Shown: positions 1-38,425 of the stretch, piece after piece | How the letters are laid out: every line of letters starts with the position of its first letter | How positions within the stretch are numbered: the first letter of the stretch is position 1 | Virus record (IMG/VR): IMGVR_UViG_3300043103_000108 | Location: 1 to 38,425 of that record | Length of the DNA: 38,425 bases | From: a virus | Taxonomy: Duplodnaviria > Caudoviricetes | Reading direction: 5' to 3' (one strand) | Made by a program: the position numbers and the translations under genes | The notes under the pieces: model-generated | The model's input: only the letters and a program-made list of their open reading frames with translations | Databases searched by the model: none | Told to the model about the DNA's origin: nothing

Positions 1-19
1 GGCAGAGCGTGATCGCTGG

Positions 20-235
20 ATGCAGTTGTTTCTTGACCCTGAAAACCAGCCAACGCAGTTTGGTACTGCCACGCAAGAGTACCGCGAACAGGAAATTAAA
101 GCCGAGCGTGAGGCGTGTGCAAAGGTGGCTGATGATTGTAGATATGAACATCACATATCCCTTACTTCTATGCCTCCACAAAACGGAACCGCAGTAGGAA
201 TTGCCAACCGAATTCGCGCAAGAGGTGAAGCATGA
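20..235 (+). CDS. hypothetical early phage protein (may extend beyond window start)
   Basis: ORF with EREACAKVA...IANRIRARG pattern typical of small phage hypothetical proteins; ATGA overlap with next ORF. Confidence 0.6.
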   Translation: MQLFLDPENQPTQFGTATQEYREQEIKAEREACAKVADDCRYEHHISLTSMPPQNGTAVGIANRIRARGEA

Positions 236-474
236 GTAACGCAGCAATGAAGCTGGCGATTGATGTGTTGAACAAAGTTTATGACAACGTGTCTTTTTAT
301 GCGGATGTAAAGCAGTGCATCAAAACCCTAGAAGAAGCACTAGCCAAGCAAACATGCGAGATGGGTGAAATGTGTTTGCAATGCCCTGATGCACAACCAA
401 AGCAAGACCAAGACATGCCAAAGATCGGCTGTGTTAACCACGACTGTGACAAATGCAAAGAGAAGAACACATGA
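232..474 (+). CDS. hypothetical protein with Cys-rich C-terminus
   Basis: ATGA coupling at both ends; GAGG RBS; CLQC and CVNHDCDKC. Confidence 0.65.
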   Translation: MSNAAMKLAIDVLNKVYDNVSFYADVKQCIKTLEEALAKQTCEMGEMCLQCPDAQPKQDQDMPKIGCVNHDCDKCKEKNT

Positions 475-695
475 AAGACTATCACTTCTTTGCTGCCTCA
501 GCATTCACCTATGCTACAACCACTGATGAACGTAACCTACAAGACCTAATCAAACTAATGAGTAAAGAAAAATTAACGTTCAATCTGTTCCTTGTACCTT
601 GTCCTTTTGATAGTGACTACGCTATTAACTTCTATCAACCACAAGTTAAAGGTACTATGTTCCTAGACACATTCTCTTTTAAAAATAAAAAATGA
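471..695 (+). CDS. hypothetical protein
   Basis: Start moved to ATG 471 (ATGA overlap with previous stop). Confidence 0.65.
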   Translation: MKDYHFFAASAFTYATTTDERNLQDLIKLMSKEKLTFNLFLVPCPFDSDYAINFYQPQVKGTMFLDTFSFKNKK

Positions 696-853
696 AAAAT
701 TTCTGGGTATGTATCAACTATGATTCAGGTTCAACAGTAGAATACTACACAACAGGAGTATCCGAAGAAACAGTCTATGATGAAGTCTACCTTGATATCG
801 GGTATGACCCCGGTGAAGTTTATGTTGAAGAAGTAACTAAAAAGGATAATTAA
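692..853 (+). CDS. small acidic hypothetical protein (53 aa, not in ORF track)
   Basis: MKNFWVCINYDSGSTVEYY...; fills the gap, ATGA-coupled. Confidence 0.6.
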   Translation: MKNFWVCINYDSGSTVEYYTTGVSEETVYDEVYLDIGYDPGEVYVEEVTKKDN

Positions 854-854
854 T

Positions 855-1121
855 ATGGATACTCTAAGCACAGCCCTCGCATACAGAAAACAACTAAATT
901 CACGTTCAAAAGATGCAGCTAAACCTGTAGTGTACTTCAAAGGTATTGCTGACTTTGATGAAGACCTCTACCCCGGTCATGTAGTAGCACATGTACGTAC
1001 TGTTAACCACCCTGCGTGGGGTTCTGATCGAGTTCGTACATCATCTGTAATTAACAAATTTGATGATGGTAGTTTTGAAACCCTTAACACTATCTATAAA
1101 CCTTACCCAAATCAGGATTAA
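855..1121 (+). CDS. hypothetical phage protein
   Basis: AAGGA RBS; HPxWG...VRTS...FETLNTIY pattern. Confidence 0.7.
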   Translation: MDTLSTALAYRKQLNSRSKDAAKPVVYFKGIADFDEDLYPGHVVAHVRTVNHPAWGSDRVRTSSVINKFDDGSFETLNTIYKPYPNQD

Positions 1122-1123
1122 TC

Positions 1124-1519
1124 ATGTCTATTGAAACTTGGAAAGATGAGTTCTACAAAGTAAACGCTTGTGAAGTTGAATACACTAACAATATTGAGCT
1201 AATTGACCACTGCCTAAATAAGTGGGATGGTCTTCAAGACCACAACCTAAAAAAGCATGACTTAGTAAAAGGTCACTATAACATCTATGATAAAGATGAC
1301 AATACCTTCGACACCTCTGCACCATCATGTGCATTATGTCAAGTGTATGATATAAACAATTGTGAAGGATGCCCAATCACTAAAGTAAGAGGTTATGCCT
1401 GTAGTGAAGATAATGAAGATGATTACGATGACAAAGCCCCGTGGTATGAATGGACACACGCATCTGACCCTCAACCTATGATCTACTGGCTAAAGAAAGC
1501 AAAAGAGGAACTATGTTAA
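1124..1519 (+). CDS. Cys-rich putative Zn-binding protein
   Basis: CALC...CEGCP...C; AGGA RBS. Confidence 0.7.
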   Translation: MSIETWKDEFYKVNACEVEYTNNIELIDHCLNKWDGLQDHNLKKHDLVKGHYNIYDKDDNTFDTSAPSCALCQVYDINNCEGCPITKVRGYACSEDNEDDYDDKAPWYEWTHASDPQPMIYWLKKAKEELC

Positions 1520-1731
1520 GTAAATTTACTATCTATGATACACCGAGACCTAACGTCAAATACTTCGAACACAACACTGTAGGTGAAGACCTCGCAGGAC
1601 GTATGTGGTTTGAAGATGATAATCTTGTTGACTATGATGGTGTGTTCTCCCTACCTGATGACGTCATAAAACAAATGACTGATAAAGGTTATAACATGGG
1701 CTACGCAACTGAAGAAGGTGACTATGAGTGA
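1513..1731 (+). CDS. hypothetical protein
   Basis: GAGG RBS, compact tiling. Confidence 0.65.
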   Translation: MLSKFTIYDTPRPNVKYFEHNTVGEDLAGRMWFEDDNLVDYDGVFSLPDDVIKQMTDKGYNMGYATEEGDYE

Positions 1732-1861
1732 TATAGAACTATACTATAAGAAAATGCAAGAGCACTTCCCTAACAGCCGCCCTTGGTCTCAACTTAATCC
1801 GCAAGAACAAATGATGATTGTTCAAGCTATCAACATGACTGTACAGGTGTTATCATCATGA
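1724..1861 (+). CDS. small hypothetical protein (45 aa, not in ORF track)
   Basis: MSDIELYYKKMQEHFPNSRPWSQL...; AAGGTG RBS, ATGA-coupled to next ORF. Confidence 0.55.
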   Translation: MSDIELYYKKMQEHFPNSRPWSQLNPQEQMMIVQAINMTVQVLSS

Positions 1862-2118
1862 ACCACGACTTTATCTACTTTGATGAAGAAACTAAGATCA
1901 CCTTCCTCTGTGATATCTACTACTCGCCTGAAGAACTAGGTTCTATTGATGCGTATGGTTTTAAAAATGAACCTGACTTTCCTGCTGAATGCTACATTGA
2001 AAAGATGTCATTCCTACTAGACCATTTTAACCGTGATATCTCTCCACTAATTGATGAAGGTATTAAAGACTATATCATCCAAAAGTTTCTAGAAGAATTC
2101 TCAAATGACGAAACCTGA
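1858..2118 (+). CDS. acidic hypothetical protein
   Basis: ORF tiling and codon usage consistent with neighbours. Confidence 0.65.
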   Translation: MNHDFIYFDEETKITFLCDIYYSPEELGSIDAYGFKNEPDFPAECYIEKMSFLLDHFNRDISPLIDEGIKDYIIQKFLEEFSNDET

Positions 2119-2281
2119 CTTAAAACACTACCTAGTATTCCGTAGACAAGGTCTTGACCGAATGTACTACGGTGTAGCAGGTAAAGAAATAAACTACGCT
2201 GATGCAGTTCTATTCTTAACTGAAAAAGAAGCTCAACACTACGCAGATAAACTAAACAAAGATTCAAATGAAACTGTATGA
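2105..2281 (+). CDS. small hypothetical protein (58 aa, not in ORF track)
   Basis: MTKPDLKHYLVFRRQGLDRMYYG...; fills the gap between neighbours. Confidence 0.55.
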   Translation: MTKPDLKHYLVFRRQGLDRMYYGVAGKEINYADAVLFLTEKEAQHYADKLNKDSNETV

Positions 2282-2462
2282 ACTAAACCGTGGTGATAAT
2301 TTTAAGCTAACAGAAGAACCATCTATACCACCAGACGCACTCGAAGGTACAGCAGAAACAAAATATAAGCTAAACAATATTGACGGTATGTATTCTCATT
2401 GTAGAGATGAACAAAACAACGTATACCACTTCGCAGCATGGACAGAGGTAGAAAAAGTATGA
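2268..2462 (+). CDS. hypothetical protein (small beta-rich domain)
   Basis: MKLYEL...IDGMYSHC...AWTEV pattern. Confidence 0.65.
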   Translation: MKLYELNRGDNFKLTEEPSIPPDALEGTAETKYKLNNIDGMYSHCRDEQNNVYHFAAWTEVEKV

Positions 2463-2758
2463 TTGCTTATAAACTCTTTCGTAAACGTAAAGACGGTACT
2501 TATGGACCACTCTTTATTAACCGTAAACAAAAACTAACCACAGGAGTATGGTACCAAGCTGAAGATCATAAAACAAAAGGTTATGCTCATCGCCCCGGTT
2601 GGCATGCATGTGCTGAACCTAAAGCACCTCATCTATCAGAAAAAGAGCGTGTATGGTGTAAGGTTGAAATCAATAACCTAGAACGTCATCAACGACCTGA
2701 GTCACAAGGTGGCTTATGGTTTACTGCTAATGTACTAAAAATCGTTAAGGAACTCTAA
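2459..2758 (+). CDS. hypothetical phage protein
   Basis: ATGA-coupled start at 2459; AYKLF...RPGWHAC...VWCKVEI. Confidence 0.7.
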   Translation: MIAYKLFRKRKDGTYGPLFINRKQKLTTGVWYQAEDHKTKGYAHRPGWHACAEPKAPHLSEKERVWCKVEINNLERHQRPESQGGLWFTANVLKIVKEL

Positions 2759-3645
2759 TGTTTATTAAATATCAACACCTAGAAAAACTTCACACTGATG
2801 AAACTGATGGTATCGAAGTAGGTACCTCGTATGTATTCCCTAAAATTGATGGTACCAACGGTAGCATCTGGTATGAAAATGACTGTATCCAAGCAGGTAG
2901 TCGTAATCGTCATCTAACTCTTGAAGCAGATAACGCAGGTTTCTACCATGCAATGTCTATCAGTAAAGCACATATCGAACTTACCAAAACACACCCTCAC
3001 CTAATCTTCTACGGAGAATGGCTTGTACCCCATAGCCTTAAAACATACCGTGAAGATGCATGGCGTAAGTTCTATATCTTTGATGTATATAATCGTGGCT
3101 CTGAAAAGTACCTTCACTATGACGAATACAAAGATATCCTCGATACAGCAAATGTAGACTACATTGCACCTATCGCTATCATCAAAAACAGTAACTATGA
3201 AACATATCAAGAATGCCTCAACCGTAACTTCTTCTTAATTGATGACGGTAAAGGTAATGGTGAAGGTATTGTTATTAAAAACTATGCTTATGAAAATAAA
3301 TATGGTCGTCAAACATGGGCTAAACTAATCACTAATGCCTTCAAAGAAAGTCACCACAAAAAAATGGGCGCTCCATTAGTCGGTGGTGAAATCATTGAAG
3401 AAAAGATTGTTGATAAGTTCGTTGATAAACACCTTGTTGATAAAGTCCATGCTAAAATCGTAAATGAAATGGAAGGTTGGTCATCTAAATACATCCCTCG
3501 TTTATTACATACAGTCTATTATGATCTGATCACCGAAGAAATGTGGAACATCCTTAAAGAATTTAAAAATCCTAAGATTGACTTCAGAACATTAAATAAC
3601 TTGTGTACTCAAAAAGTTAAAGAACTTAAACCAGAGGTATTTTAA
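2758..3645 (+). CDS. ATP-dependent RNA ligase, Rnl2-like
   Basis: Nucleotidyltransferase motifs: I KIDGTN, Ia GSRN, III FYGEW, IIIa FYIFDV, IV EGIVIK, V AKL; helical C-terminal domain. Confidence 0.85.
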   Translation: MFIKYQHLEKLHTDETDGIEVGTSYVFPKIDGTNGSIWYENDCIQAGSRNRHLTLEADNAGFYHAMSISKAHIELTKTHPHLIFYGEWLVPHSLKTYREDAWRKFYIFDVYNRGSEKYLHYDEYKDILDTANVDYIAPIAIIKNSNYETYQECLNRNFFLIDDGKGNGEGIVIKNYAYENKYGRQTWAKLITNAFKESHHKKMGAPLVGGEIIEEKIVDKFVDKHLVDKVHAKIVNEMEGWSSKYIPRLLHTVYYDLITEEMWNILKEFKNPKIDFRTLNNLCTQKVKELKPEVF

Positions 3646-4067
3646 TGTACAAACCACACCCAGTAAGAACAGTCTACTTAGCAGGTCCAATGGAGCATGT
3701 GTCATCAACTGAAGCAAAAGGTTGGCGTGACATTGCTACATGGCAACTAAACCAAAATGATGTATACACATTAGACCCAACTCGAAGACTGCATAACTTC
3801 GAAAAACGCGCTATGAAACGTATCTTCGAATTAGATCTACGAGACATTCAAGAGTCTGACATCATCCTTGTCAACCTCGATAACCCAACAGTAGCCAAGC
3901 ATGGTACTGCTATGGAAGTATTCTATGCTTCGTATGTTCTACGTAAACCCGTAGTAGCATTCAAAGCTGATGCTTCTATTATCCATCCATTCTTTGAATC
4001 ATTAGTCACTGAATGGCGTTCAACTGTCGAAAAAGCTTGTGACACACTCATCGCGGAGTATCTATGA
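3645..4067 (+). CDS. nucleoside 2-deoxyribosyltransferase / deoxynucleotide N-hydrolase family protein
   Basis: VYLAGPM, DLRDIQESDIILV, GTAMEVFYA, KPVV. Confidence 0.8.
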   Translation: MYKPHPVRTVYLAGPMEHVSSTEAKGWRDIATWQLNQNDVYTLDPTRRLHNFEKRAMKRIFELDLRDIQESDIILVNLDNPTVAKHGTAMEVFYASYVLRKPVVAFKADASIIHPFFESLVTEWRSTVEKACDTLIAEYL

Positions 4068-4129
4068 TCGCAGTACTAGGAATCATTGTAGTATATATCA
4101 TCTGGTATCGAGTATCGTTCTATAGTTAA
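4064..4129 (+). CDS. tiny membrane peptide (21 aa)
   Basis: GGAG RBS, ATGA-coupled; MIAVLGIIVVYIIWYRVSFYS. Confidence 0.4.
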   Translation: MIAVLGIIVVYIIWYRVSFYS

Positions 4130-4138
4130 AGAAAACAA

Positions 4139-4387
4139 ATGCCTTACATCAACCCTAATAAACGTGTAAATCTAATCCCCGAATTAGAAACATTACCAAT
4201 GGATGCAGGTGAATTAAACTTCGTATTCACACAAGTAATCCAACAGTACCTAATGCTAAACGGTAAATCATACCAACGTATTAACGATGTGTTAGGTGCC
4301 CTTGAAGGTGCTAAACTTGAATTCTACCGCCGTGTAGCAGCCCCTTATGAAGATGTAAAAATTATGGAGAATGGTGATGTATATTGA
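4139..4387 (+). CDS. conserved phage protein (DUF6899-like)
   Basis: MPYI...GELNF...GALEGAKLEFYRRVAAPYEDxKIxENGDVY. Confidence 0.7.
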   Translation: MPYINPNKRVNLIPELETLPMDAGELNFVFTQVIQQYLMLNGKSYQRINDVLGALEGAKLEFYRRVAAPYEDVKIMENGDVY

Positions 4388-4799
4388 TAATGACAAACAT
4401 CTGTGGAAAGCAACAGACTATAAACGTGAATTCGGTATTGATGACAAAGCAGACTTCTACGATAAATATCTCGTAGAAAAAGTATGGCCTAACACCTTCG
4501 CAAAAGCATATAACAAGGAGATCGATAACGCTATGACAACCACTGTAAAAGACCAAATCAATCCTGATCACTATCAAGGTATCGTAGGTAACTACCAGTA
4601 CATTGAATGTATGGAATTTATCTTAGGTAAAGAAGGTTTAAAGAAACATCTATTAGGCCAAATCTATAAGTACCTCATGCGTATGGGTAAGAAAGATAAC
4701 GAACTACAAGAAGTCCGTAAAGTAGTATGGTATACACGTTGCCTTGAAATCCTTGAGCGTGACGGTACTATCATTGGCTTCTTAGGCGAACTCAAGTGA
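4371..4799 (+). CDS. DUF3310 (T7 gp1.7-like nucleotide kinase family) protein
   Basis: INPDHY...IECMEFI...KYLMRMGKKD...RKVVWY. Confidence 0.75.
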   Translation: MVMYIDNDKHLWKATDYKREFGIDDKADFYDKYLVEKVWPNTFAKAYNKEIDNAMTTTVKDQINPDHYQGIVGNYQYIECMEFILGKEGLKKHLLGQIYKYLMRMGKKDNELQEVRKVVWYTRCLEILERDGTIIGFLGELK

Positions 4800-4930
4800 G
4801 ATTAGTACTTATACTCAAAGATCGTCTACGAGTATACGAAGGACTCAACTTCTTAGCTGAATTTGAGTTCTCTGTACTACCAAGTATTCAAGAAATCGAA
4901 GAAGTACGTACTCAATCCTATGCAAATTGA
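4796..4930 (+). CDS. small hypothetical protein (44 aa)
   Basis: GTGA overlap with previous stop; MRLVLILKDRLRVYEG... Confidence 0.45.
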   Translation: MRLVLILKDRLRVYEGLNFLAEFEFSVLPSIQEIEEVRTQSYAN

Positions 4931-5072
4931 ATCGCCTATGCTAATCGCCGGTATTGGCTTAGTGTATCTATACATCTCTATAGAACAATTCACTAAAGGT
5001 AATATCGGTATGTCAATAACCTACTTTGGATATGCCCTCGGTAACGTAGGCTTATATATGCTAACACAATGA
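4920..5072 (+). CDS. small two-TM membrane protein
   Basis: Two hydrophobic segments, YFGYALGNVGL; start uncertain. Confidence 0.6.
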   Translation: MQIESPMLIAGIGLVYLYISIEQFTKGNIGMSITYFGYALGNVGLYMLTQ

Positions 5073-5674
5073 ACTTAATAAAGACAGTTAAACGATGGGT
5101 TGCAGGTACAGACAAACTCTTCGATATCTATGAATGTACTGTAGATGAAGTCGAAGAATATACCTCCGACTCAGGTAAGTCTATGGTGAAAGTTACTATC
5201 GGTGACACTGAGTATACAGGACTCCATAATAAATGGGTCTATGAATACCTCTGTGAAAACGAGAGTAGTCCTTCATTTGTAGTAATGTGGCGAGCACCTA
5301 AGGGAAAACCTATGGTTGCTTATGTAAAAGAAATATGGCAAGACCATATCAAGGGAGAGTATCATGAAGAAGTCCCTACCAAGACTAACGCCTACAGCAA
5401 CAGCGGTGAGTCATTTGTTTATCTTTGGTACTCCACCGCAACAGAAAAGAAATATATCGGAAAACACAAGGGAACAACTAATGATAGATATGTCGCAAGC
5501 AGTACAAGCTTTATGCAAGACTACAACGAATGTCCAGGCCTCTTCAAAAGAGTAATTTTAGCATATGGCTCTGACAGAGAAATGTTAGAACTTGAAACAC
5601 AATTACTTATTAATTTGAAAGCAAAAGACAGCCATATGTATTATAATATGAGCACAAATCTAGTTGGTACCTAA
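5069..5674 (+). CDS. protein with C-terminal GIY-YIG nuclease-like domain and unknown N-terminal domain
   Basis: FVYLW-x7-KYIGKH...Y..SS...ELE...YYN in the C-terminal ~90 aa. Confidence 0.7.
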   Translation: MNLIKTVKRWVAGTDKLFDIYECTVDEVEEYTSDSGKSMVKVTIGDTEYTGLHNKWVYEYLCENESSPSFVVMWRAPKGKPMVAYVKEIWQDHIKGEYHEEVPTKTNAYSNSGESFVYLWYSTATEKKYIGKHKGTTNDRYVASSTSFMQDYNECPGLFKRVILAYGSDREMLELETQLLINLKAKDSHMYYNMSTNLVGT

Positions 5675-5681
5675 TAGGAAA
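5661..5681 (+). promoter_or_regulatory. putative phage RNAP promoter (copy 1)
   Basis: TAGTTGGTACCTAATAGGAAA; matches four other copies at gene boundaries. Confidence 0.8.
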
Positions 5682-5754
5682 AGCTGAAAAAGTTCGCTAC
5701 TCTTTCATACCTGTTTATGAATAGGCTTTCCAACTTAATACTAACAGGAGTAAT

Positions 5755-6132
5755 ATGTTTACAGAATTAATAGGAAAATGTCTATCAGATGGATGTAATG
5801 AAGCTATAAAACGTAAATACAAAAGTGAAACAGGAAAAGTACAGTATAGACAACGCTGCTTTTCTTGCCATCATAATTGGATTAACTACAAAATAACTAC
5901 ACCTGAAAGAGAAATAATGTTAGAACAACAAGACAATTGTTGTGCTATATGTGAAACAAAAGTATTGTTCGGTGTAGGAACCAGACAACTAAATGGTGCC
6001 GTGATAGATCATTGCCACTCAAATGGCCATGTAAGAGGTATCCTTTGTAACGGATGTAATATTGCTTTAGGTTTATTTAAAGACAATAAGCTAACCCTAA
6101 TAAAAGCAATTCAATACCTACAAGAAACCTAA
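5755..6132 (+). CDS. endonuclease VII-like (His-Me finger) nuclease, probable homing endonuclease
   Basis: CAIC...IDHCH..GHVRGILCNGCNIALGLFKDN; N-terminal Zn motif; AGGAG RBS. Confidence 0.85.
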   Translation: MFTELIGKCLSDGCNEAIKRKYKSETGKVQYRQRCFSCHHNWINYKITTPEREIMLEQQDNCCAICETKVLFGVGTRQLNGAVIDHCHSNGHVRGILCNGCNIALGLFKDNKLTLIKAIQYLQET

Positions 6133-6136
6133 ACAC

Positions 6137-6160
6137 AACCCTCTTCGGAGGGTTTTTTAT
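6137..6160 (+). terminator. rho-independent terminator
   Basis: AACCCTC-TTCG-GAGGGTT followed by T-run. Confidence 0.85.
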
Positions 6161-6177
6161 TCACTAAGGAAAGACTA

Positions 6178-6429
6178 ATGACAACATCATTTGAACACAA
6201 ATACAATGTAGGCGATACTGTATATGTACGTGATAAAGATACAGTAACCCAAATGAAAGTTAAAAGCATTCAACCTATTATTCAAATAGGTATGCCTGTT
6301 GGTGCAGAAAAAGATATCCTTTATACAACTGTACGATACTATGTAGTGCCTTTAAATGGATTCAATAGTGATGGTAAACTACTTGTTGATACTTTTATCT
6401 TTAAAACATCTGAGGAAGCTTTCAAATGA
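6178..6429 (+). CDS. hypothetical protein (SH3-like)
   Basis: KYNVGDTVYV; AAGGA RBS. Confidence 0.65.
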   Translation: MTTSFEHKYNVGDTVYVRDKDTVTQMKVKSIQPIIQIGMPVGAEKDILYTTVRYYVVPLNGFNSDGKLLVDTFIFKTSEEAFK

Positions 6430-6641
6430 AATATGTTATTGAGATGGATGTAGACAACGTTGTTCAACAAGAACTTCGTGAGGTATACAAGTCCTTCATT
6501 AACTATCTTGAGTCAGACACTAGTAATGTATTCTTTTTTAATGAACCAGCTAAAGAACGTATAGCTTTAGCACAACATGCCGAAGCAGCCCGATTAATCC
6601 ATAACTATTATGCTATAGCTGAAGATAGAATTGAACCTTAA
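6426..6641 (+). CDS. hypothetical protein
   Basis: ATGA coupling, GAGG RBS. Confidence 0.65.
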   Translation: MKYVIEMDVDNVVQQELREVYKSFINYLESDTSNVFFFNEPAKERIALAQHAEAARLIHNYYAIAEDRIEP

Positions 6642-6645
6642 AACC

Positions 6646-6666
6646 TAGTCGGTACCTTATAGAGAA
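6646..6666 (+). promoter_or_regulatory. putative phage RNAP promoter (copy 2)
   Basis: TAGTCGGTACCTTATAGAGAA, intergenic, ahead of the replication operon. Confidence 0.75.
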
Positions 6667-6672
6667 CAAACC

Positions 6673-6819
6673 ATGAAAAAGCAAACAGTAGCAACAGTAG
6701 TATACTTCTTAACAGAATCCACTGAGGACGAAGTCAAATACTTAATTGACTCTATGTCAGCAGAACTAAACAAGAATGAATCATATCAAATCGTAAACAT
6801 TGAGGACATCGAAGAATGA
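6673..6819 (+). CDS. small acidic hypothetical protein (48 aa)
   Basis: MKKQTVATVVYFLTESTED...; ATGA-coupled to next ORF. Confidence 0.55.
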   Translation: MKKQTVATVVYFLTESTEDEVKYLIDSMSAELNKNESYQIVNIEDIEE

Positions 6820-7085
6820 ATCTAATCCCAGTAGCAGCCCAAGAAGAATGTGCTGAAGTAATCCAAGCTATCAGCAAAGTTTTTCGGTTTACTTTAAACC
6901 ATCCACATCCTGAAACAGGTATAACAAACAAATGCCACCTTGAAGAAGAAATTGGACAGCTACAATGTATGCTTAACCTATTGTCAGCACAATGGGAATT
7001 AGATCGAACTAATATTGCTCGTGCTTACGATCATAAGCTAATGAATTACAACAAATGGGATAAAGAACATGGAGTACTTAAATGA
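6816..7085 (+). CDS. MazG-like nucleotide pyrophosphohydrolase
   Basis: QEECAEVIQAISK...LEEEIGQL (EExxE...ExxD-like, with final D replaced by Q). Confidence 0.7.
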   Translation: MNLIPVAAQEECAEVIQAISKVFRFTLNHPHPETGITNKCHLEEEIGQLQCMLNLLSAQWELDRTNIARAYDHKLMNYNKWDKEHGVLK

Positions 7086-7234
7086 TTATTGAAAACGATC
7101 AAGACTACGTAAAAATTACTCTGCTTTTTGAACGTCCAACTAATGTGTTTCAAGATGAAATGCTTGTAGAAGTATTAGAAAAACTTTCTACAATAGACCG
7201 CGAATACGAAGAAAACTATCAGGAATACGTATGA
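7082..7234 (+). CDS. small acidic hypothetical protein (50 aa)
   Basis: GGAG RBS, ATGA coupling at both ends. Confidence 0.55.
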   Translation: MIIENDQDYVKITLLFERPTNVFQDEMLVEVLEKLSTIDREYEENYQEYV

Positions 7235-7677
7235 AATCACAACTCGACTGGGACCTGTTTTATTTAAAAGTTGCTGACTTAATTGCTCAACAATCTTACG
7301 CTGAAGACCGCAAAGTCGGTGCTTTAATTGTCAAAGACGATAACATTATTTCATTCTCATATAATGGAACACCTCCAAAAACTAACAATGACACTCAAAC
7401 AAACATTGTACTCCATGCTGAAGCCCAAGCTATTGCAAAGGTGGCACGTTCAAACAGCAATACTGTTGGGTCTACTCTGTATTGCACCCTCTCTCCTTGT
7501 ATTGATTGTGCTAAACTTATTTTTAGTGTGGGAATTAAACGAGTAGTATTCCGAGATACCTATAAATGCATGGAAGGTGTAAAATTCTTATCCAAAGTAG
7601 GTGTAGGTGTCAACCAAACACTACCTCAAAACAATCTTGCTGACCCTGCTTGGTTAGCTAAATCAGGATTAATTTAA
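7231..7677 (+). CDS. dCMP deaminase
   Basis: KVGALIV, YNGTP, HAE, PCxxC zinc motifs. Confidence 0.9.
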   Translation: MKSQLDWDLFYLKVADLIAQQSYAEDRKVGALIVKDDNIISFSYNGTPPKTNNDTQTNIVLHAEAQAIAKVARSNSNTVGSTLYCTLSPCIDCAKLIFSVGIKRVVFRDTYKCMEGVKFLSKVGVGVNQTLPQNNLADPAWLAKSGLI

Positions 7678-7868
7678 TGTTAACAGAAGGCTGGACAAAC
7701 TTTTTACTATTAGGCTCACTGTTCTACATTGTGTACTTACAGTACCAAATCAAAGAACAGCAAGAAAGTATTGAAGGGTTAAATGAAATCTTAATGCAAA
7801 TGGCAGAAGAACTAACTGAGTTAGGCTCTCCCAACGTAACATGGAGTAAAGCAAATGCGGAAGGATAA
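7677..7868 (+). CDS. membrane-anchored coiled-coil protein
   Basis: N-terminal hydrophobic helix then acidic coiled coil. Confidence 0.6.
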   Translation: MLTEGWTNFLLLGSLFYIVYLQYQIKEQQESIEGLNEILMQMAEELTELGSPNVTWSKANAEG

Positions 7869-8340
7869 ACGATTCCCTACTGTAAAGATAGAAATAGCTT
7901 GTTTACCTGCTAGCGAAGAAGATATTGCTAAGGTGTTTTATAATATCCTTGATGACTATTGCAAGCGATTTAATGTAAAGCTAAAAGAAAAAGATTATAA
8001 AATTAGTGTTGCCTGTATTGAATACGCAGATGATAACGAAGAAATGGGAATGACTATTCATGGGGAAGATGATAATGGACGTGTACTAGTACAGATCCGT
8101 GATCCATTCTTAAGTGAATGGGAAAATAACTTCTTCACTAAACAACTATTCTTATACATCATGTGTCATGAATTCGTTCATGTATGCCAGTATTTAACTG
8201 GTCGTGATGGTTTTAAAGTCCCTAAATGTTTATACGACAAAGAATCATCTCGTGAATCGTACTTCTTTGACCCATGCGAAGTAGAAGCTCGTGTGCTTGA
8301 ACATTTTTACACAGTAATGTATGCAGATAAACTCTTATGA
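7855..8340 (+). CDS. putative zinc metallopeptidase (HExxH)
   Basis: CHEFVHVCQY and downstream PCEVEAR. Confidence 0.7.
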   Translation: MRKDKRFPTVKIEIACLPASEEDIAKVFYNILDDYCKRFNVKLKEKDYKISVACIEYADDNEEMGMTIHGEDDNGRVLVQIRDPFLSEWENNFFTKQLFLYIMCHEFVHVCQYLTGRDGFKVPKCLYDKESSRESYFFDPCEVEARVLEHFYTVMYADKLL

Positions 8341-10187
8341 CTAAACTCCGACTATGCGTAGACATTGAAACCAATGGCCTAATGCCGCATGTAAATAAAA
8401 TCTGGTGTATGGTTGCTATCAACTCAGACACCGGAGAAGTACACTCTTTTTCTGACTATGACCCTAACTTACCTTCTTTGGATGATGGTTTACATTTTAT
8501 TGGTACTGCCGATATTATTTATGGTCACAACTTTATTGGTTATGACTTGGTTGTACTTAAGCACCTTACTGGCTGGTCACCTCCTGAGTCAGTAAAAGTA
8601 ATTGATACATGGATCATGTCTCAAACAAACCAGTTCAAACGAGATCATAAGCATGGTCTTGAAGGTTGGGGTTCTAAGCTTGGATTCCCTAAGTTAGAGT
8701 TCAATGATTGGGAAGGTGGATTCACCCAAGAAATGCTTACTTACTGTATCCGTGACGTTGAACTAAACGTTAAGGTATATAAGGTCTTAGTAGAAGAAGC
8801 TAAGAAAATCATCGGTAAATTCCCATTGTACGCTAAGGGTCTTGATGTAGAGAATCGCTTTGCTGCTATCGAGGCTGACATCCGTAATAAGGGTTGGGTC
8901 TTTGATATGGCTGGTGCTCAAACGTTACTGACACGTATGAACAACGAGATGGACCGTATTGAAGGTGTATTAGAGCCTTTGATTGGTCTACGCTGTATTA
9001 AAAAAGATAAACCAGATGAATTCAAAGAACCTGCTTGGCGTAAAGATGGTTGTTACACCGTGGCTACCGTCAAACACTTTGGCTATACTCAAGAGTCCGG
9101 ACGTGAAGATCGACCTATTACCGGGCCGTATTGCCGTATCAACTTTGAGCAAGGAAAAGTTGGTAGTATTGAAGTCGTAAAAGACTACTTATACTCTATC
9201 GGATGGGTACCTGATGAATGGAACGTTGAAAAGATCAATGGTAAATTCGTCAACAAGTCACCAAAGATTACTGATACTTCCTTAGAGTCTCTTGGTGGTG
9301 CTGCCCCTTTAATCAGTGAATACTATACCTTACGAGCACGTAAAGGTATTCTAGAAGGATGGATTCGTGAAGCAGCAGAACACCCAGACCACCGTCTTCA
9401 TGGTCGTATGTGGACTATTGGTACTCCTACCTTTAGGTGTCGCCACGAGGTTATTGCTAATCTACCTAGCGTTGACGCTGTTTATGGCAAAGAGATGCGT
9501 GGATTATTGCAGTGTGAGCCTGGAACAATCATTGTCGGGGCTGACTCTGCTGGTAACCAAATGCGTGGTCTTTGTCACTATATTAATAACGATGATTTTA
9601 CTAATGAGGTAATCAATGGAGATGTACATCAACGAAATGCTACTGCTCTTGGTACTAGCCGTAAGCTCGCTAAACCTTTTCTTTATGCTTTCTTATTTGG
9701 CGGTGGTGCTGGTAAACTGGGACTCATTCTCACAGGAAAAAGAGATGCTAAAGTGGGACAAGAGGCTATTGGAAAGTTTGAAAACTCAATTCCGGGACTC
9801 AAGGAACTGCGAGACAAGCTCACAGGTCAGTTCGAAAGAACAGAACAAGCCTTTGGTAAAGGAAACGGGTGGGTCCGTGGCCTTGACGGACGCATCGTCT
9901 TTGTCGGATCAGGCCATCAAGTATTAAACTATGTACTACAAACAGCAGAAGGAATCACATGTAAAGCTGCAGCAGTATATATGCAGGATGAGATGCGTAA
10001 GCGTAGAATTCCTCACTACTTTGCTTTGCATTACCATGATGAATTTGCAATCGTGGTTCCTGAAGACTTTGAGCAGGAAGTAAAAGAGTTATCTATTGAA
10101 GCGTTCACTGAAGCGCCTAAATGGTTTGGTATTAATTGCATGGGCGGTGACGCTCACACAGGAAAAACATATGCAGAAGTTCATTAA
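8337..10187 (+). CDS. DNA polymerase family A (T7 gp5-like) with 3'-5' exonuclease
   Basis: ExoI DIET, ExoII HNFIGYD, ExoIII YCIRD; motif A DSAGNQMR, motif B RKLAKPFLYAFLFG, motif C YHDE. Confidence 0.95.
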   Translation: MTKLRLCVDIETNGLMPHVNKIWCMVAINSDTGEVHSFSDYDPNLPSLDDGLHFIGTADIIYGHNFIGYDLVVLKHLTGWSPPESVKVIDTWIMSQTNQFKRDHKHGLEGWGSKLGFPKLEFNDWEGGFTQEMLTYCIRDVELNVKVYKVLVEEAKKIIGKFPLYAKGLDVENRFAAIEADIRNKGWVFDMAGAQTLLTRMNNEMDRIEGVLEPLIGLRCIKKDKPDEFKEPAWRKDGCYTVATVKHFGYTQESGREDRPITGPYCRINFEQGKVGSIEVVKDYLYSIGWVPDEWNVEKINGKFVNKSPKITDTSLESLGGAAPLISEYYTLRARKGILEGWIREAAEHPDHRLHGRMWTIGTPTFRCRHEVIANLPSVDAVYGKEMRGLLQCEPGTIIVGADSAGNQMRGLCHYINNDDFTNEVINGDVHQRNATALGTSRKLAKPFLYAFLFGGGAGKLGLILTGKRDAKVGQEAIGKFENSIPGLKELRDKLTGQFERTEQAFGKGNGWVRGLDGRIVFVGSGHQVLNYVLQTAEGITCKAAAVYMQDEMRKRRIPHYFALHYHDEFAIVVPEDFEQEVKELSIEAFTEAPKWFGINCMGGDAHTGKTYAEVH

Positions 10188-10341
10188 GTATTTAGTGTGG
10201 ACAGTAGTAGCTACACTACTTTCTCCATTTATTATCATTGGTTTCTTAGGAACCACTATCGCTGGTGCAATAGTAGTAGGAGCTGAATCAACAGGCACAG
10301 TGTTCAACGTACTAAGTAAATGGGTACAATCGGATGACTGA
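10171..10341 (+). CDS. small membrane protein
   Basis: AGGA RBS before ATG 10171; long hydrophobic segment. Confidence 0.55.
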   Translation: MQKFIKYLVWTVVATLLSPFIIIGFLGTTIAGAIVVGAESTGTVFNVLSKWVQSDD

Positions 10342-11137
10342 ACGTAACTTTGATGAGGTAATCATTGACGTAGATAGTATTATCTACCAGATCGCCTTCA
10401 CTACTCCTTCACCAGCATTAGCTAAGAAGTCTCTTGATAATTTTATTAAAGAAATTATTGAGACTACTGACTCTAGCAATGCTCTTATCTTTATGAAAGG
10501 TTCTAACAACTTCAGGTACCTTTGTGACCCTGAATATAAGAACACCCGTAAAGATACTATTGAACCAGAGATCAAAGAGCGTATCGAGAAACTATACGAG
10601 TATGCTCAAGAGTTCTGTACTAAAGGTGACGATGGTGAAGCAGATGACTACTGTTCTATCTACGCTAAGAAAGCTTTAGATGAAGATCGACCGTATGTAG
10701 TAGCTCATATCGATAAAGACCTTAACTGTATTCCCGGTTGGCACTACAACTTTCGTAAAAAAGAGTTTTACTTCATGGATGATTCAGAAGCTTACCGCTT
10801 CTTAATGATGCAGGTCTTAACAGGAGATGCTACCGATAACATACAAGGACTACGTGGTGTAGGTGAAAAGACAGCTATCAAACTTACTAAAGACACACCT
10901 AATAATCTACTGTGGTCTAAGGTTATTGATCTTTGGAAAGCTAAACAACCAGAAACTTGGCATAATAACTTTCTTAAGTGTGCTAACTGTATCTACATGA
11001 GAGAACGTCTTGATGACCTACGACCACTTGATTTTGAAGAATTAAAAGAACGTTTAACTTGGAATAATAATGGCAACGAAGAAACCTCTAACACCGTGGA
11101 TGTATCAGGAACAACTGTTTCAGACACCGAACAATAA
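10334..11137 (+). CDS. 5'-3' exonuclease (T7 gp6 / FEN family)
   Basis: IIDVDS, YKNTR, EADD, DKDL, GDATDNIQGLRGVGEKTA (H3TH). Confidence 0.92.
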   Translation: MTERNFDEVIIDVDSIIYQIAFTTPSPALAKKSLDNFIKEIIETTDSSNALIFMKGSNNFRYLCDPEYKNTRKDTIEPEIKERIEKLYEYAQEFCTKGDDGEADDYCSIYAKKALDEDRPYVVAHIDKDLNCIPGWHYNFRKKEFYFMDDSEAYRFLMMQVLTGDATDNIQGLRGVGEKTAIKLTKDTPNNLLWSKVIDLWKAKQPETWHNNFLKCANCIYMRERLDDLRPLDFEELKERLTWNNNGNEETSNTVDVSGTTVSDTEQ

Positions 11138-11804
11138 ATTTGGGTTTGTATACTTAGTTACTTGTACACACCCTGAATACTCAAAGAAATATATAGGCCG
11201 TAAATTCTTTTACACTAACTTTGGTAAGAAAACAAAACAAAAAGAATCTGATTGGGCTACCTACAAAACATCCTCTACTTATGTGAAAGAAGCTATTAAG
11301 AAGTACGGATTAGATTACTTTACGTTTGAAATCATACAATTGTTTGATACCAGAGCTGGTGTAGTATCTGCTGAAGTAGAACTACAATGGGCTGCTAGAG
11401 TATTACATGCTGTTAATGAAGCAGGAGAACGTATTTATATTAATCAGGCCATTGGTAATATTAAATTCATTGCTAAAGAACAGTTGTCTGAAGAGCATAA
11501 ACAAAAACTTATGGGGCCAAAGCATAACCAATCCTTTAAAGATGAGCTAAGCAATAGATCTATAGGTAATAAATACAATGAAGGTAATAAGCACTCTGAA
11601 GTAACTAAAGCTTTAATTGGTAAAGCAGCTAAAAAGAACAATACAAAATATCGTATCGTTGGTATTAACTTGTCACTTAAATGCGCTACATCTTATAAAG
11701 GAAGGCAAGCATTAATTGACGCTGGTTTTGATCCTGCTAATGTTTACCGTTGTTGTAATGGCAAACAAAAGACCCACAAGAACAATACATTTCAATATGA
11801 GTAA
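11070..11804 (+). CDS. GIY-YIG endonuclease with NUMOD3- and NUMOD1-like DNA-binding modules (homing-endonuclease architecture)
   Basis: GFVY-x11-YIGRK; HSEVTKALIG; DPANVYRCCNGKQKTHK. Confidence 0.85.
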   Translation: MATKKPLTPWMYQEQLFQTPNNKFGFVYLVTCTHPEYSKKYIGRKFFYTNFGKKTKQKESDWATYKTSSTYVKEAIKKYGLDYFTFEIIQLFDTRAGVVSAEVELQWAARVLHAVNEAGERIYINQAIGNIKFIAKEQLSEEHKQKLMGPKHNQSFKDELSNRSIGNKYNEGNKHSEVTKALIGKAAKKNNTKYRIVGINLSLKCATSYKGRQALIDAGFDPANVYRCCNGKQKTHKNNTFQYE

Positions 11805-11961
11805 GAAAAATAAACCAATCAAGAACTTTCAATATGAGGATGAAGTCTCACTAAAGGATGAATTCAAAAACAAGTTCAAAGAGAAAAAACAAACTCAACA
11901 ACAAGCTCATGAGCGTAGACAACGCCTAAGAGAACTCAAAGAAGACCGAGACTGGAATTAA
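11797..11961 (+). CDS. small charged hypothetical protein
   Basis: MSKKNKPIKNFQYEDE...; overlaps previous stop. Confidence 0.6.
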   Translation: MSKKNKPIKNFQYEDEVSLKDEFKNKFKEKKQTQQQAHERRQRLRELKEDRDWN

Positions 11962-11964
11962 CCT

Positions 11965-13569
11965 ATGTCACGATGGATCCACGCACCGTGTCTTAAATGT
12001 TCATCATCCGATGCATTTAGCTATAAAGAAGATGACACACATGGCTTCTGCTTTAGCTGCCAAAAGTCATCTCCAATCGACCCAACATATACACCAACTG
12101 AATATCACACTGAAGACTACAACATGCACACACTATCGGAGATTAATAGCTATGACACACGAGGATTTCAAGAACGAGGTATCACTAAAGTGGTATCAGC
12201 TTACTACGGAGTTAAAGTTTCGTATGCTGAAGATGGCACTATGGCTAGCCATTTCTATCCTTATACTAAAGATGGAGTGGTCGTGGCTTACAAAGAACGA
12301 AAGCTACCTAAGTCATTTGTCATCCACGGTGAGTTTAAAGGCGTACAACTCTTTGGACAAGCAACAGCTACTGGTGGAAAACGAATCGTCATATGTGAAG
12401 GAGAACTTGATGCGCTCGCTGTGGCACAAGCCCAATACGAGAAGTATCAACGATTTTATCCAGCAGTAGCATTACCTTCTGCCTCAGCTACCACAATGAT
12501 TCTTGAGCAACGTGAATGGTTACGTAGCTTCGATGAAGTCGTATTGATGTTTGATAACGATAAACCCGGTCAGAAAGCTACTCAAGCTGCTGCTAAGATT
12601 ATCGGCTATGATAAAGTAAAGATCGCTACACTACCTGAGAAAGATCCTTGTGATGTACTAGTCAAACAAGGTTCTACTGTTTTAATGAATTGTATCTTTA
12701 ACGCAGCAGCTTATAGCCCCTCAGATGTAGTCAAAGGTGAGGCAGTATGGGACCAATTTAAGCTCAAACAAAACATTACATCCCTACCCTATCCAAACTG
12801 CCTTAACTCCCTTAACGACAAACTCTTTGGTATGCGCTTGGGTGAAATTGTTTTGTTCACTTCAGGTACAGGTTCAGGTAAATCTACTGTTATTAAAGAG
12901 ATTGTTCTAGAAATTTTAAACAAGACTCAAGACATGGTAGGTATGGTCTCACTTGAAGAATCCATTGGTGACACCGCTGAGAAGTTTATTGGTATGCAAC
13001 TCCAAAAAACACTCAACAACAATGATGTACCAGAAGCAGAACAACGTGCTGCTTATGAGCAAGTGTTCGGCGATGAACGTCTAGTACTACTAGATCACCA
13101 AGGTTCTGTAGGTGATGAGTCTCTCATTGATAAGCTAGAGCACTTAGCCTTAATGGGTTGTAAATACATCATCCTTGATCACATCACTATTGCTGTATCT
13201 GAAGGTGCTAAAGGTAAAACAGGCAACGAAGCAGTTGATTCTTTCATGTCTGACCTACTGAAGATCACTAAGAAACATAACATCTGGTTAGGTGTTGTAT
13301 CTCACTTACGCAAAGGTGAGAAGCCATTCGAGGAAGGTCACATGCCCTCTATCGATGACATCAAAGGCTCAGGCTCTATCAAACAAATTTCATTCGATAT
13401 CATTGCCTTCTGCCGTAACATGGTTGCTGAAATGGAACAAGTCCGTAACACAATCAAACTTCGTGTTCTAAAATGTAGATTCACTGGTAAAACTGGTGAC
13501 TGTGGTAGTACTTCTTATGATACTAAAACAGGTCGTCTTAAACAAACCTCTTTCGTAGACTTCGAATAA
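11965..13569 (+). CDS. DNA primase-helicase (T7 gp4-like)
   Basis: CxxC...CFSC zinc finger, TOPRIM CEGELD/FDND, Walker A GTGSGKS, ILDH, SHLRK, GSGSIKQ, KCRFTG. Confidence 0.95.
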   Translation: MSRWIHAPCLKCSSSDAFSYKEDDTHGFCFSCQKSSPIDPTYTPTEYHTEDYNMHTLSEINSYDTRGFQERGITKVVSAYYGVKVSYAEDGTMASHFYPYTKDGVVVAYKERKLPKSFVIHGEFKGVQLFGQATATGGKRIVICEGELDALAVAQAQYEKYQRFYPAVALPSASATTMILEQREWLRSFDEVVLMFDNDKPGQKATQAAAKIIGYDKVKIATLPEKDPCDVLVKQGSTVLMNCIFNAAAYSPSDVVKGEAVWDQFKLKQNITSLPYPNCLNSLNDKLFGMRLGEIVLFTSGTGSGKSTVIKEIVLEILNKTQDMVGMVSLEESIGDTAEKFIGMQLQKTLNNNDVPEAEQRAAYEQVFGDERLVLLDHQGSVGDESLIDKLEHLALMGCKYIILDHITIAVSEGAKGKTGNEAVDSFMSDLLKITKKHNIWLGVVSHLRKGEKPFEEGHMPSIDDIKGSGSIKQISFDIIAFCRNMVAEMEQVRNTIKLRVLKCRFTGKTGDCGSTSYDTKTGRLKQTSFVDFE

Positions 13570-13739
13570 TGAAACCACATAAAAAGTTTTATATAGTATA
13601 CTGGTCAGAGCCTAGTGGATACTCTGAATTTACAGAGCTATACACCAAAGAATCTGACGCATATGAAGCAGCCGAACGATACCAAATCACTCATGATACT
13701 TTAGTATTCTCTGTAGATACAATTGAACTAATTAAATAA
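13569..13739 (+). CDS. small hypothetical protein (56 aa)
   Basis: TAATG coupling; fills the gap before the RNAP gene. Confidence 0.55.
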   Translation: MKPHKKFYIVYWSEPSGYSEFTELYTKESDAYEAAERYQITHDTLVFSVDTIELIK

Positions 13740-13740
13740 A

Positions 13741-15945
13741 ATGAATCCAACACAATATCTTACTGAACGTGTAGCCAAGGTAGTATTAAACTCAGATAAG
13801 ATCTACAATGAGGGTGCTCGTCTCCTTGCACATCACCCCACATGGGAATATGACTTAGAAAGGTTTATCAATGAATCATGGGACACACTACTTCGATACT
13901 GCATCCGTAACAAGAATGCGACACATAGCGCCTCTGTTAAACTCACTTTCGCTTCAGACCTTATCGGCAAACGAATTGCAAGAGCTATCGGAACTGATGA
14001 ACACAATATCAAATCCACTCTATCGCTTGGAGATCTTCTGCTTGAAACATTTTTACAAGACGGTCTAATTGATATCTTCCGTGAGTATGATGGTCGTAAG
14101 GCTCCATACATGGTACGGATTGTTAACCAAACAGACAACGTTAAACCCACTTTAATTGGTACTTCATTTGAACCACTACTACCTATCACTGGTTTGTATA
14201 GTCACCTTACCAAAGAACCGTTCATTAAAGGCTGGTCTAACAGTCGATTGTTCCATGAGTACCTAGACAAACCATTCATCAGGAGTTTAGAAACATTACG
14301 CCAACAGCCTTGGAAGCTTAACCTACCAGTGCTAGAGGCTATGGAAGCTACTTACCCTTCAGAAACTCTTGATTTAGTTGATGAAGATGGTGAAATCTTT
14401 GTCTACAATATTCATTATGAAAACCTTAACTTACCCAAGAAGCTTAACCACTTAGACGGTACTAAGTTCATGGGTAAGAAAGACCCTAAGCTACAACGTA
14501 TGCTAAGTAAGTACTTTGAATACAATCAAGTACTAAAGAAAGCACGACTAGTTAATGATCAAACCTTCTACCAAGAAGTTTCATGTGACTACCGTGGACG
14601 AGTCTACTATGCTGAATCATTCCTTGAATTCCAAGGTAGTGACTTAGCTCGTAGTCTCTTTTTATTTGCTAATAAAAAAGAAGTTACTGAACGAGGTTAC
14701 TATTGGTTATGTGTTCATACTGCTGCTTGCTATAACAAATCATTTACTATTGATGAGCTTGGAAGACAGGGATTCACTACTGATTATGCTTCATACTTAG
14801 CAGAAGAAGGTCTAGATACTATCTCTCTAGATAAAATGACACTAGATGATCGTGCTTTGTGGGTTCGTAACAACAAACAACTCATTGGCAGTGTTGCTCG
14901 TTCTAAAATCCTAGACCAATCAGCTGAAAAGCCTTATAGCTTTTTGGCTTGCTGTTTAGAGATTGAAGGCTACAATCAATCAAAAATTCTACGACAAGAA
15001 TATATGTCAGGGTTCCCTATCCCTATTGATGGCTCTAATAACGGCTGGCAACATCTTGCAGCTATGTCTAAGGATAAACAAGCAGGTACGTTAGTGTCCT
15101 TAGTACCTACTCCTATCCAAAAAGACTTCTATGTAGCTGTTGCTAAAGAGCTTATCACTATCATGCCTGACTGGTTTAATGAGAAACAAATGCCTATGAA
15201 GCATATCCGTAAGGGTATTGCTAAACGAGGTTCTATGACTCGTGCTTACTCAGCAGGTAAACAACGTATCGCCAAGAACATGTATGATGATTGCCACGTA
15301 GAGGGTTTTACTGTGAAGTATAACATTGACCAAGATCAGTGTGATACTCTTGCAAGTAACTTAATTAAGGCAATTAACTCTGTATGTGCTGGTCCACTTA
15401 AAACAACTAAATATCTTCAAAAGATTGCAGAACATGAACTCAACTGTAATAGAAATAACCTTACTTGGCATACTCCTAGTGGCTTCCCTGTGGTTTACAA
15501 AGCTTATCTTCAGCACGAACGCAAACAGCGAGGTACAATTCGAGGTATTACGGGAAATAAAGATGGTCGTATTATGCACGTTATTAAAGTGGATGTCCTC
15601 AATAAAGAAACTGGCGATAAAGTACCATGCCGTAGGAGTTTTGCTTCGGGCATTAGCCCTAACGTGGTTCATTCTTATGATGCTGCTCACATGGCTAATA
15701 CTATTGTTGGGTTCAACGGTAGCTTTGGTGCTGTCCATGATTCGTTTAGTACCCACGCTAGTGAAGTGGATTTTCTACAAGAAGTAACTAAGATGAACTT
15801 CATTGCTCAGTATGATACAGAGAACTTCTTTAACACTCTACAAGATACTCTTATGGAGAATAAAGAATCATTCACTTTCCCTCAACCTGAAACAGGAAAC
15901 TTAGACCTCCAAGAAGTTTATAACTCAAAGTATTTCTTTTGCTAA
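13741..15945 (+). CDS. single-subunit DNA-dependent RNA polymerase (T7/N4-RNAPII type), short N-terminal domain
   Basis: DYRGRVY..FQGSD, motif A PIPIDGSNNGWQH, motif B RKGIAKRGSMTRAYS, SPNVVHSYDA, motif C VHDSF. Confidence 0.95.
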   Translation: MNPTQYLTERVAKVVLNSDKIYNEGARLLAHHPTWEYDLERFINESWDTLLRYCIRNKNATHSASVKLTFASDLIGKRIARAIGTDEHNIKSTLSLGDLLLETFLQDGLIDIFREYDGRKAPYMVRIVNQTDNVKPTLIGTSFEPLLPITGLYSHLTKEPFIKGWSNSRLFHEYLDKPFIRSLETLRQQPWKLNLPVLEAMEATYPSETLDLVDEDGEIFVYNIHYENLNLPKKLNHLDGTKFMGKKDPKLQRMLSKYFEYNQVLKKARLVNDQTFYQEVSCDYRGRVYYAESFLEFQGSDLARSLFLFANKKEVTERGYYWLCVHTAACYNKSFTIDELGRQGFTTDYASYLAEEGLDTISLDKMTLDDRALWVRNNKQLIGSVARSKILDQSAEKPYSFLACCLEIEGYNQSKILRQEYMSGFPIPIDGSNNGWQHLAAMSKDKQAGTLVSLVPTPIQKDFYVAVAKELITIMPDWFNEKQMPMKHIRKGIAKRGSMTRAYSAGKQRIAKNMYDDCHVEGFTVKYNIDQDQCDTLASNLIKAINSVCAGPLKTTKYLQKIAEHELNCNRNNLTWHTPSGFPVVYKAYLQHERKQRGTIRGITGNKDGRIMHVIKVDVLNKETGDKVPCRRSFASGISPNVVHSYDAAHMANTIVGFNGSFGAVHDSFSTHASEVDFLQEVTKMNFIAQYDTENFFNTLQDTLMENKESFTFPQPETGNLDLQEVYNSKYFFC

Positions 15946-15989
15946 TACCTATACTAACCCTAGTAATCCTTTGGTTATGGATACATAAC

Positions 15990-16010
15990 TAGTCGGTACC
16001 TAATACCAAA
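15990..16010 (+). promoter_or_regulatory. putative phage RNAP promoter (copy 3)
   Basis: TAGTCGGTACCTAATACCAAA upstream of the RNR gene. Confidence 0.75.
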
Positions 16011-16034
16011 CAATAACAACACAACAAGGACTCC

Positions 16035-17903
16035 ATGAACTCATATCAAGAACTTATCGCCAAATCCCGTTACGCTCGCTATCTCCCTGAGAAAAAGCGC
16101 CGTGAAAACTGGGGTGAAACAGCAGACCGTTGGACTGACTTTTTTAAAGAACAATTATCAGATAAAGTAAGTACCAACGACAGCATCTGGGGTATGTTAA
16201 ACAAAGAAATTAAATCTCTTAATACCCTACCTTCAATGCGCTCAATTATGACTGCAGGTGAGGCACTCCGCAGGACTCACGTAGCTGCTTATAACTGTAG
16301 CTACCTACCTGTAGACCATCCTCGTTGTTTCGATGAAGCAATGTACATTTTACTATGCGGTACTGGTGTAGGTTTTTCTTGTGAAAACCAATATACACAA
16401 CAACTACCTGTTGTTCCCCAACTCCATCAGTCAGAACACGTAATCGTTGTAGAAGACAGCAAAGAAGGTTGGTGTTATGCTTTCCAAGAGTTAGTATCTT
16501 GTCTATACAAAGGTATTATTCCTACATGGGATGTATCTTTAGTACGTCCAGCAGGTGCTCCACTAAAAGTCTTTGGTGGTCGTGCTAGTGGCCCTGACCC
16601 ATTAGTATCTTTGTTTAACTATACTGTTAAAAAGTTTACAGATGCTAAAGGTCGTAAGCTAAGTAACATTGAAGCTCATGATATCATGTGTAAGATCGGT
16701 GAGGTAGTAGTAGTAGGTGGTGTACGCCGTTCAGCTATGATTAGCTTAGGTGACTTATCAGATACTAGCCATGCTACTGCTAAGGCAGGTGCTTGGTGGG
16801 AAAATCATGGTGAACGTGCTTTAGCTAATAACTCAGCAGTATACCAATGTAAACCTTCTGTTGGTGAGTTCATGAAGGAATGGTTAGATATTTATAACAG
16901 CCATTCAGGTGAACGAGGTATTTTCAACCGTGAAGCATCACAGATTATGGCTGCTAAGTGGGGTCGCCGAGCAAAAGACGTTCAATACGGTACTAACCCT
17001 TGCTCAGAGATTATTTTAAAGCCTTATCAGTTCTGTAATCTTTCTACTGTTGTGATTGACCCTCAAGATACCCTTGAATCTCTCAAATTAAAAGTTCGCT
17101 TTGCTACTATCATGGGTACTATGCAGTCTACCCTAACTGACTTCCCTTACCTACGTGATGTATGGAAACAAAACACAGAACAAGAGCGTCTACTAGGTGT
17201 GTCTATGACAGGTATCTTAGATAACGCTATGCTTCGTGATATGAATACTCTAGAGAGTACTCTAACAATTCTCCGTGATGTAGCTCGTGAGACTAACAAA
17301 GAATGGGCAGCTATCTTAGGTGTACCTGAATCAGCAGCTATTACTTGTGTTAAGCCAGAAGGTACAGTGTCTCAGCTGACATTAACATCTAGTGGCATCC
17401 ATGCTGGACATGCTCCATACTACATTCGCCGTATTCGTCAAGATAAGAAAGATCCATTAACTCAGTTCTTGATCTCTCAAGGTATTCCTAATGAAGACTG
17501 CGTAATGAAGCCAGACCAGACATCTGTGTTTAGCTTCCCTATGCGTTCACCCGGATTTACTCGTGAAGACTTAACTGCTATTCAACATCTTGAAATCTGG
17601 TTAGCTTATCAACGTCACTGGTGTGAACATAAACCATCTGTAACTATCTCTGTTAAAGAACATGAGTGGCCTATGGTTGGTGCATGGGTATACGAACACT
17701 TTGACGAGTGTACTGGTATCTCTTTTCTACCTGACGATGGTGGTACTTATCGCCAAGCTCCCTACGAAAACACTGATAGCTCCACTTATAAGCGTTTACT
17801 CGATACTCTTCCTTCTATTGACTGGGAACTCTTCATTGAAGACCGTGACAATGTAGAAGGCGCTCAAACATTAGCGTGTACAGCTGGTGGGTGCGAAATT
17901 TAA
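16035..17903 (+). CDS. nrdJ: class II (adenosylcobalamin-dependent) ribonucleotide reductase
   Basis: YNC, GTGVGF, GGVRRSA, TNPCSEI, TCVKPEGT, C-terminal CTAGGC; no beta subunit nearby. Confidence 0.92.
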   Translation: MNSYQELIAKSRYARYLPEKKRRENWGETADRWTDFFKEQLSDKVSTNDSIWGMLNKEIKSLNTLPSMRSIMTAGEALRRTHVAAYNCSYLPVDHPRCFDEAMYILLCGTGVGFSCENQYTQQLPVVPQLHQSEHVIVVEDSKEGWCYAFQELVSCLYKGIIPTWDVSLVRPAGAPLKVFGGRASGPDPLVSLFNYTVKKFTDAKGRKLSNIEAHDIMCKIGEVVVVGGVRRSAMISLGDLSDTSHATAKAGAWWENHGERALANNSAVYQCKPSVGEFMKEWLDIYNSHSGERGIFNREASQIMAAKWGRRAKDVQYGTNPCSEIILKPYQFCNLSTVVIDPQDTLESLKLKVRFATIMGTMQSTLTDFPYLRDVWKQNTEQERLLGVSMTGILDNAMLRDMNTLESTLTILRDVARETNKEWAAILGVPESAAITCVKPEGTVSQLTLTSSGIHAGHAPYYIRRIRQDKKDPLTQFLISQGIPNEDCVMKPDQTSVFSFPMRSPGFTREDLTAIQHLEIWLAYQRHWCEHKPSVTISVKEHEWPMVGAWVYEHFDECTGISFLPDDGGTYRQAPYENTDSSTYKRLLDTLPSIDWELFIEDRDNVEGAQTLACTAGGCEI

Positions 17904-18279
17904 AACAGGATTCCCTGAGGGTCTCTTACAAGATGATTCTCGGGGCTTATCTAAATGGTTTGCAAGCCGTATAAATGCCCGAGAGACTGTCCGTAATGTA
18001 TTTAGAAAGAAACCAATGAACAAGCTAATTAAAGTATCAACTGACTGGTGTAATCCTTGTAGGATTATGTCTGAAATTCTTAGAGACATTGATCTTGAAG
18101 GTGATTTTAATACAACACTAGAAAACATTGATGCAGGTCAAGATAAAGAAATTTTGGTTAAACACCAAATTCGTAGTGTACCTTTCTTTATTTTAGAAGA
18201 TGAATATGGTGGTGTCATTCGTACCCACCAAGGTGCAATGACACTAGAAAATACTCGTAAATTTTTAGCTGGAACCTAA
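17887..18279 (+). CDS. thioredoxin (Trx domain begins at ATG 18016; possible 43-aa N-terminal extension)
   Basis: WCNPC active site, IRSVP cis-Pro motif. Confidence 0.85.
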   Translation: MGAKFKTGFPEGLLQDDSRGLSKWFASRINARETVRNVFRKKPMNKLIKVSTDWCNPCRIMSEILRDIDLEGDFNTTLENIDAGQDKEILVKHQIRSVPFFILEDEYGGVIRTHQGAMTLENTRKFLAGT

Positions 18280-18286
18280 TAGGAAA
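18266..18286 (+). promoter_or_regulatory. putative phage RNAP promoter (copy 4)
   Basis: TAGCTGGAACCTAATAGGAAA overlapping trx stop; precedes the ncRNA/tRNA block. Confidence 0.7.
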
Positions 18287-18290
18287 CAAA

Positions 18291-18506
18291 TAGCTCCGCT
18301 CGACTCAGCGAGGATTACACAACAGATGTAGCGTACTTACTACATTTGGGAGCCTAACAGAGTCACCGAATACGCGTCCTAATCAGACCAGCCAGCGCTC
18401 TTTGGCGGAACCCAAAAGGAAAGAGAAACTTAGTGGCTAATCCACTTGATGAGTGGTGTCGTTGGTGAAATACTAAGAACGAGTATGGGTTACCTCTCAT
18501 GCTCAC
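18291..18506 (+). ncRNA. candidate structured non-coding RNA
   Basis: ~220 nt with no convincing ORF, GC-richer than flanks, several helices and loop complementarities, between promoter and tRNA-Asn. Confidence 0.5.
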
Positions 18507-18510
18507 ATAT

Positions 18511-18586
18511 TCCCCAATAGCTCAGTTGGTAGAGCACAGCACTGTTAATGCTGGTGTCCGCGGTTCAAGCCCACGTTGGGGAGCCA
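18511..18586 (+). tRNA. tRNA-Asn (GTT)
   Basis: TCCCCAA/TTGGGGA acceptor stem, CAGCA-CTGTTAA-TGCTG anticodon arm, GGTTCAA T-arm, CCA end. Confidence 0.93.
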
Positions 18587-18595
18587 AGAACAAAT

Positions 18596-18682
18596 GGATT
18601 TTGAGCAGCATTGGCGACTGCAGCAGACTGTAAATCTGTAGCCCTTAGGGGCAACTAGGTTCGACTCCTAGAAAATCCACCA
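18596..18682 (+). tRNA. tRNA-Tyr (GTA)
   Basis: GGATTTT/AAAATCC, GCAGA-CTGTAAA-TCTGT, long variable arm, GGTTCGA, CCA. Confidence 0.92.
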
Positions 18683-18688
18683 AACAAA

Positions 18689-18766
18689 CTGTGTGTGAGA
18701 AAGCCTGGTTAATCTACCTGCCTTGGAAGTAGGAAATCGGTGGTTCAAATCCACCCACACAGACCA
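18689..18766 (+). tRNA. tRNA-Pro (TGG)
   Basis: CTGTGTG/CACACAG, CCTGC-CTTGGAA-GTAGG, GGTTCAAATCC, CCA. Confidence 0.92.
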
Positions 18767-18770
18767 ATAT

Positions 18771-18844
18771 GCGGCGTTCGTTCAGTGACAGGACTGTGGA
18801 TTCCAAATTTGCTAACGGAGGTTTGATTCCTTCACGCTGTGCCA
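18771..18844 (+). tRNA. tRNA-Trp (CCA), atypical
   Basis: GCGGCGT/ACGCTGT, GTGGA-TTCCAAA-TTTGC (GU-rich), T-loop TTTGATT, CCA end. Confidence 0.7.
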
Positions 18845-18876
18845 GTAAATATTTTTTTAAACCACAAGGAAACAAC

Positions 18877-19035
18877 ATGAACATTAAATTCAGCCCCGAA
18901 GAACTCAATTTTATTCAACAAGTTCTAGGCGAATTGCCAACTAAGACTGGTGCCTTTATGGTATTACAAAGTATCAATGCACAAGTAGCAGAACAACAGC
19001 AATCTAAGGATGACGCACCAGCAACCCCAGAATAA
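18877..19035 (+). CDS. small phage protein
   Basis: AAGGA RBS; MNIKFSPEELNFIQQVLGELP...; the longer ORF-track version overlaps tRNA-Trp. Confidence 0.7.
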   Translation: MNIKFSPEELNFIQQVLGELPTKTGAFMVLQSINAQVAEQQQSKDDAPATPE

Positions 19036-19112
19036 GAGTCATTAGCTCAGTTGGATAGAGCAATACCCTTCTAAGGTATTGGCCAGTGGTTCGAATCCAC
19101 TATGACTCACCA
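19036..19112 (+). tRNA. tRNA-Arg (TCT)
   Basis: GAGTCAT/ATGACTC, ATACC-CTTCTAA-GGTAT, GGTTCGAATCC, CCA. Confidence 0.95.
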
Positions 19113-19123
19113 AGGACACAAGT

Positions 19124-19213
19124 ATGGATGATACCATTGAAGATTACGAATTAAATTTACCTTATGACCCTATCCATGAGTCATCATGGGATACGTTCAA
19201 TCAAGAGGATTAA
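19124..19213 (+). CDS. tiny acidic peptide (29 aa)
   Basis: AAGGA RBS; MDDTIEDYELNLPYDP... Confidence 0.4.
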   Translation: MDDTIEDYELNLPYDPIHESSWDTFNQED

Positions 19214-19214
19214 T

Positions 19215-19337
19215 ATGAGTAAAGGTTCAGGACGTCGTAATGAGGACGCCGATAAAGTAAGAAACAACTGGGATGCTATCTTCGGCAAAAAAGATAAACC
19301 CGAAGAAAAGAAAGAACAAGATGACACCAAAAAATAA
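19215..19337 (+). CDS. small phage peptide (40 aa)
   Basis: GAGGA RBS; MSKGSGRR...NWDAIFGKK pattern recurrent in phages. Confidence 0.65.
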   Translation: MSKGSGRRNEDADKVRNNWDAIFGKKDKPEEKKEQDDTKK

Positions 19338-19782
19338 AGATGCCTTAGTATCCGCACTGCGATGTTTGTTTGCAGATAACTTTGTAGTGTATTACAAGGC
19401 TCATGGCTTCCACTTCAACGTTCAAGGGCAAACATTCTCTCAAGACCATGCCTTGTTAAATGAGATCTATGACTACTTATACGAGAATCATGACTCTCTT
19501 GGCGAACAAATTAGACAGCTAGATAAGCCAGCACCTACCACATTGAAGAGTATTCTAAGTGTAAGTGAGATTGATGAAGAAACTGGTGTGGTTGATCTAC
19601 CAAACAAACAGTTAGAAGCTTTAGCAGATGACTTCACTACTTTACTCCGTAATGGTCAATGGGTTTACGAAGAAGCTGGGCGCCAATGTGTTGGTGGTTT
19701 AGAAACTTATATTGGTGACTACCTTGCTGGTCTATCTAAGCTTAACTGGAAAGTTAAAGCTACATTGAAACGGAGTCTATGA
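19321..19782 (+). CDS. dps: Dps-like ferritin-family protein
   Basis: HGFHFNVQGQTF..DH...EIY...DSLGEQIRQL ferroxidase signature. Confidence 0.85.
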   Translation: MTPKNKDALVSALRCLFADNFVVYYKAHGFHFNVQGQTFSQDHALLNEIYDYLYENHDSLGEQIRQLDKPAPTTLKSILSVSEIDEETGVVDLPNKQLEALADDFTTLLRNGQWVYEEAGRQCVGGLETYIGDYLAGLSKLNWKVKATLKRSL

Positions 19783-20063
19783 TGAAATCTTATAACATGG
19801 AAGCACTACGTGGTCATAACTATGATGATCATGAATTCCAACAAGACATGGCTAAATCAGGTGTACATATCCCTGACAACTTATTGTACAAGCCTGAGAT
19901 GAATGCGTTTGTAATTAATGAAATATACAAACAAAATATTAACGGACTTCCTACGGTAGTCAACGATAAAACAAACAGAAATTATACGCCTGAAGAGGCT
20001 AAAGAAGAAGCCGATACCCTTCGGAGTGCTGCCTTGCAAGCACACAAGCTATTAACAGCTTAA
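19779..20063 (+). CDS. hypothetical protein
   Basis: GGAG RBS; last gene of the + arm. Confidence 0.7.
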   Translation: MMKSYNMEALRGHNYDDHEFQQDMAKSGVHIPDNLLYKPEMNAFVINEIYKQNINGLPTVVNDKTNRNYTPEEAKEEADTLRSAALQAHKLLTA

Positions 20064-20109
20064 AAAAAATAACCCCTACTAGGATAATTCCTAATAGGGG
20101 TTTTTATTT
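20062..20109. terminator. bidirectional rho-independent terminator between convergent arms
   Basis: A-run, AACCCCTACTAGG-ATAATT-CCTAATAGGGGTT, T-run. Confidence 0.9.
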
Positions 20110-20111
20110 GC

Positions 20112-23100
20112 TTAAGTTACGTTGTAAACTTTACCTTGATTGGCTAACTTTTTAACTTTAGAATTAGCGCGATTACGAGCTGCTTTATAATCAGTCTTTT
20201 TTGTAACACCGTTCCACCTCTTTAAATCAGAGATCAAGCCTTTATAATTCATAAGTTGCTTAACAGTATTAATAAATTGAGCATCTTTAATAAAGTATTG
20301 GTCAGGTCTGCTATCTTTAGGTTTCCAACCTGAATTATTAGAATTTAAAAATTCTTTAAATTCCTTTTGCTCAAGTGATAAATCACCTTTAAGATAAGAA
20401 TATTCACGATCAAGTGTTTGCAAGAAACCTTTGTATTCACCCTTATCACCAATAGAAACTTCACCACCAAGACTACGTATTTCGGTTACACCTTCAGCAA
20501 ATTGCTTTTCAAAGTCTTTAACAAACGCATCTACCATATCCCACTCAATTACTCTTGGTAAAGCAATGTTGTTGATAGCGTATAGCATTAATGGGTAAGA
20601 CTTAGAATTAAGAATTAAGTTATCAAACACAGGAGTAAACGGTAACATATCTGCTGGCTGTTTACCTTCGTTGAAGTGTCGAATAGCAAGAGACAACATA
20701 ATTGACTCACGATACTGGCCAAAAGCTGGGCCAACTTGGTTAATAGCTGCTGAACCTGGGCCTGGAATTACAGGATTACCGAATTCATCTTTAGTGCCTT
20801 TGTCTTTAGCTGCAGACATAGGGTCAAACACAGTAATGTTTGTGTTAATTTTACGAGCCTTGCTACTATTTTTGTTTTTGATTTCAACAGATTTACCCGA
20901 TTCAATAGAACCAAAACGACCAAAGCTTAATTCTTCACCAAACATTCCGATAGGATGTGGCACCCTATCAAACATTTGAAGTGTAGCTACTGTCTTTTTA
21001 GGTGTAGTGAACTGCCACTCTTGCAACGCTGTTTTAACAGTGTTCTTTAAGATATTATTTAAATCATACACCAACCAGTTCTCGTTACCATTATACTCTG
21101 CTGATTCAAGCATTTCCTGTTTAAACTCAGGATATTCTTTTAAGAAAGCACGAGCTTCATCGGTGTGGAAAGCAGAAGCCTTACCATAGCCAGTGGTTAA
21201 GAGAGTTTTCTTAGCAAATTCTTTATTGAATTGACCTGCTCCTGCAACGTTAAGGCCACCAAATTTATCTAACTTTTCTTTCCAAACAGCAGACTTTTCT
21301 AAATTGTCAGGCCCAAATGTAGTATCAATACTCTGTGCCTTAGCTACATCAGTAAAGTATCTACGTGGATCGCCTTCAGGTACTGTATCTTGAAATTCAG
21401 CATCACTTAGATTTTCCCAGATCAATCCTACACGAGATAAAATATCTTCATTGCCAATATCAGAGGCAAGGAACATCAAACCAGCTGAGTTAGCGTCAAT
21501 AGCTACCGTAACTTTAGGATTAAATCCTGTGTTATTACGTTTAGCTTCTAAATAGTCAGCTGCGTCTACGTAGGCTTGTAATACATAGCCCCATGTTTCT
21601 CTGTCACCTTTACCTGTAGCTAAGTCACCTACCTTAGCCAAAGCTTTTTGTTGTGATGGGTCTAACTTAGTAAAGTCAGCAGTAGCCATGTTGTTTAGCA
21701 AGTCACCTTTAGTTGTAGGTACAATGCTCTTAAGGATACTACCAATGAAAGCTGCTTCTTGAATAAATGCTGGTGTAACTAAGGTAAGCATTTCAGGGAA
21801 CAACATCTGTTCAGTCTTCATACCTACTTGAGAGCCTACATCAAGAACTCTACCTAATGTACCTAAGAAAGATAATTCTAATTCTTTAGGTGATAAGTTA
21901 GTGTTCTTAGCCTTAGCCATATCACCAATACGATTCCAAAAGTTATTAGCAGTTTCTAGGTTAATACCTTGAGTATGGTATTGAGTAGACTTATCCATTT
22001 GAAACACAGGTGAAACAAAAGATTCAGCAGCACGAGTATACTTATTACGCTGAGAATTAAATCGTGGATCTAAGTAAACACGGTGAGTAGCATAGTCTTC
22101 CCATGCAGGAGTAACGTAAGGTTGTCCTAAAGCAATTTCATTAATGTGATCATCACGTTCTTTAATTAAGTCAGTAACCTTATCTTTAATAGCTTTAGCT
22201 TCAGGAGTTAGTTCACGTACTTTAATTTTAGATGTTGGCTTAAAATAGTCTTGACCAAAAGCGTTAAATGCGTCATCAGCATCTTTACGACTAATCTTAA
22301 AGAGATGTAGTACATCTAAACCTTGTGAGTTAGATGGGTCAGCTAATTGCTGCATCAAACGGTTTAAGAATAAAGAACCAATGTAGCCTTTACCTGCACC
22401 AATGTGCTTGTAAACAGAGCCTACAATTCGCTTGGTCTCTGCCATTTCAGGTGTAGCTTTGTATTTGTTTTTCTTCTTATCACCTGTACGAACGTTACGA
22501 GCAGCACCTACCATTTCACCTTTAGAAGTTACGGGTACACGTTGCTTTTGGCCTGACATAGCCGTGTTCATAGCTTTACCCATAGCACGGGCTGTCATGT
22601 ATCGCTCATGGCCAAAACCGGGAGCTAATCTAACAATCTCTGCACCATCTTCTGTAACGTCTTCTACTAAATGACCTGAATCAATTTCAGCTTGAAGCGC
22701 AATAGCACCAGCTTCCTCTGTACTAATGTCTTGTTGGGGCATAGTTGAAGGATCAATAGGCTGGTTGTTCTCATCAACAGCAGAACCACGAGCAAGCTTT
22801 TTCATTAAACGACCGTAGTACTTAGCTACTGAGTCTCTTGCCATACCACCTTCAATGGCCGTCATATCAACAGAACCTTCACCATCATCACGAAGAAGGT
22901 CATTAATAGAATCATAGCCGTAATCTACATCGGTAGATTCAGCGTTAGCTACTACAGGGCCATTGCCAGCTGAAGCTGCACCAGATAACATAGGGCCAAT
23001 TAAAATACCTGCCATGTTAACTACGTTAGCAGTAGATGCAGTAGACGTGTTTAAACCTTGCTTAAGGCGAGTCATAGCTGACAATTGAACAGCAGTAGGA

Positions 23101-23648
23101 GATGTACTGTCACGTAAGGTAACAGTAGTATCTGCTAGTGTTTCGCCAATCATCTTAGAAGCACGTTGAATAGTACCCGCTTGTGTTGGTTTAGCTGCGT
23201 CAGGGAACGCTTCACGAAGCTCAGAGATAGTGTTCCAATCTTTATTAAGAGGACTCATCAATGAAGCTTGTGTACTACGTTCCTGCTCATACATGCTACG
23301 AATAGTGTCTGGATCTGTGATCTCATTACCACGAGCATCCATTAACTTAGTAGGCATACCTTCCATTACATCACTAAAAGGTGATGGGTTATATTCAGGT
23401 GCTTTAACACCGGGAGCTGAAAAAGAAGAATAATCTTCCTCAGTACCCATTTCAGGTACATACCCTGCGCTAGAGGTTGACTGAGTATTCTCAGGAATAT
23501 CAGCCATAGCGTTGTCTCTACGAGCAGACATCACTTGGTCGCTTAAAGAGGGAACAGCTGGTTGCTGTTGTTTAATTTGATCCTCAAGAAACTTGTTACC
23601 AAGGTTTAATTCTGGTACGCCAGCACTGGAAGGAATGTTAATAGCCAT
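20112..23648 (-). CDS. divergent single-subunit RNA polymerase, putative virion-packaged (N4 mini-vRNAP-like)
   Basis: In order: EDYATHRVYLDPRFNSQRNK, VAIDANSAG (motif A), KEFAKKTLLTTGYG (motif B), VGPAFGQYRE, PVFDN (motif C); follows ejection-protein genes. Confidence 0.75.
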   Translation of the reverse strand: MAINIPSSAGVPELNLGNKFLEDQIKQQQPAVPSLSDQVMSARRDNAMADIPENTQSTSSAGYVPEMGTEEDYSSFSAPGVKAPEYNPSPFSDVMEGMPTKLMDARGNEITDPDTIRSMYEQERSTQASLMSPLNKDWNTISELREAFPDAAKPTQAGTIQRASKMIGETLADTTVTLRDSTSPTAVQLSAMTRLKQGLNTSTASTANVVNMAGILIGPMLSGAASAGNGPVVANAESTDVDYGYDSINDLLRDDGEGSVDMTAIEGGMARDSVAKYYGRLMKKLARGSAVDENNQPIDPSTMPQQDISTEEAGAIALQAEIDSGHLVEDVTEDGAEIVRLAPGFGHERYMTARAMGKAMNTAMSGQKQRVPVTSKGEMVGAARNVRTGDKKKNKYKATPEMAETKRIVGSVYKHIGAGKGYIGSLFLNRLMQQLADPSNSQGLDVLHLFKISRKDADDAFNAFGQDYFKPTSKIKVRELTPEAKAIKDKVTDLIKERDDHINEIALGQPYVTPAWEDYATHRVYLDPRFNSQRNKYTRAAESFVSPVFQMDKSTQYHTQGINLETANNFWNRIGDMAKAKNTNLSPKELELSFLGTLGRVLDVGSQVGMKTEQMLFPEMLTLVTPAFIQEAAFIGSILKSIVPTTKGDLLNNMATADFTKLDPSQQKALAKVGDLATGKGDRETWGYVLQAYVDAADYLEAKRNNTGFNPKVTVAIDANSAGLMFLASDIGNEDILSRVGLIWENLSDAEFQDTVPEGDPRRYFTDVAKAQSIDTTFGPDNLEKSAVWKEKLDKFGGLNVAGAGQFNKEFAKKTLLTTGYGKASAFHTDEARAFLKEYPEFKQEMLESAEYNGNENWLVYDLNNILKNTVKTALQEWQFTTPKKTVATLQMFDRVPHPIGMFGEELSFGRFGSIESGKSVEIKNKNSSKARKINTNITVFDPMSAAKDKGTKDEFGNPVIPGPGSAAINQVGPAFGQYRESIMLSLAIRHFNEGKQPADMLPFTPVFDNLILNSKSYPLMLYAINNIALPRVIEWDMVDAFVKDFEKQFAEGVTEIRSLGGEVSIGDKGEYKGFLQTLDREYSYLKGDLSLEQKEFKEFLNSNNSGWKPKDSRPDQYFIKDAQFINTVKQLMNYKGLISDLKRWNGVTKKTDYKAARNRANSKVKKLANQGKVYNVT

Positions 23649-23652
23649 CGAA

Positions 23653-26600
23653 TTATTCTCCTAATTCTTTTTGTAAATATTTAGCCAAGGCGGGACTTGT
23701 TCCAACAATAGGAAGCAACCTGGCACCCTTCTCAATTCGTTTCTCTTCTGGAGCAGATAATACTTCATTGAGTTTATTAATAAAAGCTAACTGAGGTGAT
23801 TGATCAGACAATTGATTATACACTTGCCCTAACACACTATTAGCTTTCTTATCACCCCCAAACATTGGTGATACGCTATCCCATACACGTTGCCCTGTGC
23901 CAAGTAAGCCTACTTGACCAATTAAACGCTGGAATTCTTTATCTTCTTTTAGCCACTTAGGTGGGTGTTCATTATACTTGATCATATCTTTAATATACAA
24001 AGCTAACATAGACAATGCAAACATCATAGCGATAGTTGCTGCTGCGTTACGTTGATCGTCAGAACCTTTCTTACCCAAGTCACCTAAGAGTCTTGGTAAT
24101 GTAGTAGCTGTAAATGTAGATGTATAACCTTGGAATTGAGTAAACAGTCGTAAGTAAGGATCACTATAGAACTTCGGTCTGTTAAGTTGTGAAGGAACTA
24201 CTACTGCTTCGTTAACAAAGTTGTATGCACCAGCCTGTAAGTTAGCTAGTACTCTCTGCTCATTTTGAGGAGTATCTTTATCAATGCTAGTCATAAAGTC
24301 TAAATCAACACCAATACGAATTAAATGTTCTTTGGCATCTTGAATTTGTTGTGGAGTAAATGTACCTTTACCTTGAGCAACATCAACCCAATGGTTAATA
24401 GCATCAGCAGCAATAGATAATTTAGCATGACGAGTAATAGCAGTAATAGAAGTTAAACCTGTTACTTTAAAGAAGCCTTCAGTCCACTTTTGAAAGTATC
24501 CTGAAAGAATATCATTACGAGTACCAATACCACCTTCTCTTAAGAAGCCAGCCTCAGACAATTCCCTACGGTGCTTAGATGCTGTAGAATTTTTCATTCC
24601 AAATGATTCGCCTAACTCTTTAAACAACGAACCAAACTCTTTACCAAAAGTATTAAGTAAGATACGAGTAGCTTTAATCGATTGAGGGGAATTCAAGTTA
24701 CGATATACCTGAGCAAATTCTACTGTAGAACTTACTGCAGCTAAGGGTAGTGAAGTGACTGTTGATAAGAAGTTAACTAAGTTCAATGCACCACGAGCAT
24801 ATTCATTAGTAATAGGATTGTACTTACCAGCTCTCATATCTAGAAAGTCTTTAATTTCTCTAGCCATGAATGAAGCTTCTTGCTCAGTGATCTCACCTTT
24901 GTTTAGACTGTCTTGTAGTAGCGTAGCTAACTTAGAGCCGTCTTTACCAATGAACTGTTTGTTAGTAGCAACAGCAGAACCCTTAGCAGCTAATGTATAA
25001 GCATTATCTAACAAGTCTTGAGACATATACTGAGCAAACTTAGCTTTAATCTCAGGATTATTAATAGCCTTTTCAACCTCTGCTTTACCTTTAATACGGT
25101 TAGCATCAGGGTTAAGCCATTCATCTATCGAGTCTTCTACGCTATTAACATCACCATTGTTAAGTACTGACTGTGCCATCATAGAAGCTTCTGCTTGGCT
25201 AATACCAAACGCATCTTGGATATCTCTAGTAAACTGATTAAAGTTTTTAGATACAAGAGTTTTATCTAGTGGTCTATTAGCAATAAAGGATGCTACAGAA
25301 AGATCACTACCGGTAGCTCTGTTGTAGTCATTGATTAAGTTATCAATCTTTGCAGCATAAAGCAAAATACCTTCTTTATGAACAATATCTTGGCCTAAAT
25401 CTGCATCAATATCTAACCTATCAAATGAGCCTGTAAGTCTGCGTTGACGTACTAAACGATCAATAACACTTACCACGGTTGGCTTAGCTAATATAGTAGA
25501 AGCTTTTGAGGTAGTCATTCCACCAAAAGCAGACTGCATTTCTTCTTTATTACCAAAGTTTTTAAAGATATTAGCTTCAAGGATATCTTGTGTTTCATCA
25601 ATAGACATACCGTTAATTGCTCTTGTAGAACCAAGCAAGGTGCTTAATGCAGCTAACGCTTCACCTGAATAGTCTTTACCCTTCATAATCACAGTAGACC
25701 ACTTACCGAACAAAGAGCTTAATCCTTTATCTTTCATAAAGGAACCTGTTTTAGATACAACACCCTCAATAGCTCTTTTAGATGTTTCTAATTCAGCTAA
25801 CTTTTCTAAGCTAGGAGTGTCTGAAGTAGAACTAATGTTTTTCTCTGCTTTAATAATAACTTCTGATACAGTAGGGATATTAGTAGTACCAAATCTTTCT
25901 TTGTATTGTTCACGGAATTGTAAATCAGTACCCTCACGAGTAGGTGAACTTGAATTAGCTAAGGTAGCTACCGTACGACCAGCACCTGACAGACCACCAC
26001 CTAAGATAGCGCCACCAGCCATGGCATTCATTGTACGATTTTGTAGTTTATTCCAATCTTCCTTTGACTCAGGGATAGCTACTGTTTCACCTAAGTATCC
26101 AGCAATTTCTTGTAGACCTTCCGTGATACCTTCCGAAGCAGAACCCTTAGCTATAGCACCAGCAATAGCAGCTGGTCCTAAGTTTTGTTTCATAGCAACA
26201 GAACGCATAGCGTCTGATACATCCTTAATTGCTTCTTGAGTTGACCTAATGATCATCTTTTCAGCAGCTTCAGCCGTAACACCTCGACCCATTAGTTCTT
26301 TAACTACCATAGCTTGAGTAGCTTTGTCAGTAATTTTTAATGCAGCACCTGAAGCAATACCACTCAAACCTAACTTATCGAGCGCAGCTTGAGTAACACC
26401 TGACATAATAGCTGCTGTAGCATTCTTTTCTTTCTGAGCGTTCCATACCTGTCCTGTGTAGGTAGCTACAGGGACAGACATCGAGGCACCACCTGTCATA
26501 GGTGAAGCCATAGTTGCTACAATAGACGTAACCATTTGGGGAGCAGAAGCAGCAGCAGTACCTACTGAGTAGTCAATTACTTTGCTGAATGAATCTAACT

Positions 26601-27444
26601 TCCAGTTACCTTTATCATCAAATGCTTCAGGACTCTTTAAGTAAGGGAGGTCTCTTAGGATAGACTCTTGTTGTTTTATATTTCTCTTACCTAATTCTTC
26701 TAAATAGCTTATACCTGTTTTAGTACCAAGCATATCAATAGCACCAAAGAAACCTTGCTTAGTATTAGCCATACCAATATCTAAGCCTGTATCCCAGTTG
26801 CTAGTTGCTTTACCATAGCGATCTTCGCCGGGTCTGATAATAGCAGGACCAGCAAAATAGTCACTTGACGTACCTTCACCTACAGCTGCACCAAACTCTT
26901 TAGCAGTAGTAGTAAACCGTTTAGCCATTACACCACCTTGATTACGTTCAACGTTCAAGTCTGTGAGTAACTTATCAGCAATAGTTTGAGTACCTTCGGC
27001 TTGTCGCTTCGCACGATCTAATCTCCCAAGGTACATTGAATTAAGTTGATCACTAGTAACCGATGTTGAAGGATCAACATAGCCAGACTCTAGTAATCGG
27101 TTAGATAATCTACGACCGTTAGCATCAGTTAATTCACCAAGGTTACGATTATAAACGTCTTTGTCTGTGCCAAGAACCGGATTAGTAAACCCTTCTTGGT
27201 TAATAATATCTCTCACTAAGCCTGTTTGTGTGTCGGCTCCCAACTGAGGGGGTACAAAGCCATCTTCCTTTAGTTTGCCTGACTCGCGAGCGTTAATACC
27301 CGGCACTCTTAATGTAGTGCCTGTATCAAGCTGCATAGTGTCAGCATCCTTTAAAGTACCAGCTTCAATCTTAAAGTTAGAGGCTTTAGGGATATCTTTT
27401 GAATTGATTCCTAACTCCATTAGTGTCTGTTCTAATTTATCCAT
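23653..27444 (-). CDS. large internal virion/ejection protein with N-terminal SNase-like domain
   Basis: DADT..LRVPGINARE..DVYNR..LLESG at the N-terminus; Ala/Gly-rich hydrophobic helices; FTQFQGY in C-terminal region. Confidence 0.7.
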   Translation of the reverse strand: MDKLEQTLMELGINSKDIPKASNFKIEAGTLKDADTMQLDTGTTLRVPGINARESGKLKEDGFVPPQLGADTQTGLVRDIINQEGFTNPVLGTDKDVYNRNLGELTDANGRRLSNRLLESGYVDPSTSVTSDQLNSMYLGRLDRAKRQAEGTQTIADKLLTDLNVERNQGGVMAKRFTTTAKEFGAAVGEGTSSDYFAGPAIIRPGEDRYGKATSNWDTGLDIGMANTKQGFFGAIDMLGTKTGISYLEELGKRNIKQQESILRDLPYLKSPEAFDDKGNWKLDSFSKVIDYSVGTAAASAPQMVTSIVATMASPMTGGASMSVPVATYTGQVWNAQKEKNATAAIMSGVTQAALDKLGLSGIASGAALKITDKATQAMVVKELMGRGVTAEAAEKMIIRSTQEAIKDVSDAMRSVAMKQNLGPAAIAGAIAKGSASEGITEGLQEIAGYLGETVAIPESKEDWNKLQNRTMNAMAGGAILGGGLSGAGRTVATLANSSSPTREGTDLQFREQYKERFGTTNIPTVSEVIIKAEKNISSTSDTPSLEKLAELETSKRAIEGVVSKTGSFMKDKGLSSLFGKWSTVIMKGKDYSGEALAALSTLLGSTRAINGMSIDETQDILEANIFKNFGNKEEMQSAFGGMTTSKASTILAKPTVVSVIDRLVRQRRLTGSFDRLDIDADLGQDIVHKEGILLYAAKIDNLINDYNRATGSDLSVASFIANRPLDKTLVSKNFNQFTRDIQDAFGISQAEASMMAQSVLNNGDVNSVEDSIDEWLNPDANRIKGKAEVEKAINNPEIKAKFAQYMSQDLLDNAYTLAAKGSAVATNKQFIGKDGSKLATLLQDSLNKGEITEQEASFMAREIKDFLDMRAGKYNPITNEYARGALNLVNFLSTVTSLPLAAVSSTVEFAQVYRNLNSPQSIKATRILLNTFGKEFGSLFKELGESFGMKNSTASKHRRELSEAGFLREGGIGTRNDILSGYFQKWTEGFFKVTGLTSITAITRHAKLSIAADAINHWVDVAQGKGTFTPQQIQDAKEHLIRIGVDLDFMTSIDKDTPQNEQRVLANLQAGAYNFVNEAVVVPSQLNRPKFYSDPYLRLFTQFQGYTSTFTATTLPRLLGDLGKKGSDDQRNAAATIAMMFALSMLALYIKDMIKYNEHPPKWLKEDKEFQRLIGQVGLLGTGQRVWDSVSPMFGGDKKANSVLGQVYNQLSDQSPQLAFINKLNEVLSAPEEKRIEKGARLLPIVGTSPALAKYLQKELGE

Positions 27445-27458
27445 ATCACCTCTTATGT

Positions 27459-30137
27459 TTATTTCTCAAGACTCTTTCGAAGAGTCTCAGTAGCAAATTG
27501 ATAGAAAGCAGTTTCAGTAGATGTACCACCAAATCTTTCTCGTAGTTTAGCGCTCTTTGGGTTAGCCCATACTTGATGTAACCTTTGGATTTCACTTACA
27601 GCTTGTGCTTCGTTTGGTTTACCATTATTACTTGCAGCTGATAAACGGCGAGCCATTTGATTTAAACCTTCAATCTTTTCAGGATTCATAGGTTTATCTT
27701 TAGTTAACATCAAAGCACTTGGATCAATACCTATGCGCTGTGTAATAACATTACGAGCTAAATAAGGCTCAATGCTGTTAGGTTTAGCACCAGAATTCTT
27801 ATCAGCAAGCATATCCCTAGCAGCATTACTCATTAACAAACGAGCTTCCTGCATTTGTTTTCCATCTTCTAAGTTAAAACCAATATTAGAGAAGTAACTA
27901 CCTGCTTGAGTAGCAATCTCAGGAGCAGTAGGCATACCCTGTCTATTAGGGTTTGCTTTACCTTTTACGTTGCTAGCACCTAATTCAGCTTCAAGAATAC
28001 TCTCAGCAACTTTAGAAGCAGCTTCAACGTTTTTAGATTGACGTTCTGTTTTACCAGTTACCCCATGAGTAGTTTCACTAAATGGAACTAATGATAAGCC
28101 TTGTTTTTGTAAAGCATCTAAGCGAACTTCTTTACCATCAACTACAGCTACTTCATATTTAGAACCTTTATTTTTACCTGTCTTCTCTTCAACGGTATGA
28201 ACAACAATAGGTCTGTTATACATAGCAGGGTCAGTAGACATCATAGTACGAGATTCACCACTACGGATTAGTGTTTGTCGTGGAGAACCTAAATCAGCAG
28301 CCTTATTAGTTTCAAAGTATTTCTTAATAGCGTCAGGACTGTATCCCTCATCAATAAGTTTTGTAGTAAGAGCACGTCTATCTTGAGCAAGAATAGTTTC
28401 TTTTTGACGCTCATCTGAACGATCTTGTACTTTCATCTGTTGTTCAAAGCCTTGTTGACGGGCATAACGAGCATCGGCTTGAGCTAATGTATCACGACCA
28501 GCAAACCTTAGTGCTTGATTAGTGTTGTAGCCTAACAGCTTACTAGCAGAAGCTTCTAAAGCAAACCGAGTTAAGTCTCGTTCATTAAAGATACCTGTTG
28601 GACCATATACATTCTCAAAAATACGAGTTAATAAGGTCTTCTTTTCTTCAGGAGCAGTCTTAGATGCAATAATAGAATCAATTTTATTGTTAAACTCTTC
28701 ATCTTTAGATAAATCCTTAGCGTACTCAGCAATACGAGCATCACGATCAGCAATTACTACAGGTGAACCTTCAGGTAATGGGCCTCCCTTTTTAAACTCT
28801 TTATATGCAGCAGCTAAGCGTACTTGTTCAGGGTCAGCAGGTTTAGGGTCTAAGCGCGGCTGAGGGATAGCTCCTTTGCGGGAATATGGATTAGCATCCG
28901 CAATAAACTCTGCATTAGTTTTACCTTGTAAGTTAGGGTTAATTCTAATAGCTTCAGAACTTAAAGCTAACGGTGCATTAGGATCTCCATTAAAGATATT
29001 AGCATAACCACCAGCACCTACTACCCATGCTTTACGAATAGCTTCTTCTGTAGGTACAATACCTTTAGAAGTTAATTGTTTAGATAACACTTCTTTGTAA
29101 GCATCACGACCCGCTTGTTGACCTTGAGCTGTAGTTCTATCAATAGACTTTAATGCAGGGTTAAGTAACACAGCATCTTTCCAAGCGTTATCTGTCATTT
29201 GGTACAAACCACGAGCAGAACTATTTGGGTTTTTAGCGTTAACATCACCACCACTTTCTTGAGAAACTACCCAAGCGTCTTCACCAGTAGGCTTAGAGAA
29301 TACAACAGGTTGTTGAGCTGCAGGTGTTGGAGGCACTGCAGATACTTCCTTAATAGATACAGGTTTAGGTTGACTCTTTTTAACGGGCATTGCTTCTGGA
29401 ATCTCACCAATTACATTACCCATAATGTCTACCTCAGGCATAGGCCCTGCAACTTGAACACTTTGTGAAGTCATTGCAGGTACATCTACAGGTGTATAGC
29501 CTACAGGGAGTTCGCCTGTAAAATTAGTATTAATTTGTAGTGGTTCAACTTCTTCATCACCTACTTGTAAGTACTGCACATTAGTAGTACCATTAGACAT
29601 AGTAGCAGCGCTATCTGTGTGGTAGTAGTTAGACGTTACATTAGGAATTGATTCAGAACCAATAGCATAATAATCAGGAACACTAGGAGTGCCCATAGCA
29701 TACTGTTTAGCACGACCTTCTTGAACCATCTGTTTAATCATTGGTTTGTTCTTAGGATCTTGAGCAGCAGCACGAGGAATAACAGCCTCACCGGGAGTAA
29801 GCATAGCAGGAACGGTATCAGTACCTTTAGGAAGCATACGTTGACCTCTGCCAAGTACTTCAGTACCTGCTAGTGGGTTCATTGAAGGTAGTCCTAACTT
29901 CTGGCGGTTAACACGCTTAGAAGCACCTAGAGGACCACCCATTTCTTTCATCTTTAAACCATGAACTTCTTCTTTATGACCAATACCTTGGTTAGCTTTA
30001 GCAGCAGCTTCTTGAAGCTTAATTTCATGTAGTTTGTTTTTACGGCTTTCTTCTGATTCCATCTTAGCGGATTCACGAGCTTCTTTTGCTTGATGCTTAA
30101 GCCATTCTCTTTGTTGTTTACCGGATAGTGGTCCCAT
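27459..30137 (-). CDS. internal virion protein with lytic transglycosylase (SLT/lysozyme-like) domain
   Basis: ESGGDVNAKNPNSSARGLYQMTDNAW; GTDTVPAMLTPGE motif. Confidence 0.8.
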   Translation of the reverse strand: MGPLSGKQQREWLKHQAKEARESAKMESEESRKNKLHEIKLQEAAAKANQGIGHKEEVHGLKMKEMGGPLGASKRVNRQKLGLPSMNPLAGTEVLGRGQRMLPKGTDTVPAMLTPGEAVIPRAAAQDPKNKPMIKQMVQEGRAKQYAMGTPSVPDYYAIGSESIPNVTSNYYHTDSAATMSNGTTNVQYLQVGDEEVEPLQINTNFTGELPVGYTPVDVPAMTSQSVQVAGPMPEVDIMGNVIGEIPEAMPVKKSQPKPVSIKEVSAVPPTPAAQQPVVFSKPTGEDAWVVSQESGGDVNAKNPNSSARGLYQMTDNAWKDAVLLNPALKSIDRTTAQGQQAGRDAYKEVLSKQLTSKGIVPTEEAIRKAWVVGAGGYANIFNGDPNAPLALSSEAIRINPNLQGKTNAEFIADANPYSRKGAIPQPRLDPKPADPEQVRLAAAYKEFKKGGPLPEGSPVVIADRDARIAEYAKDLSKDEEFNNKIDSIIASKTAPEEKKTLLTRIFENVYGPTGIFNERDLTRFALEASASKLLGYNTNQALRFAGRDTLAQADARYARQQGFEQQMKVQDRSDERQKETILAQDRRALTTKLIDEGYSPDAIKKYFETNKAADLGSPRQTLIRSGESRTMMSTDPAMYNRPIVVHTVEEKTGKNKGSKYEVAVVDGKEVRLDALQKQGLSLVPFSETTHGVTGKTERQSKNVEAASKVAESILEAELGASNVKGKANPNRQGMPTAPEIATQAGSYFSNIGFNLEDGKQMQEARLLMSNAARDMLADKNSGAKPNSIEPYLARNVITQRIGIDPSALMLTKDKPMNPEKIEGLNQMARRLSAASNNGKPNEAQAVSEIQRLHQVWANPKSAKLRERFGGTSTETAFYQFATETLRKSLEK

Positions 30138-30138
30138 A

Positions 30139-30579
30139 TTAAATCCATTTCATTTGTTTAGCAAGTAATAAAGCACCTACGCCCCAGCCTACTGGACCCA
30201 TTGCAGCTAGTGTTCCTGCTTCAGCAGCTGCAGCACCAGTACCCGCGGCAGTTGCAGCAGTAGATGCTAATGCAGCACCCTCAGTAGCGGCAGCAGCAGC
30301 GCCACCTACCTCAGCGGCAGTTGCAGCAGTAGTGGCTGTAGTAGCACCCCCTGCTAACGGTGCAGTAGGAGTCATAGCTTTAACACCAGCATTAATCCCC
30401 TCATTAGCTGCCCTATTAACAAGGATTTGTTGAGCCATATCACCTACACCGGGAGGTGCTTGAGAGATCTGTGGTTGTTGAGCATTAGTTTGAGGTACTT
30501 GCAGGGTATTGTTTGTTTGTGGAATAGAAGGAACACGAGGTTCTTCTTCAGCCCAAGCCCAAGGGTCTTGATAAGCCAT
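30139..30579 (-). CDS. Ala/Gly-rich ejection/pilot-like virion protein
   Basis: Low-complexity A/T/G stretch, MGPVGWGVGALLL tail; TAATG coupling. Confidence 0.65.
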   Translation of the reverse strand: MAYQDPWAWAEEEPRVPSIPQTNNTLQVPQTNAQQPQISQAPPGVGDMAQQILVNRAANEGINAGVKAMTPTAPLAGGATTATTAATAAEVGGAAAAATEGAALASTAATAAGTGAAAAEAGTLAAMGPVGWGVGALLLAKQMKWI

Positions 30580-30764
30580 TATTTACCTCCCATACCTTTT
30601 GATTCAGTAACAGGTGGTGTTACAGGCATTGGTTTAGCCATCATGTCTTGATAAGATTGTCCTTGAGGTGCTACAACGTTTGTAGGAGCCATTAAAGGAG
30701 AAGGTGTTTGGGGAGCAGCATAACCATTTGCAGCGCTCAACCCACTAACATTAATTCCAGCCAT
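30579..30764 (-). CDS. small Pro-rich virion-associated protein
   Basis: GGAGGT RBS; ends GGK like the upstream gene. Confidence 0.6.
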   Translation of the reverse strand: MAGINVSGLSAANGYAAPQTPSPLMAPTNVVAPQGQSYQDMMAKPMPVTPPVTESKGMGGK

Positions 30765-30766
30765 GA

Positions 30767-31447
30767 TTATTTACCTCCTGATACAGCAGATTGTCTTGCT
30801 GGATTACCAAACACAGTAGAAGCATAACGTTGTAGACCTTGCCAACCAGCATCAGCTTGAGCTTGATCAATGCCACGTTCTTGAGAACCTAACTCAGCTA
30901 ATGTTTTAGCAGTACCAGTAGCCATAGAACCAGAAGAACCTACAGAACCACCTAAAACTTTCTCAGCTTCTAGTCTGTTCTGGAACATTTTATTTTCGTA
31001 GTCAGCATCTACTTTAGCTAACTCACCTGTGGTAGCTGCATTTTGAGCACCTTGCATAACAGCTTGTCGAGCAGAACCTAATGTTCCCGTTTGACCAAAC
31101 TGAGTATCCATACCCGCTACTTTCTTTTGGGCATCAAGAATAATACCTTGCTTCTGAGCAGCTAATACGTCAGCACTAGGCGCATCAGCCATACTAGTAA
31201 GTCTTTCTTGTTGAGCTTGTAGGGTATCTAAACCACGAGCACCTGCAGTGCCTACCGCTGAAGCAGCACCGCCAAAGGCTTGAGTTTGTAAGTTAGAAGG
31301 GCCAGCTACTCGGCTTAAGTTACCTGACTCAAACTGGGTTTCTGCTTGACCAGTAACTTTCTCGATAGAAGGTCTCATCCATTCGGGGATAGACTCTACC
31401 TTGGTTGTACTACCACCACCACCCGCACGTTTTTTAATTAATTTCAT
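30767..31447 (-). CDS. putative DNA ejection/internal virion protein
   Basis: GGGGSTT..IPEWMRP N-terminus, GTLGSARQA, Q/A/G-rich. Confidence 0.7.
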   Translation of the reverse strand: MKLIKKRAGGGGSTTKVESIPEWMRPSIEKVTGQAETQFESGNLSRVAGPSNLQTQAFGGAASAVGTAGARGLDTLQAQQERLTSMADAPSADVLAAQKQGIILDAQKKVAGMDTQFGQTGTLGSARQAVMQGAQNAATTGELAKVDADYENKMFQNRLEAEKVLGGSVGSSGSMATGTAKTLAELGSQERGIDQAQADAGWQGLQRYASTVFGNPARQSAVSGGK

Positions 31448-31857
31448 ATTTCTTTCCTCATAACAACGTATGCTTGTTTAAATCCAGGTACATACTGTGG
31501 TAGTACCTTTGCCCATCCGGGCCTTCCCCATTGTTCAATAGCAGAACAACCAAACTTACGAGCGAACTCTTCAATATGTGGGAACGTGTTTGCTTGCTCC
31601 TCAAAACTATCACCTGAGTAGGCAATGATGTGAAGAGTCTTATGTTGTGAATACTGTAGAATTTCAGTTAAGCCTACACCAACAATTTTGTTATCGTTAA
31701 TAATAGCCCAACAATGAGCTTGTTCATTAAGAATCTTCTTCATGTAGTCAGTTAAATTAGACTCACCTTGACCTGTATCCATTGCTTTTTTTAAATACTC
31801 AGAAAGAGTAGGCCACCAAGTAAGAGCGTCTGCAGGTGATAGTAATGTTATTTTCAT
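31444..31857 (-). CDS. GNAT-fold-like virion assembly protein
   Basis: IEEFARKFGCSAIEQWGRPGWAKVL; position between tail and ejection genes. Confidence 0.65.
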   Translation of the reverse strand: MKITLLSPADALTWWPTLSEYLKKAMDTGQGESNLTDYMKKILNEQAHCWAIINDNKIVGVGLTEILQYSQHKTLHIIAYSGDSFEEQANTFPHIEEFARKFGCSAIEQWGRPGWAKVLPQYVPGFKQAYVVMRKEI

Positions 31858-31865
31858 TTAATCCT

Positions 31866-33800
31866 TTAAATCATTGCTTGAAATATATTCATTCTACCAT
31901 TGAATTGTCGATCAACTACAGGAACTGTATAACCAAGGTTACCATCCACGTCATTAAAAAAGGCTTCTCCACATACAAATACTGCATAAGTACCAATTGG
32001 TAGATTGGCGACTCGATTCCAGACTAACGGAATTTGCAGCCTATTAGTTGCAGCCCCAAAGTCTGGTTTAACAATTGGTGCAACTACCCGATAACGAAAA
32101 GTATCAACTACGCCTGTAGCATCCCCGGGAAGAGTTCCTCCAGTTATAGTCCTTAAAGATACAGTAATTGGTGCGTATACATTAGGGTATGCTGTTGTGT
32201 TAGACGCAAAGAATATCTCCCCAATAACAGTTATTTGTACATATCCTGCTTTTGTTATTACAAAACTATCTAAATACCCATTTGGGTAAAGACTCCCCGG
32301 AGAGCTTGGCATTGGGTTTCCAACACTATATCCGCCAATAGTAGCAGTGCTAATCCCATTAATATATAAACCAGTGCTATCAAACACCATATTTTTAGTT
32401 GAGTTGCCAACTACCATTCTACCATCTGCGTATAAATACGCACCAGTACCAGTCATAGTAGTTCCGCTAATTGCAGGGAGTGAGCCAGCAGTACCAACTC
32501 TTAAAGCTTGAGTTAACACAGTAGAAGAAGATATTTTATCTGCAGTAATAGTATTAGCTGCAATTTTATCTGCAGTAACAGCGCTTGTGTCTAGCTTAAG
32601 CGTTGTTACAGATCCCGCAAGAATCTTATCTGCAGTAACCGCATCAGCAAGAATCTTATCTGCAGTAATTGCGCCAGCCTCAATCTTAACTGCAGTAATA
32701 GCACTAGCTGCAATCTGACCAGCACCAATTGTTAGTGCTGCAATATTGTCACCAGTAATAGTTGTTGCAGCTATCTTATCACCAGTAATAGTACTAGCAG
32801 CAATCTTGTTTGCAGTAATAGCGTTAGCACCTATTTTATCTGTAGTAATAGAACCAGCAAAGATTTTTTCTGAGGTAATAGCGTTAGAAGCAATAGTATC
32901 TGCAGTAACAGCATCTGCAGCAATCTTACCTGCAACAATTGCGTTGGCAATAATCTTTTCAGAAGTTACTGCATCATTAGAGATTTGTGTATTTCCAACA
33001 GAGTTATCAACTAAATTACCTGTTGTGTTGCTAATAGCAGCAATACTAGTCTTGGCGGCTGTAACGGCATTAGCAGCAATTTGTAGGCTACCGACAACAT
33101 CAGAATTTAAATCGCCTGTAGTGCTATTTAAAGCAGCAATATTTGTTTTGGCAGCTGTAATAGCACCAGCAGCAATTTTAAGTTCAGTTACTGCATTAGA
33201 AGCAATAGTACCTGCTGACACTGCATTAGGAACAAGTGCTCCTGTAGACTGGTCTAAAGCTGCAACGTTAAGCTTTGTAGCTGTGACTGCGTTAGCTGCA
33301 ATCTTAAGTTCAGTAACAGCAGCATCCATTAATTCGGAAGAAGAAATAGTTCTTGGAGCAATAAGAAGGTCAAGGCTAATAGCTGTAGTTGGGGCAGGTA
33401 ACCACTTATAGTCAATAGGGTCAGTGTTAACATCAAACTTAATTAACCTACCACCTATGTTTTGGTAATACAAAAATCGAGTTGTTCCAAAACCAAAGTT
33501 AACAAAGTACCAAGTGTAGTCTGCAGGGTTAGTTGACTCAGTAAAAGAAGAACTATTATGAATACCATAATACAGCTTGTTTGTAGGGGTATCAGACATA
33601 TTAGTGCCAACGGTATCGTCCGCATATTTGATATGAATGAACTCATATAGGTACCCTACTACATTACCCTCTGAATCTGTAATTTCTCCAGTAGCAGTAT
33701 TCGCTGAATAACCTGAAGCAGTATTATCAAATCCGTTTACATGAAGATCATATAGGTAAGCGTCTAATTCTGAAATACCTGTTAAGGGTGGGTTCATCAT
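31866..33800 (-). CDS. tail fibre / tail protein with decapeptide repeats
   Basis: HIKYADD...NPADYTW N-terminal motif; many ITADKIxAxA repeats; beta-rich C-terminus. Confidence 0.8.
   Translation of the reverse strand: MMNPPLTGISELDAYLYDLHVNGFDNTASGYSANTATGEITDSEGNVVGYLYEFIHIKYADDTVGTNMSDTPTNKLYYGIHNSSSFTESTNPADYTWYFVNFGFGTTRFLYYQNIGGRLIKFDVNTDPIDYKWLPAPTTAISLDLLIAPRTISSSELMDAAVTELKIAANAVTATKLNVAALDQSTGALVPNAVSAGTIASNAVTELKIAAGAITAAKTNIAALNSTTGDLNSDVVGSLQIAANAVTAAKTSIAAISNTTGNLVDNSVGNTQISNDAVTSEKIIANAIVAGKIAADAVTADTIASNAITSEKIFAGSITTDKIGANAITANKIAASTITGDKIAATTITGDNIAALTIGAGQIAASAITAVKIEAGAITADKILADAVTADKILAGSVTTLKLDTSAVTADKIAANTITADKISSSTVLTQALRVGTAGSLPAISGTTMTGTGAYLYADGRMVVGNSTKNMVFDSTGLYINGISTATIGGYSVGNPMPSSPGSLYPNGYLDSFVITKAGYVQITVIGEIFFASNTTAYPNVYAPITVSLRTITGGTLPGDATGVVDTFRYRVVAPIVKPDFGAATNRLQIPLVWNRVANLPIGTYAVFVCGEAFFNDVDGNLGYTVPVVDRQFNGRMNIFQAMI
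32525..33330 (-). repeat. 30-bp-period coding repeat ((I/V)TAxKIxAxA)n
   Basis: Recurrent TTATCTGCAGTAA units at 30-nt spacing on the + strand. Confidence 0.85.
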
Positions 33801-33803
33801 AAG

Positions 33804-35345
33804 TTATCTCCTGTCTGCAGCTTTAGCATCAAGCACCATCATAGGCATACGCCAAGGGCCTGTTGAAGAAATTCTGTAATTAATAATACGACCATTAATT
33901 CGTGGGTCTACCTTATAACCTTGTGATCTTTGATTATTAGGTAAGAAAGTAAATGTATCTTTTAAGTCAGGATCATCTACTGCTAAATTAACATCTTCTA
34001 CATAATTGTTTTGGCCTATTACTCGAATAGTAATAGATGCATCATTAGGTACATTGTCAAAGATAGGATATATAGAATTAATAAAAGAACTACCAGTGAC
34101 ATCACCAGTATTAAGTTTCTTTTTCTCAACATAAGAAGTATATGTAACCAATGAAGAACCATTCCACATTAAATAATTACTATCAGTAACTAATGTTTGT
34201 GTCGAATTAGTCGTCATATAAATTACTTCATTACCATACTGAAATGCGTTAGAAATATTTGAAGGGCCAGTAAAAGAATAAGTTACTGAAGCTAATGTTC
34301 TTTTAGACCATGTATTATTTTTATAATTATATACTAAGGCTTCATTACAAACAGTAGAAGAACCTTTAGGATAGTTAATCCAGATTTCTTTATAAAAAGA
34401 ATTCTTAATTAAATGTACTTTATTAATAGCATTCTTATTAAGATTACTAAAGAAATATTTTTTAATTCTAAAATCAGCTAATGATTCAATAGCACCAGAA
34501 CCGTTATGTGCATAAATATCGTTACGATCAACTACAAAGTGTTTACCATCAACTTCAATAACACAATCGGTATTTAAAATACCATATGATTTACTATAAG
34601 GAGATACTCGACTTACAGCTCCAATAGATAAAATACTAATTGAATCAGAAGAATATACAAACATATTACCTCTTAATTCAGCCATATCTAGGATAGGTGA
34701 AGTAGAATTTAATTCAAATTCATCAGCTGTATCTGTTGTTAATCCAGGTTGCCACACAGTTGGGATATTACCTGTAGCTGCTTGCACAGATACTCTAATA
34801 GTAGAAGGTGCATAAGTAGTTGTACCACCTTGCACTAAAGTTAAATTAGCTGCTACTAAAGAATAGTTAAGAGACCTAACTACTTTTGCTGTGACTGTAA
34901 GTCCTGAGATATAGTTCCACCCTGGTAAAGGTTGGAAAGAAGAACCAGCTGTAACGCTTCCATATAAACAATATATAGGGGTAGAAGTACCGTTATTAAC
35001 TACAATTGCGTATCCTCCATTAAATAAAGTCCCTTGCCAATCACTGTTAGTATATACTGAATCAGCACTAGAAAACATTGATGAGGTATTACCCGCGGAA
35101 TCTACTCTAACAATATTACCATTCTTAGCAAAGATATTATATCCTTGATCAGGGCGTCTCCAATGAATACCATAGTCAGGAGTAATACTTACTACTTTAT
35201 AAGTGGTTTCACCAGTAGTAGTTTGTACGCTTTCATCATCAAATCGCACGTTTAATAAATCCGTAAACGTATTCGGAGGTACAACCATAGGTGGAAGGTC
35301 AGTATTTAAACCGCCTCTACCTAATTGTTCTACTGGTGTTGCCAT
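33804..35345 (-). CDS. tail tubular/nozzle (virion stabilisation) protein
   Basis: Start MATPVEQLGRGGLNTD after AAAGGA RBS; beta-propeller-like; EIWINYP...ALVYNYKNNTWS. Confidence 0.75.
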   Translation of the reverse strand: MATPVEQLGRGGLNTDLPPMVVPPNTFTDLLNVRFDDESVQTTTGETTYKVVSITPDYGIHWRRPDQGYNIFAKNGNIVRVDSAGNTSSMFSSADSVYTNSDWQGTLFNGGYAIVVNNGTSTPIYCLYGSVTAGSSFQPLPGWNYISGLTVTAKVVRSLNYSLVAANLTLVQGGTTTYAPSTIRVSVQAATGNIPTVWQPGLTTDTADEFELNSTSPILDMAELRGNMFVYSSDSISILSIGAVSRVSPYSKSYGILNTDCVIEVDGKHFVVDRNDIYAHNGSGAIESLADFRIKKYFFSNLNKNAINKVHLIKNSFYKEIWINYPKGSSTVCNEALVYNYKNNTWSKRTLASVTYSFTGPSNISNAFQYGNEVIYMTTNSTQTLVTDSNYLMWNGSSLVTYTSYVEKKKLNTGDVTGSSFINSIYPIFDNVPNDASITIRVIGQNNYVEDVNLAVDDPDLKDTFTFLPNNQRSQGYKVDPRINGRIINYRISSTGPWRMPMMVLDAKAADRR

Positions 35346-35407
35346 TGCTCTATCCTTTCGAATTGAATCCAATAAACAACACATGAGTTGCCTATTAGAC
35401 TCATATT

Positions 35408-36091
35408 TTAAACTCTTTCTTTAACAAACATTTTAACTAATGCACCAACAATATCTGAACGAACAACATCATCCGTAGTAAATTCTACAATAGGAATTTG
35501 GATATCATTTCTTTCACACATGTTTACAAATTTAATAATACCATTACCATCAGACACATCTGACTGAGATGAATCACCTGACAGAATCATTTTGCTATTT
35601 TCACCTAAGCGAGTAGTAATTGCTTTAATCTCTTCAAAGGTTAAGTTCTGACTTTCATCTACAATTACTAAAGAATTTTCAAAAGATCTGCCTCTAATTG
35701 TTTCTAACGGTTGCATTTGGATAACTCGTTTAGAAATTAAATATTCATATTTAGTAATTCCTAGTTGTTTTTCTAATACTGAAGTGATTGGCATTAGCCA
35801 AGGACTAAGTTTTTCTTCAACAGTACCTGGAAATGCACCAAGGCTTTTTCCTGTAGGCACGTTAGCTCGACTAAGAATAATATAATCGTAACCACCCTTT
35901 AAAAACAATTGCGCTACCTTACTAGTACTGCAAAATGTTTTGCCAGTACCTGCTGGGCCAAGAGCAACTGTTATTTCAAAATCTTCAATAGCATCTAACA
36001 ATATTTGTTGGTTAGGTGTTTTAGGTTGAATGTGCAAAGAACGTGGTGCTTTTGCTAAACTGTCTGTTTGCTTACGTTGATTTCTTTTCAA
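35408..36091 (-). CDS. phoH: PhoH family ATPase
   Basis: GPAGTGKT, LGAFPG, RGRSF, DESQN, TRLG, GDSSQSD, DVVRS. Confidence 0.95.
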   Translation of the reverse strand: MKRNQRKQTDSLAKAPRSLHIQPKTPNQQILLDAIEDFEITVALGPAGTGKTFCSTSKVAQLFLKGGYDYIILSRANVPTGKSLGAFPGTVEEKLSPWLMPITSVLEKQLGITKYEYLISKRVIQMQPLETIRGRSFENSLVIVDESQNLTFEEIKAITTRLGENSKMILSGDSSQSDVSDGNGIIKFVNMCERNDIQIPIVEFTTDDVVRSDIVGALVKMFVKERV

Positions 36092-36096
36092 GATTG

Positions 36097-36117
36097 TTTC
36101 CTATTAGGTACCGATTA
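36097..36117 (-). promoter_or_regulatory. putative phage RNAP promoter (copy 5)
   Basis: Reverse complement TAATCGGTACCTAATAGGAAA, directly upstream of phoH. Confidence 0.8.
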
Positions 36118-36567
36118 AGCGGCGTGGTATTCGGCTTCAGTTAAGATGCCAGCTTTGTATTTGTTTTCAGGACGGAAGATAGTTAACTTTTGTTGACGCA
36201 TTTCAGGTGCAAAACTAAGATGCATCCAACGACCAAACTCATGGATCATCTGATCAAACTTAATGTTAGCTTTTTCAACTTCATGGCATAGCTGAATAGG
36301 GGTTAGCTTAGATGAAGACACATCAATAGCCCAGCCATCCATGTGGCTTGACACCTTAGATCCACCTACTGCAACGTTAACATCAGGCAATCTTAGCCAA
36401 GAATTAATGTTTAATGGACCTGTCACTGCTCGTAAACGTTCAAGATTCTGAGCAGCAAACTTCATGTTTTCTAATTGTAGGGTAGAAGGTTGATTAGGGA
36501 TACCCATACGAATAGCTGTGTCAGAATGGGTTGCTTCATCTAACGTAAAATGTTCTGATAAATTCAC
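36115..36567 (-). CDS. endolysin, peptidase M15A family
   Basis: LSEHFTLDE, SWLR, SSHMDGWAID, WMHLS zinc ligands. Confidence 0.9.
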   Translation of the reverse strand: MNLSEHFTLDEATHSDTAIRMGIPNQPSTLQLENMKFAAQNLERLRAVTGPLNINSWLRLPDVNVAVGGSKVSSHMDGWAIDVSSSKLTPIQLCHEVEKANIKFDQMIHEFGRWMHLSFAPEMRQQKLTIFRPENKYKAGILTEAEYHAA

Positions 36568-36974
36568 TTAGTGTCCTTTATTTGGTTGTATCTGTCAATA
36601 CAGTAGTTGAGGTCTCTAATTGCATTGTCTCCATCTTCGGCAATGGAGATAAGATCTTGACTAGTCTGGTTGTCAAGTTCGGCTCTCGTTTCTGTAGTTC
36701 CAAGGGGGGTACTACAAGAGGAATTGACGGGGATTGACAAGCGGATAGCGCCAGAGTTAACATCAGCACGGAGCTGATTAATTTTAATTTGTGCATTTTG
36801 TTTTTCCTTTTGGAATATTGCAGCTGATTTGTTGGCTTCTTCAGCCATGACCGTATTTAAACGACCAATCTCAACTTGTTGTTCTAAATACGCTTGATGG
36901 TGGCCCCAACCAAAGGAGCCAATTAATGCAATAATTAAACCTAATATAACGGTAGGGTTAAACAGGCTTAGCAT
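36564..36974 (-). CDS. i-spanin (Rz-like)
   Basis: N-terminal TM, coiled coil, LRADVNSGAIRLSI, GDNAIRDLNYCI. Confidence 0.85.
   Translation of the reverse strand: MLSLFNPTVILGLIIALIGSFGWGHHQAYLEQQVEIGRLNTVMAEEANKSAAIFQKEKQNAQIKINQLRADVNSGAIRLSIPVNSSCSTPLGTTETRAELDNQTSQDLISIAEDGDNAIRDLNYCIDRYNQIKDTK
36578..36796 (-). CDS. o-spanin (Rz1-like lipoprotein) embedded in the i-spanin gene
   Basis: Signal peptide with lipobox LSAC, Pro-rich; alternative frame fully within Rz. Confidence 0.8.
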   Translation of the reverse strand: MHKLKLISSVLMLTLALSACQSPSIPLVVPPLELQKREPNLTTRLVKILSPLPKMETMQLETSTTVLTDTTK

Positions 36975-37221
36975 CCTCTTCCTTTTTCTCAGTTTTATTT
37001 AAAGCAGAAATACCAAGAATTGCAGCAAAAGCAATATGAACAAAACCACCATTAGTTAGTGTTAAAGGTATCCATTGTCTAAATGCATCATTAGAGGCTT
37101 GAATTTCCCAGAACTGTACAATAGTGTACATAATTGGAAATGCAATAAAGTCAGCAATGTTAATTGCCATGTAAGTCAGACCCATTAGATAAGTCCACTT
37201 CTTTTTCATTAGTTCGTCCAT
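36958..37221 (-). CDS. putative holin
   Basis: Two hydrophobic helices, WIPLTLTNGGFVHIAFAAILG, charged C-tail; in lysis cassette. Confidence 0.65.
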   Translation of the reverse strand: MDELMKKKWTYLMGLTYMAINIADFIAFPIMYTIVQFWEIQASNDAFRQWIPLTLTNGGFVHIAFAAILGISALNKTEKKEEDAKPV

Positions 37222-37423
37222 GTTGTTTTTCCTTATTAAACTTTTCGATTTTTAAATCAAGTTCTTTTATTTTCTTTTCTACTTTGTATTTAGTCTCATG
37301 TATATCTAAGTACATACCTAATAGTATAGGTGTGGTAATAAAGATACATAACACAACTAACACAGCACCTGCTAACGAAGTTATTGACGAATGATTAGAG
37401 TTATCCATAGGCCCCATATCCAT
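37160..37423 (-). CDS. single-TM coiled-coil protein (start uncertain)
   Basis: TM LAGAVLVVLCIFITTPILLG followed by Lys/Glu-rich coil. Confidence 0.55.
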   Translation of the reverse strand: MDMGPMDNSNHSSITSLAGAVLVVLCIFITTPILLGMYLDIHETKYKVEKKIKELDLKIEKFNKEKQHGRTNEKEVDLSNGSDLHGN

Positions 37424-38082
37424 GCTATTAGAACTAGTGTTACGAGTAGAGATACCAGCTCCAGTTTTAATTGGTTTTCTAGTTGTTCCTTGCGCCATTT
37501 CTTTTGGACCACCTCTCTTTGTTTTTTTATTCTTTCCAACTCTTGTTGTTCTTGAATAACACCTACTCGTTCTACTACCCTTGTGTATAAATCACCTAAT
37601 TCCTTAGGGCTAGAATACACCATTGTTTCTCTAATTTGTTTTTGTAACTTTTGAATTTCAACCATAGCGTATTCTATATCTACAGCTGATCCTAAAAGTT
37701 GACCATCGTTTATTGCTTCAAGAGACTTAGCTTGAGATTCCGCTAATTTTTCTTTAAGTTGTGATAAACAAGTAAAGAAGATTTTGAGTTGATTAATTAA
37801 ATCAATAGTGATACTTAGCTCATCTATCTCTTCAACTTCAACTCTCTTTTTAACCTTCTTTACTGGCTCGTTAATAATTAAATCTACAGGTTTATTTTTA
37901 TCAGGAAAGAATTTAGACTTTAAAAATGCCCATACTCCAGTAACTTCTTTAGCAATCCCTTTTACTTCATTAAGGGTCTTCTTTGCTTTTGTAACAGTAC
38001 CTTTGTATTCTTTATAAAGTTCACATCCTTGCTGAATAGCTGATACAGCTGCATTAGCAGCAGCAAGAATGGCTAATGGCAT
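37381..38082 (-). CDS. coiled-coil protein with C-terminal TM
   Basis: Long helical ORF; C-terminal hydrophobic anchor. Confidence 0.7.
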   Translation of the reverse strand: MPLAILAAANAAVSAIQQGCELYKEYKGTVTKAKKTLNEVKGIAKEVTGVWAFLKSKFFPDKNKPVDLIINEPVKKVKKRVEVEEIDELSITIDLINQLKIFFTCLSQLKEKLAESQAKSLEAINDGQLLGSAVDIEYAMVEIQKLQKQIRETMVYSSPKELGDLYTRVVERVGVIQEQQELERIKKQREVVQKKWRKEQLENQLKLELVSLLVTLVLIAWIWGLWITLIIRQ

Positions 38083-38289
38083 TTACATACCTATTAGCTT
38101 TTTAAAAAATTCAGCTGCAGCACCCGGACCAAGAAGAACTGCAGCCATAACTGCATATAGCAAATACTCAATCTTGGTCATGCGTTTATCGCCTTTTTCA
38201 AGACCATGATTAATTGTTTCGTAGCGTTGAGCACAGACGGCTTCGTGCGTTTGCAGCTTGGCCTCTGTGGTTGATATCATCTCTGACAT
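38083..38289 (-). CDS. small coiled-coil + TM protein (XhlA/holin-like)
   Basis: HEAVCAQRY...RMTKIEYLLYAVMAAVLLG. Confidence 0.65.
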   Translation of the reverse strand: MSEMISTTEAKLQTHEAVCAQRYETINHGLEKGDKRMTKIEYLLYAVMAAVLLGPGAAAEFFKKLIGM

Positions 38290-38298
38290 TGGTTACTC

Positions 38299-38424
38299 TT
38301 ACCAAGGCAAACCAGAGGCTTGAACAGGGTTACGCTGTGCTTCAATCTGTGCAGCCAATGAAGCCTCTACAGTTGCCTCACCTAGTTTGTCTTTGACCCA
38401 TGCAATCACTTGAGCTTCAGTCAA
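38299..38424 (-). CDS. partial phage protein (3' end), probably tail-fibre associated
   Basis: LTEAQVIAWVKDKLGEATVEASLAAQIEAQRNPVQASGLPW*; runs off the window. Confidence 0.6.
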   Translation of the reverse strand: MTEAQVIAWVKDKLGEATVEASLAAQIEAQRNPVQASGLPW

Positions 38425-38425
38425 G

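Follow-up and report, generated by a model that had tools for sequence, protein, structure and literature searches.

Two virion RNA polymerases have been structurally characterised, both of them giant proteins, according to the available part of PMC13434306. Those of the Schitoviridae, the group of coliphage N4, measure 2,842-3,820 aa in the portion of PMC10654107 at hand, and the same survey of N4-like viruses discarded proteins below 2,500 aa, so that a family of compact polymerases such as the one described here would have dropped out of it. The ejection proteins of Schitoviruses are marked by cysteine suppression in the accessible text of PMC11445570.

The window analysed here, a stretch of 38,425 nucleotides from a Caudoviricetes virus, carries two genes of interest (Table 1). 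RNAP1 is an ordinary single-chain T7-type RNA polymerase; RNAP2 is a free-standing protein homologous to single-subunit RNA polymerases, whose 1178-aa reading frame was called by the first-pass annotation and is indeed present.

Table 1. Features of the window discussed in the text
Feature	Position	Strand	Basis
T7-like promoter motif copy	5661..5676	+	class given to RNAP1 by covariation
T7-like promoter motif copy	6646..6661	+	motif scan
RNAP1, T7-type RNA polymerase of the ordinary single-chain kind, 734 aa with 12 Cys	13741..15945	+	PF00940 E 1.4e-56
T7-like promoter motif copy, reference	15990..16005	+	motif scan
T7-like promoter motif copy, 3 mismatches	18266..18281	+	motif scan
Hairpin between A-run and T-run, where the two arms converge	20062..20109	.	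resembles a bidirectional terminator, read by eye
RNAP2, single-subunit RNA polymerase homologue, free-standing, 1178 aa, 0 Cys	20112..23648	-	ORF, fold search, conservation
Motif C PVFDN, aa 1006-1010	20619..20633	-	catalytic Asp D1009 106/106; 'FD' as in N4
Long beta-hairpin predicted for aa 911-942, where a specificity loop would lie (putative role)	20823..20918	-	predicted secondary structure
Motif B KEFAKKTLLTTGYG, aa 809-822	21183..21224	-	K813, Y821, G822; upstream Arg missing
Motif A VAIDANSAG, aa 715-723	21480..21506	-	catalytic Asp D718, 106/106
DxxGR-equivalent motif WEDYATHRVYLDPRFNSQRNK, aa 516-536	22041..22103	-	R523 invariant, Q533 92/106, R539 105/106
RNAP2 N-terminal ~150 residues, candidate packaging/tether arm	23199..23648	-	weak conservation, low model confidence
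1263-aa cysteine-free gp16-like ejection protein	23653..27444	-	PhiM1 ejectosome chain as top fold match (E 0.016, prob 0.85)
Ribosome-binding site AGGAG, within 3' end of the preceding gene	23658..23662	-	sequence
892-aa cysteine-free protein, putative ejection protein	27459..30137	-	transglycosylase match phrog_4067 E 1.6e-8
Three small cysteine-free genes (146, 61, 226 aa), head of the ejection block	30139..31447	-	ORFs, cysteine count
T7-like promoter motif copy, late arm	36102..36117	-	motif scan

The RNAP2 gene and its detection

With its ribosome-binding site inside the preceding 1263-aa gene and an intergenic gap of 4 nt, RNAP2 would be translated in a coupled manner. Its N-terminal arm is modelled with a pLDDT mostly below 50 and consists of P, Q, S, T, E and D to 48%, a composition similar to that of the linker preceding the N4 core (62%).

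For the window protein, searches of Pfam at E<=0.1, of PHROGs at E<=0.01 and of PDB sequences at E<=10 gave no match, and none was obtained by tblastn in 50,697 phage records; the PF00940 cut-off is passed by 2 of 40 relatives and not by the window RNAP2. Family profiles run against PDB sequences gave sub-threshold rows only (subclade A3: mitochondrial RNAP, E 0.5), and locus scans using the single proteins P0097 and P0129 recovered nothing. In the ESM Atlas, the best clusters are labelled 'hypothetical', followed by PF00940 clusters (0.92/0.91). Neither this family nor the adenine-free genome end taken up below is described in the main texts searched, which come mostly from open-access journals.

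Catalytic motifs and predicted fold

The four T7-family motifs that the first-pass annotation had read in RNAP2 were all located where it had placed them. They are more than a chance resemblance: an alignment of 106 homologues, with about 15-78% identity to the window protein, leaves just five columns without variation, R523, D718, G741, Y821 and D1009, four of which correspond to the DxxGR Arg, the two catalytic Asp and the motif-B Tyr; both Asp, whose conservation that annotation had made a test of its reading, are thus kept throughout. The Asp of DxxGR is found in just 48/106. Within the motif-B pattern Lys-x7-Tyr-Gly, K813 is Lys in 102 homologues and Arg in 4, Y821 is universal and the Gly is kept in 101/106. 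The proposed R>K swap in this motif had to be abandoned, since the upstream Arg is lost instead, its position being occupied by K in 61, D in 29 and R in 1 of the 106; the residue (T7 R627) is present in T7, N4 and TR2, and its loss counts against reading RNAP2 as an active N4-type enzyme. The motif A form ExDGxxxG, given for Schitoviridae vRNAPs in the available text of PMC10654107, fits 19/106 relatives and is not fitted by the window's AIDANSAG.

Foldseek comparison with T7 RNAP and N4 mini-vRNAP had been suggested as a check of the fold, and the predicted RNAP2 model matches both: the best PDB rows are yeast mtRNAP, N4 mini-vRNAP and T7 RNAP (E 2.7e-10 to 6e-9). VIA comparisons give Z 16.8 against T7 RNAP (rmsd 4.5, 482 aligned), 15.9 against the yeast enzyme and 13.4 against N4 (rmsd 8.7, 710 aligned), and upon superposition the final residue coincides with the T7 C-terminus. 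Two results count against this picture, namely Foldseek TM-scores of 0.3-0.4 and a model pLDDT of 69.6, falling below 50 at the DxxGR motif. In both PDB fold searches, every row among the matches listed is an RNA polymerase, and none of them a family-A DNA polymerase. Judged from the model and the conserved residues, RNAP2 almost certainly adopts a polymerase fold with an intact centre.

Kinship with the N4 virion RNA polymerase

The virion RNAP profile phrog_2206 is matched in its core by 6 of 40 RNAP2 members (E 2e-16 to 9e-7), more strongly than phrog_414, and the RNAP2 family profile scores 34 bits on a Schitovirus vRNAP core versus 6.5 on T7. Using hhalign, subclades A3, A4 and A5 align with the N4+TR2 core at E 8e-7, 2e-5 and 3e-10, versus 2e-4, 1e-3 and 0.2 with a depth-matched RNAP1 pair; the window's own subclade, A2, counts against this trend, showing no preference for N4 over T7 (E 0.08 vs 0.001). 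The tail beyond motif C spans 140-249 aa in the RNAP2 family, 155 in the N4 core and 71 in T7. Taken as a family, RNAP2 is nearer in profile comparison to the core of the N4 virion RNAP than to T7-type enzymes. The 'FD' of the N4 motif C, stated in the first-pass annotation, was confirmed on the N4 record (IFDG).

In contrast to the Schitoviridae proteins, RNAP2 is free-standing, the window protein being one third as large as the N4 enzyme and the 106 aligned members measuring 1,010-1,438 aa. The longest of 146 matches (1,696 aa) appears by eye to be one expanded polymerase, and no relative of 2,084-5,000 aa was found among 7,985 candidates, which is weak evidence against a fused long form. 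Fold search, conservation and member lengths uphold, across the family, the earlier view of a polymerase core encoded as a gene of its own.

The ejection block

Three ejection-protein genes had been counted before RNAP2, a number that has to be corrected to five cysteine-free genes (226, 61, 146, 892 and 1263 aa). The Gly/Ala-rich, helical middle part of the 1263-aa protein bears a weak likeness to the N-terminal domain of N4-type vRNAPs (E 6e-5). The idea of equating this gene with the N4 C-terminal domain gained no support (hhalign E 0.16; no N4 chain among the matches listed).

Cysteine is nearly absent from the whole RNAP2 family, with 19 residues in 129,581 (0.015%) and 93 of 106 members having none; the ejection neighbours contain 0.01-0.06%, versus 1.47% in RNAP1, 1.72% in the DNA polymerase and 1.93% in the primase. 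A protein of 1178 aa without cysteine would arise by chance with a probability of 4e-9 at the rate of RNAP1, or 7e-6 at 1%. RNAP2 directly follows the gp16-like gene in 49/50 loci with an upstream ORF in view; locus L019, where it is split over two ORFs and the preceding ORF has no assignment, counts against. Between clades, identity is 22-23% for RNAP2 and 27-30% for the gp16-like protein, versus 77-86% for RNAP1, primase and DNA polymerase. Cysteine depletion, fixed position and co-divergence with the ejection gene make it very probable that RNAP2 is an ejected virion protein.

A relative in a cultured phage

Roseobacter phage CRP-7 (MK613349) encodes gp33, a 'hypothetical' protein of 1235 aa with 0 Cys that scores 181 bits on the RNAP2 family profile (<=5.4 for 200 shuffles). 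Its membership in the family, which rests on this profile, is new here; the CRP-7 paper, in its available text, names ORF30 alone as RNA polymerase (PMC6918029). The gene order gp35-gp34-gp33, facing the gp30 RNAP, matches that of the window. Identity is about 19-25%, and gp33 has Arg for Lys in motif B and IHD in motif C. Having a cultured member, the injected-RNAP idea becomes directly testable.

RNAP1, its promoters and the entry end

The nearest cultured relative of RNAP1 is CRP-7 gp30 (31.5%), and the partner RNAPs of RNAP2 phages are single chains of 705-818 aa. Five copies of the T7-like promoter motif were found versus 0.3 expected, and the motif covaries with the specificity loop of RNAP1, not with the candidate loop of RNAP2, a pattern that supports RNAP1 as the polymerase serving these promoters. 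Measured from the inferred entry end, the first copy lies 1.9-2.8 kb in (6/6), and the RNAP1 gene 15-22 kb in. For RNAP2 no promoter class was found, and none could be matched to the predicted hairpin 911-942; a simple perfect-stem scan of 7 genomes detected no N4-type hairpin promoter shared among their first 3.2 kb.

In 9/10 relatives, the inferred entry end is occupied by a gene-bearing stretch almost devoid of adenine, an observation that is new here; G007, which has RNAP2 and lacks the stretch, counts against a connection. G/C-only palindromes in these tracts fall under shuffle means in several genomes, not in G002 and G003. In 8/9 genomes, the interval from the C-run pair to the first ORF contains no TAnnnT core. 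Counts of sigma-70 promoters and terminators in positions 1-20000 of the window are at chance level or lower.

Proposed role and its alternatives

RNAP2 is probably an N4-type enzyme, predicted to be active, likely packed in the head and likely threaded into the host, that would transcribe the first-entering DNA; that it starts transcription of the first phage genes, as in N4, is probable. Support for this virion and early role is indirect and includes the allocation of the T7-like promoters to RNAP1 and the lack of a fitting host or RNAP1 promoter at the inferred entry end. According to this proposal, RNAP2 would be made late, together with the ejection block, enter the head by way of the gp16-like protein or of its own disordered N-terminal arm, and cross the periplasm unfolded. 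It would then transcribe from the end of the genome, which in most relatives is a gene-bearing stretch almost without adenine, at a time when no RNAP1 has been made. This would probably help to draw the DNA in, and RNAP1 would later take over the middle and late genes.

In phiKMV-like phages, early mRNAs, among them the one for the phage RNAP, are products of the host RNA polymerase. A similar arrangement, in which RNAP2 is ejected chiefly to pull in DNA or to make primers at the genome end and the host enzyme synthesises the early mRNAs, RNAP1's among them, is unlikely; of the alternatives it is the strongest. It is favoured by the depth of the RNAP1 gene, the loss of the motif-B Arg, the missing RNAP2 promoter class and an exact TATAAT that lies upstream of the C-run pair, by 250 nt at most, in 5/9 genomes. 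This TATAAT counts against an early role of RNAP2, since with a true end located further outward the first genes could be read from a host promoter. A motor role has been proposed for the DEV vRNAP core (PMC11445570, available text). Nevertheless, in G011 and G012 TAWWWT is missing upstream of the C-run, as is TAnnnT downstream of it ahead of the first gene, and the number of sigma-70 matches over the initial 2.6 kb of 7 genomes remains at chance (5 vs 4.0, none above 10/12), whereas VPp1, LUZ24 and T7 show 2 each; the host-dependent ICBM1 shows 0 in the same scan, which weakens this argument.

It is improbable that RNAP2 stays unpackaged as a late cytoplasmic polymerase, reading the T7-like promoters or priming replication or packaging. 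Its gene does lie on the late arm, home of late products generally, and it has no transmembrane segment (maximum hydropathy 1.52); the statistics of its missing cysteines, its co-divergence with the ejection gene and a promoter motif following the RNAP1 loop speak against it. Family-A DNA polymerases share motifs A, B and C, and together with the motif-B Arg loss and the rapid divergence this could suggest such an enzyme, or a dead polymerase fold with a structural function in the ejectosome. Both are very improbable, taking into account that the two Asp, the Tyr and the DxxGR Arg are invariant at 15-20% identity, that only RNA polymerases are among the matches listed in both PDB searches, and that the phage encodes its own DNA polymerase.

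Implications and comparison with known systems

A third kind of virion polymerase, compact and free-standing, in common aquatic phages would show that injected transcription can do without a polyprotein, and would explain how an RNAP1 gene so far inside is switched on. The family would also offer a handle on the origin of the N4 enzyme, and its 146 clusters of divergent single-chain polymerases constitute a biotechnology pool. A more speculative and rather doubtful extension is that, in a widespread aquatic lineage, the parts of the N4 enzyme as separate genes and the adenine-free leading end form a host-independent, restriction-proof entry module, exchanged as a unit. If so, the separate parts would be a membrane-channel ejection protein and a naturally occurring mini-vRNAP, an arrangement that would be sister to the Schitovirus vRNAP or represent its state before fusion; the leading-end genes would be recoded against A, giving a nearly ATP-free first transcript, and such DNA would be unable to carry a host sigma-70 -10 box or restriction sites requiring adenine on both strands.

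Compared with the T7/mitochondrial family (PF00940), RNAP2 shows its highest Z-scores and shares with T7 RNAP the single chain and the aromatic C-terminal foot, with a beta-hairpin predicted where the specificity loop would be. It differs in its identity of 10-13%, about 300 additional residues, its lack of cysteine and its late-arm gene, the T7-like role belonging to RNAP1. Vibrio phage VPp1 and similar two-arm podoviruses likewise have converging arms, and the last ejection gene of VPp1, gp14, is homologous to the 1263-aa gene (E 2.6e-23 on its profile); however, VPp1 has no annotated RNAP, only a 61-aa ORF after gp14, and bears sigma-70 promoters at its early end without an adenine-poor stretch.

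The closest likeness is to the N4 gp50 core or 'mini-vRNAP' (PDB 2PO4, 3C3L, 9PNQ), with which RNAP2 shares predicted fold, core size, FD motif C, a long tail after this motif, 0 Cys and a position closing the ejection operon and facing the replication arm; family-level sequence kinship extends to N4 gp50, DEV gp71 and TR2. Unlike N4, RNAP2 lacks the motif-B Arg and has a separate gp16-like gene upstream, its partner is a single-chain RNAP instead of the gp15/gp16 heterodimer, and RNAP2 phage genomes measure 58-63 kb. The 1,000-aa N-terminal and 1,400-aa autoinhibitory C-terminal domains described for N4 in the available part of PMC13434306 are also missing. An N4-type core in its own ORF has a precedent in Shigella phage pSb-1 and Alteromonas phage AD45-P1, single genomes whose splits are taken as calling errors or read-through in the text of PMC10654107 at hand, whereas in RNAP2 the free state is family-wide.

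Conservation and Predicted Fold

RNAP2, the 1178-aa product of the ORF at 20112-23648, is a polymerase homologue. The ORF and the four motifs claimed for it in the first-pass annotation were found in their places. A word search returned 15 proteins and a full HMMER scan 146 clusters; the alignment comprises 106 sequences, namely the query and 105 long homologues, with fragments and one 1,696-aa member excluded. Its invariant columns are R523 (DxxGR), D718 (motif A), G741, Y821 (motif B) and D1009 (motif C), both catalytic aspartates thus being kept in homologues. Four of the five are polymerase motif residues, whose roles we take to be those of their T7 counterparts; the homologues were selected with a profile drawn from the clade to which the query belongs, which makes the conservation partly circular, this coincidence excepted. 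Motif B had been read as R-x3-K-x7-YG with R replaced by K, of which the lysine (K813, with K in 102 sequences and R in the remaining 4) and Y821 stand, whereas the upstream arginine appears in one sequence of 106, counting against a polymerase.

Searches of Pfam, PHROGs, PDB sequences and cultured-phage records gave no match for RNAP2 itself. Its model, built from 14 sequences (pLDDT 69.6; low modelling quality in the DxxGR region), matches yeast mitochondrial RNAP, N4 mini-vRNAP and T7 RNAP (E 2.7e-10 onwards, TM 0.3-0.4), the last two being the comparisons proposed beforehand, and a viral structure library likewise yielded RNA polymerases. By VIA, the model aligns with T7 over 482 residues (Z 16.8, rmsd 4.5) and with N4 over 710 (Z 13.4, rmsd 8.7), residue 1178 superposing on the final residues of T7 RNAP.

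Kinship with the N4-Type Core

Among 40 scanned family members, six match the core of phrog_2206, a virion-RNAP family (E 2e-16 to 9e-7), eight match phrog_414 more weakly (best 3.8e-8), 30 match neither, and two pass the PF00940 cut-off. Salmonella phage TR2 has a virion RNAP (vRNAP) that one member matches (E 5e-3) and that scores 34 bits on the family profile, versus 6.5 for T7. In profile-profile comparisons the N4+TR2 core is preferred over T7-type pairs by the whole family and two subclades, but not by the window's own subclade (E 0.08 vs 0.001), which is firmly linked to the other two (E 2e-57 and 2e-31). Taking into account that profile and PHROG comparisons favour the N4 type over T7, the family is best placed, on sequence grounds, beside the N4-type core.

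Gene Order and the Ejection Block

Sixty-two viral loci, some of them near-duplicates, fall into three subclades. The RNAP2 gene lies immediately 3' of the homologue of the 1263-aa gene in 49 of the 50 loci with a visible upstream ORF (17/18 and 32/32); in the exception, L019, that ORF has no assignment. The RNAP2 gene of L019 is itself divided into two ORFs in different frames, through assembly error or a real break. RNAP1, the single-chain ordinary RNAP (PF00940, E 1.4e-56), was found in 57 of 62 loci, three via whole-contig search, and the other five contigs stop short of its place. The window also encodes a Pol-A DNA polymerase, an exonuclease and a primase-helicase. The claim of a free-standing core agrees with aligned lengths of 1,010-1,438 aa and with the lack of any relative of 2,084-5,000 aa, the latter being weak evidence. 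A 94-aa cysteine-free ORF with a faint match to an unknown PHROG ends the early arm facing RNAP2, a place kept in the full contigs examined. The class II ribonucleotide reductase is swapped for a two-gene set in several relatives.

Cysteine is almost missing from the RNAP2 family (19 in 129,581 residues; none in 93 of 106 members) and from the genes upstream (0.01-0.06%), versus 1.5-1.9% in RNAP1, DNA polymerase and primase of the same loci. Schitovirus ejection proteins are likewise depleted according to PMC11445570, which attributes this to periplasm passage. The model of the 1263-aa protein (residues 161-1263, pLDDT 67.9) has a PhiM1 ejectosome chain as its top match (E 0.016, prob 0.85), the T7 core protein ranking lower; a wider structure search was uninformative (Z<=7). 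Its N-terminal 160 aa, by eye presumably staphylococcal-nuclease-like, faintly match a PHROG endonuclease (E 0.017), and the 892-aa gene has a transglycosylase match. Across three between-clade pairs, identity is 22-23% for RNAP2, 27-30% for the gp16-like 1263-aa protein and 77-86% for RNAP1, primase and DNA polymerase, RNAP2 thus diverging along with the ejection block. Cysteine depletion, ejectosome-like neighbours and this co-divergence indicate that RNAP2 is probably ejected. Two very different clades of block plus RNAP2 (22% identity) sit on much the same replication module (~80%), reflecting either module exchange or very fast evolution. The RNAP2 ribosome-binding site lies within the upstream gene, with a 4-nt gap, which suggests that the two are coupled. 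Residues 1-150 are disordered and, like the N4 linker (PMC13434306), rich in P/Q/S/T/E/D.

Coordinates of features in the window and its relatives
Feature	Location	Strand
RNAP1	window 13741-15945	+
Class II ribonucleotide reductase, thioredoxin, Dps/ferritin-like gene	window 16035-19782	+
94-aa ORF	window 19779-20063	+
N-terminal 160 aa of gp16-like protein	window 26965-27444	-
PhoH, M15 peptidase lysin, Rz-like spanin (late arm)	window 35408-36974	-
T7-like promoter motif copies	window 5661, 6646, 15990, 18266	+
T7-like promoter motif copy	window 36117	-
Divided RNAP2 gene	L019:1729-4451	
Clade pairs with differing ejection block and RNAP2	L058 vs L087, L073 vs L085, L065 vs L096	
AT-rich stretch after first promoter	G001:C1 36503-36620; G003:C1 9351-9480; likewise G004, G005	
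Nearly adenine-free stretch	G001:C1 ~33680-34150	+
Nearly adenine-free stretch	G012:C1 ~35700-36270	-
Nearly adenine-free stretch	G013:C1 ~170-720	-
Nearly adenine-free stretch	MK613349 (CRP-7) ~57360-58080	+

Promoters and the Entry End

A 16-bp motif occurs five times in the window (0.3 expected; 0/100 shuffles), oriented along transcription on both arms. It is common to relatives G001-G003, with a different motif in G004/G005 and a third in Roseobacter phage CRP-7. The RNAP1 specificity loop is identical in the window and G001-G003 and altered in G004/G005, whereas the RNAP2 loop of G001 is already unlike that of G002/G003. Since the motif varies with the RNAP1 loop and not with that of RNAP2, it likely belongs to RNAP1, and promoter class and loop changing together between subgroups would constitute natural orthogonal polymerase-promoter pairs. 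An AT-rich stretch after the first such promoter is a candidate replication origin; the T7 primary origin is a promoter followed by an AT-rich stretch.

The full 38,425-nt record contains neither head genes nor genome ends, so both were studied in relatives. Just past the terminase start, nine of ten (all except G007) carry an adenine-poor tract 119-720 nt long, in which A makes up 1-6% of the early strand. It is found in none of six control phages, whose lowest A content is 11-19% per 100 nt within the first 3 kb of five, and 12.5% per 200 nt in VPp1. The tract starts at or near a pair of C-runs of the kind that N4, ICBM1 and LUZ24 carry at their left ends, a likeness from which the entry end was placed. 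Conserved, almost A-free ORFs that have ribosome-binding sites lie within it. In CRP-7, G012 and G013 these ORFs are homologues of one another (E 4e-39, 1e-7), and they show a weak relationship to a G002/G003 early gene of normal composition (E 1e-4). The annotation of CRP-7 gp72 on the other strand probably arose as an artefact of the low A content. An early strand without A leaves no room for a -10 box: from the C-runs up to the first ORF, TAnnnT is absent in 8/9 genomes. However, TATAAT lies farther out than the C-runs in 5/9, with none in G011 and G012. We infer that the tract is tied to RNAP2.

Proposed Role and Comparison with Known Systems

The first RNAP1-type motif copy lies 1.9-2.8 kb from the inferred entry end in 6/6 genomes and the RNAP1 gene 15-22 kb inward; therefore, another initiator must start transcription. 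It is likely that RNAP2 would be synthesised late, packed into the particle, ejected unfolded behind the channel proteins and refolded, and would then transcribe the DNA that enters first, before handing over to RNAP1. That the host makes the early mRNA, with phiKMV as the comparison case, and RNAP2 serves as a motor or primer-maker, is unlikely: across seven genomes, the first 2.6 kb contain 5 sigma-70 matches (4.0 expected), none above 10/12. VPp1, LUZ24 and T7 have two each and N4 and LIT1 none, but host-dependent ICBM1 has none either, which makes this a weak test. No hairpin promoter common to the relatives was found in the first 3.2 kb of seven genomes.

A cytoplasmic late enzyme, to be set against the cysteine depletion and the co-divergence with the ejection block, appears quite improbable. 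Least credible is a dead scaffold or DNA polymerase; the missing motif-B arginine stands beside two invariant aspartates and a model that matches RNA polymerases.

No description of the family was found in the literature searched. CRP-7, a cultured phage, has the gene order of the window, and the family profile gives 181 bits to its gp33, annotated as hypothetical, versus <=5.4 for 200 shuffles; ORF30 is the sole RNAP named in the passages covered from the CRP-7 paper (PMC6918029). The last ejection gene of VPp1 is homologous to that of the window, with no RNAP annotated. N4 gp50 shares with RNAP2 the last position on the late arm. RNAP2 falls outside the N4 vRNAP class in size, flanking domains, ExDGxxxG and partner enzyme, but, by analogy, would work in the mode of the N4 enzyme.
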